From the IMG/VR virus record IMGVR_UViG_3300044477_000030, positions 1 to 64,000 of that record: 64,000 bases of DNA, one strand, 5' to 3'. The position numbers were made by a program, and so were the translations under genes. The notes below the pieces were generated by a model, which saw nothing but the letters and a program-made list of their open reading frames with translations, had not been told where the DNA came from and ran no database searches. Of this stretch, positions 1 to 64,000 are shown in pieces. The number at the start of each line of letters is the position of its first letter. The stretch's first letter is position 1. The stretch comes from a virus. Taxonomy: Duplodnaviria; Caudoviricetes.

Positions 1-140
1 GCGGTGATGGTTCCACCTTGAGTATTTCATATTGGGATGGAAACAGAAATCGTATTATGATTGGTTACATTGGTGAAAACGGTTTGGAACCAAATGTTGC
101 CTATAAACTCAACGAAAAGCATGAATTCGTCAAGGCTTGA
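1..140 (+). CDS. 3' end of an octapeptide-repeat (STLTGGxx) protein, paralog of 57993-58772 (truncated by window start)
   Basis: nt 1-127 identical to 58633-58759; reads GDGSTLSISYWDGNRNRIMIGYIGENGLEPNVAYKLNEKHEFVKA-stop (TGA 138-140). Confidence 0.85.
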   Translation, partial: GDGSTLSISYWDGNRNRIMIGYIGENGLEPNVAYKLNEKHEFVKA

Positions 141-143
141 AAC

Positions 144-452
144 ATGAAAAACTTTATTTTTTTGATCCTTCTGTTTTCTTCGTTGTTGTTTGCCACAGAG
201 AAAAAGTTCTTCATAATGGGCAATATCCACGAAAATTGCACATTGCTCGATTCACTCACGAACAAGCAATTTCCATATTTGACTTGTTTCAAGATGGAAA
301 CCAAAGCCTATTTCACCATCGCCATGAACGAGAATGCCTGGGCAAAGGAAATAAATAGGTGTTCGCAGGAATCCAGAATGGCGTGGAGGAAGGAATTCGG
401 GAGATCATGGACTGGAATGTTGCATTGCATTAGATTTTTGAGGGAAATGTGA
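144..452 (+). CDS. Hypothetical protein with signal-peptide-like N-terminus
   Basis: MKNFIFLILLFSSLLFA hydrophobic leader; ATG 3 nt after upstream stop. Confidence 0.6.
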   Translation: MKNFIFLILLFSSLLFATEKKFFIMGNIHENCTLLDSLTNKQFPYLTCFKMETKAYFTIAMNENAWAKEINRCSQESRMAWRKEFGRSWTGMLHCIRFLREM

Positions 453-539
453 ATAAATTCTGGTATCTTGAGCAACTTTGCGTCATCGCGCAGTTCGCGG
501 GCGTATGGGCAAGCATCAACGGTTTAATTTGAGGTGGTT

Positions 540-806
540 ATGCCAAATTTCAGAAGTGTTATTCGGAATGTCAACACAGTCTGCACCTATCTGAAGATGG
601 ACTACGACAACCGAATGCGGGAGATCAACAACACAATCCGAGAAAGCAAACTATCACCTGAAGGAATGGTGGCCGCTTGCCTTGGAAGCATGACTTCCTT
701 GGAAGAAGAAGGATACGGTGATCTGATGGTCTGTTTTGCCCATCAAAGTCTCGGGGAAGATTGTCCATATCTTCGTTGCGCATCTCCGTTCGAGGTTGAA
801 GAATGA
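540..806 (+). CDS. Hypothetical protein
   Basis: GAGGTGG RBS before ATG 540; TGA overlaps next ATG. Confidence 0.6.
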   Translation: MPNFRSVIRNVNTVCTYLKMDYDNRMREINNTIRESKLSPEGMVAACLGSMTSLEEEGYGDLMVCFAHQSLGEDCPYLRCASPFEVEE

Positions 807-1081
807 GAAAGAAGCGAAACGATTCAAAACTCCGGGACATTATGGCTCTGGAGAACAAGTATATGCTTTTCATTGACGGCCATGATAATGCCATCCTTGG
901 CACAGGAAGCAGATGCGGAATGGAGCCGGTGGCTGTTTACAATCGTGACGTCATACGAGGCAATCTTGTAAAAGACGGTCAAACCGAAGAAGAAGCAGAC
1001 TTGTGGATTGAAAACAATATTGCTTCTTCTTGGATTGGAGATCATGATGCTCCAATCTTGCTGGAGTGGATTGAACTATGA
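803..1081 (+). CDS. Conserved phage hypothetical protein
   Basis: ATGA-coupled on both sides; LFIDGHDNAILG...AVYNRD motif resembles a widespread small phage protein family. Confidence 0.7.
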   Translation: MRKKRNDSKLRDIMALENKYMLFIDGHDNAILGTGSRCGMEPVAVYNRDVIRGNLVKDGQTEEEADLWIENNIASSWIGDHDAPILLEWIEL

Positions 1082-1713
1082 ACGTGCTCGCGATCGACAA
1101 TGGAACCACGGGTACTGTGGCGTTTATCACAAGTTACTCTCAATCGACCATATTCTTCGAGACTCCGATAATCCATGTTCCGAATTATACCAAGCCGGAA
1201 CGGAAGAAAAAGAAAACTAAAGATGGAAAGAAAACAGAACTTGTCCAGGCGATGACTTCGAGGCTGGATTTCGATAAATTCAACAAATTTCTTTTCAATA
1301 CCATTGGTGACGATACGATTGTGATTCTTGAACGGCCAAGGGTGAACCCAGGTCAATTCAAAACTACAATCAACGCCGTTCGTTGCATGGAAGCTACTTG
1401 TATAGCTTTGGAACAAAACAATCTCCAGTATCGTTTCCTGGATTCGAGATCCTGGCAGAAAAAGTATCTTCCTGATGTCTTGGAGAGCAACAAAAAACCA
1501 CGAGTGAAGAAAGGCGCCAAGAAATCGGAAGATATACCCGCCGAGAAGCCGAAGAAAGAGCCATCGGGAAGCGAAAAGCTGAAGAAGGCGAGCATGGAGC
1601 TTGGGATCAGATTGTTTCCGCAGCATGAAGCTCTCATCAGGAAGCATGGCGATGCCGATTCATTGCTCATGGCCAAGTATATTATGGAAACAGAAAAAGA
1701 ACTTTGGGAATAA
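1078..1713 (+). CDS. RuvC-like Holliday junction resolvase (phage type)
   Basis: N-terminal VLAIDNGTTG, central ILERP and C-terminal DADSLL acidic motifs of the RNase H/RuvC fold; two Lys-rich insertions. Confidence 0.75.
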   Translation: MNVLAIDNGTTGTVAFITSYSQSTIFFETPIIHVPNYTKPERKKKKTKDGKKTELVQAMTSRLDFDKFNKFLFNTIGDDTIVILERPRVNPGQFKTTINAVRCMEATCIALEQNNLQYRFLDSRSWQKKYLPDVLESNKKPRVKKGAKKSEDIPAEKPKKEPSGSEKLKKASMELGIRLFPQHEALIRKHGDADSLLMAKYIMETEKELWE

Positions 1714-1802
1714 TCCAATTTGGATTCGCCGAAGTACCTGAAAATTTGTATTATATGGATGTGGGAAAGAGATCTGAAACGGAACACCGAACCGAGGACA
1801 AT

Positions 1803-2063
1803 ATGATTAAAACAATTTTGATTATTTTGGGGGCGATCTTGATCCTGACCATTGGTGTTCCCGCCTATCTGCCGGTATCGTCCTGCCAGTCCGTATGGAC
1901 TACTCCCAAGGTAGAACGAAATGCAGATACACTCTCGGTTCAACATATAACTGAACCAAAACTCGAACGCTTATTCGTGAAAGCCAGAGATTCTCCTGTG
2001 TTGTCGCAATCATACTTGGATTGCAAAACACATATTGAAATTTCCGCAACTGACCGAATATGA
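1803..2063 (+). CDS. Membrane-anchored hypothetical protein
   Basis: GAGGA RBS; N-terminal hydrophobic helix MIKTILIILGAILILTIGV; promoter motif at 1745-1754. Confidence 0.6.
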   Translation: MIKTILIILGAILILTIGVPAYLPVSSCQSVWTTPKVERNADTLSVQHITEPKLERLFVKARDSPVLSQSYLDCKTHIEISATDRI

Positions 2064-2169
2064 CTCAATGGATGCTTCTGGATTCCCGCCAAAAAATTCC
2101 AGCATCAGAGAATATTAACTTTGAGTTTTAATTACGGGATGGCGCAACGCACATAGCGCCATTCCATCA

Positions 2170-2250
2170 TGCCAGTAGGTCGTCGGTAGCACGGCATCCC
2201 CTAACAAGGGAGTCCCGAGAGGGAGGGTGGTTCGATTCCGCCACTGGCTC
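2170..2250 (+). tRNA. Atypical class II (long variable arm) tRNA-like gene; best-fold anticodon AAC; no encoded CCA
   Basis: Acceptor GCCAGT/ACTGGC (1:72 T:T mismatch), D arm GTCG/CGGC with GG, anticodon stem TCCC/GGGA with loop CTAACAA, variable arm TCCC-GAGA-GGGA, T arm GGTGG-TTCGATT-CCGCC. Confidence 0.65.
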
Positions 2251-2358
2251 TAAGGTCAAAGGTAAATCTCGGAAAGTAATCGGTTATATCCTTTCAGGAA
2301 GACAGCTCATTAAGTACGAGTACAATGACCTTCTCTTTTACAACCAACCGGAGCAATA

Positions 2359-3342
2359 ATGCCGACCCTTAAAGAAGACCGTCTGAACAAAATCGCCTCA
2401 ATGTACCAAGAAAAGGGAGAGATCGAGACTGCGAAGCATTTCGGGATCACCATCGAATCCCTCATGCGCTATATGCGCATCTTCAAGAAGAAGCCAGCCC
2501 AGGTTATCCAAACTCCCCAGGCGACCAAGCAGAAGGAAGATCCAATCTGGAGCAAATTGAAAGAGAAGTTTTCAGAAGATGAGATTCAGGCACTTCTGAA
2601 TGCCAATACTTCCAGGAAACCCATTGACAATGCTGCTTATTCCTTCAGCGGGAAGACGGTTCGGTTTCTATCACTTGGCGACACCCACATCGGTTCCAAG
2701 TTCTTCGATGAAACAAAGTTGCTGTCCGCGTTCAAGGAAGCCGAGAAGCAAGAATGCCAATTCATGCTGCACAGCGGCGATGTCACAGAAGGCATGAGTG
2801 CTCGTCCTGGCCAGATCTACGAACTCGAAGACATTGGGCAGTCCGCACAGGTAAATCACGCAGTCCGTGTGTTATCGCAGTGGAAAGAAAAGATTTTCTT
2901 CATCACCGGGAACCACGACGGCTTCGTTAATAGCAAGACAGGGGTGGGGATTGATGTGGGCATGATGCTTCAGGACAGATTGCCAAATTCGAAATTCGTC
3001 GGATACCATCAAGGAATTGTTGATGTGAATGGTTCAAGCTTTATGCTGTGGCACGGAACAGACGGCAATTCGTATTCGACCAGCTACCGGCCACAGAAGA
3101 TTGTGGAAGCGTTCAACGGAGGAGAGAAGCCCCATGCCTTGTTCTGCGGACACACACACAAGATGCTCTATATGTTCGATCGCAACGTACATATCGTATC
3201 TACGGGTTGCATCGAAGATCAATCTGACTTCATGAAATTCAATCGTCTTGCTGCCCACGTCGGCTTCTGGATCTGCGAAGCCACGATCAATGGTGGTGAG
3301 ATCAAGAAGTTCACATCTACCTGGCATCCGTTCTACATTTAA
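2359..3342 (+). CDS. N-terminal HTH-like region plus calcineurin-like metallophosphoesterase
   Basis: Motifs GDTH, GDVTEG, GNHD, MLWHG, GHTH; short helical N-terminal segment (IETAKHFGITIESLMRY). Confidence 0.85.
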   Translation: MPTLKEDRLNKIASMYQEKGEIETAKHFGITIESLMRYMRIFKKKPAQVIQTPQATKQKEDPIWSKLKEKFSEDEIQALLNANTSRKPIDNAAYSFSGKTVRFLSLGDTHIGSKFFDETKLLSAFKEAEKQECQFMLHSGDVTEGMSARPGQIYELEDIGQSAQVNHAVRVLSQWKEKIFFITGNHDGFVNSKTGVGIDVGMMLQDRLPNSKFVGYHQGIVDVNGSSFMLWHGTDGNSYSTSYRPQKIVEAFNGGEKPHALFCGHTHKMLYMFDRNVHIVSTGCIEDQSDFMKFNRLAAHVGFWICEATINGGEIKKFTSTWHPFYI

Positions 3343-3360
3343 TATTGCACATTGGACTAT

Positions 3361-3399
3361 TGCCCGCTTCATTATCTCGATTGAGGCGGGCATTTATTT
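3361..3399 (+). terminator. Rho-independent terminator
   Basis: TGCCCGCTTC/GAGGCGGGCA stem followed by TTTATTT just after the phosphoesterase. Confidence 0.65.
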
Positions 3400-3424
3400 G
3401 TATTATATGGAAAAGGAGAATCTG

Positions 3425-3601
3425 ATGGTGAAAATAAAAATGACAATTTTAGACTTTTCTCGTATTCGTACTGGCGTTTTTGCAAAGAATCCATCCGAAG
3501 ATATTCGGAGATGGAACGAGCGTCATCCGTTATCTTGCCAGAATCTCCTTCTTGGAGATCCCGTGCCACCTAAAGATTTATTAAAAGGAGAAATGTCATG
3601 A
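3425..3601 (+). CDS. Small hypothetical protein
   Basis: AAGGAG RBS at 3413-3418, promoter motif 3397-3406, TGA overlaps next ATG. Confidence 0.5.
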   Translation: MVKIKMTILDFSRIRTGVFAKNPSEDIRRWNERHPLSCQNLLLGDPVPPKDLLKGEMS

Positions 3602-4041
3602 AATTGGAAATAAAAACAAGATACGGCAAACTTTATTTTGATCCAGATTCAAACAAGAATCCATGCGAATTTCTAACAACATCCGGCGAGTGGTGCATTG
3701 GGAACATTGAAAAAGTTCTTCTGGATTTAGGCAGACCCGTTGGAGTCTATATCACTCCTCCTGATGGAATTGCATATTGGGCATCACGGGAAGTTCGTCC
3801 TGTCCAGGAGAAGAAGTTCCAGACCGTCAAGATGGACATCAACGAGATCGCCGAGATATGCCGGACGAAATGGCTTCGATTGAGGAACGGATCTAGCGCA
3901 TTATTGTTCAATCCATCATTGACTCTTAGGGCGAACGGAGCGATCGTTGTTAGCGGGAGTTGGATGTTAGAAGATTGCCAATGGGCACACAGCCCAAACT
4001 CAACCGAATGGAAGGATTTCACCAAACAGGTCGAAGTGTAA
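3598..4041 (+). CDS. Hypothetical protein
   Basis: 147 aa ORF in tightly packed operon. Confidence 0.7.
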   Translation: MKLEIKTRYGKLYFDPDSNKNPCEFLTTSGEWCIGNIEKVLLDLGRPVGVYITPPDGIAYWASREVRPVQEKKFQTVKMDINEIAEICRTKWLRLRNGSSALLFNPSLTLRANGAIVVSGSWMLEDCQWAHSPNSTEWKDFTKQVEV

Positions 4042-4042
4042 G

Positions 4043-5281
4043 ATGCTCAAGAAAGCCATACTGAAAAACTACGAATCCCACGAGGACTCCACAATGGAGT
4101 TCTCCCCAGGAATCAATGTCATCATCGGCGACACCGACTCCGGCAAGTCCGGCTCGCTGCGTGGAATTCTTGGCGTCATCACCAATACGATGTTCGGCCT
4201 GGAGCACATCTCCGATTGGATTCGCACCAAGACTGGCACGGTCAAGGCTGGCAAGGAAGGGAGCGTCTCGATTGAGGCTGACGACAAAATCATCACCAGG
4301 TTCCGATCCGACAAGCTGAATGGCTATCGGATGACTGGTGAGCAAGATCTGGGAGCCGTGCGAGACAAGGTTCCAGATTGCGTCGCCAATCATTTGAACG
4401 TCGGAGATGTCAACATCCAACGTCAGTTCAATGCCCCCTTCCTCCTCGGTCTTGGCCCAACCCAAGTGGCCAAATACCTCAACTCCCTTGTCCGTCTGGA
4501 TGTAATTGACAAGTATATCCAGGCCGTCAACAAGAAGGTGCTCGCCAACGGAGCGTCTATATCCAAGGAAGAGGAAGAGATCAAAGCGATCGAGACCCAG
4601 ATCGAATCCTACAAATGGATCGAGGATCTGGAGCCCATCGCCATCCTCATGAAGAATCTCGATGAAGAAATCGCTATGCTGCACAGAAAGCAGGCACGCT
4701 TGAACGAAATGCTCGGAACTTATATTCCAGCCATGCAAAGTGTAGAGAAGGCCAAGGTCAAGGTATCCGCCTCCTCCTTGGTGGAAAGGGCTAAGACCCT
4801 GGCGACGAAGATCGAAGAGAAGAACAGGATGCGCCGGGAGATTGTGTCCCAGCTCGAACAGTTTATGCAGGCAATGGAAAGCGCACAGTTGAGATCCACG
4901 GCCCTGAATCGAGTTGGAGGACTCTATGACCGGATCAAGGAATTAGACGCGGAGCTGAAGACGGCGAAGGCCACGGCGCCCAGGTTGAAGGCTCAACTGG
5001 AAGCCCACGGGATAGCCGCGCTCACGGTAAAGCGTAAAGACAGCATCTCCATGGCGGAAAAATGCGTAAATACCGCCAGGAGCATCGCAACAAAGATTTC
5101 GTCCAAGTTGGAACAATCGGACAAGATCAAGCGGTCGGTTATTTTGTATAATAGTAGCATGGAAAAGATCGCAAAGCTCAAGGATGCTTTGGTTAAGCTG
5201 GAAGCGTCGAGGCCAAAGGTCTGCGAGCTTTGCGGTCGCCCGTTTGAACAAGGAGAAGGTCATGGGCATCAAGGGCAATAG
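4043..5281 (+). CDS. sbcC: SbcC/Rad50-like ATPase, N-terminal half (Walker A, coiled coil, zinc hook)
   Basis: GINVIIGDTDSGKS Walker A, NIQRQF Q-loop, long coiled coil, CELC hook near C-terminus; no Walker B or signature motif. Confidence 0.85.
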   Translation: MLKKAILKNYESHEDSTMEFSPGINVIIGDTDSGKSGSLRGILGVITNTMFGLEHISDWIRTKTGTVKAGKEGSVSIEADDKIITRFRSDKLNGYRMTGEQDLGAVRDKVPDCVANHLNVGDVNIQRQFNAPFLLGLGPTQVAKYLNSLVRLDVIDKYIQAVNKKVLANGASISKEEEEIKAIETQIESYKWIEDLEPIAILMKNLDEEIAMLHRKQARLNEMLGTYIPAMQSVEKAKVKVSASSLVERAKTLATKIEEKNRMRREIVSQLEQFMQAMESAQLRSTALNRVGGLYDRIKELDAELKTAKATAPRLKAQLEAHGIAALTVKRKDSISMAEKCVNTARSIATKISSKLEQSDKIKRSVILYNSSMEKIAKLKDALVKLEASRPKVCELCGRPFEQGEGHGHQGQ

Positions 5282-5486
5282 AGTTGTGTTGAGACAGAAC
5301 AATCTCTACGATGTTATTCTTCGCAAAGGCCAACTCGCCGTCATTGGTATGTTTGCCAGAGACATTGAAAATGGAAAAGTCGTCAAGGTTGAATCTGTCA
5401 TTGATTCAGATTATGTAATCGTGAGGGAAAAACCAAATAACAAGTGGTGTTCTGCATATTTCTCAGGGAGTTTGTTCCGTGCTTAA
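5262..5486 (+). CDS. Hypothetical protein
   Basis: AGGAGAAGG RBS before ATG 5262. Confidence 0.55.
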   Translation: MGIKGNRVVLRQNNLYDVILRKGQLAVIGMFARDIENGKVVKVESVIDSDYVIVREKPNNKWCSAYFSGSLFRA

Positions 5487-5603
5487 ACCCATCGACAAGG
5501 ATCTCTGCTGGATTGGTGGAGAAGTAAGAGTTCTGATTGACGGAAGATGGGCTCCACTCAACGACACGCACCGTCCAAAAATTCAATACAAAGGAAAGAC
5601 AGT

Positions 5604-5834
5604 ATGATCTGGCAAATTCTAAAAGCCTTGGGTTTCGCACTCGGATATGAATTACTGTATCTGGTCATTTGGCTCGGCGTGACAGTTTTTATTGTTCTAT
5701 GGCCAGTCATCTTCGTCTTGATTGTCATCTATGCCATCTTTGTTCTCCTGTTTTTCAGCAGGAGTAATCTCGATGCACAGATTGAAAAGCTGGACAGGCT
5801 CCAAAAGAGATTTTCAAAATTGGGGAAGAATTGA
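5604..5834 (+). CDS. Small membrane protein
   Basis: AAGGA RBS; long hydrophobic stretch followed by a basic tail. Confidence 0.55.
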   Translation: MIWQILKALGFALGYELLYLVIWLGVTVFIVLWPVIFVLIVIYAIFVLLFFSRSNLDAQIEKLDRLQKRFSKLGKN

Positions 5835-6068
5835 TTGCGTTTGCCCTTCTCCTCATCCTCTTGGTTATTTGCCCTCCGGTCGGATTGGTGGTTGCTATCT
5901 GGTGGTTGCTCAAATGATAGAAATATTTCTTTGGGTTGTCGGCGGCATATGCCTTTTGATCTTCATTGATTTTTCAACGGAGAGGTGGTAGATGGTTGCT
6001 GTGATCATGGCTCTGGTTATCCAGTTTGCCGTCGTTGTTACCAAAATCTTTGACGAGATGGTGCCATA

Positions 6069-6950
6069 ATGAAATTTCTACAATGCGCCGATATTCATCT
6101 CCGTGGCGAGATACCCATCTGCCGAACCGACGAGAACTGGCTAGAGTCCCAGCGTAAGGATGTTCGGTTTCTTGTGGACACGGCGAACAAGCTGAAGGTT
6201 CCATTGCTCTGCCTCGGTGACATTTTCGACGCTCCACGTTGCGCGACCGCAGTTGTGAACATGGCCATCGAAGAGTTCTCCAAGGCCAAGTTCGGAATCA
6301 AGTTTCTTCCCGGAAACCACGATCTCCCGTTCCATAGTTACAAGTTGCTTCAGGAATGTTCCCTTGGCACATTGCTGCATAGCTTCAGCGAACTCATGGA
6401 TGGAACTGCCGGGGGACACAAATGGACAGCCTCTCCGTTTGGTTTGGACAAGCAATCGGATGCGGAGATCCGTTTCATTCATCGTCTTGTGTTCCCAGAC
6501 GAAGCGTCCCGCCCAATCGACGAATGTGGCCAGACCGCAGAGGAATTGCTGGCCGAGTTCCCGGAGCAGAAGTGGATCTTCACCGGCGACTACCATCATT
6601 CATTCCATTTCGAGAAGGATGGGCGCCATGTGGTGAATACAGGATGCGTGAACATCCAGAAGGCGGACATGATTGGCTACATTCCAAAGGTGGCCGTCGT
6701 TGATACAGATGCCGGAACGATCGAATGGATTCCGATCCCACAGGATCATGCACAGTTTGGAACTGAATATCTGGAAGAGGCCAAGGGGCGCGAAGCCAGG
6801 ATGGAAGGATTCTTCGAGATCGCGAAACGCAACAACGGCGTTACGATCTCGTTCAAGGACAATCTGGAGGCCAATATGCGGAAGGCTCCATTGTCCGTTC
6901 AACAAATTTTGATGGAAATCGACCAAGGAGTCAGGAATGAAAGCAAGTGA
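6069..6950 (+). CDS. sbcD: SbcD/Mre11-like DNA repair nuclease
   Basis: ADIH, LGDIFD, PGNHD, GDYHH phosphoesterase motifs; located between the two SbcC halves. Confidence 0.9.
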   Translation: MKFLQCADIHLRGEIPICRTDENWLESQRKDVRFLVDTANKLKVPLLCLGDIFDAPRCATAVVNMAIEEFSKAKFGIKFLPGNHDLPFHSYKLLQECSLGTLLHSFSELMDGTAGGHKWTASPFGLDKQSDAEIRFIHRLVFPDEASRPIDECGQTAEELLAEFPEQKWIFTGDYHHSFHFEKDGRHVVNTGCVNIQKADMIGYIPKVAVVDTDAGTIEWIPIPQDHAQFGTEYLEEAKGREARMEGFFEIAKRNNGVTISFKDNLEANMRKAPLSVQQILMEIDQGVRNESK

Positions 6951-7422
6951 GCTACAAGTTGGCGGAAACCACTACAAGGATGTGAAGATCCAGCCGTTCG
7001 AGTATTCGATTCGCAATGGACTCAATGCCATCGAGCACACTTGCTTGAAGTATATCTTCCGAGCCCGTGAGAAGAATGGGGTCGAGGATGTACGCAAGGC
7101 TTTCCATTGTCTCGGAATCTTGATCGAATATGCCGAGATACCAGGACGCATCCAACCAAAACGCAATCTGGACATGGTTACATCCGACGAGTTCTCCAGA
7201 CAGAAGGATCTTACAGAAGCGGAACACGAATTCATCCATATTATTTCTACATGGCGCAATGTTACGAGCTACAAATGGCGTCGTATCGAATTGCTTCATT
7301 ATCTCATGACCATGCAGAATCGTATCGAAGCCGCCGTGCAACACGATGTTGACCGCGCCAAGGAAGAGAAGACCTGGTGGTTCCGCGCCCGCAACTTCAT
7401 CGAATTCCATATGGGGATCTGA
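6937..7422 (+). CDS. DUF3310 (SaV-like) protein
   Basis: QVGGNHYK...IQP...LKYIFRAREKNGVEDVRKA signature. Confidence 0.8.
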   Translation: MKASELQVGGNHYKDVKIQPFEYSIRNGLNAIEHTCLKYIFRAREKNGVEDVRKAFHCLGILIEYAEIPGRIQPKRNLDMVTSDEFSRQKDLTEAEHEFIHIISTWRNVTSYKWRRIELLHYLMTMQNRIEAAVQHDVDRAKEEKTWWFRARNFIEFHMGI

Positions 7423-7423
7423 T

Positions 7424-7711
7424 ATGGATTTATATGCCGTGGATATGCGTACAGGAAATATCGAATTCTTCACACAAAGCACAGAGAGCGATACTCATCG
7501 AATCTCACCCGAAGGATTCCAGTATCCAAAATTTGGAGATTATTTATATTTCGAGAGCGAGCTTCATGCAGTAAAGAAATCAATTGAAATTTTCGAATCT
7601 CGTAAAGCGAATTTAACAAAAGAAATGTTGAGCGTCGATGCCAGGCTCGCAGATTTGTTTATGAGAAAGGGAGCTTGCATTGTTCGTTCGAATTCACAGG
7701 AGAAACAATGA
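7424..7711 (+). CDS. Hypothetical protein
   Basis: ATG 1 nt after upstream stop; coiled-coil-like C-terminus. Confidence 0.6.
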   Translation: MDLYAVDMRTGNIEFFTQSTESDTHRISPEGFQYPKFGDYLYFESELHAVKKSIEIFESRKANLTKEMLSVDARLADLFMRKGACIVRSNSQEKQ

Positions 7712-7998
7712 GTTTATCTACAACCCACATCGTATTCCACGCAGACCAGGACAAGGTGCTCCTGTTCCAACCATGCTCGAACCCAGACAAGGGCAAGGGC
7801 TTGGATCGCACGAACGAATTCATCCACACCATGCTCGGCTACCTTCTCACCCAAGGCCCGCGCACAATTACATTGCCCAATGGCGATCAGTATTTTGTCT
7901 CTGCGGTCAAAACCGAACAAGAGAACAATACCATTGCCGGATGGAGCGAAAAGAAATCCAACACCGATGAGGTCAAGAGTGACGATCCAGCAACTTGA
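7708..7998 (+). CDS. Hypothetical protein
   Basis: AGGAG RBS; ATGA overlap. Confidence 0.6.
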   Translation: MSLSTTHIVFHADQDKVLLFQPCSNPDKGKGLDRTNEFIHTMLGYLLTQGPRTITLPNGDQYFVSAVKTEQENNTIAGWSEKKSNTDEVKSDDPAT

Positions 7999-8206
7999 AC
8001 AGCAAATCGAAGCGGCCAAGAAGGATCTGGCCAAGTCCGAAGGAACCATGGAGCAGATCGAGTCCGAGTGGCTGGCCAACCATGGCACCAAGGATCACAA
8101 GGAGATCCAGCAGATTGCCGACAAGATGGATTCCCAGCTCAAGACCATGACCGAGGAACAGGAACGGCTGATCGTCCAGGCATCCGATATTCTAAGCAAG
8201 GCATAG
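7979..8206 (+). CDS. Small coiled-coil protein (possible detached SbcC coil segment)
   Basis: GAGG RBS before GTG 7979; heptad-rich IQQLEQQIEAAKKDLAK; directly precedes the SbcC C-half. Confidence 0.7.
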   Translation: MTIQQLEQQIEAAKKDLAKSEGTMEQIESEWLANHGTKDHKEIQQIADKMDSQLKTMTEEQERLIVQASDILSKA

Positions 8207-8207
8207 G

Positions 8208-8819
8208 ATGAAGACTTCCGAGATCCTAAAAAAACTCGAAGACGGGAAGACCGAAAGGAATCTTCTCGCCTCCCAGCTATCCAAACGCAAGGAGAAGCTG
8301 GAGAACTTGAAGGCACTCAAGCTCGATCTCGAAGGAGCCCAGGCGATCATCCAGGAGACGGCACGCCAGACCCAGGAGACCTTGAAGTTCCACATCAAGG
8401 ATTTGAGTCAGGCCGCAATCGATTCGGTGTTCCCGGCCAAGTACGATGTGATGGTGGATTTCGATCTGTCCCATAATACCGTGGCCTGCGATCTATATCT
8501 GGATCGCAATGGCTATCGTCTCGATCCTATGGATTCGAACGGCGGTGGCTTGGTGGATGTCATGTCTCTGGCGTTGCGAGTGGCCTGCTGGTCTATGGGG
8601 CGGACACGGAATGTTCTGTTCCTGGACGAACCTCTGAAGAATGTGTCTGTGAAGTACAGGCCGGTGGTGGTGGATTTCATGAAGGGGATCACCAAGAAAC
8701 TCGGGCTTCAAATGATCATGGTAACTCACGATCCAGAGATCATTTCCGCTGCTGACCGGGTGTTCCTTGTGACCCAGAAGGGAAAACATTCCAAAGTGGA
8801 ACAACGCGACAACGCTTAA
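8208..8819 (+). CDS. sbcC: SbcC/Rad50-like ATPase, C-terminal half
   Basis: SNGGG signature, LFLDEP Walker B, MVTHD H-loop. Confidence 0.85.
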   Translation: MKTSEILKKLEDGKTERNLLASQLSKRKEKLENLKALKLDLEGAQAIIQETARQTQETLKFHIKDLSQAAIDSVFPAKYDVMVDFDLSHNTVACDLYLDRNGYRLDPMDSNGGGLVDVMSLALRVACWSMGRTRNVLFLDEPLKNVSVKYRPVVVDFMKGITKKLGLQMIMVTHDPEIISAADRVFLVTQKGKHSKVEQRDNA

Positions 8820-8836
8820 ATTTGTATAATAGCAAT

Positions 8837-9247
8837 ATGGAAAACGAACAAAGCAAAGATCTGCAACTCGGCGATGTGATCAAAGCCCATTCAAGAGACC
8901 GATATAATACAGTCGAAAGGGTAACACCTCATCGTGCTGTTTTGAATGATGGAACTGTCGTCAAAAGAAAATCGAATTTTCTAACTGGTTGGGAAGTAAG
9001 AGATCCTCGTCATGAATGGACACAGATAGGAGGGATGCACTTCTCTCGGTTTCGCGAATGCTCGAAAGAACAAATCAAAGCCATCGACAAGGAAGAGAAA
9101 CGCAAAAGTTTAATTTACGAAATCCAAGATGCGACAGCGCGACAGACCATGCTTGAATATACATATGAAGAGATCAAGCAAATTCATGCAGTTGTCTTTC
9201 CGATCCATTGCTGTTTTCTTCAACGATCGAAAGAAGAATCCAAATGA
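8837..9247 (+). CDS. Hypothetical protein (probably leaderless)
   Basis: TATAAT 8825-8830 followed 6 nt later by ATG; no RBS. Confidence 0.65.
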   Translation: MENEQSKDLQLGDVIKAHSRDRYNTVERVTPHRAVLNDGTVVKRKSNFLTGWEVRDPRHEWTQIGGMHFSRFRECSKEQIKAIDKEEKRKSLIYEIQDATARQTMLEYTYEEIKQIHAVVFPIHCCFLQRSKEESK

Positions 9248-9507
9248 AGATAGACGATCACATTCAAGAAAGACTTGATGAAATTTGGATGAAGGCGAAT
9301 TGTTCCTGGCCGATCATTGTAATCGATAAGTCCTACATCCGAGCAGGGAAAGACATGGAGCCTGTTTGCAGATCCACTCCGTTCATGCGTGCTTATGCGA
9401 TGGGAAAATGGGAACGCAAGCCCCGTCATCTCGATCTTCGCCAGAAATGGATCAGGCAGACTTTCTTCCGCAATCTGATCAAGTTTTTCACAAATAGGAG
9501 TATATGA
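9244..9507 (+). CDS. Hypothetical protein
   Basis: ATGA overlap with upstream gene. Confidence 0.6.
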   Translation: MKIDDHIQERLDEIWMKANCSWPIIVIDKSYIRAGKDMEPVCRSTPFMRAYAMGKWERKPRHLDLRQKWIRQTFFRNLIKFFTNRSI

Positions 9508-9671
9508 TTATGTGGATTTTGATTTTAACATTGATAACAAGCACCGGAGTATCAATCGAAAGCATAGAGGGCTTTGGGTATCAAAGAACTTGTGAGATCG
9601 CAGGCAGGAAATATGTCTCCGATATGGAGAGCGCTCTTAGAAAAGTAACATACCAGTGTGTGCAGAAGTGA
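9504..9671 (+). CDS. Small membrane/secreted protein (55 aa)
   Basis: AGGAG RBS; MIMWILILTLIT hydrophobic start; two Cys. Confidence 0.5.
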   Translation: MIMWILILTLITSTGVSIESIEGFGYQRTCEIAGRKYVSDMESALRKVTYQCVQK

Positions 9672-9715
9672 TTCCCTTAGCATGAGGTGTTTCCTCCTTT
9701 TGACCTCATGCGGAA

Positions 9716-9744
9716 AGAGATCGGGCAACCGGTCTCTTTTTTTT
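9716..9744 (+). terminator. Rho-independent terminator of the + strand block
   Basis: AGAGATCGG-GCAA-CCGGTCTCT followed by a T run. Confidence 0.85.
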
Positions 9745-9771
9745 CTGTATGCAGAAACCATACGATTGTAT

Positions 9772-9805
9772 AAAACAACAAAGGGAGCCGGTTGCCCAGC
9801 TCCCT
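9772..9805 (-). terminator. Rho-independent terminator of the late operon
   Basis: GGGAGC/GCTCCC stem followed on the - strand by TTTGTTGTTTT, just after the endolysin stop. Confidence 0.65.
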
Positions 9806-9830
9806 CGATACTGTTTCCGCACATGGCGGA

Positions 9831-10286
9831 TCAGCTAAAGAACATATTGTACTCGGCTCGACGCCGTTCGCGCAGTCCCTTCAAACTTCTCAATTCCCCA
9901 TCTATCCGAGCCTTGTCCCATTTAACGATTTCCTTACCGGCACCGATGAAGTCACCGGCATTGAGCTTGACCAGCAATGTGCTCCTGGCGAATGCTCCGA
10001 TTCCCGGGTTGTAGATGAATGAGCAAAGAGCGTCCACCATTCCCTGCTTCAGTTCCACCTTCACCAGATCCTTGAGCTTGCAGCAAATCAGATGGCACTC
10101 GGCTTCCACCAAAGCGGATGCCGTGAATTGGGTGATAGGCTTGTCGCTCAACGAAACCTTGCGTCCGCTTGGCCACATGGTTGAGCCGTAGCCGATCGTT
10201 GGGACTCCGGCGGGGCAAAGATATGGGCGGGCGCGGAAGCCCTCCCATCGCTTTATCAGAGCTATTCCCTTGGGCGACACATTCAT
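9831..10286 (-). CDS. Endolysin, GH24 phage lysozyme
   Basis: IKRWEGFRARPYLCPAGVPTIGYGST (E...T catalytic pattern), GLRERRRAE C-terminus. Confidence 0.92.
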   Translation of the reverse strand: MNVSPKGIALIKRWEGFRARPYLCPAGVPTIGYGSTMWPSGRKVSLSDKPITQFTASALVEAECHLICCKLKDLVKVELKQGMVDALCSFIYNPGIGAFARSTLLVKLNAGDFIGAGKEIVKWDKARIDGELRSLKGLRERRRAEYNMFFS

Positions 10287-11143
10287 TGGTAGTTCCTCTT
10301 GTGATACAGTCTGAACCAGTCGGCCACTTCCTCAGAGCACATGACCAACTTCCCGAGCCAGATCTGGGAGTATTCCTCCATGCAGCCGACGTCATCCAAA
10401 GCATAGTTCTGGTTCAGGATCGGCTCGATGCGCAGGAAGCGTTCGCGGAGCAATGCCTGCGCCTGGAATGTGGCAATCTCCTCGTTCCCGCGTGTGGTGT
10501 TCTCTAATAACAACTTTGCCCATTCAAGTTTGCCGGTGTTCCGGTCAACCTCTGGATCTTTCCAATAATCGCCGTTGGTTCCCAAGCTGAACATCCAGAG
10601 TTCGTTCAACCCCCAACCCAACTTGCTCATGCAGCCGGTAATGTGGCACATGGCTGGGTTGTTGGCAACCAGACCTCCATCCACGACTCCGTTCACGGGA
10701 GGGAAATAGGTTGGAGCCGAGCAGGACGCCATGACCACATCCCGAACCAGATCCCCGTCCTTGCAATCCCATACCTTCGGCTTGCCGGTCTTGTAGTTCA
10801 TCGCAACCACAAACAATGGCTTCTTCAGATCGCACATCCGCAGATTTCCAAAGAGATCGGAGAGGATCTGCTTCAGGCCAGTATGCGGATACCTTGGCTT
10901 CCTGGGATCGAGTTTCCATGCCAGATCGGAACTGAAAATGATCGGAGCTGACATCTCGAAGACATTTTTGATCTCGCTCCATGGCATCCCGGTCGCAGCC
11001 GCAGCAGCCAAGATCGAACCAACCGATGTGCCGGAATAGCTATCGAAGCGAGCCAGCCATGGCTTCTTCTCGATACCGGCCATGAAGGACGCAGGCCCAC
11101 AGCCCAATACTCCTCCGCCGTCAAAACTAGCCAACATTCTCAT
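10283..11143 (-). CDS. Patatin-like phospholipase
   Basis: DGGG, GTSVG nucleophile elbow, SAPTYF, DGGLVANNP, SLGT; stop overlaps the lysozyme ATG. Confidence 0.9.
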   Translation of the reverse strand: MRMLASFDGGGVLGCGPASFMAGIEKKPWLARFDSYSGTSVGSILAAAAATGMPWSEIKNVFEMSAPIIFSSDLAWKLDPRKPRYPHTGLKQILSDLFGNLRMCDLKKPLFVVAMNYKTGKPKVWDCKDGDLVRDVVMASCSAPTYFPPVNGVVDGGLVANNPAMCHITGCMSKLGWGLNELWMFSLGTNGDYWKDPEVDRNTGKLEWAKLLLENTTRGNEEIATFQAQALLRERFLRIEPILNQNYALDDVGCMEEYSQIWLGKLVMCSEEVADWFRLYHKRNYQ

Positions 11144-11372
11144 TTCGGAAAACCTCCTCTGCCACCTTGTCCGTGAACCGCTGGGCGATCTTATCGAACA
11201 TAGCGGGTGTGAAGATGCCATCCTTCCTCATCCCCATGAGGGCTTTATGGTACTTCTGAAGTATGCTTATCTTTTGGAAATCCCCGGAGAACAAGTATCC
11301 TTGGAGATCGAGTTGGCGGATAAGGCAGTCGCCGTCCTCATTGAAGTGAATGATTAATTCCTTCTCGCTCAT
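11127..11372 (-). CDS. Hypothetical protein
   Basis: 81 aa ORF packed in the late operon. Confidence 0.6.
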   Translation of the reverse strand: MSEKELIIHFNEDGDCLIRQLDLQGYLFSGDFQKISILQKYHKALMGMRKDGIFTPAMFDKIAQRFTDKVAEEVFRNENVG

Positions 11373-11380
11373 AGGAAAAC

Positions 11381-11731
11381 CTATGGTGCTGGAACTGGAT
11401 CTGGTATAATTCCTTGTGCGAGGATCGTGATCTTCACCCGGTCTGGAGTGCGGATCTTCCCGTCGTTGGTAAATTGAACTTCGACGTAGTAGTCGCCTGG
11501 AACAATAACGTCGGTCTCATCGGCAGGGAAAGTGGCCGTGAATTCACCGGTTGGCCCATCGGTGATGGTGCAATCCACCACTGCGGTTCCATTGGCCAAT
11601 GTCTTTCTTCCCATGTCCACGATCGCGGCTTTGATTGTCCATCCAGAGATGTCCTGGACTACACCGTTGTGGTACACGGTCATGGGGAGAACGATGTCGT
11701 CTCCCGCGCTGTATCTGTTCGGCAATGCCAT
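11381..11731 (-). CDS. BppU-like (baseplate upper/anchor) Ig-like domain protein
   Basis: GDD...V.DISGWTIKA...DGPTGEF.....ET...PGDYYVEVQ pattern typical of BppU N-terminal-like domains. Confidence 0.65.
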   Translation of the reverse strand: MALPNRYSAGDDIVLPMTVYHNGVVQDISGWTIKAAIVDMGRKTLANGTAVVDCTITDGPTGEFTATFPADETDVIVPGDYYVEVQFTNDGKIRTPDRVKITILAQGIIPDPVPAP

Positions 11732-11732
11732 G

Positions 11733-13172
11733 TTATTCTCCGATCGAGAGGGTGTAGAGATCCTGTGGGATGCTCAATGTGTCTGGAGGATCAATTTCGA
11801 TAGTATAGAAATCCTGGGGAACGCTCAAGCTGTTCGGAGGATCAATTTCGATTTGGTAAAGGGATGCAGGAAACGAAACGGTGTACTTCCCGGTTCCGAA
11901 CGATTGTTGTTGGAAGGACGCGATGTTGCATTCATCCATGCCTTCCAAGGCATCCAAAGAGCCGGAGATGTAAACGTCGATGTTGGCCGTGAGAGTGTCG
12001 CCGGATTCGGTCACTCCAAGGACAAACTCGATACCGACCGTGAGGGAAGCCAAGAACGAATCGGCTTCCTCCACAAGCTCCATCGAACCGCTGAAGCCAA
12101 CGGAACCGCCCGAGGTGAAATCATCCGGGCTTTCGTTCGCGTTAAACGCACCGGAGAGTTGGACGGAACCGTTGGCCGTGAAATCGTCCGCCGTTTCGTG
12201 TGCGGACATCTGGAGGGAAATGTAAACGGAACCTGATGCGGTAAAGTCATCCGCGCTTTCCTGCGCAGACATCGTACCGGCAGATCCGACATTGGCGGAG
12301 GCCGTGAAGTCGTCGGCACTTTCTTGACCAGACATGGTGCCGGTGACGGTCTGCTGGACGGAGCCAGATGCGGTAAAATCATCCGCGCCTTCCTGGGCAG
12401 ACATGGTTCCAGGAAAACCAACGGAACCGCTGGTTGTGAAGTCGTCCGCGCCTTCGTTGGCGCTCATGACACCGGCTGCTCCGAGTGCTCCGACTCCATT
12501 GAAGTCGTCCGCGCTTTCGGATGCAGATATTGTACCGGTCAGCCCAATAGAACCCGACACAGTAAAATCATCCGCGCCTTCCTGGGCGGACATGGTGGCA
12601 TTGAGAGATTGGGTTCCGCTGGCTGTGAAGTCGTCAGCCTCTTCCTGGGCGGACATTGTTCCAGCAGAACCCACCGCACCGGAGGCTGTGAAGTCGTCAC
12701 CGCTCTCCGATGCGGACATCGTGCCAGACAACGCAACGGAACCAGATGCTGTGAAGTCATCGGCACCTTCGTTCGCCGACATTGTGCCGTTGTAGGTCTG
12801 GGTTCCAGATGCGGTGAAGTCGTCAGCTCCTTCGTCAGCCGACATTGTGCCAGTTAGCGCCACGGAGCCGGAGGCCGTAAAATCATCGGCCCCTTCGGAT
12901 GCAGACATTGTACCGGTAACAACAACGACAACGGAGCCGGATGCGGTAAAGTCGTCAGCTCCTTCGTTGGCGGTCATCGTGCCGGACAGCGCAACGGAAC
13001 CGCTGGCGGTAAAGTCGTCCGCGCCTTCGTTGGCGCTCATCGTGCCAGACAACGCAACGGAACCGCTGGCGGTAAAGTCGTCAGCTCCTTCGTTGGCGGT
13101 CATTGTGCCCGTTGGCGCATTGACGGCAAGAAGTCCTGTGGCGTGTCCTAACGGTGAGAATCCAATAGACAT
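11733..13172 (-). CDS. Acidic 21-aa repeat virion protein (predicted beta-solenoid fibre)
   Basis: About 19 copies of GTMSAxEGADDFTASGSVxxx; C-terminal (S/T)xPxDxYxIEIDPP repeats. Confidence 0.85.
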   Translation of the reverse strand: MSIGFSPLGHATGLLAVNAPTGTMTANEGADDFTASGSVALSGTMSANEGADDFTASGSVALSGTMTANEGADDFTASGSVVVVVTGTMSASEGADDFTASGSVALTGTMSADEGADDFTASGTQTYNGTMSANEGADDFTASGSVALSGTMSASESGDDFTASGAVGSAGTMSAQEEADDFTASGTQSLNATMSAQEGADDFTVSGSIGLTGTISASESADDFNGVGALGAAGVMSANEGADDFTTSGSVGFPGTMSAQEGADDFTASGSVQQTVTGTMSGQESADDFTASANVGSAGTMSAQESADDFTASGSVYISLQMSAHETADDFTANGSVQLSGAFNANESPDDFTSGGSVGFSGSMELVEEADSFLASLTVGIEFVLGVTESGDTLTANIDVYISGSLDALEGMDECNIASFQQQSFGTGKYTVSFPASLYQIEIDPPNSLSVPQDFYTIEIDPPDTLSIPQDLYTLSIGE

Positions 13173-13185
13173 GAACAGTCTCCAG

Positions 13186-13533
13186 TTATGCAGTCTGCCT
13201 TATAGACCAGGTGAATGTCCTGTCGGTTCCAGTTATCTTTCTGATCCCAAAATCCCAATAACTAATGAGCATTATGGGATCAATGACAATTAAAGGCTGG
13301 GAGTGGGCACCATGGAATCTGATGGTGCGCAAATCCAAAGTCCCTCCTTGATAGACAGCGGAGCCCTGTATCTTCACCTCATAGGTGTCTCCGACTGCCA
13401 TGTTCGATGCATCCACGAGCAACTGATAGAAGCCGGACGCCGTGTTGTTGACCAATCCTATCTGGTTCGCGGTCATGGAATACCACGAAGTCGTTATGGT
13501 GGCCGATCCGCTATATGCTTCGCTGATAGCCAT
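13186..13533 (-). CDS. Accessory virion cassette protein B4 (115 aa)
   Basis: MAISEAYSG...GTDRTFTWSIR, clearly paralogous to 15625-15972. Confidence 0.8.
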   Translation of the reverse strand: MAISEAYSGSATITTSWYSMTANQIGLVNNTASGFYQLLVDASNMAVGDTYEVKIQGSAVYQGGTLDLRTIRFHGAHSQPLIVIDPIMLISYWDFGIRKITGTDRTFTWSIRQTA

Positions 13534-13874
13534 TATGGTACAATCCTTCTGATCCCGTAGGTCATGTCCACAATACTGTCGGACGACTGCAAATAAAATG
13601 TCGCCGAATTCATGATGAGAACGGGATTGGATACAAATCCTTTGCCACTTCCGTATCCGGTGAAGGAATCGTGCCACACGAATCGTTCGGTGTCTCCAGA
13701 TCTGGCTTTTTCTTGCAGGAATATGTGAAGGATGTCATGAAATGTAGCCGTCTCCATCAAAGGGGACAAGTCCACAAATAATTGGTACACGCCTGGGGTT
13801 GTTATGGCGGAACCACAAGCCGCATAGCCGGTGGAAACCGTTATTGTCCCATATTGTACTTGTTCGACTGCCAT
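13533..13874 (-). CDS. Accessory virion cassette protein B3
   Basis: GVYQLFVD, EKARSGDTER shared with B1/B2; TAATG overlap. Confidence 0.8.
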   Translation of the reverse strand: MAVEQVQYGTITVSTGYAACGSAITTPGVYQLFVDLSPLMETATFHDILHIFLQEKARSGDTERFVWHDSFTGYGSGKGFVSNPVLIMNSATFYLQSSDSIVDMTYGIRRIVP

Positions 13875-13875
13875 A

Positions 13876-14730
13876 TCATCCACCGAGAAGATAGAGACCG
13901 CCAGCGTAGGCTGTCTCCAGCGTACCGCTGTCCTGCGCTCTCATGTACAGATTCGAGCCACTTTTCACAAATTTGTAGTAATCGAACGGGGCATTCGGGA
14001 TCTCCGCGAGGGTTTCGACGGAAGCCACCACATAATATCTCTCCTTCATGGCCAGATATTTGTAATTGCTACCGTCTCCACAGGCACTATCCACAAGAAT
14101 GCTTCTTGTTGTCGTGGAAGTATCTCCGGTTATCGCAAAGCCTTGTTGAACCCACCAATAGTTTTTGGTTATATTGGAGGCTATCAGTGTCCATGCACCG
14201 TTGTTTGTTGTCCCTGGTGTCAGCGCAGTCCCGGTGGATGTGGAAGTAGAAACTCCGAACGAATCCACATAGGAACCGAATTGTTGCAACTTTGATGATC
14301 CCGCCCAATGGGTTGCCGTGATCCACACATAGACGCTCGTGGAGGAAGATGCGGACGATTGGTGGAAAGCATACAGCGGAGTATTATACGCAATATGGAT
14401 CGGGAACGAGTAACCTATTTGCGCATTGTAGGAGAGTCCTGCTCCATAACACATCAAATTCGGTATTAGAACATTATTTCCCGCCGAATCAGTACAGATT
14501 TTCACTAGGCGTTGCGTATTTATTCCACTCGGAGATGCCGCCGATATTCTTATTGTGAGGTTACACACTGTTCCGGTTGTTGTATGAACAAGAACTCCCG
14601 TCCCCCATGTATTCGCAGATGCAGCACAAGCAACGGCGGTTCCGTTGTTATTAGATGGCCTGTCGGTCGAATCTACATTTGATTCAACACCTTGGTCTTT
14701 TCCATCTTTTCTAAGATCCCCGAATATCAT
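13876..14730 (-). CDS. Accessory virion cassette protein A4 (284 aa)
   Basis: ANTWGTGV, KICTDSAGNNVLIPNL, TPGTTNNGAWT shared with A1-A3. Confidence 0.85.
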   Translation of the reverse strand: MIFGDLRKDGKDQGVESNVDSTDRPSNNNGTAVACAASANTWGTGVLVHTTTGTVCNLTIRISAASPSGINTQRLVKICTDSAGNNVLIPNLMCYGAGLSYNAQIGYSFPIHIAYNTPLYAFHQSSASSSTSVYVWITATHWAGSSKLQQFGSYVDSFGVSTSTSTGTALTPGTTNNGAWTLIASNITKNYWWVQQGFAITGDTSTTTRSILVDSACGDGSNYKYLAMKERYYVVASVETLAEIPNAPFDYYKFVKSGSNLYMRAQDSGTLETAYAGGLYLLGG

Positions 14731-15590
14731 ATATCTCCCAAGGCATACACCACAATACGGTACGCTCCTTCCAAAGACGCACTATGTTGTGCGCACGCCC
14801 ATATATTCCCCCCTTCTCTCACGCGAACGGAACACTCGTGGAGTCCATTTGGGACGTTAAACATGGATTCACTGGTTGTGCTGAATCCGAATTGAACGTT
14901 GTGCTGAATATAGTGGTACCCGAACGTTCCGCCATATCCTATTGCCAAATCCACATGAGTTGTTCCCACGCCTATATTTGAATCTCCGTATGGAACAATC
15001 ATCGGCTGGAGATACCAATATGTTCTTGGAACACCGGCATAGATCTGGGTTATGACTCCTTCTAGAGTTGTTCCTGGGGTTATCGCAGTGCCGGATGAGG
15101 TCGCTGTGTCTGCGCCAAGGGCATCAATGTAATGTCCACATCTGACCATGGACGGGCGGCTAGGATTCCCCCACACCGTCACCCATACGTCAATTGCAGT
15201 CCCTGCTGTATCTGATGCCTGTGCAAATGCGTACAAGGTTGTGCCGGAGGGTATGTAGAGTGGAAAGTAATAAGTGAGTCCACCCATATTCATGTATGGA
15301 GAACTAAAGGCGAGAAGATTTGGGATCAAGACGTTGTTTCCTGCCGAATCGGAACATATCTTGACCATGCGCTGAACGGAAGATGCAGACGTATCAACAC
15401 CATGTAAAACAATCTGGATACCGTAGCAATCCCCGGTGAGGGTCATTAGAGATGCACCCGTGCCGTAGGTGTTTGCGGTTGTCGATGGGGTTGTGGCCGT
15501 CCCAAATCCACCGGCACCCGCTTTCGGACGAGTGCCATCCGATACATTCGATTGGCGATAGGTGAATTCGTTTAAGAGATTGACAATCAT
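14727..15590 (-). CDS. Accessory virion cassette protein A3 (287 aa)
   Basis: QSNVSDGT.P, ANTYGT, KICSDSAGNNVLIPNL; promoter motif at 15602-15611. Confidence 0.85.
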   Translation of the reverse strand: MIVNLLNEFTYRQSNVSDGTRPKAGAGGFGTATTPSTTANTYGTGASLMTLTGDCYGIQIVLHGVDTSASSVQRMVKICSDSAGNNVLIPNLLAFSSPYMNMGGLTYYFPLYIPSGTTLYAFAQASDTAGTAIDVWVTVWGNPSRPSMVRCGHYIDALGADTATSSGTAITPGTTLEGVITQIYAGVPRTYWYLQPMIVPYGDSNIGVGTTHVDLAIGYGGTFGYHYIQHNVQFGFSTTSESMFNVPNGLHECSVRVREGGNIWACAQHSASLEGAYRIVVYALGDI

Positions 15591-15624
15591 GGCTACTTAG
15601 TATAATACAAAAATTCAAGTCATC

Positions 15625-15972
15625 CTAGGCGACCTTTCTGATCGACCAGTAAAACGTCCTATCCGTCCCGGAGATCTTCTTCATAGTCATGTCCCACCCA
15701 TGGAGCAAAATGAAGGATTCAGAGATGTAAATGGGCATGGTCTGGGCTCCAGCGATGGTCGCGGCCATGAACACGCGCTGGGTGTCGCCGGAACGGGCTT
15801 TCTCATAGAACTTCAGATCGTACACATCACCGGAAGCCATGTTGTAGGTGTCCAGGACGAGTTCATAAACCCCGTCTTCGGTGATCGGGGTTAGGGTCGT
15901 CCCTGCGTTGGGCAACGAATACTCCGTGGTGGAGATGGTCGCTGTCCCAGAATATGCTTCAGATATTGCCAT
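15625..15972 (-). CDS. Accessory virion cassette protein B2 (115 aa)
   Basis: MAISEAYSG, GVYELVLD, EKARSGDTQR, GTDRTFYWSIR. Confidence 0.8.
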   Translation of the reverse strand: MAISEAYSGTATISTTEYSLPNAGTTLTPITEDGVYELVLDTYNMASGDVYDLKFYEKARSGDTQRVFMAATIAGAQTMPIYISESFILLHGWDMTMKKISGTDRTFYWSIRKVA

Positions 15973-15974
15973 AA

Positions 15975-16343
15975 TTAACCTGCTTTCCTTATAGATATTT
16001 GTACTGTTGCAGATGGTATTGTTTTCCGGACAGTGATTTTCCATCCTGCCGACAACAATACCGGAGGAGTGACCATCATTTGTAAATTGGGATTTGATGG
16101 ATTGAGAGAAAGCGAGAGTTCATGAGACAATCTCTGAGTGTCCCCTGATCTCGCTTTCTCGTATATTTTCACACTAAGATAGGTGACGCTTCTCGATCCG
16201 CCAGGAAGAGTCGGAGGATTGAGACCGTAATAATCTAAAAATACTTGATAAACACCCGCTTCGTTCTCATCGGAACCGCTCACTGTGGTCTCGGTCGTAT
16301 TGGTTGCTAGGATTTGAGATGTTGCGTATTCCGTTATTGCCAT
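15975..16343 (-). CDS. Accessory virion cassette protein B1 (122 aa)
   Basis: GVYQVFLD, EKARSGDTQR, C-terminal SIRK. Confidence 0.8.
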   Translation of the reverse strand: MAITEYATSQILATNTTETTVSGSDENEAGVYQVFLDYYGLNPPTLPGGSRSVTYLSVKIYEKARSGDTQRLSHELSLSLNPSNPNLQMMVTPPVLLSAGWKITVRKTIPSATVQISIRKAG

Positions 16344-16345
16344 AT

Positions 16346-17200
16346 TCAACCCATTGCGTAAATTGCACCCTTGTAGCCAGCTTCGGAAGACGTGGAACCT
16401 TGCACTCTCATGTACAATGCACTTCCCGTCGGAACATATTTGCGAAACATGATCGGATCTCGTGGATGCTTGGATATGGAAGATTTGTTGGATCTCACCA
16501 TGTATCTCTCCCCGGAATATATGATGTTCTTCTCGCTGGAATTGCCATATGCAATATCCACATGATACACACCGTCGAGCATATTCGGAGACCCCACAAC
16601 CCCAAACCCTGTCTGGAAATATTCATAAGGTCTTGTGGTGGAGCCCACAATCTCTGTCCATGCTCCATCGGAAGATGTACCGGGGACGATGGTTGTTCCG
16701 CACGAAGAAGACAGATCGACACCGAGCGCATCGACGTATCGAGCCGGGTTGATGGACATGGGGGATAGACTTCTCGCAAACAAGTAAGTAGTTCTTACAG
16801 TGATTGTTATCGACGAGGACTGATCCGTGCGCAAGAAACCGTACAATGATGCCGACGGAGGGACTGATATTGGGAACAAATATAATATGCTGCCGTTGTA
16901 GAGTTCGGATGCTCCGGTGCATATTATATTTGGGATCAGGACATCGTTCCCGGCTGAATCGGAGCAGATTTTCATCATCATCTGCACAGACGAGCCCAGT
17001 GTGTTTGTGGCCATTGTTATTTGCAATAGTATGAAACAACTTTCGTTTGTGGATGATCCGCCAATACTCACACCCGTTCCCCATGTGTTCGCTGTGGCGG
17101 GGGAAGAGATGGATGCACCATAACCAGGGCCGGGGGCTGTGCTCGTTGTGACGTTGGAAGCACTGTAATCTGCGCAAGAAGTAAAGCCTCGTCCGATCAT
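16346..17200 (-). CDS. Accessory virion cassette protein A2 (284 aa)
   Basis: GAGGTGAG RBS; ANTWGTGV, KICSDSAGNDVLIPNI, PGTSSDGAWTEI. Confidence 0.85.
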   Translation of the reverse strand: MIGRGFTSCADYSASNVTTSTAPGPGYGASISSPATANTWGTGVSIGGSSTNESCFILLQITMATNTLGSSVQMMMKICSDSAGNDVLIPNIICTGASELYNGSILYLFPISVPPSASLYGFLRTDQSSSITITVRTTYLFARSLSPMSINPARYVDALGVDLSSSCGTTIVPGTSSDGAWTEIVGSTTRPYEYFQTGFGVVGSPNMLDGVYHVDIAYGNSSEKNIIYSGERYMVRSNKSSISKHPRDPIMFRKYVPTGSALYMRVQGSTSSEAGYKGAIYAMG

Positions 17201-17202
17201 AC

Positions 17203-18009
17203 TCACCTCACACAATACATGATGAAATAAAAATACATGGCGCCGGTTTGGGTAAATCTGTTGTATGCGCCCGAGGGGACATAATCGTACCAAGAGAACA
17301 TCTGCGACAGATTGACAATGTGTGTTTGGTAGCTATCTGATGCCGCACACCATTCTAATCCGCAAAAGGGGGACGCACTGATGCCTGTGAGTTCTTGTGG
17401 AGATATTACGGTTGTTCTAGATTGTCCAGGAGTGGGCCCGACAGGGGAAATCCCTATCTGTGTGAACGTATAATCGGCAGTCATAATGGGGTTGCCGCTA
17501 TATATTCCATTCCAATAATAAAATGATTTGGTGTTCGCTTCATCCAAACCGTAGGTGTCGATGACTGAGCCGGTTCTCAGCACACCTTCGTGAGTGGGAT
17601 TGCCCACAACTTCAACATGGCAATATAAAGTATCGCTGGATGCCGATGAAGATTTTGAGAAAGCGTAAAGGGTTGTACCTCTAGGAATAGATAATGGAAA
17701 TTTAAAGGTATGCCCTCCCAACAAGGAAGTCGAGACATTCCCACAAAGCAATGGAGGTATTATCACATCGTTTCCTGCCACATCCGAACAAATCTTCAAC
17801 AACCGTCTGACACTTTGCCCGCTACTGGTGAGATTGATTGTGATGAAATGGCAGTCGTGATCCAGAGTCATCAACTCCACCGCACTCCCATATGTATTGG
17901 CACTAGCCGATGGTGGCACAGATGTCCCTAGCGAAGTGATGGATGGCTGTGTGCCATCCGGCACATTCGACTGGAAATACTGGAACTCCATTGTCTGTCC
18001 GATGAGCAT
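17203..18009 (-). CDS. Accessory virion cassette protein A1 (268 aa)
   Basis: QSNVPDGT.P, ANTYGS, KICSDVAGNDVIIPPL; second half diverged. Confidence 0.85.
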   Translation of the reverse strand: MLIGQTMEFQYFQSNVPDGTQPSITSLGTSVPPSASANTYGSAVELMTLDHDCHFITINLTSSGQSVRRLLKICSDVAGNDVIIPPLLCGNVSTSLLGGHTFKFPLSIPRGTTLYAFSKSSSASSDTLYCHVEVVGNPTHEGVLRTGSVIDTYGLDEANTKSFYYWNGIYSGNPIMTADYTFTQIGISPVGPTPGQSRTTVISPQELTGISASPFCGLEWCAASDSYQTHIVNLSQMFSWYDYVPSGAYNRFTQTGAMYFYFIMYCVR

Positions 18010-18010
18010 A

Positions 18011-19237
18011 TTACAACAACTGCCTCATTTGAATACCGCCCGAGATCAAACAAGTTCCGCTGGTAGATTCCACAAACAAGCCAATAATATCGGAGTACCC
18101 GGAACAGGTGACTCCACATTGCATACTGGTTCTTGGAGAAGAAGACGCCGTGCGCAAGGACGAATCTGCATATCCGGCATCCATCACCAGTCCTTCCGCG
18201 CTTACGGTTTCGGCTCCAGTCCCCGTCCATGTCTGCACAGCCGACGATGGGAAATCGACCCAATTGGGTGTCCCAACCACAGTCGGGTTCCAGACCAACG
18301 CCCAGCGGAACTTGGTGTTGGCCGCAGAATTTATCAGGTAGATGCCAACCGGCTCAACCGCGTGCTCAGGGTATAATGGATTGATCCTGGCCAATACGAT
18401 CGGGCGCTTGACACCGACCGCAATGGAAATCTGATTCCCGTCATTGTCCACGCATCCGGTGATGCCGAAGTTGCCTTCGCCACCGTCGGCAGTCATTGAG
18501 CAACACTGCTGTCGCATTGTCGCAGATCCACCGGTGGATCTGATCTCATAGCGCAACGGGAGTGTGGCGCAACGGATGTAGGTTGTCGCATAAAGATTGG
18601 CGTGGCGTGAAACATGGGCGGTCACATATGTACCGTCCATCATGAACGACCACCGGACATTCCCGATACCGAGCCATTCGTACTCCACGGCCATCAGGAG
18701 CATTTTGCTGAAGTCAATGGTTTGACCGCTTGGCCCTGTGCCATCGAGCTTGTCGCAGTTCCATTCGCTCTGCGGAACCCTGGTGATGTTCCCACCCTTG
18801 CATTCGCACAGATACGCCACGCCGTTGTTGCATTCCAGGAACAAACCATCATAGGGCTCGTATGTGTCCCTCAAGTATCCACGGAAAGGCCCCATGCGTG
18901 CGATGACGCCGGTTGCCTTCGGGCAAATACCCGTCATGTCGGCCCGCAATGGCTTGTCCGCCTGGTAATTGAAAGAGGATCTGGTTTGGCGGATGACATA
19001 ATCGCCTGTGGTTGCAACGGCAAGATTCACACAGATGTCCGAGGACACGAATGTGGAGGTGCCGGTGCCATAGACGATTTCGTCCCAGAGCAACGCAGAT
19101 TTTCCAAGTGAAAGGTTTCCATTGAAAAGAATGCGTGGATTGGCCACACGGATACGTCCGGCCACGTCCACGAGCGATTCGTCAACGGCCACCCTCTTCG
19201 TCGGGCGGTCGGATCTCCAGTTGTTCCAGAATGCCAT
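18011..19237 (-). CDS. Putative virion structural protein (beta-rich, lectin/jelly-roll-like)
   Basis: 408 aa in the late operon; DVAGRIRVANP start resembles a recurrent phage structural family. Confidence 0.7.
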   Translation of the reverse strand: MAFWNNWRSDRPTKRVAVDESLVDVAGRIRVANPRILFNGNLSLGKSALLWDEIVYGTGTSTFVSSDICVNLAVATTGDYVIRQTRSSFNYQADKPLRADMTGICPKATGVIARMGPFRGYLRDTYEPYDGLFLECNNGVAYLCECKGGNITRVPQSEWNCDKLDGTGPSGQTIDFSKMLLMAVEYEWLGIGNVRWSFMMDGTYVTAHVSRHANLYATTYIRCATLPLRYEIRSTGGSATMRQQCCSMTADGGEGNFGITGCVDNDGNQISIAVGVKRPIVLARINPLYPEHAVEPVGIYLINSAANTKFRWALVWNPTVVGTPNWVDFPSSAVQTWTGTGAETVSAEGLVMDAGYADSSLRTASSSPRTSMQCGVTCSGYSDIIGLFVESTSGTCLISGGIQMRQLL

Positions 19238-19254
19238 CCCAGCCAACCTTGCCG

Positions 19255-19617
19255 TTAGGCGTGAACGATGTTTGCGGAAGTGATGGTTACTGTGTTACCT
19301 GAATTAATTGAAATTGTTGACAAATTGATGTCGGCTCCAGAGGTGGAGACGGTCAATCCTGTGATGACACCAGCATCGGCGGATGTGGTGATCTTGGCCT
19401 TCGCGGCGGTTCCTGTGCCGGAGGCGCTTGCGGAGAGTGGCGTGCCACCAAGGGTCAGGGTTCCATTGGAAGTGGTTCCGAATGGAGAACCGAGGGTGAT
19501 CGTCACGAGCGTGGCGTCTGCCGCAGTCATGATGACGAGTTTGCCTGCATTGCCCACGGCGTTGATCACCTGGGTCATGCGGTTGTCTTTGAGGGTGTTT
19601 GTGTACACTACGGACAT
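19255..19617 (-). CDS. Small Thr/Ala/Gly-rich virion structural protein
   Basis: YTNTLKDNRM...SGTGTAAKA...VSTSGADINL, a recurrent phage appendage protein pattern. Confidence 0.75.
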   Translation of the reverse strand: MSVVYTNTLKDNRMTQVINAVGNAGKLVIMTAADATLVTITLGSPFGTTSNGTLTLGGTPLSASASGTGTAAKAKITTSADAGVITGLTVSTSGADINLSTISINSGNTVTITSANIVHA

Positions 19618-19639
19618 TTTTCTGCTCCTGATTTAACTG

Positions 19640-20320
19640 TTAAAACCATCTTTCGCTTCCCGGTTGATTTGCCGGTTGCGAAATCAGATTGTCGTAATAT
19701 GAACCATCCCAGGCACTGAGCACCAATTGTGCCCCCGCTGGCAACATGGATTCTAGAAACTCCAACGCATTGGTCGTTTCCGATGCGGATTGATCCTTCA
19801 CACACACTTCGAGAATCAACATCGCATCGACTGTGTAATCTGGAATCAAACTCCCAAGGGCGATAAAGGCGTCATTTGGGAAGATGCTCCTGACATAAAG
19901 AAGGATCTCTTCGTTGGTGCCGGAATAAATCGTCTTCCTTCTCTTGTACAAATCCCTGCGGTAAACATGATCCACAAGGGACGTTCTCTTGAGACCGCAG
20001 AGTTCTCCAATGTCATCCAGATGCACGCCATATGCAGTTTCCAGATTTTGAGCCATCCGCACTCTCATCGCTTCGTCTTCCAGAGCGTCCTTGCCATCCA
20101 ATGAAATCTGTATAATTTTCTTCAGCGTATCGGAATTCTTATACTGCTCCAGAATCAATGGGATGTTTCTGGAATAGGAACTCTGGGTTCTGTACGGCGC
20201 TCCCAAATACACATCGGAGGCGGACATGTCGTCGGACGCCTCAGTGAGATCCATCGTCCCATTGACGATTATGGTCTCAGAGGTGGCGGCCGCAAGCAAG
20301 GGGGAATAATAGAAGGACAT
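19640..20320 (-). CDS. Chimeric protein: one acidic repeat unit fused to a DUF2612-like baseplate domain
   Basis: GTMDLTEASDDMSAS matches the 11733-13172 repeat; EQYKNS..L.KI..I...GKD.LE matches 22796-23335. Confidence 0.75.
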   Translation of the reverse strand: MSFYYSPLLAAATSETIIVNGTMDLTEASDDMSASDVYLGAPYRTQSSYSRNIPLILEQYKNSDTLKKIIQISLDGKDALEDEAMRVRMAQNLETAYGVHLDDIGELCGLKRTSLVDHVYRRDLYKRRKTIYSGTNEEILLYVRSIFPNDAFIALGSLIPDYTVDAMLILEVCVKDQSASETTNALEFLESMLPAGAQLVLSAWDGSYYDNLISQPANQPGSERWF

Positions 20321-20610
20321 TATTTACCCTTGTCCTTCTGACCGTCGATCCATCCTTTGATGTAGGCCATATTTTCGTTCGCATGGGCCATCTTCTCGGA
20401 CAGGTCGGAGGTCACAGCGGTCAGATTCCGAAGTTGGATGGACATCTGCTTCAGATCCATTTCCTTCGGGCACTGTTTCGCACACTCTTCCGTCTTGGCC
20501 GGAATGAGGGCATCCACCTTTTTGTAGATCTTCTTCACATACATATACACCGAAAGGACTGCCGTTATGACAGCCCCTACAATGGCGGCTATGGATGTGA
20601 TTAAATCCAT
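20320..20610 (-). CDS. Single-TM coiled-coil protein, holin candidate
   Basis: N-terminal TM ITSIAAIVGAVITAVLSVYMYV, then basic residues and coiled coil. Confidence 0.55.
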   Translation of the reverse strand: MDLITSIAAIVGAVITAVLSVYMYVKKIYKKVDALIPAKTEECAKQCPKEMDLKQMSIQLRNLTAVTSDLSEKMAHANENMAYIKGWIDGQKDKGK

Positions 20611-20611
20611 C

Positions 20612-21049
20612 TTAGATGTTCACCAGCTCCCCCATTGCCTTGATGACCGAGGCTGGGATCTTGAGGTTTTTGATCTCGTCGTAATTCAAAGGCACAACAT
20701 CGAACTCAACTTCCGACTCCAGGTGCTTCGCCATTTCTTCCGCAGCTTTAGCCATTTTCACCAGGGTTTCGTCCACGGGCTCCTTCTTGCCTGCTTCTCT
20801 CCATAGAATATCTGCCACAGCTTCGCTGGAACGCCCATCGAGCCACTTTCTGAGATTCTCATTCACACCACGCATGGATTTGGAGAAGGTCTTCTGCATC
20901 TGCCGGAAGGTCGCCAGAATTTCGGACAGTTTCTTGTCGATCGCAATGCACTTCTTGACGTTCTCTGCATCGATGATGTGATCCATGGCAGCATTCAAAG
21001 CCCCCTGGATTTGAGCAACTTGATCAATTTGAAGTTTCAATTTAGCCAT
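20612..21049 (-). CDS. Hypothetical protein (possible tail fibre chaperone)
   Basis: Helical 145 aa ORF after the tail fibre; promoter motif at 21082-21091. Confidence 0.6.
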   Translation of the reverse strand: MAKLKLQIDQVAQIQGALNAAMDHIIDAENVKKCIAIDKKLSEILATFRQMQKTFSKSMRGVNENLRKWLDGRSSEAVADILWREAGKKEPVDETLVKMAKAAEEMAKHLESEVEFDVVPLNYDEIKNLKIPASVIKAMGELVNI

Positions 21050-21095
21050 TTCACTCTCTTGGTTTGGTTAAGGATATTGCTATTATACAAAAATT

Positions 21096-22799
21096 CTAGG
21101 AGAAAAAGCCGTATCCTGTCAAATCCGCCTGCATCGCCATCACTCTCTGGGCAAGCTGCTCGGTTGTGATGGTTGCCGTGTCCCAGATAGCTCCTCTGTT
21201 CGCTGCTCCGGTCATTGCAGCATAAGTGGTAGGCCTAGCGTATGCACTTGTACCAAAAATACCAAACGCCGAAGCTGTGAGAGTTACATTGCTTGATCCC
21301 CCGATTCCTAAATGGATCGATGAATCCCCATCGTCAAGAAGTATGTACGCAGGAGTGGAGGAGCCGCCTTCCAGCTTCAGAGAAGTATTGGCCCTTATAA
21401 TCGTATCATCCAGGACGTGAACAGTCTCGGCTGTGGCAGAGGACGGATCTAACATCAACCCGTCAACCAGCGTGGAGCCAAAAGATACTTTGAGAGCGAG
21501 GGAGGCATCACCATCCGCAGTCAACCGGGCCACTGCGATTCTTGCTTGTTCAATCTCTGTTGCGCTGGAATCCTTCATCATGAAGGAGATGTGCGATCCG
21601 AAACCAGCACCGGAAGCGCCGGACGAATAATGGCGAACATTCAAGCCGCAAAGGGAATTGGTTGTCCCGGAATCGCTTTGTTCCGAGAAAAGTGCTCCGG
21701 CGACAAACGGAAGATATCCAGATGTAGGGCCGTCAGCTCGAACATAGCCGTCGTTGGTGAAAGTCAGGAAACCGATAGTGGCGTCGGCACCCCATCCGTT
21801 ATTCTGGACAAATTTAACTCTCGGATTCATCCCTGTGGGGCCAACATTATTGTACGTCGCCGTGAGAGTTAGAACTGTTTGATTCACGGTCTCGGAGTAA
21901 GCTTCAAAAGAATGTTCCGCGTTACCGATAGCCGTGAGCACTCCGTTTACCGTAAGTGCTCTGTTGATTGTTGCCGTTGTGCTAGACAAGCTCAGGGCAG
22001 TTGATCTGCTCGTGCCACCGTCCGTCGTCAGAAAACTAAGAGCGCAACCGGCCTTCTCAGCCGTGCCAATAGCAACATTGCCATCTGCGCCCACATCAAT
22101 CGCACCATAATCGGATTCAGTACCGGCGTCGTTATAGACACCCACCACATAGAATCGGTTGGCTCTAAACTTCGACGTCACAACTCCAAGAGAAGATCCT
22201 GTTCCGTTGTCAACTTCAAGCCATGGGAACAGAGCACCTGAATCGTTTCCACGCCAGATGTTCTCTGCCATCTTGGTTGGAGAATTACTTTCATCCCAGT
22301 TCCCGGTTCCGCTCACTGTAGTCTTGTATTGAGCACGAAGGGATTGTGATGCCGAGTCGTCATTGGCCATTGTCTGAATATCGGACAACGTGGTGGATGC
22401 TCCGATGGTCGCAGAGACCTCATCGCCCAGCTTCAATGCGTTCTTGACTTTCAGATCAAGAGCCCAGGTCGCGGTGCCGTCAACCTTGAACCTGAGTACA
22501 GAATTGGTGGTTGCTGTGATCAATGTGCCAGCAGAGAGGCTCAGGTCAAGACCAACCGCAGTGGTTGCAGCAGAGGTTCCCTTGAATAGGGTTCCGCTTG
22601 TGCCACCGGTCAGGGCAGCTTCATAGAAGATTCCGCTCGTGGCGGAGTTCTTGATCGGCAGACTCAAATTGGCAAACAAATCGGCTAGCGTAACTTTGCG
22701 GTCACGATTGGCATCAACACCCTGAATCAAATAGATCCAATCGGTAGCTCCGGTATAAGACGGAGTGGCATCTGGCATCAAAAGAACGGTTGTGGTCAT
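21096..22799 (-). CDS. Tail fibre protein
   Basis: Follows the baseplate wedge genes; N-terminal D.IYLIQG...RKVTLADL anchor pattern; Gly/Ser/Thr-rich beta repeats. Confidence 0.75.
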   Translation of the reverse strand: MTTTVLLMPDATPSYTGATDWIYLIQGVDANRDRKVTLADLFANLSLPIKNSATSGIFYEAALTGGTSGTLFKGTSAATTAVGLDLSLSAGTLITATTNSVLRFKVDGTATWALDLKVKNALKLGDEVSATIGASTTLSDIQTMANDDSASQSLRAQYKTTVSGTGNWDESNSPTKMAENIWRGNDSGALFPWLEVDNGTGSSLGVVTSKFRANRFYVVGVYNDAGTESDYGAIDVGADGNVAIGTAEKAGCALSFLTTDGGTSRSTALSLSSTTATINRALTVNGVLTAIGNAEHSFEAYSETVNQTVLTLTATYNNVGPTGMNPRVKFVQNNGWGADATIGFLTFTNDGYVRADGPTSGYLPFVAGALFSEQSDSGTTNSLCGLNVRHYSSGASGAGFGSHISFMMKDSSATEIEQARIAVARLTADGDASLALKVSFGSTLVDGLMLDPSSATAETVHVLDDTIIRANTSLKLEGGSSTPAYILLDDGDSSIHLGIGGSSNVTLTASAFGIFGTSAYARPTTYAAMTGAANRGAIWDTATITTEQLAQRVMAMQADLTGYGFFS

Positions 22800-23335
22800 G
22801 GGGCAACCTTCCGCACCGCGATCTTGCCACCGGAGTAGGTGGTGATCGGAGTGCCGTCATAGGTACACAGGTAGTCACCGGAAATCCCCTGCACACCGGC
22901 TGGGGACACCGAATCGAGATAGTTCTGGGAGAGAGCGCTGGTCTCTCCGATGAGAATCACAAAGAACGTGGCTTCAACTTCCTGGAGATATTCCACGGAG
23001 GTTGCGCCAAAAGCACGTTTCAGGAGCGTGATCAGATCCTGTGGAGTGGCGGTCGAAGTCTGCAATGCAGTCGCCATGATCTCCGTGCGATAATCTTCGT
23101 CGTTTCTCAGCTTACGATGGCAATTGAATAATTCGCCGACGTAATCGAGCTGCTCTCCCACCGCTGTGGCCATGGTGAATGCGCCGCGAATAGCGAATGC
23201 TTTGGCTTCCAGATCATCCTTTCCGGCAGCAGAAATCTCCACAATCTTGCGCAGATTGACACTGTTCTTGTATTGCTCAATAAACAGCGACTTGAGCGCT
23301 TCAGCGGAGGGAGCTAGTTGGACAGGATCAGACAT
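22796..23335 (-). CDS. Baseplate wedge protein, DUF2612-like
   Basis: EQYKNS, AVGEQLDYVG, DEDYRT motifs; directly after baseplate J. Confidence 0.8.
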   Translation of the reverse strand: MSDPVQLAPSAEALKSLFIEQYKNSVNLRKIVEISAAGKDDLEAKAFAIRGAFTMATAVGEQLDYVGELFNCHRKLRNDEDYRTEIMATALQTSTATPQDLITLLKRAFGATSVEYLQEVEATFFVILIGETSALSQNYLDSVSPAGVQGISGDYLCTYDGTPITTYSGGKIAVRKVAP

Positions 23336-25088
23336 GAGTTACCGTAATCCTGGAGACATCGAAGGAAAGGAAATGATTCGCGAGAGTATCCAGAACCGTA
23401 GTCACATAATCACCTGGATATGTGGGAGCCGGAGTTGTGGCGTCCGTGACCGCAGCATAAATAAGTGCGTTCTGAATACCAGGAACGGTGTAGATTGGAG
23501 TGCAAAGACGTTGAGGGATAAGATCTTTTCCTGGAGTAAAGTTGACCAGCGACCATTCAACGATTGCGGCCTTAATTTGTTCATCACCGTCTTCAGGAAA
23601 GATTTCTTCATCATAGAGACTGATGTTAATATGCAGCCAGACATAATCTGTGTCTGGACGGCTGAACTTGATCTCGTGTTGATAGCCTTCAGAATCAACG
23701 ACATAGGTTCCAGTGACGGTTCCGTAAATGGTGATGCCCGCTGGAGCAGCGTACCAGATCGCATCAGCAATATCCTGTTCATCTCCGCCTTCCGCAATAA
23801 CCTGAAGAGAGTGGGGTGGCATGGAATCCACAGTTCCGCTTGTACGATTGGACACTACGATGCAGGAGATCACACCATTTACTGTGTTCAGGATATGCTG
23901 GCGGATTGCGTCTTCGGTGGCTTTGCCCACGGCATAGAACTGCGCACGGCGAAGACGGAATTCGGCATCCGTTTCAGCTTCGCGACCCGTGGCTCCGGCT
24001 GCGGGATTCTCCACCTCTGACCAACCGGACACGGGGGTTGTGATTGTATCGAGCGAGAACGCAGGAACAGGGAAGGAACCGTACTCGGTGCAGTTGAATG
24101 TACCGGCGGACGCATACATAGAATCGGTGAGGTTCGTGATCGAGGCCAATGTGAAATTCGACCCGATGTTGTAAACACGGATCTTGTCATCGCCTTCCAC
24201 ATAATAAGCTTCGTCAATGTCCTCGGAGGAGATCTTGGCATCCAGCGCAGCAGAGATCCCGGCGACCACATCTTCCATGCCCATAGGAGCATAGGTATAA
24301 TTGGCAACCGCTGGGGTTCCCGATCCTGTGACAACCGCCGTGATCGAACTGATTGTGGTTGCACCAGTGAGCGTGATCGTGAGATCGTTGCCAGAAACAG
24401 AATAAGAACAGTTGTAGCCCAATGCGGTCATCGTGGTGTCGATCTTGGCTCCCCACAATGCCATCGTGTTCGCATGGGATGTGGTATAAGCGACACCTGG
24501 GATGTTGGTTCCATTTACCACGGAAGTAACGGTCTGGCCACTTGCAATAGGGCCGGAAAGATGGAATGTGGCGCTATGGGTTGCAGGATATGCGTAGGAG
24601 ATCGTTTGTCCATCGAGAACAAACGAATAGGTCTTTGTGGTCGTCGGAGTGGCGATGGTGAATTCCACACCGCGAGGAGAAGAGGAGCTGATTATGACTT
24701 CGGAGGAAAGAGCGAAGGTCTTCTGCGCTGTGGACTGCGATGCCTGGGAGTTGACCGGAATGACCGTGGAGGGAACTCCCCAGAGCAAGGTGTCTGGAGC
24801 CTGGGATTTGGCTCGGTCAATTCGGGTCAATCCAACTTCGGAATACAAATCGTCCTGTGCCGCGCCGGACACCTGGTTTGGATTGCGGGTCGTGTAGTTG
24901 TCCTCAAGAAGATTCCAGAAATCAAGACGTGCGTTGGCTTCGATGCCAATGATCTGTCCAAAAGGACTCTCATGGGAAACGTCAATGTCCGCACCGAATG
25001 CGGTGCGGTATTCCTGTCGAACCTCTTCAAGAAGAACTTCGATCGTCTTCTTGACAAAACCATTGGGAGTCACACCATAAGCAGTCAT
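23328..25088 (-). CDS. Baseplate J-like wedge protein with large insertion
   Basis: YGVTPNGFVKK start, GREAETDAEFRLRR, AAPAGI; 586 aa with extra beta domains at about aa 135-320. Confidence 0.9.
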   Translation of the reverse strand: MTAYGVTPNGFVKKTIEVLLEEVRQEYRTAFGADIDVSHESPFGQIIGIEANARLDFWNLLEDNYTTRNPNQVSGAAQDDLYSEVGLTRIDRAKSQAPDTLLWGVPSTVIPVNSQASQSTAQKTFALSSEVIISSSSPRGVEFTIATPTTTKTYSFVLDGQTISYAYPATHSATFHLSGPIASGQTVTSVVNGTNIPGVAYTTSHANTMALWGAKIDTTMTALGYNCSYSVSGNDLTITLTGATTISSITAVVTGSGTPAVANYTYAPMGMEDVVAGISAALDAKISSEDIDEAYYVEGDDKIRVYNIGSNFTLASITNLTDSMYASAGTFNCTEYGSFPVPAFSLDTITTPVSGWSEVENPAAGATGREAETDAEFRLRRAQFYAVGKATEDAIRQHILNTVNGVISCIVVSNRTSGTVDSMPPHSLQVIAEGGDEQDIADAIWYAAPAGITIYGTVTGTYVVDSEGYQHEIKFSRPDTDYVWLHINISLYDEEIFPEDGDEQIKAAIVEWSLVNFTPGKDLIPQRLCTPIYTVPGIQNALIYAAVTDATTPAPTYPGDYVTTVLDTLANHFLSFDVSRITVTHV

Positions 25089-25444
25089 TGCACAACCACA
25101 CCATTGATCGTCTCGTTGTAGGCATACACAGAAAACTGGATGCGGAGCGAGCCGGTAGAAGGATCTGGGACATCAACCAGCAGACTGCGCACTTCGCGCA
25201 CGCCTGCGGTAGAGGAAATAATGTTCAATGCCATCGCATGAATCGTATCGAGATCGGGATTTTTCACGAGAACCTGACCGAAGTAATCGAAACCGATGGT
25301 CACATCCAAAAACCATTCACCAAGAAAGGTCTGGAGCCTTTCCTTGATGTGCTGGGCAACCTGGTCTGCACCGGATACAATCTGAAGTTGGTAGTTGGAA
25401 ATCTCCAAATCCCAGCTTCCGTTCAGTTTAAGTTGCTTCGCCAT
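25085..25444 (-). CDS. Baseplate wedge/sheath initiator (gp25/W-like)
   Basis: QHIKERLQTFLGEWFLD...GFDY motif; probably leaderless. Confidence 0.8.
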   Translation of the reverse strand: MAKQLKLNGSWDLEISNYQLQIVSGADQVAQHIKERLQTFLGEWFLDVTIGFDYFGQVLVKNPDLDTIHAMALNIISSTAGVREVRSLLVDVPDPSTGSLRIQFSVYAYNETINGVVVQ

Positions 25445-25469
25445 ATACAGTATAATACAAAAATTTGGG

Positions 25470-26156
25470 CTATTTGAGGAAGTTTTTTAGCATTCCCTTG
25501 TTGTTTTCAGCCATCAGGGATCCCTGGACTGCGAAAGCCGTGGATGCCGGATCTGGAGCGCAAGGAGAACCAGGAGAAGCTGAAATTGGCGCCAATTTTT
25601 GAATAATGTCATTCAAAGCCTTGATCGCATCCCACATCTTCTGCATTTCAAGCAAAAGAGAGGTGTTTGCATTGTGCATCGAAATTCTACCATCTTTGGA
25701 CACCGTAACGGCCCCAGCCCCGATCAAACCGAACCAAGCATCGGTTTCTTCATAATTATGGGGAACCGGGCCTGTTCCGGGAGCCCATAGACAGGGTATG
25801 CACATTGCATCATGCAGGGTGAACCGGCTCCCGTCCTCGGCCTCCATGTGGGCGCCCTTGCCATTGATCCAGTTGCCGATCGCGACCTCGGAAACAATAA
25901 CCAGAACTCCGTCCCCTTTCTTCAGAGGAAAGAGCATTCCCCCATCGACGGAGCAGGGAAAGACCACCGGAACATTGGCAATGGGCTTGGATTCCAGCAA
26001 AACCCCATTAGACATTCTCATGTCAACCATCGGAGTAACCGTGGCCAGTTTGTTCCGGTGGCCGGAATAACTTTCTACAACTGCGGGAAAAGCCGTATGA
26101 ACTTCATCCATACGGGCATCAAAGTGCATATCCATCGCTTCAAGAAGATCGGGCAT
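25470..26156 (-). CDS. Baseplate spike protein (Gp138-like)
   Basis: VHTAFPAVV..Y, VPVVFP, PLKKGD, RFTLHDAMCIP. Confidence 0.85.
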   Translation of the reverse strand: MPDLLEAMDMHFDARMDEVHTAFPAVVESYSGHRNKLATVTPMVDMRMSNGVLLESKPIANVPVVFPCSVDGGMLFPLKKGDGVLVIVSEVAIGNWINGKGAHMEAEDGSRFTLHDAMCIPCLWAPGTGPVPHNYEETDAWFGLIGAGAVTVSKDGRISMHNANTSLLLEMQKMWDAIKALNDIIQKLAPISASPGSPCAPDPASTAFAVQGSLMAENNKGMLKNFLK

Positions 26157-26164
26157 GAGTGTAC

Positions 26165-27154
26165 CTACGCGATTTGAGTTTCGTCGGTGCCGGTGCGGAT
26201 GTCGTCGGTTTGAACTTCACCACCATGGTATCCGGCAGTCCCTTCCATATTGAACTCGCCTTCTCCATTGTCGCCAAAGAAACGCACGGTCTCGACGACT
26301 GCGGTTCCCATGAATTCCTCGGACGAGATGGTGAGAACGGAATTTGGGAGAACCTGGGGGTGGAAGATGCAACCAAATTCCACAAATCCTTTAGGAGCCG
26401 CGATCTCGATCTTTTTGAGATCTATCTGCGGAGGTTGACCTTTCTTCCCTTTGGTATATGGCAATTTCTGAATGTAGGTCTCCATAGGACGGCAATAGAG
26501 CAATCCGCTGTCGTAGCCAAGGATCGCGCTTCGGCTGATCCCATTCCCATTGAAGTCCAGAATGATGAAGTCTGTGTTTTCCACATGAAAGGTCATCTGG
26601 TTGGCCAGGAGAACTTGTTCAATAAATCGCAGAGCCCCACGCATACGCCCGACGTAGTGAAAACCATTTGGAAGGACGATCTTATCACTAAGCGCATCGC
26701 CGATGAGATTGAATCCCAACTGCGCAACAATGTCTTTAATCACTCTGTTCAATGGGATGGTCGATCCGGTTTCGAGATCTGGAGAGTATCCAAGGGACAC
26801 CCATGTCTGTTCGAGAGTTTTGTTTGGAGCCCGGCAAGTTGCAGCTTGGATGTTGAGAATGGAATCCCCTTCCTTGTTCTTGGAGCTTTTCATCTCTGTG
26901 ATGACTCCGACGAACATTGTGGTGAGAACCCCGTTCATTTGATCTTCCCAACCAGCAGAAAACTGTACGGAAGATCCACGCTTGAAGAATAGATCTCTTG
27001 TAGTGGGATTCATACCGGCAATATTAAATTCTGCTGTATTGTCGATAAATTTGTTCGATCTCTGTATAGAAAATCCGAAATCGAGGCCACCCACCTCGAT
27101 TCCGCTTCCGTCGTTTGGAGAAATGATCAAAGATGTGAGTTTACCGAAGGCCAT
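26165..27154 (-). CDS. Baseplate hub protein
   Basis: NTAEFNIAGM, FSAGWE, F.G.I pattern; position between Dit-like and spike genes. Confidence 0.8.
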   Translation of the reverse strand: MAFGKLTSLIISPNDGSGIEVGGLDFGFSIQRSNKFIDNTAEFNIAGMNPTTRDLFFKRGSSVQFSAGWEDQMNGVLTTMFVGVITEMKSSKNKEGDSILNIQAATCRAPNKTLEQTWVSLGYSPDLETGSTIPLNRVIKDIVAQLGFNLIGDALSDKIVLPNGFHYVGRMRGALRFIEQVLLANQMTFHVENTDFIILDFNGNGISRSAILGYDSGLLYCRPMETYIQKLPYTKGKKGQPPQIDLKKIEIAAPKGFVEFGCIFHPQVLPNSVLTISSEEFMGTAVVETVRFFGDNGEGEFNMEGTAGYHGGEVQTDDIRTGTDETQIA

Positions 27155-27494
27155 AGGCCGTCTCCCATTCGATAATTTCGTCATCCGTCAGCCAGCAAAG
27201 AACCCAATCGACATTCCAGTTGTCATAGGTGATCTCGCCCGATGCATTTGGCGATGTTGCCAAGACAACCAGATCACCAGAAAGATTGCTGAATGCGCGA
27301 TGAGATTGAAGCAGACGACACATGGAAACTACTTTGATGCCACTTATAGCTCCGCCTTGGGAATCAGTGACCGACATGAACCAATGATTCACTCGGACAT
27401 TCCAGGTGAGCCTGATCTTGGCTGCGATGCCTCCAATATCAACTTCGTAGTTGAAGTCGGAAGATTGATCATGAAAAGAAGGAAGAGTAATCAT
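27141..27494 (-). CDS. Baseplate adaptor/plug protein
   Basis: IRLTWNVRVNHWFMSV pattern and synteny. Confidence 0.7.
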   Translation of the reverse strand: MITLPSFHDQSSDFNYEVDIGGIAAKIRLTWNVRVNHWFMSVTDSQGGAISGIKVVSMCRLLQSHRAFSNLSGDLVVLATSPNASGEITYDNWNVDWVLCWLTDDEIIEWETAYGLR

Positions 27495-28228
27495 CTTGGC
27501 ACCTTCACATAAGTTGCATCAGCCGGAACAGTGTTGTACTTTGGCATCTCCACCGGAGCCATCATCTTGCTTTGTGCGTTGGGAGGATCTGCTGGCACAA
27601 CTGGAGTTTTTGCCTTTGTTGATTGCTTGTTCTTCGAGAGATTGGTCTGCGTTTGCTTCGCTGTGTCATCAGTGTTCAACTGCTTGGGATTGATCGGAAC
27701 TTCTTTGGTTTGGAGCAAAACGATCTTCAATTTTTGGAAAGTCAGGACAAACTCCTGCGCCTCTCCGTTTCTTCCTGTTCTTGTCACGTCGATATTCGAG
27801 ATGTAACAATCAGTGAAGGTTCCGAGTGAAGTAACCAGACTGCACGCCTTTTTGTTCTCGTGTATATACACCAGATTTCGGTAAGCAATTACTGCGCGAT
27901 TCTTTCCCTTGTCGTTATAGCCTTCGTATTTGTTCACATCCGGCGTGAATGTAGTCAGGAAGTTTCCAGAATTCACAGACCAGTTGGAGACGAACGCACG
28001 CAATGTTCCCGTTCTCAATTTGGTCTTGATGTTGGTCGTGATGTCGGAACCAAACTCGACCGAATGCTGGGACACGGTGGCTTCATGCTTGATGTTTTCT
28101 TCAAGAAAAAGATCAATGGCCACCGATGCCTGGCGACCATTGCTGTCGAGATAAAGAATCTGGGCTCCGCCCTTTCTTTTGAAAAGAGATTCGCCCGCAA
28201 GAATAGAATTTTCAGAAATCAAAGCCAT
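27491..28228 (-). CDS. Dit-like tail tube initiator protein
   Basis: EATVSQHSVEFGSDIT motif directly after the tape measure gene. Confidence 0.75.
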   Translation of the reverse strand: MALISENSILAGESLFKRKGGAQILYLDSNGRQASVAIDLFLEENIKHEATVSQHSVEFGSDITTNIKTKLRTGTLRAFVSNWSVNSGNFLTTFTPDVNKYEGYNDKGKNRAVIAYRNLVYIHENKKACSLVTSLGTFTDCYISNIDVTRTGRNGEAQEFVLTFQKLKIVLLQTKEVPINPKQLNTDDTAKQTQTNLSKNKQSTKAKTPVVPADPPNAQSKMMAPVEMPKYNTVPADATYVKVPR

Positions 28229-28235
28229 GCTGTTC

Positions 28236-30128
28236 TCACAATGTACTGTTTATTGCCTTGGAGATTTGAATATTGAACAAAGATCTGGAAGCTCTGTCCA
28301 TCATATCCTGGATGCCTTCAGGTGTGAGCTTGGTCTTTCCATCATCGGTGATCTGGGTTTCAATGTTGAAGTTGTTCTCGATCTTGGTGTTGATGTTTTT
28401 GATGTTCTTCATCAAATCATCGAGAGAAGAGGTGTTGATTCCCTTCTTGATGTTTGCCATCCATTCTGTCAAACCTGTATCTGGCCCACCGGTGCTTCCT
28501 TCATAGGCCAAACCTTTATCTAGTGCACTTTTTGCAGAATCTCTTTCGTTGGCCAATCTCTTCAATTCAGAAGAATCCCCTCCTCTATAACTCCAATATG
28601 CCTTGTCCGCATCTTCGTACTTCTTTTGCAGATCCTTGTTTTTGTCCGCCTGTCCTTCTTTATAATGAGCACTACCGGGTGTCATGTCAGCCAGAGTGAT
28701 TCCAAGTGCGGCTCCTGCGCCTAGTGCAATGGCTCCGAGGGCGACTGGATTGGTGAGAGCAGTCAGAATGCCCTGGGCAATGGCAGCGGATTTAATCGCA
28801 GCAGTAAGTTTCACAAAAGCCGCACTAAGGGCGATTACTCCCGAGATGGTGGCCATGCTTCCCAATACTGCAAACAAACCAACAAGTAAATGCGTTTTTG
28901 TTATAGTGACAGGAAGAATCGAATTGACAAGATTCAAAATCGTATCGCTCAATGCCGCGAAGAACGAAATTGTCTCACTCAATAGAAATATCATGATCCC
29001 GAGAGCCTTGGCGATCATTTCAGAGAAAGTACGCAAGGTGACGGCAAATGTATCAAAGGCGGAAGCACCGTCGTTGGCGAGAGATACGGAATCCGCCAAT
29101 GCTTTTTGTAATTGTGTGTAAAGAGAAAGAAGAGGATATACCGCCCAATACAATTTCATAAACGATTCCGTCAACCAAGTTACCCCCTGGCCGACCAGTT
29201 TGATGACTGCAATGAAACTGTTCTTTGTGTTTCCTCCGATCTGCTCGACCAATCCACCAAACATCTTTAATGAATTAGAGACACGGGACATAACTTCGCC
29301 CATGGCTTTTCCGATTTCCGCCGCTGCTGGCTTTACGGAGCTGACTATGGTGATACCCATCTGGATCATATCCTTCAGGGGCTTCTCGAACATTGTTCCA
29401 ATTTCAAGACGAATGAGGTTGAAGGCATCCTTCAACGAAGACCACAAACCGGCGATCGTCTTGGAACCCTTCTCCATACCCTTGAAGAACCGGCCACCTT
29501 CTCCAGTGTCGCGGATCATTGCGTCGATCACCATCTTAGGTGTGACCAAACCACGGTGCATCATATCAAGCATATCTTGATATGGTTTCTTCTGCATCTC
29601 CGCGATGCTCTTGAGTGGATTGTAGCCAGCCGTGGTCATCTGGAGCAAGTCCTGGCCCATCAACTTTCCAGCGGCAAGCATTTGGCTGAAGGCAAGATTC
29701 ATCTGGTTAAAGCGGTTCTTATCGCCCAATGTGATGTCGCCCAGAGCCATCATGTACGGGATGGTGTTCTCGATCGACGCACCAAACTGAAGCATCAACC
29801 TGGCGCCGTCTGCGAGATCCTTGGCCTCGAACGGTGTAACGAAGGCCACATTCAATATGTCCTTCATGAACGAGCTGGCCTGCGAAGCAGATCCGAGCAT
29901 GACTTCGAACTGCGTCCGAAGCATTTCGATCGACGCAGTGTATTGTGTGATTTTGGAGAGTTCCGCGCCAGCGAACCAAAGCGCGGTGGCACCGGCGATT
30001 TTTCTTCCGAGGCCATCGAAAATGGAAGATGTGTCCTTGGCAAAGGTCTGCACGGATGCAGTCGCAGCCTTCAGGGAACCCTGATCGACCTTGAAACCAA
30101 GCATTGCAACTAAATCCGTGACCTTCAT
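28236..30128 (-). CDS. Tape measure protein
   Basis: 630 aa helical protein; FEVMLGS, TPFE, GKLMGQDL.Q tape-measure domain; C-terminal TM-like segment. Confidence 0.9.
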   Translation of the reverse strand: MKVTDLVAMLGFKVDQGSLKAATASVQTFAKDTSSIFDGLGRKIAGATALWFAGAELSKITQYTASIEMLRTQFEVMLGSASQASSFMKDILNVAFVTPFEAKDLADGARLMLQFGASIENTIPYMMALGDITLGDKNRFNQMNLAFSQMLAAGKLMGQDLLQMTTAGYNPLKSIAEMQKKPYQDMLDMMHRGLVTPKMVIDAMIRDTGEGGRFFKGMEKGSKTIAGLWSSLKDAFNLIRLEIGTMFEKPLKDMIQMGITIVSSVKPAAAEIGKAMGEVMSRVSNSLKMFGGLVEQIGGNTKNSFIAVIKLVGQGVTWLTESFMKLYWAVYPLLSLYTQLQKALADSVSLANDGASAFDTFAVTLRTFSEMIAKALGIMIFLLSETISFFAALSDTILNLVNSILPVTITKTHLLVGLFAVLGSMATISGVIALSAAFVKLTAAIKSAAIAQGILTALTNPVALGAIALGAGAALGITLADMTPGSAHYKEGQADKNKDLQKKYEDADKAYWSYRGGDSSELKRLANERDSAKSALDKGLAYEGSTGGPDTGLTEWMANIKKGINTSSLDDLMKNIKNINTKIENNFNIETQITDDGKTKLTPEGIQDMMDRASRSLFNIQISKAINSTL

Positions 30129-30130
30129 AA

Positions 30131-30430
30131 TCAATCTTCCCTTTTTTGTTGCATCATCGCCCTGACAGCCCGTTCCATGTCCCGCTTTTGGCAAAGCATC
30201 GCATAGTATTTTTCGATCTCATCAAGATCCCACTGCCGGACTTCCTCAAGGCTCTTTACATCGTGGACAACTTCCCAGACGATCCATTCTTCTAGGAAGC
30301 TGTCGGAGAAGTCACCGACCCTTCCGAGCTTTCGGATGAGTTCGTCGTCTTCTGCGGTTCCTGCGTCAACCCATTGATTTTGGTCATTACGGCTCCAATA
30401 CGCTGTTGCAGAGCCGCGAGGTCGAAAGGG
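30131..30430 (-). CDS. Tail assembly chaperone extension (gpT-like, reached by -1 frameshift)
   Basis: Open -1 frame overlapping the TAC 3' end; slippery C CCT TTC at 30424-30430. Confidence 0.65.
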   Translation of the reverse strand, partial: PFRPRGSATAYWSRNDQNQWVDAGTAEDDELIRKLGRVGDFSDSFLEEWIVWEVVHDVKSLEEVRQWDLDEIEKYYAMLCQKRDMERAVRAMMQQKRED

Positions 30431-30816
30431 AGGAATTTGTTCCACTTCATGACTTCGAAGATGATCTTGTAGATTGTGGTCATTCCGTAGTCTTCAAGAA
30501 CATCCATGCCATCGCGAGTGAGTTCCACCGCTTGTTTGCCTGGGACGATCGCGGTGACGGAAGAAAGCAACTCCTCCACCATTGGCATATATTCGGATTC
30601 TGGCATGGATGACAAGTGCATAGCAATCTTTGTCATTGCCATGTCGATGTTTGCCTCGAACCCATCCTTGCCAACGGCGGACATGATGGTTCCGGCCACT
30701 GGGCCGAGCAATGCGTCCAGCTTGCGGTCGAGAGAAATACGTTTGAATACTTCGATCTTCCGAAGTTGAAGTGTGATCCCATCTACGGTCACATCTTTCT
30801 TTTTGGTCGTTGCCAT
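30292..30816 (-). CDS. Tail assembly chaperone (gpG-like)
   Basis: Between tube and tape measure genes; followed by a -1 frame ORF. Confidence 0.8.
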   Translation of the reverse strand: MATTKKKDVTVDGITLQLRKIEVFKRISLDRKLDALLGPVAGTIMSAVGKDGFEANIDMAMTKIAMHLSSMPESEYMPMVEELLSSVTAIVPGKQAVELTRDGMDVLEDYGMTTIYKIIFEVMKWNKFLPFDLAALQQRIGAVMTKINGLTQEPQKTTNSSESSEGSVTSPTAS

Positions 30817-30841
30817 TTTCTTTTCCTGGTTGGGTGAAAAG

Positions 30842-31297
30842 CTAATTGCCACCTACAAGCGCATACCCATTCAGAGTTCGGAGTTTCCATTCACGGGAGG
30901 ACATGGATCTGCGGAATTCCTGGGATGGACATGAAACAATGTAGGCTTGGGTTGAAATGAATGTCGTCAATCCCGAAAGATCCTTCACAACCAAGGGGAG
31001 GGCACCGGAATTGGCAAACAAATCTGTATTCAAATAAAGACTGAAATCAGCGTTGGCAGAGGAAGTCTGCTTCAGGCTGAAGGTAATATCAAATGAACGG
31101 ATGCCCGAAAAGATACGGTCGTGCTCAAGCATCGTACCGATAACTTCGCTGAAGGCATCCGCCGTAGGAGTCACGGTGAGAATGGAGTTTTCAGCAAAGC
31201 CCGTGACAATGGTTGATCCATAGATCATCCGAAGACTAGCGGTGTTCCATGTACGGACACGCTTGCCGGGATCTAAGAAATTGAAACCGATTGCCAT
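30842..31297 (-). CDS. Tail tube-like protein 2 (DUF3277-like)
   Basis: TWNTASL...VTGFAENS, SLKQTS; paralogous to 31308-31745. Confidence 0.7.
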   Translation of the reverse strand: MAIGFNFLDPGKRVRTWNTASLRMIYGSTIVTGFAENSILTVTPTADAFSEVIGTMLEHDRIFSGIRSFDITFSLKQTSSANADFSLYLNTDLFANSGALPLVVKDLSGLTTFISTQAYIVSCPSQEFRRSMSSREWKLRTLNGYALVGGN

Positions 31298-31307
31298 GGG
31301 CTATACC

Positions 31308-31745
31308 TTAGTTGAATGCGACTTCGGTGACAACGAACTTCCATTCGCGCATGGACATCTTGCGGGCAGCATCCATACGGGCCGGAGTCTTGATCCAAGC
31401 GGTGCCGGAGAGCTTCTTGGAGCCGTCAATACCTGTGACAGTAATCGAACCCACTGTCCCATCGGTGTCTTCCTTCTCTGCCATGTGAGCATCGACAAGA
31501 GCCACATTGGTAGGGGAGACTTGCTTGAGGGTCACGGTGAGGTTGTAGCTCTTGGCGTTCCGGTTCGTGCGGTCAACAAGACCATCCGCGCCTTCGCTTT
31601 CCTCGAACGAATCACCGATCTGCTCCAAGGAAACGATGGTGTCTTCACCAAAGCCAGTGAAGGCAATGGAAGAAGCATCTGCGTAACCGGGAGTATAGGC
31701 CACATTAACGGTGGCTGCGTTCCATGTTGCAACTGTATGTGCCAT
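31308..31745 (-). CDS. Tail tube protein (DUF3277-like)
   Basis: TWNAATV...FTGFGEDT, TLKQVSPTN, REWKF; directly after the sheath. Confidence 0.85.
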   Translation of the reverse strand: MAHTVATWNAATVNVAYTPGYADASSIAFTGFGEDTIVSLEQIGDSFEESEGADGLVDRTNRNAKSYNLTVTLKQVSPTNVALVDAHMAEKEDTDGTVGSITVTGIDGSKKLSGTAWIKTPARMDAARKMSMREWKFVVTEVAFN

Positions 31746-31758
31746 GATTCAAATCTCC

Positions 31759-33075
31759 TTAGACGGTCACAGTGCCGGTGATGGTGACATGAAGGACAGC
31801 CATGGACAGCTTGCCGGTGAAGCTGATTGGGAGTTCTCCAGCGAGCTTCTGCTCTGCTGTGAGATCCTTGTACCGTGGTGCCGTGATGGTGGTTTCGCCT
31901 GCAACGAGGATACCCCGTGCTTCGGCTTCCTTGAGAACTTCAGCGACCTTGTTGTAAACAAGGAGGATTCCGTTGTCGTCCATTGGAATCTTGCGGTTGT
32001 TCACCAGCAAGCCAAACACACGTTCCTGGAGACGGGCTTTGATCCAGTCCACACCAACCATAACGTCGATACGTTCTCCACTCACGCAGAAGCCCTTGCG
32101 GGTCAACGATACGCCAGCGGTGGTCGTGTAGGTGTTCCCGTTCTTGGCCCAGATTGCGGATTCCTGGCCTGGAGTGAGGCTGTCCGCTGTGATCCCGGTT
32201 GGGCTCTTGAATGCCCAAGTCTGGGAGCCTGGTTCGAATGGAAGGCATTCGCTGAACCAAGCAACATCTGGATAGTTGGAAGGATCGTTCTTCCAGAAGT
32301 AAACGGTGCGATCATAGCCCAGAGCCTTCAACTCATAGAGCAAATCCGTGGTGGAAGCTCCATTGTAGGCTTCTGCTTCGCTGTCGTTCAAGAACATGAT
32401 CTTCATCTGGCTTTCTGCCCAGAGAGCAGCCGCCTTCAGATCGGTTTCGTCGTATGGATAGGTGATCGTCGCAGTTGGTTGCGATGCTCCACCGGAGACT
32501 GTGCAGACGACGGACATCACATCGACTCCGGTTCCAACGATGTCCATTGTGCGGGAGGTGTCGGTCGCGGCAAACTTCGCACCGAGCGCGGTTTCGATTG
32601 CGGTCTCCCAAGCAGCCATAGTGTTGGCATGAGAGGTGGCATATGGCACGTCGGCAACTGCAGTTCCGTTGATCGTGGTGTGGATCACATTGTCGGTGAT
32701 CAGATCTGCGGAAAGAACGATCTTTCCGGCCTTCAGTCCAAGGACGCTGAAAGCGTACCAATCTGGGCTTTCGAGCTGGATGGCATTCAGAGAGGCATCC
32801 ATGTCCGCATCAAGAGCGTCGATACGGCCAACCATCACAGTAGATGGATGAGGATCTTGGGCAAACACCAGTGCAGCCGCATTGCGGATGTTCACGGGCA
32901 ATGCGTCCGTAACCATGTCTGCTGTGCTGGAGTAAATGCGAGTGCGTGTGAACGGAACGGTTGTCTCCGAGGCTGCGAACTCGCAGATCAAGCCTGGGAC
33001 TCCGAAGGCCGTCTGCGCGACGGCTTGAGTCTGCCGGTCAACGCTGACCGTGACTACGGTGTCGAGATTACTCAT
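31759..33075 (-). CDS. Tail sheath protein (DUF3383-like)
   Basis: V.VSVDRQT, PGSQTWAFK, WAKNGNTY, GERIDVMVGVDW. Confidence 0.9.
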   Translation of the reverse strand: MSNLDTVVTVSVDRQTQAVAQTAFGVPGLICEFAASETTVPFTRTRIYSSTADMVTDALPVNIRNAAALVFAQDPHPSTVMVGRIDALDADMDASLNAIQLESPDWYAFSVLGLKAGKIVLSADLITDNVIHTTINGTAVADVPYATSHANTMAAWETAIETALGAKFAATDTSRTMDIVGTGVDVMSVVCTVSGGASQPTATITYPYDETDLKAAALWAESQMKIMFLNDSEAEAYNGASTTDLLYELKALGYDRTVYFWKNDPSNYPDVAWFSECLPFEPGSQTWAFKSPTGITADSLTPGQESAIWAKNGNTYTTTAGVSLTRKGFCVSGERIDVMVGVDWIKARLQERVFGLLVNNRKIPMDDNGILLVYNKVAEVLKEAEARGILVAGETTITAPRYKDLTAEQKLAGELPISFTGKLSMAVLHVTITGTVTV

Positions 33076-33625
33076 TTGGGACTCCTACTGAAATTGAAAC
33101 ATTCTGGTCGTTCGTGCCATCCAAAGTCCCAGACATGGTAACTTCTTGGGCAGCCGATGCGGTTCTTGTGTGCTGGGATGCGAATCCGATTCCGAGTTCG
33201 CATATTCTTTCTTGAACAAAATTTGCGACGTTGCTGGATGGAGAGTCCACTACGTCGCCGACTTCGTAAATGGAAATGCCATATTCGGTGAGCATATCAC
33301 TGACCGATTGATCCTCCAAGCGATCTAAGATCCGACCGATGTAATCCGCATCGCCGACATCATAAAGAGTGACGAGCCCAGAGAAGTCATTTACAACTTC
33401 CTGGCTTGTTGCGGCAATGTCTGTGATGTCCAAAGCAGACACCTGGCCAATCTGCTTGCGGTTCGGCGTGGAGATCCGAAGGTATGGAGGAGAGGAATTG
33501 TCTTTCTGGAAAGCTCTGGCGATGTCGACCGTTTCTTCCCCGGCAACATCCAGAATAAAATGGAAAACCTTGTCCAAGGCTTCATAAACCTGGAGATGGA
33601 TCTGGGTTTGTTCAAAATTAGCCAT
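33068..33625 (-). CDS. Tail terminator/neck protein
   Basis: Synteny before the sheath; PPYLRI motif. Confidence 0.7.
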   Translation of the reverse strand: MANFEQTQIHLQVYEALDKVFHFILDVAGEETVDIARAFQKDNSSPPYLRISTPNRKQIGQVSALDITDIAATSQEVVNDFSGLVTLYDVGDADYIGRILDRLEDQSVSDMLTEYGISIYEVGDVVDSPSSNVANFVQERICELGIGFASQHTRTASAAQEVTMSGTLDGTNDQNVSISVGVPNE

Positions 33626-33965
33626 TAGCTCCTCCTGGGACAAGAGAAGCAAAATACTTATTATGGGAAAGCAAACCGTTCTGGTTTGGGAGGATCTGGA
33701 ACACTTCGTATTCGCGATTCGCGAACAGAATACGGTCTCCGGCTAGATTTTGTGCCTCGGAGGAAATCTGGAGTTCATCTGCGGTGTAGATCTTAACCAC
33801 GCCGGTATCTCTACGCCCTGCGGGAAGATACATAATATCCTTCCCACTGACCGGCTGTACGGTTCCAAGGAAGGTGAATTCGACTGGCTGATCCTCAACA
33901 ACAATACCATTGACGACGCCAAATGTATAGCGCCGTGCGGTTATTGTGTTATTGAAAAGACTCAT
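33618..33965 (-). CDS. Head closure protein
   Basis: GTVQPVSGKD..YLPAGRR, GDRILF...YEV. Confidence 0.75.
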   Translation of the reverse strand: MSLFNNTITARRYTFGVVNGIVVEDQPVEFTFLGTVQPVSGKDIMYLPAGRRDTGVVKIYTADELQISSEAQNLAGDRILFANREYEVFQILPNQNGLLSHNKYFASLVPGGANG

Positions 33966-34486
33966 TCCTTTTTACCTTGTCCTGGGATGTAAACTTTGGA
34001 ATTGATATTGTCGATGAGCTGATGGGTATCTACCAAAGGAGCAGTGGATTGATTTGGAGGCGGGACTTTTCTTTTCCTTCTGTTCTTTATTGTCCTCGGA
34101 GATAGTTCCCAACCTGGCATTGTTGGAGCATCCTCCAGCATAACCTTCCTTATCATTCCTTCGTAGGCCACCGCAATGATCTTCATCAGGCTCATCGCAT
34201 TGGCCCCAGCTAAAATCTTTGTCATGCTCAAGGCAAGCATCTGTCCGACGATCCCCTTGTTCTTCTCCTCGGTGAACCGCATGAAGTGCCGAGGCGTGAT
34301 GTTATCCTGTGCAGATCCGTATTCCAACTTCGCAGCAATATTTGCCATTGAGAGCTTGGAACCTGGATGCTTTGGGGATGGTGAGTTGAAACCTACTTTT
34401 GCCACGGGCAATTTCCCGAGACTTTTAATCAGTTTCTTATCCCAATCAGGATTCATGTTCTGAATCTTGAAAGTGGATACAATCAT
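33962..34486 (-). CDS. Neck/tail completion protein
   Basis: VGF, IAAKLEYG, PRHF, LSPRTI..R, PLVDT. Confidence 0.8.
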   Translation of the reverse strand: MIVSTFKIQNMNPDWDKKLIKSLGKLPVAKVGFNSPSPKHPGSKLSMANIAAKLEYGSAQDNITPRHFMRFTEEKNKGIVGQMLALSMTKILAGANAMSLMKIIAVAYEGMIRKVMLEDAPTMPGWELSPRTIKNRRKRKVPPPNQSTAPLVDTHQLIDNINSKVYIPGQGKKE

Positions 34487-34884
34487 TCCATCCTCGGTTC
34501 GGGATCTTCGGCTCCCGCCATACCGGTTACAGATAAAGTCAAAATTGTACGTTTTCCAAGAGAGATGAGTCGTTGGCCAAAAACAGTAAGGGAAAGGTCG
34601 CTGGAACCGTTGCCGGTTGCTCCAGATCCACCTTTGAAGTACGAAATTGAAAGATCGCCTTCCTTCTTGGAGGCAATCGCTCCACCGGTTCCACTTGAGA
34701 AAGCAGGATCGAGGAGAAGGGTCATTTCATGTGCAGCACGATAGGCAACCGCATATGGTCTGCGGTCGCCAAACGATGTGTTGGATGTCTGTTCCTCCGC
34801 CATAGCAAGAAAGACCGTCCGTTGCTCGGGAGACCCGAGTGTCGGAGCGATCGCGTTGAGGATTTCGGAAGCAGACATTGCCAT
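34483..34884 (-). CDS. Head-tail adaptor (DUF4054-like)
   Basis: AVAYRAAH, SKKEGDLSISY, TVFGQ. Confidence 0.8.
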   Translation of the reverse strand: MAMSASEILNAIAPTLGSPEQRTVFLAMAEEQTSNTSFGDRRPYAVAYRAAHEMTLLLDPAFSSGTGGAIASKKEGDLSISYFKGGSGATGNGSSDLSLTVFGQRLISLGKRTILTLSVTGMAGAEDPEPRME

Positions 34885-34886
34885 GA

Positions 34887-35279
34887 TTACTTATCCTTGG
34901 AACGATCCATGAGCTTGTTGATGCGATTCACCAGAACAACCAGCGCAGCTTCCTTGGTGAAATTGGTCGCCTTCCAAGTTTCGAGTTGCTTGATGTTGTT
35001 GCAGGCTTCCAGAACGGAGATTTGCTCGGAGTCCTTGAGATCCTTGAAATCAACAACTTCGGCGCCCTTTGTCGGCTTACCGGTTGGATCTTTGCCATCG
35101 ACAGCTTTGGTGAACATCTCTTCGAGAGTCCCACCCTTGATCTTATCGATGATGCTTGGACGAGCTTTTGCCCATGCTTCGTTTGGGAATTCCTGCGTGC
35201 CTGGGACAATAATCAAAAGGTCTCCATCACGGCCTGCTGGAACGCTCACAATATGGTTTTCTTTGGAATTTACAATCAT
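34887..35279 (-). CDS. Hypothetical head-region protein
   Basis: 130 aa after the capsid gene; promoter motif at 35312-35321. Confidence 0.7.
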   Translation of the reverse strand: MIVNSKENHIVSVPAGRDGDLLIIVPGTQEFPNEAWAKARPSIIDKIKGGTLEEMFTKAVDGKDPTGKPTKGAEVVDFKDLKDSEQISVLEACNNIKQLETWKATNFTKEAALVVLVNRINKLMDRSKDK

Positions 35280-35350
35280 TTCAGAATCCTTGGTTGATTG
35301 GCTTCTTAGTAATAATACAAATTATTGAGGTATTTCAGTCAAAAAAGTTG

Positions 35351-35389
35351 AAAAAAAGTCCCAGGCCAGGTTCTCCCAACCCAGGACTT
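35351..35389 (-). terminator. Terminator after the major capsid gene
   Basis: - strand AGTCCTGGG...CCTGGGACT hairpin followed by T7. Confidence 0.7.
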
Positions 35390-35405
35390 CCCCAACCAAG
35401 GAGAC

Positions 35406-36332
35406 TTAGATACCGTAGCCCCAGCCGACAGACAGTGGGTAGTAAACAATCACACCGCCGCAAGAAGCCTGGCATGGGATGTTGTACTCAGTGCCTTCCT
35501 TATCGGCTTCGAATTGCTCGAAGGTCTCTGGGATCTCCAGAGTAAGGTGCATTGGATCACGGGTGTACATCATGATCATCTTGGTCGAACCAGTACCGGC
35601 GGTATTGAGTTCGTTCACCCAATCCCACTTTGTTACCATTGGGAGGGCGTCCTTGACGAATTGCAGAACGGTCTTGTCGGAGCCGTCACCCATACGCTTT
35701 GTGGCGATGAAGTTCATGCTCTCAAGAGGCATAATGCAAGTATCTGGGGCTTCGAGGCCGTTGGTGATGGCGTTCACGGAAGACCAGAGACCGGTGATGT
35801 CGCGAGCGATCTGGTCGGCAGTCTTGTGAGCCCAGGTCTTCACACTGCCCGTACCATCAGCGACGATGGTGTATTCGTGCAGACCTGGATAGCCGATCAA
35901 GCCCTTGAGGTTGCTGGTGGCATCACCGTTCCATGCGATCGCGTCGATCTTCTGGTCGATGGCACGCTTTGCAGCTTGAGCCCGGCGGGTATCGAGACCC
36001 TTTTCTGCCATCTGGGAGGCACGGATTTCCTTGATGGAGTAACCATAGGAAATACCGATGTCCTTCACCTTGACGGAGGTTTCGGTTCCATACACATCCA
36101 CGCGAGGATAATCCTTGGCGTAGTCTGCGATGATCTTGGCAACACCAACCATGTCATAGACGCGATAGGTGATGGTTTCTGCGCCACGATTGACACGGGA
36201 CACAGGAATAAGGCTCGTGGCCTTGAGCTGACTGTGCTTCACATCGTAAGTGGCGGTCTTGACAACTTCCAGCTCGCGGGTGAAAAACACGGTCTCGTCG
36301 GCATCGAGCTTCATGGCATTCTTGGGATTCAT
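35406..36332 (-). CDS. Major capsid protein (DUF2184-like, HK97 fold)
   Basis: GAETITYRVYDMVGVAKII, IGISYGYSIKE, AWNGD...GL..YP, GVIVYYP. Confidence 0.92.
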   Translation of the reverse strand: MNPKNAMKLDADETVFFTRELEVVKTATYDVKHSQLKATSLIPVSRVNRGAETITYRVYDMVGVAKIIADYAKDYPRVDVYGTETSVKVKDIGISYGYSIKEIRASQMAEKGLDTRRAQAAKRAIDQKIDAIAWNGDATSNLKGLIGYPGLHEYTIVADGTGSVKTWAHKTADQIARDITGLWSSVNAITNGLEAPDTCIMPLESMNFIATKRMGDGSDKTVLQFVKDALPMVTKWDWVNELNTAGTGSTKMIMMYTRDPMHLTLEIPETFEQFEADKEGTEYNIPCQASCGGVIVYYPLSVGWGYGI

Positions 36333-36344
36333 GTTAGCTCCTTA

Positions 36345-37034
36345 TTACTTGATGATTTCGACGCGAGCAAGAGCAGCGCCGGAGGTTGCGGTGCGGAACA
36401 CATAGCCGGTGGTCACATTGCCACTGGAGTCGTCGGTGAACACGCCGGAAGCGGCCACCAGGTAGGCGGTCGCGTTGGCAACAACTGCGTCTGCGGTCAT
36501 CACCCACATTTCGCCTTCGCGGACGATCGGTGTGTTGTCGTACTGGTTGAATTGTCCACCAACCTTCTGTACGCGAGGGAACACGCCAAACACGGAACCA
36601 GTGCAGGAGAGAACCTGGCTGGAAGTTGCCTGGGATGCGCCGAGAGTGACAGCTGCCACCACGGTGATCGCGGAGTGGTCATCCATGGAGATGTTGATGG
36701 AACGGCCTGCTCCAGCGGTTGCGGTCACATTGGCCAGACCATTGATCGCGGCAACAACGGCTGCGAAAGTCGTGGCGTGGTTGGTGTCAAACACCACAGG
36801 AGTGATCGCAGTTCCGTCCACACTGACGGCAATGGAGTTGGATGCGACGAAATCTGCGCTGAAGGTCAGCACGGACTTGTCGAGGACATACTGGAACACC
36901 TTCTCGGCGTCACCAGAGAAAACAACTGCGGGCATACCGAAGTTGCATTCATTGCCAGCTACTCGGGAGACGACTTCGGCATCCCCGACCAGAAGCCCAG
37001 CGAGGGCAGAATCAATATTACCATAAGCGGTCAT
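36345..37034 (-). CDS. Head decoration/cement protein with inserted beta domain
   Basis: Immediately before the capsid gene; VREGEMWV pattern; insertion at about aa 53-143. Confidence 0.8.
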   Translation of the reverse strand: MTAYGNIDSALAGLLVGDAEVVSRVAGNECNFGMPAVVFSGDAEKVFQYVLDKSVLTFSADFVASNSIAVSVDGTAITPVVFDTNHATTFAAVVAAINGLANVTATAGAGRSINISMDDHSAITVVAAVTLGASQATSSQVLSCTGSVFGVFPRVQKVGGQFNQYDNTPIVREGEMWVMTADAVVANATAYLVAASGVFTDDSSGNVTTGYVFRTATSGAALARVEIIK

Positions 37035-37043
37035 AGTCGCTCC

Positions 37044-38336
37044 TTATTTCTGATATGCGGTTTCGATGTCCGAGTCCTGCTTGGCCTGGGCATCTTTGGA
37101 AGTTACGGGTTTCTTGGACTTGTCTGCACCCTCACGCATTTCGTCGGCGTTGGCCTGGTCTTGAGCGATTGCGCCTTCGAGCATAGAGATAGCCAAGTCG
37201 TAAGCAGCAGTGATGTAGGCATCGGACTTGTCTGTCAAGTCAGCCTTGGGGTTGACCTTCAGGATCACAGCCTTGCGGATACCGGCGGTATCTTCGTCAC
37301 CCTTGAGTTCCACCTTCAGGGCGGAAACCTTGGAAACGAGAGCGAGGTGATCCTTCACAGCCTGCTTGATGTCAGCAGGGGCAGCATCGGCTTTTGCCTT
37401 CAGTGCCTTCACTTCGCCATCAAGAGCTTCCTTCGCGCCCTTGAGGGTGTCGCGTTCGGCTGTGACTGCTGTGATAGAGTCCTGCGCAGTCTTCAAGTCG
37501 CCTTGAGCCTTGGCAAGATCAGCACTGGAGGAGTCGGCTTTTGCTTGAAGTGCAACAAAAGCATCAACGACGGCCTGTTCGACCTCGAATTCTGCCTTGT
37601 CCAGTTTGAGCTTAACCATAGTCTTCTCCTTAGAAGATTTGAAAATGCCAACATCATCCAGTCCGTCGAGGCGCATAACTGCGTCATCCCCCGCACGGCC
37701 ACGGTCAACGATGGCCAAGTGATTGTAACGAATGTTTCTCTGGATACCGTCGTAGGCTTGGCCATTATGACGGCCAGAAACCGGCTCAAGGTCACGGCTA
37801 TAACCGCAGGAAAGAGCACGGGTTCCGTTTTTAATAGCTGTGATTGTGGCCTTATCTGTAACAACAAAGTCGATGTAAACCCTGTCTTGATCACAGAAAA
37901 CATGGGAGCCGGTCATGCCGACTTCGAGTTTCTTGATGTTTTCCGCATCCACGCCCACGCTTGGGTGGCCGAAAGTAACGGGCTTCAGGGTGAGTGTCTG
38001 CAAGGACTCCCAATCCATCACATCCTCGCGCAAACGCAATTCGGTGACGATGGTTCCGTCCGCCATGCGATATGGGAAAGCACCAATGTTGGTGACGCAG
38101 GCAGTACCCTTCAAATAGCCCTCGGGTGTCTCTTCAAACTTTGTGGAAAGATATTCCCAATCCAAATCATGAATATCTAAACGATTGGCGGAATCCATCT
38201 TCTTTTTCTTTCCGCACTCGTCCTTCTTTACCTTCTTCTTGCAACCGTCGCACATTGCATCTTCTTCCCCTTCAGGAAAAGAGACAACAACCCCGCAATT
38301 CGGGCAAGTGTATTCGGTGTCTTTCTTCTTGTTCAT
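37044..38336 (-). CDS. Prohead protease/scaffold (DUF2213-like)
   Basis: TPEGYL, LSCGY, QRNIRYNHLAIVDRGRAG; coiled-coil scaffold C-terminus; N-terminal CPNC..CDGC. Confidence 0.9.
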   Translation of the reverse strand: MNKKKDTEYTCPNCGVVVSFPEGEEDAMCDGCKKKVKKDECGKKKKMDSANRLDIHDLDWEYLSTKFEETPEGYLKGTACVTNIGAFPYRMADGTIVTELRLREDVMDWESLQTLTLKPVTFGHPSVGVDAENIKKLEVGMTGSHVFCDQDRVYIDFVVTDKATITAIKNGTRALSCGYSRDLEPVSGRHNGQAYDGIQRNIRYNHLAIVDRGRAGDDAVMRLDGLDDVGIFKSSKEKTMVKLKLDKAEFEVEQAVVDAFVALQAKADSSSADLAKAQGDLKTAQDSITAVTAERDTLKGAKEALDGEVKALKAKADAAPADIKQAVKDHLALVSKVSALKVELKGDEDTAGIRKAVILKVNPKADLTDKSDAYITAAYDLAISMLEGAIAQDQANADEMREGADKSKKPVTSKDAQAKQDSDIETAYQK

Positions 38337-38424
38337 AGATTCTCAAAAAAAAGGTACAAGGGACGTCCCTATACCGTATAATAAAAAAAACTACTCCAAA
38401 TCAGCATAAATTTTTTAAAGAATC

Positions 38425-38907
38425 TCAATTTTCCCCATCTTCGGGGTCTCCGAGAGGCATCGAATAGGCATCCATGGCCAGATGGATCGCAACCTGGCAA
38501 GCCCCAAGAGCTTCGGTTTCGGAGCCAACAAGTCCATAAACCATGCGCTCCTTTCCGTTCGGAACCACATAAACGATGCCAACGAGCACAGTGGAGAAAC
38601 CTAGATCTGTCACTGTCTTCTCGGCGAGTTTGTTCAATGTGCCGAACCACTCCTCGTCCTCTCCGGTCGGATAGTGGTCGGCATCGGAACTTACCAACGC
38701 CTTTTGGATCTTCTTGTAAAGACCGAGAGATCCCATGACACTTCCAGCGGAAGCCATTGGGACATCCTGTGCGTTGCTATCAGGATCTTGATCCACGCAG
38801 AGGACAACCGAACTGATCACATCGTTGTCCTGTTCGACTATCTTGTCGGCAACAGCGAAGATATAATCTTCCTGCTTCTTGAACTTTTCCATTTCATTCT
38901 CATTCAT
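38425..38907 (-). CDS. Hypothetical protein
   Basis: 160 aa acidic ORF with GGAGAG RBS. Confidence 0.65.
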   Translation of the reverse strand: MNENEMEKFKKQEDYIFAVADKIVEQDNDVISSVVLCVDQDPDSNAQDVPMASAGSVMGSLGLYKKIQKALVSSDADHYPTGEDEEWFGTLNKLAEKTVTDLGFSTVLVGIVYVVPNGKERMVYGLVGSETEALGACQVAIHLAMDAYSMPLGDPEDGEN

Positions 38908-38932
38908 GCGCTCTCCTTGGTTGTGGTTGCGC

Positions 38933-39880
38933 TTACTTCACTGGAACACTTTCTAACGCTCTCCAAATATCGTCGATATTCGGAATTGCTGCGCACCGGC
39001 AGGCAATCTCCTGGCCCGGATGCACTTTTGGCATATTCTCGTCTCTATCCACTAATACCCCATCTCTCATCATCTTGGTTGGATCATCCCATGGACAGAT
39101 CACACCCTGCATGGCCCAATGGGAAGGTTTTGCTCTTGGGTACTTTCCACCGGGTTTCCCGCGAACTTTTTCGTCTAGCGCGGTGCTCCAATCATAGAAA
39201 AGGATACCGGCATCTATCTGACGGGACTTCGTGAATGCGGAATTGAGTTTGGTTATCTGGTCTCTGGCAATCAGCCATGCCCGATATTCAGTCATGTGTG
39301 GGATCTTCAGAAGGATCTCGTCCATCGCATCCTCTGCCCTGAATCCATTCTGCACAGCATTCTCGATGATGCGCCCCACCATCGCAATCTGGTCTTCCCC
39401 CAACTTCTTTATCAAAGTCAGTTGTGTGGTTCTCCATTCCTCCAGGATCGCTTGAGCCCATGGTTCATCTCCCTGGAACAACTGTCCCACCGCGACTTCG
39501 CTGAATTTCTTCCACTGCGAAAGATTGAAGTCGGAAATCTCATTTCCAAAATAAATGAGAGTCGCAACCGTAGCCTCCATTCCCAATTCCGCAGCTTGTT
39601 GTTGCTGGCTGTAAAGCTCTGCGGAAAGATTTGGCCAATCGTTCTCATAGGAATCTTTCTTGGCCTGGGGAGGGAAGATGAAGCGCAAATTCTTTTTAAT
39701 GGCATCCTTCATGGACGGCATGAGCTTGTTGAAATAAGCCATGAGCCAGTTGCCATAATCGGATTCGCCGCCCAAAGGATAAAGCCAAGCCATACCCTTG
39801 AAGGACGGCTTGACAGGCTTGCGCCTCTCGCGGACGGCTTCCCTGTATCGGGAGGCCATCAGTTGAGTGAAGGCTGTCAT
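38933..39880 (-). CDS. Minor head morphogenesis protein (Mu gpF/SPP1 gp7-like)
   Basis: RAWLIARDQITKLN, WSTALDEKVR, HPGQEIACRCAA. Confidence 0.9.
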   Translation of the reverse strand: MTAFTQLMASRYREAVRERRKPVKPSFKGMAWLYPLGGESDYGNWLMAYFNKLMPSMKDAIKKNLRFIFPPQAKKDSYENDWPNLSAELYSQQQQAAELGMEATVATLIYFGNEISDFNLSQWKKFSEVAVGQLFQGDEPWAQAILEEWRTTQLTLIKKLGEDQIAMVGRIIENAVQNGFRAEDAMDEILLKIPHMTEYRAWLIARDQITKLNSAFTKSRQIDAGILFYDWSTALDEKVRGKPGGKYPRAKPSHWAMQGVICPWDDPTKMMRDGVLVDRDENMPKVHPGQEIACRCAAIPNIDDIWRALESVPVK

Positions 39881-41325
39881 CTCTTACGAACCTGGTTGGC
39901 CAGTGGTGCCACTTTCGCCTTTGGCTTGCTTCTGTTCCGTCCTCCGATCGCCGAAGGAGGAGTCATGGAGCCACCTGGAGGTTCAGGAATTCCTGGAGCA
40001 GAACCTTCTTCGGTACTCTCCAAGGATTGCTCGAAGGCATAACCACCAGAGAAGCGCATCTTGCGAACTTCGTCTGCGGAAATAACACCGGCTTGCAGAT
40101 AAATCTGGTCTGCTGCGGCCTGGCGTGCCACCATCTCGACTTGCTGGAGGGAATTCGGAGCCCAGACTGGCAAGAACTCAACTGTGCAATCTTCTTCGGC
40201 CACAGGAGATCCAAGACCGGAGTTGATCAAGTTCATGAGTGTGGAGAGTGGCCCCATCAACTCTGTTTCTTGTTGCGATTCCACTCCATCGTAGTAGTTC
40301 ATCGAATCGCTCTCGCCTGTGGCGTTGGCGCCAGCAGCAGAACGGCCAAACAGACGGGTCACAGGAATCGCGGTGACGCCAGACAGAACCATGAACAGGC
40401 GGTCGATCATTTCAGGAAGGCCGGTGAAATTCAAGGTGTCGCGAATATATTCGTCTTCCTTTCCGATCAAGATCGCATTAAGAATTCCCTTGGATGCCTG
40501 CATGGTGGTGATGCGGGTCATGATCGCATCGACATCATTGGCGTGCAGGATTTCTTCAAGACCGGCCAATTTGTATTTGCCAACGGAAAATTCGGAGGCC
40601 AGTGTGCCTGCGGTAGAAAGACAGATTCCAAGAGAAGAAAGAGTGTCCCAAATTGGCTGAAGCACAGAGATTCCCCAGAAATCATCATCGGTATTAGCGA
40701 TGCGCAAGTTGGTTTCTGGATTTGGCAGTCCACGAAAGATGAGGCAACGGGAAGCATGGATCTTGAATGATCCTCCATACTTCTTGTTGATGGTGAAGTA
40801 TTCATAGGTATCGTAGAAATCGCTTGTGACCGATTTTCCAAATGCCATATCATCCAAAGTCACACGATAGCGCGGATAGATACGGAGCTTCTTGATTTTC
40901 ACTGGCTTTCCCTTGTAAGGAACCAATGGGGAAGAAAGAGAGCCACCACCCTCGGTCTCCATCACAACCATTGAACCGCCAAATAGGCGAGCCCATATGA
41001 TCGCATCGCGCAGGATCTTCTTGACGCTCAACTTCTGCTGTTCCTTGTAGAGAACGCCATCGTTGTCACCAAGGATTTCCCAACCATTGCGAACCATGTC
41101 GTCCGCGACGACATTCACAATGCGAGAAGCAAGACCGTCGCCTGTGTACAACGCCACGAGTTCCGCTTCGGATAGAATCCTTGGAAGCGCAACACCATTC
41201 GACTTCTGCGGGTCGATTCCCTTGCGCCCAACTCCTTTTAGAATATTGGTGAAGCCATCGGCAATCATCTTGTTCTTTGTTCCTGGCGCACTCGCTTGAT
41301 CTTTGACCATATTCTTGTGTTTCAT
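39877..41325 (-). CDS. Portal protein (DUF1073-like)
   Basis: LASRIVNVVADDM.R, ARLFGG, IPVTRLFGRS..G.NATGESD..NYYD; Pro-rich tail. Confidence 0.92.
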   Translation of the reverse strand: MKHKNMVKDQASAPGTKNKMIADGFTNILKGVGRKGIDPQKSNGVALPRILSEAELVALYTGDGLASRIVNVVADDMVRNGWEILGDNDGVLYKEQQKLSVKKILRDAIIWARLFGGSMVVMETEGGGSLSSPLVPYKGKPVKIKKLRIYPRYRVTLDDMAFGKSVTSDFYDTYEYFTINKKYGGSFKIHASRCLIFRGLPNPETNLRIANTDDDFWGISVLQPIWDTLSSLGICLSTAGTLASEFSVGKYKLAGLEEILHANDVDAIMTRITTMQASKGILNAILIGKEDEYIRDTLNFTGLPEMIDRLFMVLSGVTAIPVTRLFGRSAAGANATGESDSMNYYDGVESQQETELMGPLSTLMNLINSGLGSPVAEEDCTVEFLPVWAPNSLQQVEMVARQAAADQIYLQAGVISADEVRKMRFSGGYAFEQSLESTEEGSAPGIPEPPGGSMTPPSAIGGRNRSKPKAKVAPLANQVRKR

Positions 41326-42653
41326 TAAAGCTCCCATAAAATTCTGTTCCCACGATTGCTAGGATCGTTGGGAAAAAATTCCTGACGAAGTATGGAAGAA
41401 AGGGAGTCGGGCGCATCGTCCGGTTCCTCTCCTTCACGATAGTCCAATATCTGATTCAAATATTCTGGATCTGTGTTGTTGTCGAACAAGAGCCGATCCC
41501 AATAATGGCGTCCATAAGAAACAATCTTGATATGCTTGTCCATCTTTTCCTGATAGGAACAAACACGGGCCGGTTTGATTTTGAGATTTGTAGGATCGTT
41601 CGACGCCAACTGTTTTGACACATAACCCTTATCTGGGTTGATTTCGTTGTGAACTCTGGTGCTTCTGTAATTGAGCATGATCTGCTTGATGCGTGGCATG
41701 ACAATATCGACGTGCTCCTTGAAGACCTTGCCGTACACCTGGATCTTCCCATCTTTTCTTTTCGAGGCGATGGTGAGTGCGTTGGTGTGGTCTCCAGAGA
41801 ACTTGGCATCGAGATGGGAAGCAACCCACACATAAGGAACTGTGTGATCCCATTCGGCAAACATAGGATCTGTGAAGATCGCGCCTTCGTCGCTCAAATG
41901 ATTAAGTTCGTAGTTAGCTGCGAAGAGGGATGCTGTCGTGAGTCCCTTGATGCCAGCCAATTCCGCTTCACTGATCAATCCTGTTTGATAACAGTCATAT
42001 CTCGTTGGCTTTGGACACAACTGCCATCCGTCATCCTTATGCCATGGAGTTCCGACGAAGTGTACGGATCTTCCACGGTTGACGATATTGGTGATGATTT
42101 CGCGGATCACATCCTTGGATCTCTCGCGCTTGGCTTTGGAGATACGATCGTTGTATGTGATCAAGTCATCAACCAGAATCGCGCTATAATGGGAACCGGT
42201 GGGAACCGAATCTCCACCGTATGCATCAATTGAACCTTCCTTGGTAATTGATCTCTTGAAACTGAAGGTGAGCTGACCTGTCTTCTTTACCACAAACTTA
42301 GGAGCCTCGCCCATCTGGATCTTAAACAGAGCAGCAATCTCTGGCACTTCCATGTACTTTTCAATCGCCTTCAATGTCTTGCAGGCCTCTGTCCACGTCT
42401 CACGGATCAACATCACAGAATCATCGGGATGAGTCAGGAGCCACCAAATAATTCCCACTTCCGTGACTGCGGTTGTCTTATAACCACCACGGTGCGCCTG
42501 GAGAGAAGTGTGTATCCCCTCTGGAGCACCCCAAACTTCCCAGCACCATTTCGAATGCATATCGGTGAGCAGAGTCTTCCCTGCTAGCCAACCGATCTTA
42601 TGGGGGTTGCGGATGCAATCCTCCAGCATCGAATGTGGATCAATTTTTGTCAT
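41325..42653 (-). CDS. terL: Terminase large subunit
   Basis: HRGGYKTT Walker A-like, ILVDD Walker B, VGTPWH, C-terminal DDAPD nuclease motif. Confidence 0.9.
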   Translation of the reverse strand: MTKIDPHSMLEDCIRNPHKIGWLAGKTLLTDMHSKWCWEVWGAPEGIHTSLQAHRGGYKTTAVTEVGIIWWLLTHPDDSVMLIRETWTEACKTLKAIEKYMEVPEIAALFKIQMGEAPKFVVKKTGQLTFSFKRSITKEGSIDAYGGDSVPTGSHYSAILVDDLITYNDRISKAKRERSKDVIREIITNIVNRGRSVHFVGTPWHKDDGWQLCPKPTRYDCYQTGLISEAELAGIKGLTTASLFAANYELNHLSDEGAIFTDPMFAEWDHTVPYVWVASHLDAKFSGDHTNALTIASKRKDGKIQVYGKVFKEHVDIVMPRIKQIMLNYRSTRVHNEINPDKGYVSKQLASNDPTNLKIKPARVCSYQEKMDKHIKIVSYGRHYWDRLLFDNNTDPEYLNQILDYREGEEPDDAPDSLSSILRQEFFPNDPSNRGNRILWEL

Positions 42654-43542
42654 TGGTCTCCCCGACCACTTCAGCCGGTTGCGCTTGTTTGATTTCCTTA
42701 TCCAACTTTCTCTGCGCATCCCGAAGAACACTTTCCAATTTGACAGCTATCCTTCCAACTTCTTTACCGATTTCGTCAGTGGCGCCTCCATTCTCTGCTG
42801 CTTTGGCGTCCTTCTCAATCTTGATGGCTTCGGAAACAACTTTGAGGAATGCGGTCAATTCCTTGATCGCCGGTCTGCGGTCTGCAAGTTCAATTTCAAT
42901 AACTTCCCTGTCTGCATCCTTGCCGTAAACTTTTGTCTTGATGGACAGGATGGCGGAACGGAGATTGGGAGGGACATCATCCCATGTCGTAAATACAGGA
43001 GAACCGTCAGGGTTGATGAATGTCGCAGGATCATAGAAGGCTTGAGCCCAGAAGGTATCCATGATCTTATTGCGGACTTCAAGCAGACGCCCACCGATGA
43101 ACATGGTGGAATATTCCGTTATGCACTTGGCCACACCCTCGCGAGAGAGCATCCTGGCGCCGAGTTGCATAGCCGTGGATTTCTTCACACAGGAATTTAC
43201 TGCCGTAAGATATGCACTGGTGGCGTCGAACCCGTTCGCACAATATTCCGCCGCGAATCTGGCCTCCTGGATGGAAGCCCCGGTGGATTTCCAATCTGGA
43301 ATGATAGCCTTGATCTCTTCCGGCGTCATCTTCTCTTTGGCATGGCCGTCGGCAATCGCATCGGTCGGAGGCACGGTGGCAGGAACCGAGGCATCCGCCT
43401 GGGCAGCCAACTTTACCCTTGCCTCTTCTTCTGTGATGGGGGTCTGTCCCTTTTCATGCTTGGATCGCCACACCATTGCCTTCGCCTCGTCGTAGAGAGG
43501 GGAGGTTTTGTCGATATATTTTGGTTTGTAGATTTGTGGCAT
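42640..43542 (-). CDS. terS: Terminase small subunit
   Basis: RFAAEY..NGFDATSAY...A.RML HTH, AFYDP, IELADR..A; directly upstream of terL. Confidence 0.8.
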   Translation of the reverse strand: MPQIYKPKYIDKTSPLYDEAKAMVWRSKHEKGQTPITEEEARVKLAAQADASVPATVPPTDAIADGHAKEKMTPEEIKAIIPDWKSTGASIQEARFAAEYCANGFDATSAYLTAVNSCVKKSTAMQLGARMLSREGVAKCITEYSTMFIGGRLLEVRNKIMDTFWAQAFYDPATFINPDGSPVFTTWDDVPPNLRSAILSIKTKVYGKDADREVIEIELADRRPAIKELTAFLKVVSEAIKIEKDAKAAENGGATDEIGKEVGRIAVKLESVLRDAQRKLDKEIKQAQPAEVVGETNDKN

Positions 43543-43678
43543 TTTGAGATTCCTATATGGAATAATACAAAAAATTGAGCTAAACCATCTCAAATTTCTT
43601 CACCCATCCACCCTATTCCACCCTGTAACGTCGAAAGTGCGCAAATTTTTGTATAATGGTAGAAGAAAAGGAGTGTGT

Positions 43679-44161
43679 GTGGAATTCGAAAAGAACCAGA
43701 TTGTCGTCGCCAAGGAGACCGTCGAGGAACTTGGACTCTATGTTGGTCACGAGTACATGATTGATGATGTCTTTGGAGATATGTATCTTTTATCTCCAAA
43801 TGGACAGAATTATGCATTCTCTCCTTCCGCTTGGGCTAGTGCATCTCAACTCCGCGCTCTCGGTGAACCAGAATCCAAAGAAAATATCTATTGCGAATGC
43901 GATGTGTGTTCCGAAGATCACATCCACCGGGAAGGAAAAGAAGATCCTGAATTACAACCTGTTGCCAAGAAAAAGCCTTCATGTGAAGAAGTATTCAAAT
44001 TGCTGGACGAATGGAACCGCAAGATGGAATTGGACATCTTTGTCTTAGAAGACACTCTCGCACAGCAGGAAGAGACCAAAACTCTAACCGATGCAATTTA
44101 CTATACTTATTGGTTCTCCATTGCTGTCTCTCTGTTCATCTTCGCGGGGATAATGCTATGA
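43679..44161 (+). CDS. Hypothetical protein with C-terminal TM helix
   Basis: Promoter motif 43648-43657, AAGGAG RBS, GTG start. Confidence 0.65.
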   Translation: MEFEKNQIVVAKETVEELGLYVGHEYMIDDVFGDMYLLSPNGQNYAFSPSAWASASQLRALGEPESKENIYCECDVCSEDHIHREGKEDPELQPVAKKKPSCEEVFKLLDEWNRKMELDIFVLEDTLAQQEETKTLTDAIYYTYWFSIAVSLFIFAGIML

Positions 44162-44457
44162 TCACCCAGCTAGGAACTCCGGTCGTCTGCATTTCCCCAA
44201 ATCTGCATTGCCGATGCAATTCTCCAGAAAAGCTCATATATCCCGGAGTCGGTCAGATTCTCCGAATTTCTGCAATTCGACGTCTTCCAGATCGCGGACG
44301 CACCGAAATGTTCTTCTCGTTCTTCGGGATGCCGGATGGTCTGTTTTTTCAATCGAACGGTTTCCGAGCAGCAAAGGTCGAGGATCTGAAATTCGAGGAC
44401 TATATGACTCATCTCATGGCCGGTTGGATCTATGGTGACAACGAGGCCAGTGTATGA
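44158..44457 (+). CDS. Hypothetical protein
   Basis: ATGA overlaps on both sides. Confidence 0.6.
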   Translation: MITQLGTPVVCISPNLHCRCNSPEKLIYPGVGQILRISAIRRLPDRGRTEMFFSFFGMPDGLFFQSNGFRAAKVEDLKFEDYMTHLMAGWIYGDNEASV

Positions 44458-44603
44458 AGGTTCTCGCAATCGGAATGCTTGTTTATAGTTTCGCGCTGAT
44501 GGGACTTATGGCCATCCGTCAAGCAATTAAGACGTCTGAATTCATGCAACGGAATCACTACTCGATGCAATATTACATCAATTCTGTAAAGGAATGGCCA
44601 TGA
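44454..44603 (+). CDS. Small membrane protein (49 aa)
   Basis: GAGG RBS; hydrophobic N-terminus; ATGA overlaps. Confidence 0.45.
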   Translation: MKVLAIGMLVYSFALMGLMAIRQAIKTSEFMQRNHYSMQYYINSVKEWP

Positions 44604-44696
44604 TAGATCCCAAGAAGAAAATCATCAAGGACGATATCTCCAAAGAAAAAGATCCTCCGAAGAAAGATCCTCCGAAGAACCAGCACGGGACGAGGC

Positions 44697-45155
44697 ATGG
44701 ATAAGAAAATCCTGCTATTTTCCGTGGATGTGTGGAACAGAGATAGTTCCGATGTTGTCTGTGGGAAATTTATAAATGCTCTAACCAGCAAGTTCAATTT
44801 CAATTGTCAACAATCGCCTATCGACAAAGCCGGTCTTTACCACCCAATATTCGGAGATAGAATATCTTTCTATCTCACGGAAAAAGAAATTTCACGAGAA
44901 CCAGAAACATCAATCAAGGAAAAAGCAATGAAAGCACTCACATGGCTCCTCAATCTCATCAAGCCCGCCAAGAAGGGCAAGAAGAAAAAGACATCCGAGA
45001 CTCGGGCTCGCAAGCCAAAGAAGAAAAAGATCCTCTATACCGGCATCCAGAACGGGGATCCACAGATCGCTCCTATTTCCCGCACACCGCAAGATGACGG
45101 GAGAGTGATTGTGACCGACGACGCCATAACCGATCTTCCATTTGGTCGCACATGA
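44697..45155 (+). CDS. Hypothetical protein
   Basis: GAGG RBS; Lys-rich C-half. Confidence 0.6.
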   Translation: MDKKILLFSVDVWNRDSSDVVCGKFINALTSKFNFNCQQSPIDKAGLYHPIFGDRISFYLTEKEISREPETSIKEKAMKALTWLLNLIKPAKKGKKKKTSETRARKPKKKKILYTGIQNGDPQIAPISRTPQDDGRVIVTDDAITDLPFGRT

Positions 45156-45406
45156 ACAAGGTCTTCATGTGGCTCCGTGTCACAAACCCCAGGGATTGCG
45201 GAGAGCTGGTCTTCATTGGAAACCTTCCATTCGATGCCATCATGCAATTCGTGAGCGAGCACCGTGAAGGCAAGTCTCCAAGCGAGATCGACGAGGTGAT
45301 CGCCGCGATGGTGGCTGTACCGGCCATCGGTCTCATTGCGGCAGACCAGGCGACAGGTGGAATCGTTGGCGACGCCATCGGCACGTTCCTGGACATTTTC
45401 TTCTAA
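45152..45406 (+). CDS. Hypothetical protein
   Basis: ATGA overlap; 84 aa. Confidence 0.6.
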   Translation: MNKVFMWLRVTNPRDCGELVFIGNLPFDAIMQFVSEHREGKSPSEIDEVIAAMVAVPAIGLIAADQATGGIVGDAIGTFLDIFF

Positions 45407-45429
45407 TCCATCAACCAAAGAAAAGCTCA

Positions 45430-46407
45430 ATGTTCAAGAAACCAAAACAAGTTGCAGTAAAGCCAAAATTGTCCGATTTACCCGATTGGGTGAACCGTTT
45501 CGACAATTTCTTCATCACCGGCTCCGTCCGTTTCGGTTGCGAGACCGACGAAAGCGATCTGGATGTCGTTCTTCCGATCTGGGAAAGAGAAGACGTGCTC
45601 AAGAGCATAACCCGAAAAGACGACATGGAGGAATCCAAGTACAACGTCGGGGTGAAGATCACAAACGAACGTGGTGCAAAAATCAACTTCGTCTTCCTGC
45701 ATCCCCTGGACTACGTTTCCTGGAACAAGGCCGCAGAGATGATCGACCTCTCCAATCTGTTCCGAAACAACCAGACTATCTGCCGCCCACTCCGCCATTC
45801 CATCCACGAAGCTCTCTGCGCAGCAGTCAAGACTTCCTTCTCTGGCCACACCGTTCTCAAAGACAACATGACCGAGTTCCTGACCAACGGGCCAAAAGAA
45901 GAGAAGTCATCGACCATCATCAGCATCGAACCACCAACGAATGGGCAAGACAACGATAATGCCTTTTGGGGGGGACGTGAAGTCCTCTCTGCGGAACTAG
46001 GAACAAACATGGAATCGGCATCAGATACACAAATGGCCTTTTACTATTTTCGTTCAAGACTCGCGGCAGAGACCTTTGCCGTGATTCTCGAACAAATGAA
46101 AGTCTTCGGTCTCGCGAGGGACTATCTGGTCGAAACGCACCCAGACGGTGGAGATCAGGTTTTAAAGTTCACAGTTTGGTACAATACCCTCCAGACCACA
46201 GAGAAGAAAGAGAAAAGAGTATTTGGCGGCCACACAGGTATCTCGGTTATGGATCTTGCCGCCTCCGGTGAACTCCGTGTCAAACTGCGGCATTTGATTG
46301 AATTTGGCCGCATTAAGGAGTTCGATCTGAAGTTCCCTATGCCGTGTTTTGCAGACAGCCAACGTGTCTCAGAACAGTCGAACGGGTACTACGAGATCTA
46401 TTACTAG
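45430..46407 (+). CDS. Pol-beta superfamily nucleotidyltransferase domain plus unknown C-terminal domain
   Basis: FITGSVRFG...ESDLDVVL is the GS-x-DxD signature. Confidence 0.7.
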   Translation: MFKKPKQVAVKPKLSDLPDWVNRFDNFFITGSVRFGCETDESDLDVVLPIWEREDVLKSITRKDDMEESKYNVGVKITNERGAKINFVFLHPLDYVSWNKAAEMIDLSNLFRNNQTICRPLRHSIHEALCAAVKTSFSGHTVLKDNMTEFLTNGPKEEKSSTIISIEPPTNGQDNDNAFWGGREVLSAELGTNMESASDTQMAFYYFRSRLAAETFAVILEQMKVFGLARDYLVETHPDGGDQVLKFTVWYNTLQTTEKKEKRVFGGHTGISVMDLAASGELRVKLRHLIEFGRIKEFDLKFPMPCFADSQRVSEQSNGYYEIYY

Positions 46408-46434
46408 AATCTATCAACATTTTTCCTCTCGCGC

Positions 46435-46463
46435 AGGGCCGGTAGAAATACCGGCTCTTTTTT
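46435..46463 (+). terminator. Rho-independent terminator
   Basis: AGGGCCGGTA-GAAA-TACCGGCTCT followed by a T run. Confidence 0.88.
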
Positions 46464-47487
46464 CGTCGTTCCACTTGTGGCATATTTCAGAATCGCATTC
46501 GAATCTGTTTAAAAATTGCCATTATTCGTTTTCTCTAATATCGTCCATTTTCAGATGGTTTTCTTCCATTTCCAACAATCTATCAACAAAAATCCGCTGG
46601 CCGACATTCCCAAAATTTTTTTTCACAAAAATCGAGCTCCAAAAATCGTGAACATACCCCCATCGGTGAGATTTTTTCCACCCCCAAATACCCACTTTAC
46701 AGCCCATTGGCCAAAACTACCCCACTTAGGTAGCCAAAAGGTAGTAAAGTAGGCTAAAATCGGCCTCCTTTTGCCCGGTTTCATGCCTCCCCGATCCCCA
46801 TCCACCCATCTGCCGGTCTCCTTCTCCCGATTCCAGGCATCCAGCGGCCAGTTTCCCATATCCCAATCCTCCCCGTCTCCCCCATACGGGCTTCCTGTGG
46901 TCAGTTTTCTGGTTTCTGGGCTCTGGCGCGCTCTGCGGGGCGGGAATCTGGGGATAAGGTAACTAGGGTCTGGGATAAAATCCGCTGGGGATGAATGAAA
47001 GTATGGTCTGGACACGGAGTGGTGCGATAGGAGGCCCAAATACCCCCAATACCCCCAAAAACAAAACCACCTACATCTTCCCAAGTTGTTCATCCACCAA
47101 TTTCCCAATCCCCCAAAACATCCCAAGATATAGGAATCTTTTTACTAGGAACTATTTGCCGGTTCGGTTTGGCTTGGATAGGTAGAATTTGCTGGATTGA
47201 GCAGCTTTTGCACTTATGCCCTTGGAATTTATGCTATATTAAGCCTTTTGCCTATTGTGTGCCTTCAATCTGTGCCATATTGGGCAATATGCTATCCATT
47301 GCCTTTGGATCCATGGTATGTTTGGCGCTTTGCAGTGCTATACCTTTTGGCCCTATCCTTTGGAGTGCATAATAATGAAAGCTATTTAGTAGATTTGGCT
47401 ATCCTATGCCTATTATCTTTGATTTGCGGGCCTTTTGTATTTGGGTTATAGGATAATGTCTATGATAGTTCTTTGTTGTATAGACGC

Positions 47488-47519
47488 AAAAAAAGGATAC
47501 CTTTGTTTTGGTATCCTTT
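47488..47519 (-). terminator. Rho-independent terminator
   Basis: AAAGGATACC/GGTATCCTTT 10-bp stem with T run on the - strand. Confidence 0.85.
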
Positions 47520-47539
47520 GGAGTTGGTTTTTCATTGGG

Positions 47540-47776
47540 TTAATTTGGCATCCCCTTTGATAGTTTCCTAAGAATATCTGAAGGAATGTACTTTCTTTTG
47601 TGGGAATTGTATTTTCCCTCATTGCCTTTTATTGGAATCCATTGGAGCTTATACATTTGCGCCCAAGATAGATTTGACCCTTTGCAAATATCCAAGGCCC
47701 AAAACAAAATAGCTTTGTGCTCTGGAAACGAATAATTCTCAATTTCCCCTTTTATTCTATCTTTGTCGAATTTCAT
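47540..47776 (-). CDS. Small early-type hypothetical protein
   Basis: ATGA overlap; last gene before the terminator. Confidence 0.6.
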   Translation of the reverse strand: MKFDKDRIKGEIENYSFPEHKAILFWALDICKGSNLSWAQMYKLQWIPIKGNEGKYNSHKRKYIPSDILRKLSKGMPN

Positions 47777-48036
47777 TGTTTGACCTCTTCGAAGACGTAA
47801 CCTTTCACCTTTTGTTCCTCAATCGAAAGTCTTTTAAGTGTTCTTTGGGTTATTAGTCCGTGTTTTCCGTTTGCTTCGATTGAGTAGATTTGGGCGTCCT
47901 TGTCAATGGTGTACACTTTGAAGCTCGACATAGTTTGACCGAAAAAGCGCAAAGTTTGGCGACTGAAGAAATATTCTCCCAAATTTGAAGAATACTTAAT
48001 GTCCGAAATTGTGGGCTTTCCATGTTGCAAGCTCAT
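47773..48036 (-). CDS. Small early-type hypothetical protein
   Basis: AGGAG RBS; YFFSRQTLRFFG motif of a recurrent phage early-gene family. Confidence 0.7.
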   Translation of the reverse strand: MSLQHGKPTISDIKYSSNLGEYFFSRQTLRFFGQTMSSFKVYTIDKDAQIYSIEANGKHGLITQRTLKRLSIEEQKVKGYVFEEVKQ

Positions 48037-48038
48037 AT

Positions 48039-48425
48039 TCAACACTCCTGGAAAAGTTCCAATTCTTGTCTTGACATCAAAGAAAGTATTCTTTTTGTGT
48101 TTTCTGCTATTTTTTGATATGTATTGAATGCATTGATTGAATCATTTGAATAGCCGCAATCATCGCAAAAATCATTAAAAGAACAATCGGCCAAAGAAGT
48201 ATCCAAAGCTAAACATTCCAAAAGATCTTCAATCTTTGGACGTTCTTTTCTTCCTTTTCCAGTAAAGAACTCAAACTTTTGAGAATTCCCCATTATTCCA
48301 TTTTTGGAAAGCTCAAATATCCAAGCGTTGGAATTTGGGAAATTTTCGTTTATTACTTCAGTTGGACGAATTTTCCAATTCAAGGCATTCAAAACAGATT
48401 CTTTTGTGCAATTTGCGTTTTTCAT
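48039..48425 (-). CDS. Small early-type hypothetical protein
   Basis: P.IEDLLECL...SFNDFCDDCGYSNDS motif of a recurrent phage family; AAGGA RBS. Confidence 0.75.
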   Translation of the reverse strand: MKNANCTKESVLNALNWKIRPTEVINENFPNSNAWIFELSKNGIMGNSQKFEFFTGKGRKERPKIEDLLECLALDTSLADCSFNDFCDDCGYSNDSINAFNTYQKIAENTKRILSLMSRQELELFQEC

Positions 48426-48445
48426 GGTTTTAGTCCTTTTTGATG

Positions 48446-48646
48446 TTAAAATCCAACATAAACATAATAAACCGAAAAATCCTCATACTCCTCAAATTTT
48501 CCCATATCGGCTTGGTAATTTTGGAGAATTTGAGCTATTTTGGATTGTTTTGGTAGTCCTCCTACTATTTCCACCATAAGCCTAGAAATATAGGATTCTG
48601 TCAATTCGTCAGCCTCGTTCCATTTACTGAAAATTCTAAACAACAT
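48446..48646 (-). CDS. Small hypothetical protein
   Basis: AGGAG RBS before ATG 48646. Confidence 0.5.
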   Translation of the reverse strand: MLFRIFSKWNEADELTESYISRLMVEIVGGLPKQSKIAQILQNYQADMGKFEEYEDFSVYYVYVGF

Positions 48647-48656
48647 AAAAATTCTC

Positions 48657-49025
48657 CTATTTGCCAAAAAATAACTTTCTAAGTTCCTTAGTACTTCTTA
48701 TTTCGACGCATTGGACAACGTCATAAGAGTAAAATTCATCTTGCCATTCTTCCTTTTGTTCTTCGGTATATTTTGGATTTTCATTCTCAAACTTCTCAAA
48801 CTCCATTTCCTCAAATTGGGTTATTGCTTCTTCGTCACAAGAACCAAAAACTAAATTAGTCCCATAGACCCCTTGCAAGGCATAAAGTTTATCATTCCAA
48901 CATTTGTACTTTGTGATGTATTTCAGTGAATAAACCAAATCACCAAAAGAATCAATAAAGGGAAAACGAATTTTTACAGAAATTGGGTATTTTGGTTCCT
49001 TGCCACAAATAAATAGAGTAAACAT
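48657..49025 (-). CDS. Hypothetical protein
   Basis: GAGG RBS; acidic 122 aa. Confidence 0.7.
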   Translation of the reverse strand: MFTLFICGKEPKYPISVKIRFPFIDSFGDLVYSLKYITKYKCWNDKLYALQGVYGTNLVFGSCDEEAITQFEEMEFEKFENENPKYTEEQKEEWQDEFYSYDVVQCVEIRSTKELRKLFFGK

Positions 49026-49102
49026 GAAAACCTCTTGCTAAAGGTAACAAAGCGCAAAGACAATAGGAAAAAGGTAAATCAATGCGGCATACATGGAAAA
49101 CC

Positions 49103-49231
49103 TCAAAAGGTTAAAAAGAGAAAATGGAATTCTAGGGACTCTTTAGGCATTGGCTTTTTTGGGCCTTTGAAAGCGCAAAAAACACAAGCAAGTCCAAACA
49201 ATACAAAAGGAACGCTAATGAATAAAATCAT
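49103..49231 (-). CDS. Small membrane peptide (42 aa)
   Basis: TAATG overlap with the upstream stop; MILFISVPFVLFGLACVF. Confidence 0.35.
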   Translation of the reverse strand: MILFISVPFVLFGLACVFCAFKGPKKPMPKESLEFHFLFLTF

Positions 49232-49467
49232 TATGCTACCACAAAGAGAATGTTTTCCAGCTCTTCAGAAATTCCGCTTTCCCCGAAAATTTCTTCGAAA
49301 CTTTGGGAAATTGCTTCTTTGTCGATAGTTGGAACATTTCCGGTGCATTCGGCAATTTTTGCCGCGACATAGTTAGCAATTCCAAAAGCCACATTATTTT
49401 CTATGGCAACTGCCATAGAATTTTCCAGTTCTTGATTATGCATTATCGATAGATTGATGTGCGTCAT
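49231..49467 (-). CDS. Small hypothetical protein
   Basis: GAGGA RBS; downstream of the sigma54-like promoter at 49502-49518. Confidence 0.65.
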   Translation of the reverse strand: MTHINLSIMHNQELENSMAVAIENNVAFGIANYVAAKIAECTGNVPTIDKEAISQSFEEIFGESGISEELENILFVVA

Positions 49468-49501
49468 AGATTTAATCCTCTTTTGCGGTCATCCCATATA
49501 T

Positions 49502-49518
49502 AGCTAAGTCCGTGCCGT
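49502..49518 (-). promoter_or_regulatory. Sigma54-like -24/-12 promoter P3
   Basis: - strand ACGGCACGGACTTAGCT, GG-N10-GC spacing, 35 nt before ATG 49467. Confidence 0.55.
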
Positions 49519-49818
49519 TTGCCAAGTGCTATATATGGGCCTCTATATATCCCCACAAAAATGCGTTGTCCAACTTTGCTCTTGTGTGGGCAAATATTTC
49601 TTACACTAGGATTTTAGGCAAAAGTTTAATAACTTGAGATTCTTGATCTCAAATAAAAGCTCAAATCTACTATCATTTGGAATAATGGTGTTTAAAGCTC
49701 AAAATCCTCATTTAGAAAATGTATGTCATTCGTCGGAAAAAAAGCGGAACTTTTCGTTCCATCTAATTTCTAAAGTTATTAAAAGAACATTAAAAAAAAC
49801 TAAAAAGTTGGCTAAATT

Positions 49819-49973
49819 TGCGCAGAATAGCCGAAAAAATTATCGTAACTTTTTGTTTCATCAAATAACTAAAAGTTCTCCACTTTATAGGAAATTTCCT
49901 CAAATAGTTTTGTTTTCTGCGCAGAATAGCCGAAAAAATTATCGTAACTTTTTGTTCCATCAAATAACTAAAA
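49819..49973. repeat. 56-bp direct repeat x2 (period 99 bp)
   Basis: TGCGCAGAATAGCCGAAAAAATTATCGTAACTTTTTGTTYCATCAAATAACTAAAA at 49819-49874 and 49918-49973, one mismatch. Confidence 0.95.
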
Positions 49974-49999
49974 ACTGGACTATTCTACAATAGTCCTTT

Positions 50000-50022
50000 T
50001 CGGCATGGAATTTGATTATACT
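50000..50022 (+). promoter_or_regulatory. Variant sigma54-like promoter P4 (GA instead of GC at -12)
   Basis: TCGGCATGGAATTTGATTATACT, same GGCAYG core as P1-P3; points into non-coding DNA. Confidence 0.35.
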
Positions 50023-50183
50023 CTTTTAGTCATACCTTGGATTTAAGCTAAAGAAGCTAAGGCACTATTCTCATTTGGTATAGTGCTATTTAGCTCAAAT
50101 TGCTCAAATCCATGGTCAAAGTTCTCAAGTTCCTATAAATACTAAAGTTGGTTTGGCGTCACGGGGCCAAGTGCAGCTAACCC

Positions 50184-50253
50184 CGATTGACGATTGACGA
50201 TTGACGATTGACGATTGACGATTGACGATTGACGATTGACGATTGATGATTGA
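50184..50253. repeat. Heptamer tandem array (CGATTGA)9 plus one degenerate unit
   Basis: Read directly; abuts the stop codon of 50257-50442. Confidence 0.97.
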
Positions 50254-50256
50254 TGA

Positions 50257-50442
50257 TCATTCCTTCCTTTCTCTTTTCTTCACAATTCGATAAGGGTATT
50301 GTGGCATATTGACAAGATAATCCCTTTTCACCTTTTTTGCCTCTTGCCAAGTCCCTTCAGTGCAAACGCATTCCCACCCATTTCCAAATCCGTAATTACA
50401 CTGAAGCTCGAATACATCAATGGTTTTCCTTGTGTATTTCAT
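50257..50442 (-). CDS. Small conserved phage protein
   Basis: RKT.D.FELQCNYG.G.GWEC...E motif of a recurrent phage family; AAGG RBS. Confidence 0.75.
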   Translation of the reverse strand: MKYTRKTIDVFELQCNYGFGNGWECVCTEGTWQEAKKVKRDYLVNMPQYPYRIVKKRERKE

Positions 50443-50678
50443 TTGGATACCTTCCCTTTCTTTTCCTCTTCAAAAGTTGCTGCTATTCTTGGGCGGTCAT
50501 AGATGCCCATTTTCAAATCCTTTGGAGTAAACCCAAGCCAAATATGTTCATTCCCCAATCTAAAAAGATTGTGAATATTGCATATGTCAATAGCCCTTTC
50601 GATGGTTATTCCCTTTTGTTCCAAGAATTCAGTTCTTTGACCGTTTTCGTACAATGTTGCCATTCTTAGCGTTCCCAT
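50439..50678 (-). CDS. Small hypothetical protein
   Basis: AGAGGA RBS; ATGA overlap. Confidence 0.65.
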   Translation of the reverse strand: MGTLRMATLYENGQRTEFLEQKGITIERAIDICNIHNLFRLGNEHIWLGFTPKDLKMGIYDRPRIAATFEEEKKGKVSK

Positions 50679-50707
50679 TGTGCTATCCTCTTTTGATTTG
50701 CAGCTAA

Positions 50708-51430
50708 CTACTTAGCAATTTCCGTTCCATTTTCTTCCTGCAATTCTTTCCAGTATTCAGGTATCAATTCGCAATGGTAATACTGGTCAATGTACAAATC
50801 TTCGCAATAATAGTAGAAATTGATATTGGCAAAATCGTGCAAATCTTCGCCCTTTTCCTTCCAAATGATGTAATGCAATGCCGTGCCAAGGCAATAATCA
50901 ATTTTATCATCCAAGGCAAGGGCATGGAACCAATCGTATTCATCATGAGGAACAAAGGAAATAAAACCGTCACGGCTTTTCCAAGTATCATGCAACCAAG
51001 CAAAAAATGCCGTATTTCCCAAGGCGAATTTTTTCAGTTCCTTGCGAATTTTCCGTACATCACAATGGACGGTAAAATCCATTTCATCCCCTTGGAAGTT
51101 GTATTCCTTTGGGCTCCAATGGGATTTATATTCGATCTTTTCAATGGACGGGAACGCATTCTTCCAATGTTCCAAACAGTTTTCTTCCAAGTAGGAAATT
51201 GCACGCTTGCAAATGTCCTGAAGATAATCGGAGAATTCAAACTTTCCACCGATTACCTTTTCGATAATCTTTTTATGGAACTCTTCAGGAATTTCCCCAT
51301 AGTTTCCATTCTCCAAATCTTCCTTTAGGTTATATTCAAATCTATCATCCTCTAATGCATCGAAATAAGTGCCATAGGTGGAAACGCTAACAACACGGCA
51401 TATTCCAGTGTTCAATTCGATCTTTTTCAT
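50708..51430 (-). CDS. Hypothetical protein (240 aa, acidic/aromatic)
   Basis: SPKEYNFQGD, W.SRDGFISF motifs; downstream of promoter P2. Confidence 0.8.
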   Translation of the reverse strand: MKKIELNTGICRVVSVSTYGTYFDALEDDRFEYNLKEDLENGNYGEIPEEFHKKIIEKVIGGKFEFSDYLQDICKRAISYLEENCLEHWKNAFPSIEKIEYKSHWSPKEYNFQGDEMDFTVHCDVRKIRKELKKFALGNTAFFAWLHDTWKSRDGFISFVPHDEYDWFHALALDDKIDYCLGTALHYIIWKEKGEDLHDFANINFYYYCEDLYIDQYYHCELIPEYWKELQEENGTEIAK

Positions 51431-51463
51431 TTGATACCTTCTTTTTGATTGATGTAAGTATTA

Positions 51464-51480
51464 AGCTAGATTCATGCCAA
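51464..51480 (-). promoter_or_regulatory. Sigma54-like -24/-12 promoter P2
   Basis: - strand TTGGCATGAATCTAGCT, GG-N10-GC. Confidence 0.6.
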
Positions 51481-51651
51481 TCCCAATCCCTTTATTTCGA
51501 CGAATCGGGAAGGCACCACCTGGAATTATTTGCCCCATGGGAAATACTTGCCTGCAATTTATACCCGCATGAACGAAACGAAAACGAAAGGCAAGAGGAT
51601 AGGGCAAAATTGGATGAGCAAAATGGTAGCAACAATTTTCCAAATCATAGT

Positions 51652-51933
51652 TTACTCCTTTATCCCAAAGAATGCCTTGATTGTTTTCCAGTTCTCTACA
51701 TTCTTGTCCGTGCAAATCATGAGAAAACCATTTTTTATTTCGGTATATTGCCAAGGCATTTCGGGCGGAAATTCGGCTGCTACCATGTTCTCCATTCCCG
51801 ACATATCATAATGCCAACTCAAAATCTTTGTTTTCTTCAAATGAGTCGAATGTACGGAAATTCGAGAACCCTTGGTGTTCGTTGCCCCAAGATACTTGAT
51901 TTCAAGGCTTTGCGCATTGTATATTGGTTGCAT
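51652..51933 (-). CDS. Small conserved phage protein
   Basis: I..KYLGATNTKGSRI motif of a recurrent phage early family; AGGAG RBS. Confidence 0.75.
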   Translation of the reverse strand: MQPIYNAQSLEIKYLGATNTKGSRISVHSTHLKKTKILSWHYDMSGMENMVAAEFPPEMPWQYTEIKNGFLMICTDKNVENWKTIKAFFGIKE

Positions 51934-51937
51934 GGTA

Positions 51938-52129
51938 TCATTCTCCTTTTGTCCAGAAGTTCCCAAGTGTTAATCCCCTTCCCGTGGACTTAATCGGGAA
52001 TTGGGATGCCCTTTTTCCAAGATCGAAAATCCCCTTGGATTGTTGATAGGCTTGAATCAATGCTTCTTTAGCGGGAAGATTGAAAATCAATTCTTCCATG
52101 GTGTTAGTGTTGAATACTTTTGTTTGCAT
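51938..52129 (-). CDS. Small hypothetical protein
   Basis: AAGGA RBS; LPAKEALIQAY. Confidence 0.65.
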   Translation of the reverse strand: MQTKVFNTNTMEELIFNLPAKEALIQAYQQSKGIFDLGKRASQFPIKSTGRGLTLGNFWTKGE

Positions 52130-52272
52130 TTGAAATCCTTTGGCTTAATAACCGAAATAGATTACTATTGACTGACGGGAATGGTTGAAAGTGAATGAGT
52201 GTAGAAACTTTGGGCTTTCTTCCCTGAAGGCCCAAAAATTCCCATATGAATCGAAATAGGCACTTAGCAGCA

Positions 52273-52587
52273 TCAAGTCAAGACCCATTTAATAGATTCA
52301 AAATCCTTTCTCGAAAGCGGAAACTTTTCAGCCTTATTGTAAACAAAAGCCAAAACATTTTGCCCTATACCGTCATGATTCACACTCTTTGGTCTCTCAT
52401 TCCATGCAGTCAACATTTTCAAGGCGATTACTTTCGAGTCCTCGTCTCTCAAATAGATATATCCGGCGTCGTTTGCTTTCAGATAATCGAGGCAAGCAAC
52501 ATACACGGCCAATGGGCCTTTCCCCTTTGCATCCTTGATTTCCTGCAATTCTGCAATTTCCTTGATTCTTGTCTTTGTGATGCTCAT
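52273..52587 (-). CDS. Hypothetical protein
   Basis: AAGGAAGGA RBS; downstream of promoter P1. Confidence 0.7.
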   Translation of the reverse strand: MSITKTRIKEIAELQEIKDAKGKGPLAVYVACLDYLKANDAGYIYLRDEDSKVIALKMLTAWNERPKSVNHDGIGQNVLAFVYNKAEKFPLSRKDFESIKWVLT

Positions 52588-52620
52588 TCGATCCTTCCTT
52601 TTGAGTGATGCAAAGTATTA

Positions 52621-52637
52621 AGCTAGATTCGTGCCAA
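52621..52637 (-). promoter_or_regulatory. Sigma54-like -24/-12 promoter P1
   Basis: - strand TTGGCACGAATCTAGCT with perfect TGGCACG -24 box, GG-N10-GC. Confidence 0.6.
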
Positions 52638-52780
52638 TTCAAAATGGGCTAATTTGCGCATTTTCCGCATTCATTGCAGGCAATTTCTTCCAATGGGCAA
52701 AACTTTCCTTTCTATTCCAATTTGGACTATATTTCTTGCCTAAAATATCTCAATCTTCCATATAACACAAATCTGGAAAC

Positions 52781-52815
52781 AAAGAAAAAAGGCCACGGGA
52801 TTTTGTCCCATGGCC
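52781..52815 (-). terminator. Rho-independent terminator after the sigma gene and heptamer array
   Basis: GGCCATGGGA-CAAAA-TCCCGTGGCC followed by TTTTTTCTTT. Confidence 0.85.
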
Positions 52816-52820
52816 GTATG

Positions 52821-52881
52821 CGATTGACGATTGACGATTGACGATTGACGATTGACGATTGACGATTGACGATTGACGATT
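52821..52881. repeat. Heptamer tandem array (CGATTGA)8 plus a partial unit
   Basis: Read directly; overlaps the TAA stop of 52880-53386. Confidence 0.97.
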
Positions 52882-53386
52882 ATGCAAACTCATATGCCAG
52901 TTCGCAGGCCAGGTTCTTGCGAATCTTACGATAGAGTTCCTTGTGCATACCCACTGGCCGTCCGAGTCCCTGGGCGATGTTGGAGACCACTTCCGCATCC
53001 TCTGGAGATAGAGTGGAGATTAATGATTCAAGTTCGAGCTGCTTGAATGCAGGATCTTCTACGCCAATGCGGTCTTCGAGAGTTTGAATGTGGCCTTCGT
53101 CGCAGAATCCAACTTCCGTGCTCATCTGGAGAGTATCGGCGTTGATTTGGTTTTCCGCGCTCTTTGGATTGGCCATGTGAGAAAGACGCATCAGGGAGAA
53201 ACCAAGGTGGGAACTGAATGATGCCTGGGAAGGATCGAATGTGGCGCACGCATTCATGAAGAGTACATTGGCCTGGGACTTGCAATCATCGAGAGCGATG
53301 CCGTACTTAACATGGGCCTGCCATGCCTTCTGGTTGATCATTCTCTCAAATTGACGATAGAGCTTGTTCATTTGTGTGGTTTCCAT
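52880..53386 (-). CDS. Sigma70-family (region 2-like) RNA polymerase sigma factor, short
   Basis: LYRQFERMI..KA......DDCKSQA..LF..A..TFDPSQASFS resembles region 2; LSPEDAEVV start of region 4. Confidence 0.6.
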   Translation of the reverse strand: METTQMNKLYRQFERMINQKAWQAHVKYGIALDDCKSQANVLFMNACATFDPSQASFSSHLGFSLMRLSHMANPKSAENQINADTLQMSTEVGFCDEGHIQTLEDRIGVEDPAFKQLELESLISTLSPEDAEVVSNIAQGLGRPVGMHKELYRKIRKNLACELAYEFA

Positions 53387-53414
53387 GGTGATCTCCTTTG
53401 TTTGTTTTGCTTAT

Positions 53415-53450
53415 GAAACAAAAATACACCCCGTTTCCGAGGTGCGTATC
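53415..53450 (-). terminator. Terminator after primase
   Basis: ATACGCACCTCG-GAAA-CGGGGTGTAT imperfect hairpin followed by TTTTGTTT. Confidence 0.6.
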
Positions 53451-53482
53451 ATTTTTTTTTCAAGCCAATAGTCCAAGTCGGA

Positions 53483-54406
53483 CTAATAGAGATCCAACCG
53501 CAGTTCCTCGGCCTCTTTCTCTGTCAAATCGCCACAATCCCTGGGCTCTCCCTTCGCATTCAATCCGAAATCTGCTTCCACCACACTTGCGGATCTCCCG
53601 CAGGCTGCAAGCTCGCGGGCATAGGACAATGCCTTGGCCTGGGCTTCTGGCTCCGGGTCGAATAGAAAGATGATCTCATCCCAATTGGAAAGCAGGCGGA
53701 TCTGTGCGTTGGTCATAGAGGTGCCATAGGAGCACGCAAATCCCCTTCCCATGCGCCAGGCATCAAAGATACCCTCCACAACAACAATGCGCCTGGAGGT
53801 GGCCAAATGCGCCCCGTAGAGGGTTTCTTTATAATGCATGAGGCATTTTTCCACGGATGGGAACTTGTACCGGTGCTCTTGCTTGTTGGTGATGTCGCGC
53901 CCTTGCCAAGCCACGATTCGTCCATGGAGATCGTGCAGAGGAATAATGATGCGCAGTTGGCAGTCCTCGCCCTCCCAATATTCCATTGGGCCAGTGCCGA
54001 GGATTCCGTATTCGGAGGTCAGGTGATCTGGATCGAAGCCACGACCTTCTATGTATCTGCGATGCCGTTCATTCAATGGCTCGCCTGGAATGGTAATTGA
54101 CGATCGGTATGTGATCTGCTCCTTGACTTGTAGAACCGATTTGCCTTGTCCATCGTTATATTGCTCAATAATGTCCTCTGCTTCGGAATCTGCCACATGG
54201 AGTAGTTTTACGATTAACGATTTGAGTGATCCAGATTTGCAGCGCCAACAAGACACCGATCCGCTTCGAGGATTGACTCCGAGGTGATTTGATCTATCCG
54301 AACAAAAGGGACAACGAATGTGAACGTGGCCCTCGCGTACATTCTTTCCTGCCGTCCAGCATTGGATCTGGTTGTCTCTGAAGAATCTGTATGCGTCGAA
54401 GCTCAT
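53483..54406 (-). CDS. DnaG-like primase (Zn finger plus TOPRIM)
   Basis: CPFC...H...CWRC zinc finger; IIIP...AWQGR; VVEGIFD and FDP TOPRIM motifs. Confidence 0.88.
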   Translation of the reverse strand: MSFDAYRFFRDNQIQCWTAGKNVREGHVHIRCPFCSDRSNHLGVNPRSGSVSCWRCKSGSLKSLIVKLLHVADSEAEDIIEQYNDGQGKSVLQVKEQITYRSSITIPGEPLNERHRRYIEGRGFDPDHLTSEYGILGTGPMEYWEGEDCQLRIIIPLHDLHGRIVAWQGRDITNKQEHRYKFPSVEKCLMHYKETLYGAHLATSRRIVVVEGIFDAWRMGRGFACSYGTSMTNAQIRLLSNWDEIIFLFDPEPEAQAKALSYARELAACGRSASVVEADFGLNAKGEPRDCGDLTEKEAEELRLDLY

Positions 54407-54699
54407 TAATAAAAATGCCCATTCAAATTATTAATTAACAAAATGAGATCTTTGTCTTCTGGATATTTCTTCGTCAAAGATCTTAGCGCTGTCCGTATCT
54501 CTTCTCGGGTTGGAAAAAACTTTTCTTCCAGTGATCGTCTCGCATTACCAATCGCATCTTCAAGCTGACAAGGCTCAATACAAGAACCATGAAATACCGC
54601 AACCGATAGCTCACATTTCATGGTAGCAGTCACCTTGCTAACACCCGGAGCCGTCGGCCCGATCACATCGAACGAAACCCATTGATCAATCACACTCAT
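54406..54699 (-). CDS. Hypothetical protein
   Basis: TAATG and ATGA couplings. Confidence 0.6.
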   Translation of the reverse strand: MSVIDQWVSFDVIGPTAPGVSKVTATMKCELSVAVFHGSCIEPCQLEDAIGNARRSLEEKFFPTREEIRTALRSLTKKYPEDKDLILLINNLNGHFY

Positions 54700-55130
54700 A
54701 AGTCCTCCAAAGGTTTGCTGAAAAAGTCATAAGCATCGGACACATCTGTGTTGATACGGTTTGGCGTATTGCGCGATTGGCGCAGGCACTTGGGAATCCT
54801 GGCCTTGTTCTCGTCTTCGAGCTTCCATCTTCCCTTCGTAAACACACCCTTGTTGATCTCTTCATCGCCGAATGGAACGGGATACACATCCCAATAGATG
54901 CGCTTCTTGATCAGTCCTAGATTTTGCAAGCGCTCGAACTTATGCCGCGCCTGGTAATATGTGCCACCCTCAACACTCTGAAGTTGCTTGTAACTAAAAG
55001 TAGGATGCGTCTTGAGATAATCGTAGAGCTTGCGCAGATATGGTGGAAGGCTGACACCATCCCACAACGCAGGGACGGCGACGCCTTTGCGCTTCTTGTT
55101 GTATCTAGTGGGATCGTACTTCTTTGCCAT
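54696..55130 (-). CDS. Putative winged-HTH DNA-binding protein
   Basis: LRKLYDYL...FSY..L......YQAR...ERLQNLGLI pattern; GGAG RBS. Confidence 0.55.
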   Translation of the reverse strand: MAKKYDPTRYNKKRKGVAVPALWDGVSLPPYLRKLYDYLKTHPTFSYKQLQSVEGGTYYQARHKFERLQNLGLIKKRIYWDVYPVPFGDEEINKGVFTKGRWKLEDENKARIPKCLRQSRNTPNRINTDVSDAYDFFSKPLEDL

Positions 55131-55236
55131 GATCACTCCGAATAAAAAGTCCCGGCTCTGTGAGGCTGTGCCGGATCAGCCATGCCTGTGAGTGTCCAAA
55201 AAGACGAACTATTGTCGTCTCGTTGCACCCTCGCCG

Positions 55237-55542
55237 TCAATGATCGCAGGCTCGATCACCTTGTCGTCCGTTGTCCATGGCCGAACGATGGGCTTTCTTA
55301 TATAACAAATAAACAAGCAAGACGATGTTGAAGACATAATTCAAATGCAACGGCCATTGAATGATCCCAATGGATATATTCTGCCAGATGACATAGATCC
55401 AAGTCAATACTTCACCGATAAACCAAACCAGAAGGAAATACACAGACAATGCCTTGGTGTCCTGTGTCTTCCACACTTTGATAACTTGTGGTAGAGCACA
55501 GAAAGCAAGGCACAGGGCGCCTATTGTTCCAATGACAAGCAT
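55237..55542 (-). CDS. PQ-loop/SemiSWEET family transporter
   Basis: IGTIGALCLAFCALPQVIKVWKTQDTKALS, three TM helices, LNY motif. Confidence 0.85.
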   Translation of the reverse strand: MLVIGTIGALCLAFCALPQVIKVWKTQDTKALSVYFLLVWFIGEVLTWIYVIWQNISIGIIQWPLHLNYVFNIVLLVYLLYKKAHRSAMDNGRQGDRACDH

Positions 55543-55739
55543 GATTGCCCGAAGAGTTCGAGTTGGTCTTTCTTCACAGGTTCTTCTTGGTTGATCTTCA
55601 CCACACCATCCCAATCCGCAGGCACATTGGGAGAGTCTTCGAAGTTCCCACAAGTGCAAGCACGAGCAAAGTTGGCGTTGGTTCCAAATCCAGCGTGGTG
55701 CTCGACTTGGAACATTTCCTTTCCACAATCACATTGCAC
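55521..55739 (-). CDS. Small Cys-containing hypothetical protein
   Basis: GTG start; CDC...CTC. Confidence 0.45.
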   Translation of the reverse strand: MQCDCGKEMFQVEHHAGFGTNANFARACTCGNFEDSPNVPADWDGVVKINQEEPVKKDQLELFGQSCLSLEQ

Positions 55740-56151
55740 GGTTGGCCTCCAATACTTTGAGTTTGCTCCAAGCGCGGATTGCCTCTGCACGGGTTGCCTT
55801 GTGTGGGCCTTGAGCCTGGCATTCGCAGCAGACAACAAACCATTCATTCTTAATATTCACCACATTGGGATCGCTAACAAGATCGAATGGGCAGGCAGGG
55901 ATGATCTTCTTGGATGACTTCCTTTCAGATGTGGACAATTTTACCACATCCTCATCTCCTCTGTAATATCCCAATCCTTCTTGACAGATACCCCCACAAC
56001 CATGAAATATCGAGCGCACTGTTCTTTCATCCATCTCAAGGCACAAAACTCCAGCGGAAGTTCGTCCCTTTACCGTTCCAATCCTTCCGACCATTTTCGA
56101 ATGAAAATCATCGGACATAACCCTAACTCGATCACCCTTATTGAATTTCAT
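55729..56151 (-). CDS. Lar-like (restriction alleviation) zinc-ribbon protein with N-terminal SH3/KOW-like domain
   Basis: C-terminal PACPF...WFVVCCECQAQGP..ATRAEAIRAW; N-terminal KFNKGDRVRV. Confidence 0.65.
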   Translation of the reverse strand: MKFNKGDRVRVMSDDFHSKMVGRIGTVKGRTSAGVLCLEMDERTVRSIFHGCGGICQEGLGYYRGDEDVVKLSTSERKSSKKIIPACPFDLVSDPNVVNIKNEWFVVCCECQAQGPHKATRAEAIRAWSKLKVLEANRAM

Positions 56152-56411
56152 AGCTTGGCCTCCAGACCCTCGGGGGAGCACCACCACAGATTGCGTTCTT
56201 CTGGCCCGGTCAATCCACCAGCGGAGTGCATATATCCATTCCGCGATGGGATTTTGACAAGCACGAGGACATTGCAGCAATCAGGAAAGTCGTCGAACTT
56301 TTCGGTGCAGACAACTTCGCCTTCGATTGTGTCTTCTCCGAAGTTAGGGATTCCGTTGATGGACACATTGACCATCACTTGCATTTTTTCGCGAACATCA
56401 CAAATACGCAT
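56148..56411 (-). CDS. Hypothetical protein
   Basis: ATGA overlap. Confidence 0.55.
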   Translation of the reverse strand: MRICDVREKMQVMVNVSINGIPNFGEDTIEGEVVCTEKFDDFPDCCNVLVLVKIPSRNGYMHSAGGLTGPEERNLWWCSPEGLEAKL

Positions 56412-56490
56412 GGTTAGCCAACCCGGTTGAATGTGTACTTTGCCGAGGCAGCAATAGATGCCACCAACCCGATAACTAAAAGAACTTCGA

Positions 56491-56832
56491 TCATTTTGAT
56501 TCCTTGGTTGATGAATTAATTTCTGAATATGCTCCGATTTCCTTCAGCACATCTTCAAGCATCCAGATCGCGAACAAGGCTGTTTGCCCGATGCGTCCAC
56601 GGTAGGTATTCGATGTCCGAACGGATTCAATCTTCTTGCGGATGGCCTGGATTGCCAGATCATATTTAACCCTCGTCCTATGCGCTTCGCCTTGCAATTC
56701 GTTGCATCGGATTTGAAGTTCATTGCAATCATGGAGAAAATTAGCAAGAACACTAGCTTTCCCTGCTTGCCTCGCAGACTTATAGAACCCCTCAAGCTCG
56801 GTCGGGACATATTTTTCCTTTGGTTGATTCAT
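56491..56832 (-). CDS. Hypothetical coiled-coil protein
   Basis: GGA RBS; ATG 1 nt after upstream stop. Confidence 0.6.
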   Translation of the reverse strand: MNQPKEKYVPTELEGFYKSARQAGKASVLANFLHDCNELQIRCNELQGEAHRTRVKYDLAIQAIRKKIESVRTSNTYRGRIGQTALFAIWMLEDVLKEIGAYSEINSSTKESK

Positions 56833-56833
56833 A

Positions 56834-57025
56834 TCATCCATCCTGGTTGAGCAAAAGCGTTGGAGGCATACCGAATTCGGACATGGCGATGATCTTACTG
56901 AACATCGCATCCCGCTGCCGACATTTATCTTCAGCTTCGTGCATGGTCGGAATAGAGTGCTGATGAATTTCCAGTGTTCTAAGTTCACGCTCCCAATCGA
57001 AATATGTAATCAGAAAATGTCTCAT
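56834..57025 (-). CDS. Small hypothetical protein (probably leaderless)
   Basis: TATTAT followed 6 nt later by ATG. Confidence 0.6.
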   Translation of the reverse strand: MRHFLITYFDWERELRTLEIHQHSIPTMHEAEDKCRQRDAMFSKIIAMSEFGMPPTLLLNQDG

Positions 57026-57049
57026 GCCTACATAATACAATTCCAGCCC

Positions 57050-57813
57050 ATAAAAAAGCTAAAGGCTATACCCCAAGATGGAATACAGCCTCTATCAACA
57101 CAAATGTCTAAATAATCGCAATATCTATCAACACAAATGTCTAATCAATTAACATATTATCACCAAATTCTATCTCTTTAACAATCAGAATCAGTAAGTC
57201 TTGAAAACCAAGACATCTATACCCTGGCTTAACAGCCTTAATACATTCCGAGATCGGCAGGCTTCGCCTGGCTCTCGGTCGGGACTCCGACAGGCTTCGC
57301 CTGCTCTCTGTCCCGATTGTAGGTTTTCTTGGTTTCTTTTGTCTGGGAGCCTGGTGCCTGTATTGGCTTTAGCCCTTCTGGGATAGGGGAGTGCTGGAGG
57401 TCTGGACTCCAGAGGATAGAGCTTACCTTACCTATCTGAAAAACAACAAGGTAAAACTTGCCTGTTTCCAGCTAGGTAAAGGTTGCACTTCTGTACAAAG
57501 GGTCGGCTTTTCGGCCTATCGTCCTTCGGACTTCGCTCGATCCAAGTCTGCCCACGGGTCAGCCGGTATGGGAATTTTCGCCTGGTATCGCCTTTGGGGG
57601 CCAAAGCCCCCCTGACGGTCGCTCCTACTGGAGCTATCCTATTCGACCATGCTCTGCCTCGAAAGCAGTCTCCGCCAGTCTTTAGCCAGGCAAGTGCGCG
57701 AAGGCACCCATCGTCCCGACCACCCAAGGCGTCCTAGTCTTGCTGCTGGCAAGTTGCACCCCCATAAGAGATGCCGACCTTGGGCTCCTGTTCCTATATG
57801 GAACCGGCTTTGT
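57050..57813 (-). ncRNA. Candidate large structured non-coding RNA (or structured origin region)
   Basis: Promoter motif 57820-57829, more than 15 stem-loops with G-U pairs favouring the - strand, no credible ORF, terminator-like hairpin 57063-57091. Confidence 0.5.
57091..57144. repeat. 21-bp direct repeat x2 (period 33 bp)
   Basis: TCTATCAACACAAATGTCTAA at 57091-57111 and 57124-57144. Confidence 0.95.
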
Positions 57814-57829
57814 ATTACTATAATACAAA
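57809..57829. promoter_or_regulatory. Palindrome built from two promoter-motif halves
   Basis: TTTGTATTA-CTA-TAATACAAA. Confidence 0.7.
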
Positions 57830-57992
57830 TTTCTTAGACCTTTTTGTGAGATTTGTATAAAAAAGTTGAAATTTCTATACTTGTCTCGGGTGTCCATACA
57901 GTGTAAATAAAAATTTCATTCCAATTTGGAGTGGTTTTTTTTCATTTCGGTATAAAAAAGTTGTATTATATGGGAAAAAGGACGGTATCCAA

Positions 57993-58772
57993 ATGAAGAA
58001 AGCACTATTTCTAAGAACTTGCGACAAAGACGGAAAAGCACACGGTGGTTTTCAATGGCCTTTAAAGGCCGGTGAAACTGTAACCGCTCCAGATTGGGAA
58101 CCGACAAAAGAATGCGGTAAGGGCTTACATGGTTTACTCAATGGCCAAGGCTTTTCGGGACATTTGAGTTCCAAATTGGATGCATTGTGGTTTGTTGTTG
58201 AATCAGATTTGGACAAAGCCATTGACTTGAACGGAAAGCACAAATTTCAGACTTGTAAAGTGGAATTTGTTGGCTCAAAAGAAAAGGCCGTTCAATACAT
58301 GGTTGACCATGGATGCAGCGGGGTTCACTTTTCCACCTTGACCGGCGGTTATGGTTCCACCTTGACCGGCGGTTATGGTTCCACCTTGACCGGCGGTGAT
58401 TGGTGCACCTTGACTGGTGGCAATCGTTCCACCTTGACCGGCGGTGATTGGTGCACCTTGACTGGTGGCAATCGTTCCACCTTGACCGGCGGTGATTGGT
58501 GCACCTTGACCGGAGGTGATCATTCCACCTTGGCCGGAGGCGATCATTCCACCTTGACCGGCGGTGATTGGTGCACCTTGACCGGAGGTGATCATTCCAC
58601 CTTGACTGGTGGCAATCGTTCCACCTTGACCGGCGGTGATGGTTCCACCTTGAGTATTTCATATTGGGATGGAAACAGAAATCGTATTATGATTGGTTAC
58701 ATTGGTGAAAACGGTTTGGAACCAAATGTTGCCTATAAACTCAACGAAAAGCATGAATTTATTAAGGCTTAA
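57993..58772 (+). CDS. Octapeptide-repeat beta-solenoid protein (ice-nucleation-like repeats)
   Basis: N-terminal domain LRTC...HGGFQWP...APDW...ECGKGLHG; 13 x (S/C)TL(T/A)GGxx at 58332-58643. Confidence 0.9.
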   Translation: MKKALFLRTCDKDGKAHGGFQWPLKAGETVTAPDWEPTKECGKGLHGLLNGQGFSGHLSSKLDALWFVVESDLDKAIDLNGKHKFQTCKVEFVGSKEKAVQYMVDHGCSGVHFSTLTGGYGSTLTGGYGSTLTGGDWCTLTGGNRSTLTGGDWCTLTGGNRSTLTGGDWCTLTGGDHSTLAGGDHSTLTGGDWCTLTGGDHSTLTGGNRSTLTGGDGSTLSISYWDGNRNRIMIGYIGENGLEPNVAYKLNEKHEFIKA

Positions 58773-58788
58773 TAGAAGGAGTCGCATC

Positions 58789-59100
58789 ATGGAGAAGAAG
58801 TCAAAAGAACACATTTTGGTCGAGATCAACGTGAGCCAAGACGGTTCCACGGATATCTGTGCATTCTATCACGACAAGCATGGCACCGCCGTGAAAGCCA
58901 ATCTCGAAAACAACGTCTATTTCGTGCCTTTGAAGTTTCACGGCAAGCATCCTTGTGTGTTTCGGAGGCTCCATGATAAACTTTGGGTGGCATTGGATAG
59001 CGAAGAACTTTTCACTCCCATTAGAATCATTGCCAAATCCAAGCGCGAAGCGATCCGTCTCTGGAACGAAGTCGTCATGGGTCTTCAGGACGGAGTATGA
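58789..59100 (+). CDS. Hypothetical protein
   Basis: AAGGAG RBS. Confidence 0.65.
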   Translation: MEKKSKEHILVEINVSQDGSTDICAFYHDKHGTAVKANLENNVYFVPLKFHGKHPCVFRRLHDKLWVALDSEELFTPIRIIAKSKREAIRLWNEVVMGLQDGV

Positions 59101-59330
59101 CAAGACGGGAGCGCAGGCGGCTCGAAACGATGTCGCAATCGGAACTGTGGAACTTCTTGACGAAGATGATAGCTTTGCGCAAGAAGCTGTCCGTTCCGCC
59201 CACAGGAGCGATGTGCGCCGTCGAAGAGTTCTGCCACCCATCATCCCCAAGGGCCACCCTCCGAAGACTGCTGATCGAATATAAGAAGGAACTGGACGAC
59301 CTGGAGAAGAAAGCCCATGACGGACTATAA
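59097..59330 (+). CDS. Hypothetical protein
   Basis: GGAG RBS; ATGA overlap. Confidence 0.6.
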   Translation: MTRRERRRLETMSQSELWNFLTKMIALRKKLSVPPTGAMCAVEEFCHPSSPRATLRRLLIEYKKELDDLEKKAHDGL

Positions 59331-59455
59331 GAAAATTGTCTATCTTGATGGACAGCCTTGCCACCTCGGTTGTGTTAAACTCTATCCTTGCATTCGTTGC
59401 GGAAGAAAAGCAGCTCGTGGTGTGGCAGTGATGTTTAGGCATAAGGAGTCTTTCC

Positions 59456-60523
59456 ATGTGGTTCCGTGATCTCGATGGTAATCTATGGAACTCTGAAGAC
59501 ATATTCAGGGTGAACAAGATTTGGGAAGGGCGATGCTTTGTTTTAATGAGATGCGATAAAGGATTGATATGGGGATGTAATGACAAGAACATAATAGAAA
59601 TTTCCAAGGAAACCTATGATGAAGTTGTCGATTTCCTGATGAAGATCGACCGCGATGTTAAAGCGGTCATGGAGAAAGTTGTCGAGATTCCGAAGCCCAT
59701 CGAACTCCCAGCGAACATTCCCCCGGAATGGTTCTGGGATCGAATTGCAGCAACGAACCTCTTCTCCCGCCCGAAGACAATGCCGTCGTTGAACAAGACA
59801 ACGGTGAAGACGATCAATTTCTTGAACGATGTTGTCTTCAAAGGTTTCGACTATTATCAAAAAGCGTTCGAGTGGACAGAACCTTACAAGTTCTGCGAGA
59901 TCAATCGAGTATGGCCTACTGATTGGGAATCTCTGGCCGACTTCATCAAATGGGTGGCTCCTATCATTCTCAAGGGTGAAGTCAACGGGCTCGTCATGCG
60001 TCCAAGAACCGGTGCCTCGCTCGGACGGTTCGACCTTGGCAGTTTCTTCCATGACGACCACCAGAAGGGAAAGCACTTTAGTCCGTTCTTCCGGTTGATG
60101 ACAAAGATGGTATGGTGGCAGACCACCACCGATTCCGAAATGATCATCTTGCAGAAGAACATCCCGGGAGAATGTCATCCTTGGGTTCTGAAATGGATAA
60201 ATATGTGGAAGTCCATAGGCCAATGCTCCGACGCGAACAGTGTGAAGTATCTGTGGAAGAAGGCCGACATTTCCTACCGCTGGTGGCTGGCGAACAAGGA
60301 TAGGCTCATTGAATACGCAGAGACCACCGATACACCAAAGAAATTGTTCAAGACCAACTGCAACACTGCGGAAGGATACTTCAGAATGCTTTGGACTCGT
60401 GGCGAATCTCTCTACCGCAAATGGGGCTTTGAACAATTCCCACATCCGAATACGAAAAGCGACAAGTGGCAGATGTTTGCCAGGATGTGCCGCGAACAAC
60501 ATGACATTGAACTGGATGGCTAA
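59456..60523 (+). CDS. Hypothetical protein (355 aa, Trp-rich)
   Basis: AAGGAG RBS; long ORF; no motif recognised. Confidence 0.75.
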   Translation: MWFRDLDGNLWNSEDIFRVNKIWEGRCFVLMRCDKGLIWGCNDKNIIEISKETYDEVVDFLMKIDRDVKAVMEKVVEIPKPIELPANIPPEWFWDRIAATNLFSRPKTMPSLNKTTVKTINFLNDVVFKGFDYYQKAFEWTEPYKFCEINRVWPTDWESLADFIKWVAPIILKGEVNGLVMRPRTGASLGRFDLGSFFHDDHQKGKHFSPFFRLMTKMVWWQTTTDSEMIILQKNIPGECHPWVLKWINMWKSIGQCSDANSVKYLWKKADISYRWWLANKDRLIEYAETTDTPKKLFKTNCNTAEGYFRMLWTRGESLYRKWGFEQFPHPNTKSDKWQMFARMCREQHDIELDG

Positions 60524-60525
60524 TT

Positions 60526-60864
60526 GTGATAAGTGTATGGATGATATTGGTTTGTGTTTTCATTCCCATTATGACACTTTACATATTAATTCCTTGCATA
60601 TACTGGCTGACCGGACATGGTGGAAAAGAAGCAAACGAATTCAGAATCATTGAAACAGTTGGCCATCCTATACATAATTCTTATTATGAGATAGAACAAA
60701 GATGGGATAATCCGTTTATGATTCATTGGGTGAAAGTTCGTGGAGTATTTTCTTGCAGGCAAAATGCAGAGATGGCCATGCGTGCCATGAAAAAGCATCC
60801 TGTGGTGAAGCATTACTATCAGGAAGATGGAAAAGAAACCCATACCGAAGTTGTCGATGAATAA
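60526..60864 (+). CDS. Membrane-anchored hypothetical protein
   Basis: N-terminal TM helix. Confidence 0.55.
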   Translation: MISVWMILVCVFIPIMTLYILIPCIYWLTGHGGKEANEFRIIETVGHPIHNSYYEIEQRWDNPFMIHWVKVRGVFSCRQNAEMAMRAMKKHPVVKHYYQEDGKETHTEVVDE

Positions 60865-61102
60865 CAAACTTTGTTCGAAGTCATTTAAGAAGAAATTGCA
60901 GAAGCATCTAGAGCATCTAAATTGGCTCATGATCCCGAACACAAAAGACGGACGGGCATTTCTTGAGGTTGAAATACTCGGAGTTATCTTGGATTTTTAT
61001 GCTTTCGATTTTGTCCATGTTAAAATGAGAGACGACGGCAGAATCGCGGATGTATCCACGAGGCGTGGAGAAATAAATTCCGAGGTAAAGATTGTTTTCT
61101 AG
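60857..61102 (+). CDS. Hypothetical protein
   Basis: ORF filling the gap before the helicase; start uncertain. Confidence 0.5.
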   Translation: MNNKLCSKSFKKKLQKHLEHLNWLMIPNTKDGRAFLEVEILGVILDFYAFDFVHVKMRDDGRIADVSTRRGEINSEVKIVF

Positions 61103-62786
61103 ACGAAAGATCCCGTCAAGATATGAAGCGAAGCTGGAAAACAACCAGCTTCTCCTTTCTTTTTTCGAACCAAACCCTGTGAAATGGCAGGAGCTTGTGG
61201 GGTTCATCAAAGCGTTCAATGGCGCCAGGTTTAACGGTGCTACGAAAAAATGGACGATACCAAACACCGAAGAAAACCGACAGATGGTGAAGATCCGGGG
61301 TTTTGCGCTGAAAGCTCCTGTTTCCGAATCGAAAACACTTTATCCAAAGAGAACGCCTTCGTGGATGTTCTACGAGTTTGAAGAACCTCCTCATAATTGG
61401 TTGAGACCATACCAAATAGAAGGAATGAGATTGTTATGTCAGAGAGGAGATAAGGGCGCTTTGATATTGGCAGAACCAGGATTAGGGAAAACACCTCTGG
61501 CGATAGCATATATTGATTATACAAAAACATCAAAAACCCTCATAGTGGCCACCGCGCTCACCAAGAAGCAATGGCAGGAACGCTTCGACCAGTTCACCCC
61601 AGGGAAGAAGATTCATATCATCTATGGTGAAACACCATACGAATTGCCCAACGCCGACATCTACATCATAAATTGGGACATACTAGGAGATTGGGTGGGA
61701 CATAAGCAGCCGTGTTTTTCTAAGGAAGAGCCAACGAAGGTTGTAGCCGAACGGTTCGTCGGAGATGGCCCGCTTTGCAACATCGGGCTCAAGTTGGTCA
61801 TCGCCGACGAAGCCCAGGCGATCGGCAACGAAACCTCGATCCGGTACAAGGCGTTGAGGGAGGTCTGCAAGGCTTCGGGGAGGAGACCCGTCCTTCTGAC
61901 CGGCACTCCGATGAACACCAGACCAGATCAGTTCTGGACACTACTGAATTTGGTAGCTCCAGACATTTTTCCAAACCACATGAAGTTCCGCAGCGAGTTT
62001 TGCGCTCCGAGTGTGGGTTCGTTCGGTGTCCGGTATGATGGGGCCGAGAATATGGACAAGCTCCATTATATGATCCAGCCCATCTCCGCCCGGCATCTGA
62101 AGAAGGATGTGATGAACGATCTGCCGGAAAAGACGGTATCCGTCCTGCCGGTAGAAATCGACTTGGATTCCTACCATAAGATCGAGGAGAAGGCGTTTGC
62201 CCGCGATGGACGTACCATGGAGCAAATCAAGCGCGATGTGGCGGAGCTTCAGCGTTCCTCATTCATGTTCAAGCGCAAAGCCTGTGTGGATACCATAGCC
62301 GATTTCCTCAACAACCATCCGAACGAGAAGGCGGTGGTTTTTGCTTGGCACAAGGATGTGGTGCAACTCCTTGCCACAGATCTCGATAAATATGCACCAG
62401 CGGTCGTGAACAGCACCGTGACCGGCAAAGACCGCGAGATTGAGATGAAGCGGTTCCGCGAAGATCCGCAGTGCCGCTTAATTATCGGCAACATCAAGGC
62501 GCTCGGTGTCGGGGTGGATGGGTTGCAGGGGGTGACATCCTATGGATTCTTCGTCGAGTTCGGATCCGCCCCAGGAGATCACGACCAGGCAGAATCGAGA
62601 CTGTGGAGATCTGGGCAATATTTACCGGTTTTCTGGACATACATCATCGCCCGAGGCACAATCGACGACGACAACATGGCAAAACTCGACCAACGCAGGA
62701 AGAACATATCCCTGGGGTTGGATGGGATGGCAAACGAAGAAGAATTCCTACTTTCTTTGCTCAAGAAACACCTAAAATTTGTATAA
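61092..62786 (+). CDS. SNF2/SMARCAL1-like helicase with N-terminal HARP-like region
   Basis: LRPYQIEG, LAEPGLGKT, VIADEA, LLTGTP, GVGVDGL, DQAESRLWRSGQ; GAGG RBS before TTG. Confidence 0.92.
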   Translation: MFSRRKIPSRYEAKLENNQLLLSFFEPNPVKWQELVGFIKAFNGARFNGATKKWTIPNTEENRQMVKIRGFALKAPVSESKTLYPKRTPSWMFYEFEEPPHNWLRPYQIEGMRLLCQRGDKGALILAEPGLGKTPLAIAYIDYTKTSKTLIVATALTKKQWQERFDQFTPGKKIHIIYGETPYELPNADIYIINWDILGDWVGHKQPCFSKEEPTKVVAERFVGDGPLCNIGLKLVIADEAQAIGNETSIRYKALREVCKASGRRPVLLTGTPMNTRPDQFWTLLNLVAPDIFPNHMKFRSEFCAPSVGSFGVRYDGAENMDKLHYMIQPISARHLKKDVMNDLPEKTVSVLPVEIDLDSYHKIEEKAFARDGRTMEQIKRDVAELQRSSFMFKRKACVDTIADFLNNHPNEKAVVFAWHKDVVQLLATDLDKYAPAVVNSTVTGKDREIEMKRFREDPQCRLIIGNIKALGVGVDGLQGVTSYGFFVEFGSAPGDHDQAESRLWRSGQYLPVFWTYIIARGTIDDDNMAKLDQRRKNISLGLDGMANEEEFLLSLLKKHLKFV

Positions 62787-62793
62787 TACTATT

Positions 62794-63528
62794 ATGAAAT
62801 ACCTGTTCACGAAAGATTTTCTGGCCAATTACAAGCCCCTCACGGTTGCAGAATTTGCAGAGTTCCTTCGTTTGGCGAAGGCCGGTGATGTGAGAGCAAG
62901 AAACCGACTAATTCTTCAAATGCGTCCATGGATCGTGAGCAAGGTTGGCACCAAGCCCCCGTATCTCCTTGGACGCGAAGATATGTACGATTCTGCGCTC
63001 GATGCAATTTATATTGCGATTGAGAGTTTCAACATGAAATGTGTTGATAGACTTCCAGGAATCTTTACTCGTTGGTGCAATTACAATTTCCTTGGCACCA
63101 CATGGCGGATCGTCTATGAACGGATGACGCATTCTACCGTGGATCTTGATGGGAAGTTACGCGACCAGGATAACGCAGACCATGGGAACAAAGACCACAA
63201 TTATTTCGTTGAGCAAATGTTCGCTTCCCGCGATATGGCCGATGTGAAGATGGAAGAAAATCTCTTCGAGTTCGTCATGAGCATCGTGGACAACATCCCA
63301 GAAAAGCAACGTATCGCTTTGTTATTACGCTACGGCCTCCGTGGAGAAGGTGGACGGGGGATCGAGGATGATGTTGGCCAACACAACGGGCAGTGGAATG
63401 ACCGCGCTGGATTCTGCTATGAAGCAATCGGCCTGATGATCGGGCGCAATGCGACAATCGCGCAACACGATGTCAAGAAAGCAATCTCTTTCCTTCGCAA
63501 ATATGCCCTCCCTTTGATCAAGGATTAA
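62794..63528 (+). CDS. Sigma70-family RNA polymerase sigma factor (probably leaderless)
   Basis: Region 1.2 (PLT...AKAGDVRARNRLI), region 2 (EDM..SA..A...AIESFN), region 4 (IALLLRYGL...EAIG...KAI..LR). Confidence 0.8.
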   Translation: MKYLFTKDFLANYKPLTVAEFAEFLRLAKAGDVRARNRLILQMRPWIVSKVGTKPPYLLGREDMYDSALDAIYIAIESFNMKCVDRLPGIFTRWCNYNFLGTTWRIVYERMTHSTVDLDGKLRDQDNADHGNKDHNYFVEQMFASRDMADVKMEENLFEFVMSIVDNIPEKQRIALLLRYGLRGEGGRGIEDDVGQHNGQWNDRAGFCYEAIGLMIGRNATIAQHDVKKAISFLRKYALPLIKD

Positions 63529-63529
63529 G

Positions 63530-63904
63530 ATGCGGGAATTCAGATGCAAAATCAGAATTCCACTCTACCGCACTGTGGTGGAGGTGATCTTATCCTCCAA
63601 TATGAAGGAAACATGGAGAAAGGAAGGGCCGAAGTATGGAGATGATGGTTCTATTGACGACATTGCAGCTTTTACGCAACCAGTTCCGGGTCAATCGGTA
63701 TTGATTGTCGCCACTACAACCCCGAGCGTTTCCGATATTGCCCATGAAGCCGTCCATGCTGCGGTGTATATCCTGAAGACCTCCGGCGTGAAGCTGACCG
63801 ATTCGAGTGAAGAAAGCTATGCCTATCTCGTGGGGCATATTGTGTGCGAGATCCGCAAGATGATGTTGCGCAACAAATTGAGATTTTCAAAGGAGAAAGT
63901 ATGA
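63530..63904 (+). CDS. Hypothetical protein with HExxH motif
   Basis: IAHEAVHAA...EESYAYLVG zincin-like motif. Confidence 0.65.
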   Translation: MREFRCKIRIPLYRTVVEVILSSNMKETWRKEGPKYGDDGSIDDIAAFTQPVPGQSVLIVATTTPSVSDIAHEAVHAAVYILKTSGVKLTDSSEESYAYLVGHIVCEIRKMMLRNKLRFSKEKV

Positions 63905-64000
63905 AAGTGATAGGAAACACCAAAGATGACAAGTTGCTTGTTGAAATGAAAAAAGAAGAACTCATGGGATTGTTGGGCGTTGTTAGTGATAAAGACAAAA
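63901..64000 (+). CDS. Hypothetical protein, truncated by window end
   Basis: AAGGAG RBS, ATGA overlap, open to 64000. Confidence 0.55.
   Translation, partial: MKVIGNTKDDKLLVEMKKEELMGLLGVVSDKDK

Follow-up and report, generated by a model that had tools for sequence, protein, structure and literature searches.

What switches on a compact block of small genes in a phage that serves nearly all its other genes with a single promoter type? The question arises from a 64,000-nt stretch (hereafter the window) of a 76.7-kb (76,658-bp) phage genome with terminal repeats, which comes from a sediment metagenome and is uncultured. The sole public run carrying DNA of this phage is probably the source sediment metagenome itself, and no RNA run was present among the public runs listed as carrying it. 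An original prediction had placed three sigma-54-like promoters in front of these genes, to be read either by a host sigma-54 or, as a new promoter class, by the phage sigma factor encoded next to them.

An AT-rich island of four gene groups

The island (47.5–52.9 kb) has a GC content of 0.373 versus 0.490 elsewhere, bearing out the earlier impression that it is richer in AT. It consists of approximately 15 small ORFs, all on the minus strand and arranged in four groups, each behind a sigma-54-shaped site. The block of small genes was rightly recognized in the original prediction; its number of about 13 was too low, as we counted 15 ORFs including three mini-ORFs of 18–42 aa. In the direction of transcription, the features are:

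52880..53386, minus strand: sigma-70-family sigma factor, 168 aa, directly upstream of the island
52821..52881: heptamer array (CGATTGA)x8.7, beginning at the stop codon of the sigma gene
52791..52815, minus strand: intrinsic terminator (10-bp stem and T-run) closing the sigma unit
51560..52587, minus strand: P1 unit, four ORFs of 104, 63, 93 and 28 aa (52273-52587, 51938-52129, 51652-51933 and 51560-51648)
50708..51430, minus strand: P2 unit, one ORF of 240 aa
50257..50678, minus strand: P2b unit, two overlapping ORFs of 79 and 61 aa
50184..50257: heptamer array (CGATTGA)x10.6, beginning at the stop codon of the 61-aa ORF
49520..50183: ~660-nt non-coding spacer containing several hairpins and a 99-nt repeat x2.3 (49748-49972)
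47540..49467, minus strand: P3 unit, eight ORFs of 78, 42, 18, 122, 66, 128, 87 and 78 aa
47492..47519, minus strand: terminator at the island end

Searches of the island proteins against Pfam, PHROGs and the Atlas returned only families of unknown function: phrog_3199 as the single match of the P1 unit, phrog_34889 in the P2b unit, and phrog_4273 with a weak DUF7447 match in the P3 unit, while the 240-aa protein of the P2 unit has no family and no usable Atlas match. The early or host-takeover role suggested in the original prediction draws no support from these assignments. No Rfam family was detected in the window. The island is best explained as a compositionally foreign accessory module made of four transcription units.

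Comparison of the island with phage records by blastn gave no match, and no close relative was found in IMG/VR for the sigma factor, its best homologue, the primase-like protein or the 128-aa island protein. The sigma alignment likewise retrieved nothing from metagenomes. The proteins of known relatives are 41% (sigma) and 55% (portal) identical. The portal shares at most 31% identity with isolated phages, of varied hosts, and at most 33% with relatives in bacterial genomes, which belong to several phyla; neither these portal relatives nor lysozyme Atlas and cluster look-ups assigned a host.

Outside the island, one promoter type, (T)TTGTATWAT, serves nearly all genes. Its core TGTATWAT promoter occurs 20 times in the genome, versus approximately 4.7 expected, with none between 43650 and 57039, so that the reported lack of TTTGTATWAT in the island is confirmed over a wider region. 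Promoters of this type would run the remaining genome, the sigma-70-family gene included: the sigma operon is itself preceded by one, at 57039, which implies that a host sigma probably reads it. As the sigma unit ends at a strong terminator, transcription of the first island gene has to begin beyond it. Similarly, P3 follows the hairpin-rich ~660-nt spacer; thus, new initiation is needed at both P1 and P3.

Four candidate cores and their upstream repeats

Candidate sites were scored for mismatches to TGGCAC-N5-TTGCW, an external bacterial sigma-54 consensus. Four cores lie in front of the four gene groups:

52621..52636, minus strand: P1 core, TGGCACGAATCTAGCT, 1 mismatch, 34 nt before the ATG at 52587
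51464..51479, minus strand: P2 core, TGGCATGAATCTAGCT, 2 mismatches, 34 nt before the ATG at 51430
50714..50729, minus strand: P2b core, TGGAACGGAAATTGCT, 1 mismatch, canonical TTGCT at -12, 36 nt before the ATG at 50678
49502..49517, minus strand: P3 core, CGGCACGGACTTAGCT, 2 mismatches, 35 nt before the ATG at 49467

The three minus-strand motifs described originally (P1, P2 and P3) are all where they had been placed, with the GG-N10-GC spacing correct in each and with distances of 34, 34 and 35 nt to ATGs bearing AGGA/GAGG-type ribosome-binding sites. P2b, which overlaps the final codons of the 240-aa gene, is a fourth site absent from that description and has the same geometry, so that GG and GC doublets stand 10 nt apart (-24/-12) at all four sites; each is followed 3' of the -12 element by an AT-rich stretch. 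The fit is imperfect: every site has one or two mismatches, and three of the four carry an A at -14 (TAGC instead of TTGC). Across all 76,658 bp of the genome, GGCAYG-N4-TAGC is matched by these three only. P1 and P2 are near-duplicates over approximately 55 nt, 5'UTR included; because they stem from one duplication, they count as one independent instance, which leaves three. P3 and P2b have nothing in common with P1/P2 beyond the -24 and -12 blocks.

The signal of the island sites is their position and not their number. Indeed, sites with up to two mismatches are not enriched over the whole window (41 versus 34.3 ± 6.0 in shuffles). Among the 19 sites of the genome that combine an intact GG-N10-GC with at most two mismatches, four fall within the 5.4-kb island, all on the coding strand and 34, 34, 36 and 35 nt before ATGs led by a Shine–Dalgarno (SD) sequence, whereas the background rate predicts about 0.004 such coincidences (15 starts x 3 positions). 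A fifth core-intact site (36366-36381), located in GC-rich coding DNA 34 nt before an ATG at 36332, was taken as chance. Other readings of the motif were rejected by eye on spacing, namely a sigma-70 promoter with TTGGCA as -35 and any -10, a MotA-box-like element and, for P2b, an ECF-like GGAAC element. A 20-nt version of the motif gave seven single matches in IMG/VR, judged to be about chance level, and the 22-mer shared by P1 and P2 gave none in JGI metagenomes.

Upstream of the cores, a longer element is repeated:

52673..52702, minus strand: 30-nt element upstream of P1 (TTTGCCC ... TTGCCTGCAA)
51529..51558, plus strand: inverted copy of this element, 51-80 nt upstream of the P2 core

The two copies are 80% complementary and inverted, whereas the cores that they precede remain direct. 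More generally, TTTGCC repeats in either orientation are found upstream of all four sites: six copies occur in the four 130-nt upstream windows versus 0.5 expected, an approximately 11-fold excess for a motif chosen after seeing the data. Two of the copies (49589-94 and 49617-22) lie in the P3-proximal part of the spacer. TTTTGCC is the sole 7-mer common to all four windows, and none of 300 shuffles shared any 7-mer. The repeat matched no verifiable activator site, but its arrangement, 40-135 nt upstream and in both orientations, resembles that of activator sites, and under sigma-54 control the copies would be the likely docking sites of such a protein.

These observations strengthen the sigma-54-type reading: the TTGCT of P2b matches the external consensus at a similar distance from its ATG, diverged copies have kept exactly the -24 and -12 elements, and TTTGCC repeats precede all four cores. 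Starts would then be expected near 52610, 51453, 50703 and 49491, approximately 12 nt downstream of the GC, leaving SD-led leaders of 23-25 nt.

The cores might nevertheless not be promoters at all. Transcription of the genes could come from read-through or from weak sigma-70-like promoters at more distant upstream positions, with the conserved blocks acting as operators of a phage or host regulator or as leader elements. This explanation, which we consider fairly unlikely, draws on the sequences TTGAGA-N16-TATAGT (52753-52726) and TTGAGA-N18-TAAACT (49652-49623), approximately 90–105 nt upstream of P1 and P3, on the lack of a terminator before P2 or P2b, and on a palindrome, TCCAATTTGGA, used elsewhere in the genome and also found upstream of P1. 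Moreover, a perfect 12-bp inverted repeat (49528-39 / 49493-504) encloses the P3 core and could be an operator instead, a point that counts against sigma-54 control. However, the region holds 13 sigma-70-like matches, below the 17.2 of shuffles, the two upstream sequences differ from the promoter type used elsewhere by this phage, and P2 and P2b have no such promoter upstream. In addition, the P1 and P2 leaders lack an RNA fold (5'UTR structure z of +0.7 and +1.5, respectively), and the fixed 34-36-nt distance to the ATG, combined with the exact geometry of an external consensus, is unexpected for an operator.

The adjacent sigma factor and the candidate host regulator

The phage protein encoded upstream of the island is a genuine sigma-70-family factor. 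Thirty of its 41 homologues match Pfam Sigma70_r2, its profile matches PDB chains of RpoS, RpoD and FliA (E 4e-7 for RpoS and RpoD), and the top Foldseek matches of its AF2 model are all sigma chains, with weak E-values. In this model, residues 1-72 score a pLDDT above 94, while the C-terminal part is of low confidence. Region 2, which ensures core binding and -10 recognition, is present, whereas Sigma70_r4, the region 4 helix-turn-helix that recognizes the -35 element, is matched by only one of the 41 homologues. The C-terminus of the phage protein is shortened, as it aligns to profile positions 1-144 of 178, and the missing piece (~34 positions) was not found across 44–58 kb.

Such a factor could direct the host core polymerase to a phage-specific promoter, or the polymerase could be modified by another phage protein, with the likeness to sigma-54 being coincidental. 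The sigma gene adjoins the island on the same strand, its product is a true member of the family, and the use of one promoter type by nearly all other genes leaves it without an obvious target. However, the conserved blocks are separated by only 4 nt, which does not fit the -35/-10 spacing of sigma-70-family factors, and no common -35 could be aligned. Furthermore, this copy of the sigma lacks the last ~34 profile positions, and P2b departs from the phage-specific TAGCT variant and follows the external sigma-54 consensus. Finally, no GGCAYG-N4-TNGC site exists in five relatives that have this sigma and a related portal. In these five whole genomes and in 80 portal-profile loci (~1 Mb), sigma-54-like sites are not enriched and no array follows the sigma gene. 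We therefore judge recognition through the phage sigma, or by an otherwise phage-modified host polymerase, to be improbable; of the two interpretations put forward originally, the sigma-54-type one has gained and the new class for the adjacent sigma has been weakened.

Control by sigma-54 would have to rely on host factors, since neither sigma-54 domains or an RpoN box nor an AAA+ enhancer-binding protein (bEBP) was found in the phage genome. The original prediction had noted the lack of a bEBP in the window, and the scan of the whole genome extends this result; the GAFTGA motif is also absent in any frame. The sole match to PF00158 (14.9 bits, below the cut-off) is a DNA_pol3_delta2 clamp-loader-like protein.

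In the proposed scheme, each unit would be headed by a sigma-54-type promoter (-24 GG / -12 GC) read by host RNA polymerase with sigma-54. Sigma-54 closed complexes do not open unaided and are stable without an activator. Firing would thus need an AAA+ enhancer-binding activator and, as the phage encodes none, this activator would be a host protein. From the sequence, we infer sigma-54 binding, a host activator and conditional expression of the island genes, which suggests that a host regulator of stress or nutrient responses, and not the phage's usual promoter, may turn the island on. We give about an even chance to the island sites being activator-dependent host sigma-54 promoters. Dependence on an active host activator is a demanding design for a phage, and this counts against such control.

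The stability of closed complexes and the lack of a phage activator would also agree with sites that bind the sigma-54 holoenzyme but are never activated, their role being that of a roadblock or insulator, or of a minor sink that takes up host sigma-54. This seems very improbable: a sink would call for more than four sites, each of the four is oriented with the genes and spaced from its ATG as a promoter would be, and the upstream repeats suggest activation.

If host sigma-54 does read the island, a more speculative scenario, doubtful in its entirety, can be drawn from the same features. The island would be a horizontally acquired cassette in a lytic-type phage, wired to one host enhancer-binding protein through the TTTGCC repeats and the sigma-54 cores. 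Its ORFan genes, possibly devoted to counter-defence or takeover, would fire only when the host pathway is on, for example when infection itself sets off a membrane-stress or RNA-damage response, and the insertion may have clipped the C-terminus of the phage sigma.

Comparison with known systems

The timing of phage gene expression is normally ascribed to host sigma-70, phage sigmas or phage polymerases and, to our knowledge, experimental support for the use of sigma-54 by a phage comes from YuA only. If true, the present reading would make phage gene expression depend on the physiological state of the host, through host sigma-54 and a host regulator in its activated form, and it would explain how new accessory genes can arrive in a phage genome along with the unit that controls them. 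Taken alone, this instance is a modest addition, with four sites, no relatives found with the island, and a kind of control already known from YuA.

Phage sigma-70-family factors with -10-only promoters include T4 gp55 and phiEco32 gp36. The present phage resembles these systems in having a small sigma whose region 2 is assigned with confidence, and in the highly uniform -10-type TTTGTATWAT promoter found across its genome. It differs in that this promoter lies outside the island and precedes the sigma gene itself, and in that the island motif is unlike a -10 element.

Bacterial sigma-54 promoters follow TGGCACG-N4-TTGCW with activator sites upstream (e.g. the regulons in PMC3844500, PMC2831329 and PMC4641369). 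The island sites share with them the GG-N10-GC core with one or two mismatches, the AT-rich stretch after -12 and upstream repeats in both orientations 40-135 nt away. They depart from them by TAGC for TTGC at -12 in three of the four sites and by a TTTGCC repeat that fits no verifiable activator site.

The closest precedent is Pseudomonas aeruginosa phage YuA, which is reported to depend on host sigma-54 (Ceyssens et al. 2008, cited in PMC5053324) and whose sigma-54-like promoter P015 was mapped by ONT-cappable-seq (PMC10914365). The earlier remark that sigma-54 use would be unusual for a phage is therefore fair, but as far as these two accounts of YuA go, a precedent exists. On the same accounts, both are tailed phages without a sigma-54 or bEBP of their own, in which sigma-54-like promoters stand beside other classes. 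However, the dependence of YuA is reported there as experimentally supported, whereas that of the present phage is a prediction from its sequence. The two phages are also unrelated, as ours has no DNA match among isolated phages and a portal at most 31% identical to theirs. Lastly, the sites of the present phage differ from the YuA case in being limited to one AT-rich island, where four units share an upstream repeat.

Composition and gene content of the island

The AT-rich island (47540–52900) has a GC content of 0.373 versus 0.490 in the remainder of the genome, as originally predicted. The expected block of small genes was also recovered, although with 15 minus-strand open reading frames (ORFs), three of them hydrophobic mini-ORFs, rather than approximately 13. 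Matches for these ORFs are to PHROG or DUF families of unknown function only. Restriction-site density, proposed as a point of comparison, does differ: the island has seven GATC sites (1.3 per kb, approx. 0.4 of the compositional expectation), whereas the remaining genome has 7.6 per kb (about twice expectation), and CCGG is likewise scarce in the island, which has a different sequence history or is under different restriction pressure. The features discussed below are:

52880–53386, minus strand: sigma-70-family factor gene, neighbour of the island
52621–52637, minus strand: P1, promoter-like site
51464–51480, minus strand: P2, promoter-like site
50714–50729, coding strand: P2b, fourth site, TGGAACGGAAATTGCT, one mismatch, canonical TTGCT
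49502–49518, minus strand: P3, promoter-like site
47519–47492: terminator closing the island

Four sigma-54-type sites and their surroundings

P1, P2 and P3 lie where the original prediction placed them, and GGCAYG-N4-TAGC occurs nowhere else in the whole genome. Their 3' ends precede ATG codons with good ribosome-binding sites by 34, 34 and 35 nt, matching the 34–35 nt claimed. From 2 nt before TTGGCA through to the ATG, P1 and P2 are approximately 80–90% identical and are thus a single duplicated promoter–leader cassette. P3 has only GGCACG, one A, TAGCT and ATA in common with them; its overall identity is not significant (an estimated 18 or so equally good 23-mers by chance), and the argument therefore depends on the identity of the shared positions and the location of the sites.

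Scanning the window with the external consensus TGGCAC-N5-TTGCW (at most two mismatches) gave no enrichment over shuffled sequences (41 sites versus 34.3 ± 6.0). With the GG and GC doublets (−24/−12) intact, 19 sites were retained in the whole genome, four of which are on the coding strand of the island, 34, 34, 36 and 35 nt from an ATG. The additional site, P2b, lies upstream of the ATG at 50678 and overlaps the final codons of a 240-aa gene. Against the background of the 15 other sites (153 kb, both strands), approximately 0.004 sites are expected for 15 gene starts and three positions; the placement before ATGs is far beyond chance, even with P1 and P2 counted once and the choice of distance window allowed for. 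A fifth core-intact site (36366–36381), in GC-rich coding DNA, is probably a chance match.

The sites also have upstream repeats in common. A 30-nt element (TTTGCCC ... TTGCNNGCAA) is found 38 nt upstream of the P1 GG, its inverted copy 51 nt upstream of the P2 GG, and TTTGCCC-N8-GCAAA 59 nt upstream at P3. TTTTGCC is the sole 7-mer common to all four 130-nt upstream windows, on either strand, and none of 300 shuffles had any such 7-mer; TTTGCC occurs six times in these 520 nt versus 0.5 expected, a contrast whose p-value is inflated because the motif was picked after inspection. These repeats, in both orientations and 40–135 nt upstream, resemble the activator-binding sites of sigma-54 promoters. 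The initial observation is confirmed and extended to four sites with common upstream repeats, and the most likely mechanism, to which we give about an even chance, would be host sigma-54 acting with a host activator. Binding of sigma-54 to the sites without activation seems very improbable.

P1 comes after a strong terminator (52815–52791), and P3 after a non-coding, hairpin-rich spacer of approximately 660 nt. A perfect 12-bp inverted repeat encloses P3 (z −2.1) and could represent an operator superimposed on the promoter. No RNA fold was found in the P1 and P2 leaders (z +0.7 and +1.5). An operator or leader role for the sites appears unlikely. Transcription from sigma-70-like promoters further upstream is retained as an alternative because two matches with a common TTGAGA lie approximately 90–105 nt 5' of P1 and P3, but such matches are fewer in the region than in shuffles (13 versus 17.2). 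Between the second heptamer array and P3, the spacer holds 2.3 copies of a 99-nt repeat with terminator-like hairpins (49748–49972), and this repeat might act as an origin, encode several small RNAs or provide more regulator sites.

Phage-encoded candidates for reading the sites

No sigma-54 domain was found in the phage, nor any GAFTGA motif or RpoN box in any frame, nor any ORF in the genome long enough for a single-subunit RNA polymerase. The reported lack of an AAA+ enhancer-binding protein in the window holds across the whole genome; one PF00158 match was rejected, the protein being clamp-loader-like.

The product of 52880–53386 genuinely belongs to the sigma-70 family. In a full HMMER scan, 61 relatives were identified, and 30 of the 41 tested further match Sigma70_r2; their profile matches RpoS, RpoD and FliA chains. 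The structural model is confident over residues 1–72, all top Foldseek matches being sigma chains, with weak E-values. This genuine factor next to the island could read the sites, but the conserved blocks are 4 nt apart, a misfit with −35/−10 recognition that leads us to consider this quite improbable; moreover, five IMG/VR phages with related portal and sigma proteins all lack GGCAYG-N4-TNGC. None has an array 3' of the sigma gene, and one carries 11 copies of TTTGCTATAAT.

The sigma copy spans profile positions 1–144 of 178 and ends exactly at the first heptamer array, with approximately the last 34 positions missing; no remnant was found in 44–58 kb. One possibility is insertion of the island into the 3' end of this gene. 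Both (CGATTGA)n arrays (50184–50257 and 52821–52881) begin exactly at stop codons, and they flank the P1, P2 and P2b units. Elsewhere, 13 stretches of at least four copies occur in 12 unrelated IMG/VR contigs (loci L010–L022), mostly in iteron-like ATCGTCAA repeat clusters adjoining AT-rich runs; the array looks like a protein-binding site of origin or partition type that is not island-specific.

A TTGTATTAT promoter (57039) heads the sigma operon; the simplest interpretation is therefore that the host main sigma factor reads promoters of this type. The genome contains 20 copies of (T)TTGTATWAT versus approximately 4.7 expected and, in line with its predicted absence from the island, none from 43650 to 57039. 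TG immediately adjoins TATWAT, without a −35 element. Many copies lie 6–7 nt 5' of an ATG, so that leaderless translation is probable for many genes. In relative G010, TTTGCTATAAT replaces the motif. The palindrome TCCAAWTTGGA (four exact copies versus approx. 0.05 by our own estimate) lies 20–30 nt upstream of several of these promoters and approximately 85 nt upstream of P1, and is probably an operator for a phage regulator.

Window 1745, 5143, 8821, 25461 and 62778; locus L002, 6318: examples of (T)TTGTATWAT
Window 1714, 52716, 57920 and 58170; variants at 5102 and 8790: TCCAAWTTGGA palindrome

Genome setting and precedent

The record is 76,658 bp long, with 127-bp direct terminal repeats; the window covers bases 1–64000. 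Island DNA is present in one public run only, a sediment metagenome, which is probably the source of the phage. Pfam matches comprise a tape measure, portal (PF06381), DUF2213 head protein, SNF2 helicase, and primase-like, SbcCD-like and clamp-loader-like proteins. Among isolated phages, no DNA match was found, and portal identity is at most 31%. ARAGORN called an 81-nt tRNA-Val with the unusual anticodon AAC at window 2170–2250, a doubtful call since Rfam reports no tRNA there at the gathering threshold. In the approximately 1.1 kb that separate the island terminator from the plus-strand genes (46410–47540), the sole ORF is dubious (46623–47093, 156 aa, W/G-rich, GC 0.53) and gave no family match; this stretch may be non-coding.

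Overall, these results amount to a well-shaped hypothesis about an orphan genome. Phage YuA provides a precedent for the use of host sigma-54 by a phage: its strict dependence on this factor is described in a passage of PMC5053324 citing Ceyssens 2008, and a sigma-54-like promoter was found in YuA by ONT-cappable-seq (PMC10914365).

Follow-up and report, generated by a model that had tools for sequence, protein, structure and literature searches.

A possible orphan structured non-coding RNA at a divergent gene junction of an uncultivated sediment myovirus

Here, we analysed a unit located between two divergent gene blocks of an uncultivated 76.6-kb myovirus from sediment, which we tentatively read, with chances somewhat short of even, as an independently transcribed, structured orphan non-coding RNA of 762 nt. 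The unit is preceded by a consensus copy of a promoter motif that is used throughout the phage genome and ends in an intrinsic-terminator-like hairpin; it lacks coding signal and its folding energy exceeds that of shuffled sequences. The combination of these four features makes a large non-coding RNA the most economical reading. Transcription would start around position 57813 from the phage's own promoter and would stop at the hairpin and U-run near position 57052, yielding a minus-strand RNA, of which the first ~610 nt are GC-rich, with a predicted fold of several closed multi-helix domains. The AU-rich final ~150 nt would carry two 21-nt repeats followed by the terminator. As the most likely mode of action, the RNA would work in trans: it would accumulate during infection and, once folded, act as a scaffold or decoy towards one or several proteins. 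Roles of this kind are likewise presumed for other large RNAs from phages that have no known function. An earlier note on the same DNA had suggested a new large non-coding RNA at this position. The part of this suggestion that concerns a separate non-coding unit is borne out by the promoter, the terminator, the codon scores and the predicted fold, but no homologue was found to back it.

The window, i.e. the whole 64,000-nt stretch of DNA that was analysed, corresponds to bases 1-64000 of an IMG/VR virus record of 76,658 bp with direct terminal repeats. Genes for a head maturation protease, tail sheath, tape measure and baseplate are those of a myovirus-type phage. A sediment metagenome DNA run is the sole public run with the stretch and probably its source; no RNA run carrying the locus is listed among the public sequencing runs. 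Since a single unitig spans the unit in the source run and shows no variants, no population variation is usable at this site. Sampling of the lineage is sparse: among cultured phages, the best match to the portal reaches 31% identity, and in a search of 5.8 billion proteins the closest helicase and the closest primase were 46% and 59% identical, respectively. The earlier note had placed the unit at the divergence point of two gene blocks, and this is indeed its position: it is flanked by the leftward block, whose first gene has its ATG at 57025, and by the DUF7666 gene that opens the rightward block, at the point where the primase-side and the helicase/polymerase-side genes diverge and the cumulative GC skew has its minimum. 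A second, diverged copy of the DUF7666/Bbp36-like repeat protein is found from genome position ~75,990 onward, behind a promoter at 75965, and in contigs of the source run this paralogue appears as a variant of ~84% identity over 58007-58328. The features of the unit and its surroundings are compiled in Table 1.

Table 1 Features of the unit and of its genomic surroundings (positions refer to the window).
Feature	Position	Strand	Remarks
Promoter motif aaatTTGTATTAT	57820..57832	-	From motif enrichment and leave-one-out score
Inverted repeat TTTGTATTA-TAG-TAATACAAA	57809..57829	.	9-bp arms, 3-nt spacer; read directly
Predicted transcription start (A)	57813	-	From the leaderless spacing rule
Palindrome TTCCATATAGGAA	57791..57803	.	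First 5' hairpin of the predicted RNA, or DNA operator
GC-rich 5' domain	57346..57788 (RNA 26-468)	-	Closed by GGAGCC/GGCUCC; predicted
Sub-domain A	57550-57730	-	Within the 5' domain; predicted
Sub-domain B	57414-57543	-	Within the 5' domain; predicted
3' domain	57205..57335 (RNA 479-609)	-	Closed by 9-bp helix AAACCAAGA/UCUUGGUUU; predicted
Two abutting hairpins, each tipped CAGGC-GAA-GCCUG	57248..57316	-	
99-aa chance ORF	57428..57727	-	TTG start, no ribosome-binding site; judged non-coding
84-aa chance ORF	57483-57737	+	Judged non-coding
Two direct repeats	57091..57149	.	21 nt identical, 26 nt at 92%, 33 bp apart
Intrinsic-terminator-like hairpin and U6 run	57052..57094	-	Predicted 3' end of the RNA
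Copies of TCTATCAACA	46410, 46579, 57091, 57124	+	With the minus-strand copy, 4 of 5 in non-coding DNA
Copy of TCTATCAACA	63042	-	
Next promoter motif TTGTATTAT with ATG 6 nt on	57023..57040	-	Starts the leftward block, bounds the unit
Portal gene	39877-41337		
Terminase gene	41325-42731		
DnaG-type primase gene	53483-54406	-	
DUF7666 protein gene	57993-58772		Opens the rightward block; relative of Bbp36 of Bordetella phage BPP-1
SNF2 helicase gene	61092-62786	+	

The promoter assignment is based on the motif TTGTATWAT, which occurs 15 times in the window (0.43 copies expected) and 18 times in the 76.6-kb genome. Nearly all copies are located closely 5' of start codons, with aaaTTTGTATWATa as extended consensus; the phage promoter shows a conserved -10-type element and no evident conserved -35. 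With 22.1 bits and a flank score of 6.6 in a leave-one-out PWM, the copy at 57820-57828, from which the unit would be transcribed, is mid-range. At six of the 18 promoter sites (window positions 5144, 8822, 57040(-), 61524(-) and 62779; genome position 70319), the motif is followed by an ATG at a distance of exactly 6 nt. Such spacing is a pattern of leaderless mRNAs and sets the first transcribed base at the seventh base after the motif, from which the start of the predicted RNA was derived. Judged from the spacing, the phage seems to make many leaderless mRNAs; other genes of the same genome have strong Shine-Dalgarno sites. One of the sites (61516-61524, minus strand), a TTGTATAAT motif with an ATG at leaderless distance, is situated antisense within the SNF2 helicase gene; it may have arisen by chance, give rise to an antisense transcript or belong to a small overlapping gene. 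Another promoter motif, at position 1746, is followed by ~600 nt without a long ORF that include the gene for tRNA-Val (2170-2250); this plus-strand stretch (1746-2250) is a candidate for another transcription unit that is largely non-coding.

Two palindromes accompany the start of the unit. The promoter motif had been reported to lie inside a palindrome, and this was found in the form of a 9-3-9 inverted repeat, which contains TTGTATTAT, overlaps the promoter and lies mostly 5' of the predicted RNA start; it appears operator-like. The second palindrome, TTCCATATAGGAA, is predicted to form a hairpin with a base-pair probability of 1.00 and has exactly two copies in the window. The other copy (43550-43562) directly adjoins the promoter at 43570(-), which is located upstream of the terminase gene region, so that each copy sits shortly downstream of a TTGTATTAT promoter. 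This arrangement suggests the 13-bp palindrome as a candidate shared operator of both promoters. At the opposite end of the unit, the terminator-like hairpin of the earlier note was recovered as a stem spanning 57094-57060 with 16 pairs, G-U pairs included, and a subsequent U-run (pairing probability 0.96).

The unit had originally been described as devoid of ORFs. Taken literally, this does not hold, since a 99-aa ORF on the minus strand and an 84-aa ORF on the plus strand exist, but both score as non-coding. A codon log-odds model, for which 26 long genes served as the training set (mean +0.22, minimum +0.04), assigned values of -0.15 and -0.17 to the two ORFs, respectively. All three minus-strand frames are interrupted and their translations are noise-like. 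The product of the 99-aa ORF has no relative among 5.8 billion proteins, and the apparent relative of the 84-aa product turned out to be an artefact, namely a weak 27-bit match over 35 residues that was multiplied by the 22 repeats of a giant protein. A protein-coding gene was rejected on the grounds of a codon usage unlike that of the genome and the lack of real protein relatives, and the unit is treated as non-coding.

The core of the unit, ~610 nt in length, has a GC content of 55-60%, compared to ~30% in the flanks. For a 601-nt core, the calculated folding energy was -230.4 kcal/mol with a z-score of -5.8 (20 dinucleotide shuffles); RNA positions 1-612 reached a z-score of -3.8, with none of 60 dinucleotide shuffles being as stable. 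According to the partition function, ~30 helices have a pairing probability above 0.8, many of them above 0.9. These helices would be arranged in two domains. The 5' domain, with sub-domains A and B, has helices with pairing probabilities of 0.8-1.0. In the 3' domain (0.88-1.0), which has an A-rich linker on its 5' side, the closing 9-bp helix would enclose the twin hairpins and one more hairpin. All stems listed in the earlier note, both CAGGC-GAA-GCCTG hairpins among them, are present, either in place or shifted by a few bases. Fold predictions of 600-nt RNAs from a single genome are generally unreliable.

The excess in folding energy is not confined to one strand. The plus strand yielded a z-score of -3.9 in both shuffle tests, on par with the minus strand. 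In a fold scan of the whole genome in 300-nt windows, those of the unit were among the strongest outliers; 57201-57500 was the top plus-strand window (z -3.4) and folds better there than on the minus strand, on which the windows of the unit (z -2.2 to -2.5) are outliers, albeit not extreme ones. G-U pairs had been taken to favour the minus strand consistently. A slight excess was indeed observed (20 on the minus versus 14 on the plus strand; 3 versus 0 beside shared helices), but the claimed consistency is weak, given equal energy z-scores on both strands. Since the fold excess is equal on both strands, it provides no pointer to an RNA as opposed to DNA hairpins, nor to the minus strand; the strand was assigned from the promoter and the terminator.

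A further argument had been drawn from the GCGAAGC mini-hairpin and its use in phage origins and promoters. This argument is weakened, because the tandem 13-mer is a generic intergenic repeat in unrelated bacteria. The pattern CAGGCGAAGCCTG-N10-40-CAGGCGAAGCCTG was detected at 82 places in GTDB genomes of unrelated bacteria from many phyla, and all 82 are tandem or dispersed REP-like intergenic repeats unrelated to the phage locus. These loci rule out the twin-hairpin pattern as a family marker. The GCGAAGC hairpin rather seems to be a stable module that is favoured in general, and it marks neither a family nor phage origins specifically. A unit of the form TTCCCCTCC..GGAGGGGTGG-CAGGCGAAGCCTG-ACGGGGTGG recurs in Chlorobiota, Calditrichia, Nitrospirae, Planctomycetia, Alphaproteobacteria and others, and a ~52-nt repeat was found 5' of a conserved Streptomyces gene start (ATGCGCATTGTGGTTCTGGCC...).

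Homologues of the unit were searched for in several collections. None was found in INPHARED (blastn, distant mode), and exact-pattern scans of IMG/VR gave 0 matches for one core pattern and 0 matches for one twin-hairpin pattern. Single-protein scans with the portal and the primase found no relatives; the neighbour search with DUF7666 led to one distant locus, which does not contain the unit, and a primase alignment search of IMG/VR returned 80 loci. The set of relatives was compiled from helicase and primase searches of 5.8 billion proteins, 12 contig look-ups and the IMG/VR primase loci. Searches with the RNA against ~1.6 Mb from 90-odd relatives' loci (nhmmer and blastn) were negative. BLAST against the whole records of 22 IMG/VR relatives produced chance matches of 14-22 nt, of which the one inspected is located inside a gene, and a covariance model of sub-domain A found only itself in the relatives' loci and the 22 IMG/VR records. 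Protein searches with the two chance ORFs, by which homologous RNAs recorded as spurious proteins might have come to light, yielded no homologue either. None of the collections searched contains a homologue; this counts against the reading as a non-coding RNA, the fold being backed neither by covariation nor by signs of selection.

For all three nearest relatives (primase 57-59% identical), the contigs break off short of the corresponding junction. The nearest relative is represented by four JGI contigs, L003/L004 and L006/L007, and both pairs end at the equivalent divergent junction, stopping 61 nt and 132 nt before the first genes. The junction-end stretches are L003:1-61, L004:1-61, L006:1-132 and L007:1-72, with the same break in two independent JGI assemblies. 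The shared break might indicate a repeat, a variable segment or a genome end at this site. The gap is bordered by contigs Ga0308317_1308754 and Ga0371477_139735 on the primase side and by Ga0308317_1266643 and Ga0371477_117846 on the helicase side (JGI samples 3300028549 and 3300033558). Contig L007 begins just before a terminator hairpin that faces the leftward genes, a layout as in the present phage. The contig of a second relative (L188, Ga0170573_10214224 from sample 3300013232), whose primase is 57% identical, shows synteny on the Lar-like-to-primase side and ends ~1.65 kb before the primase. Two metagenome scans with the contig ends of the nearest relative gave 0 matches, and the samples of this relative are apparently outside the scanned collection.

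In a metagenomic phage of the same primase clade (53% identity), we found an ORF-free, GC-rich unit of ~690 nt (L008:12945-13645, plus strand). It has a promoter-like motif, TTCCGTATAAT, which is repeated before the next operon, as well as a strong terminator and three CUCGG-GAAAGA-type hairpins, and it has no Rfam match. This unit is located downstream of the primase, whereas the present one is situated at a divergent junction. The k-mers shared by both units are at shuffle level, and nhmmer and the sub-domain A covariance model were negative. Without similarity in sequence or model, the L008 unit is to be regarded as an analogy only. A scan of the relatives for islands based on ORF gaps was discarded as unreliable, as an 'island' in L043 proved to be coding and the L008 unit was missed.

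That the unit is unique to this genome also fits a rather doubtful alternative, according to which it has no structure-dependent function. It would then be decayed acquired DNA behind a promoter or harbour unrecognised tiny genes, and the excess in folding energy would result from inverted repeats without a role. In its favour, the excess is strand-symmetric, and, on the contigs that reach the junction (L003/L006), the genes adjacent to it differ between the present phage and its nearest relative, which indicates that the region turns over quickly. What this explanation leaves unaccounted for is the full consensus promoter with a matching terminator, the fold z-scores of -3.8 to -5.8 and the lack of protein similarity in all frames. 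Moreover, the GC content of the core is 25 points above that of the adjoining intergenic DNA, a contrast that decaying sequence of this genome would not usually show. We regard a stand-alone structured RNA as the better reading.

One part of the unit looks different. The AT-rich tail of ~110-150 nt, with a GC content of about 30%, carries the two 21-bp repeats reported earlier, and we confirmed both copies (57091-57111 and 57124-57144) as identical to each other, unique in the window and three helical turns apart. They could function as iterons or operators, or belong to the tail of the RNA. The 10-mer repeat core TCTATCAACA has five copies in the genome compared to ~0.15 expected, two of which are found in a separate non-coding stretch at 46.4-46.6 kb; this distribution suits a candidate site for a phage DNA-binding protein. 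To the detriment of the non-coding RNA reading, the direct repeats and the low GC content of this tail are reminiscent of a DNA site rather than of a segment of a folded RNA. In a rival explanation, which we consider unlikely, the unit is part of the phage replication origin. A transcript running into the AT-rich repeat segment (57095-57205) would activate the origin or prime replication via an R-loop, by a logic as in ColE1 RNA II and in T7/T4. An initiator would bind to the 21-bp repeats, and the GCGAAGC hairpins could extrude in single-stranded DNA. The low-GC segment with its two identical direct repeats and the enrichment of TCTATCAACA also outside the unit, as for a DNA-binding site, are in line with an origin, and strand-symmetric fold potential is expected for DNA hairpins. 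In addition, the distance of ~600 nt from the promoter to the AT-rich segment resembles that in ColE1 RNA II. The divergence of the replication-gene blocks at the cumulative GC-skew minimum points in the same direction, but GC skew here also follows gene orientation and is thus not independent evidence. Iteron origins usually contain three or more repeats, along with an AT-rich unwinding element and an initiator gene or DnaA boxes close by; there are only two repeats in this case. Neither DnaA-box-like sites near the unit nor an antisense regulator or an adjacent initiator gene were identified, and a GC-rich structured stretch of 600 nt would be superfluous for mere transcriptional activation.

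We attach even less weight to a long cis-acting leader of the leftward operon, which appears very improbable. Such a leader, made from the strong promoter at 57828, would stop at the terminator or conditionally read through to the genes from 57025, with read-through being set by a phage factor or by the twin hairpins acting on RNA polymerase in the manner of HK022 put RNA. The promoter motif in front of these genes (57032-57040) has atypical flanks, with 1.6 bits compared to 16-27 for most other sites and a flank score of -13.9; given these poor flanks, the downstream genes may depend partly on read-through, and some control of this type is conceivable. Two abutting hairpins upstream of a terminator would fit as well, as would the terminator itself, which is moderate with its U-run set two bases off the stem. 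However, the ATG at 57025 is at the exact leaderless distance from the motif at 57040, as in five other genes, which argues for a transcription start of its own. Known put, nut and riboswitch leaders have lengths of about 70-250 nt, compared to ~700 nt for the unit, and no Rfam cis-regulatory family was matched. A retron msr-msd, a DGR template and a group II intron were excluded, since the genome lacks a reverse transcriptase (no RVT_1 match in the 76.6-kb record, with positive controls).

Having weighed these alternatives, we return to the non-coding RNA and its relation to known families. An Rfam 15 scan, which the earlier note had named as a check, gave no match at gathering thresholds over the whole window, with GOLLD, ROOL, OLE, HEARO and raiA among the families covered, and nothing was detected in eight loci of relatives either. 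At E<=10, the region 56800-58100 produced four junk matches with E values of 3.5-6, far below the gathering scores. ARAGORN did not detect a tmRNA or tRNA-like domain with a tag ORF in the unit, and the sole tRNA of the window, tRNA-Val at 2170-2250, is 55 kb away, so that the adjacency to tRNA genes that is frequent in GOLLD and ROOL is absent. Putative antisense targets of the RNA in the phage genome were matched at chance level only. It appears improbable that the unit represents the first known case of a new class of large structured phage RNAs that work at a replication/early-control junction. Versions of this idea would be a ColE1-RNA-II-like preprimer in a lytic myovirus, which folds first and then hands its AU-rich tail to an iteron-marked origin, or a self-assembling ornate RNA similar to ROOL and GOLLD. 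In that case, and provided that equivalents in function are located at the unassembled junctions of the nearest relatives and in the L008 unit, RNAs of this type would evolve rapidly within the phage clade while keeping their position. As a singleton from an uncultivated phage, the unit is a candidate for now and not a discovery. Its defined predicted ends, its position at a divergent control junction next to replication genes and the possibly protein-binding repeats in its tail make a link between large RNAs and replication or early regulation testable.

Among known systems, ColE1 RNA II is a preprimer, and the origins of T7 and T4 are composed of a promoter and an AT-rich segment. The present unit is similar in having a promoter a few hundred bases before an AT-rich segment beside replication genes, and its predicted transcript could hybridise to the template. 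ColE1-type origins rely on a persistent RNA-DNA hybrid, RNase H processing and an antisense RNA for copy control. No RNase H site and no antisense RNA I are known for the unit, and its repeats and terminator have no counterpart in ColE1. In HK022 put RNA, two adjacent stem-loops in the nascent RNA make the polymerase read through terminators; the two abutting hairpins of the unit, 190 nt upstream of the terminator, may resemble them. GOLLD and ROOL are large ornate RNAs of phages and prophages, often encoded beside tRNA genes. The unit shares with them the location in a phage, the size range of ~600-800 nt, its own transcription unit and the many hairpins, the latter features being predicted from sequence in our case, but it is a single sequence, matches no Rfam model and does not lie beside tRNA genes. 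A precedent is found in the Vibrio phage ICP1, which produces an abundant ORF-less transcript of ~800 nt from an ORF-free gap of ~1 kb (PMC7567579). In both cases, a large non-coding transcript that does not adjoin tRNAs is assigned to an ORF-free gap, in ICP1 that of a lytic phage; the role of the ICP1 transcript, which was demonstrated by RNA-seq, is unknown (PMC7567579), whereas transcription of the present unit is a prediction. We propose the unit as a new and so far orphan candidate of a known kind, the large phage non-coding RNAs of unknown function. GOLLD, ROOL and the ICP1 transcript are abundant and elaborate and have no known job, and each independent, well-bounded example adds a test case.
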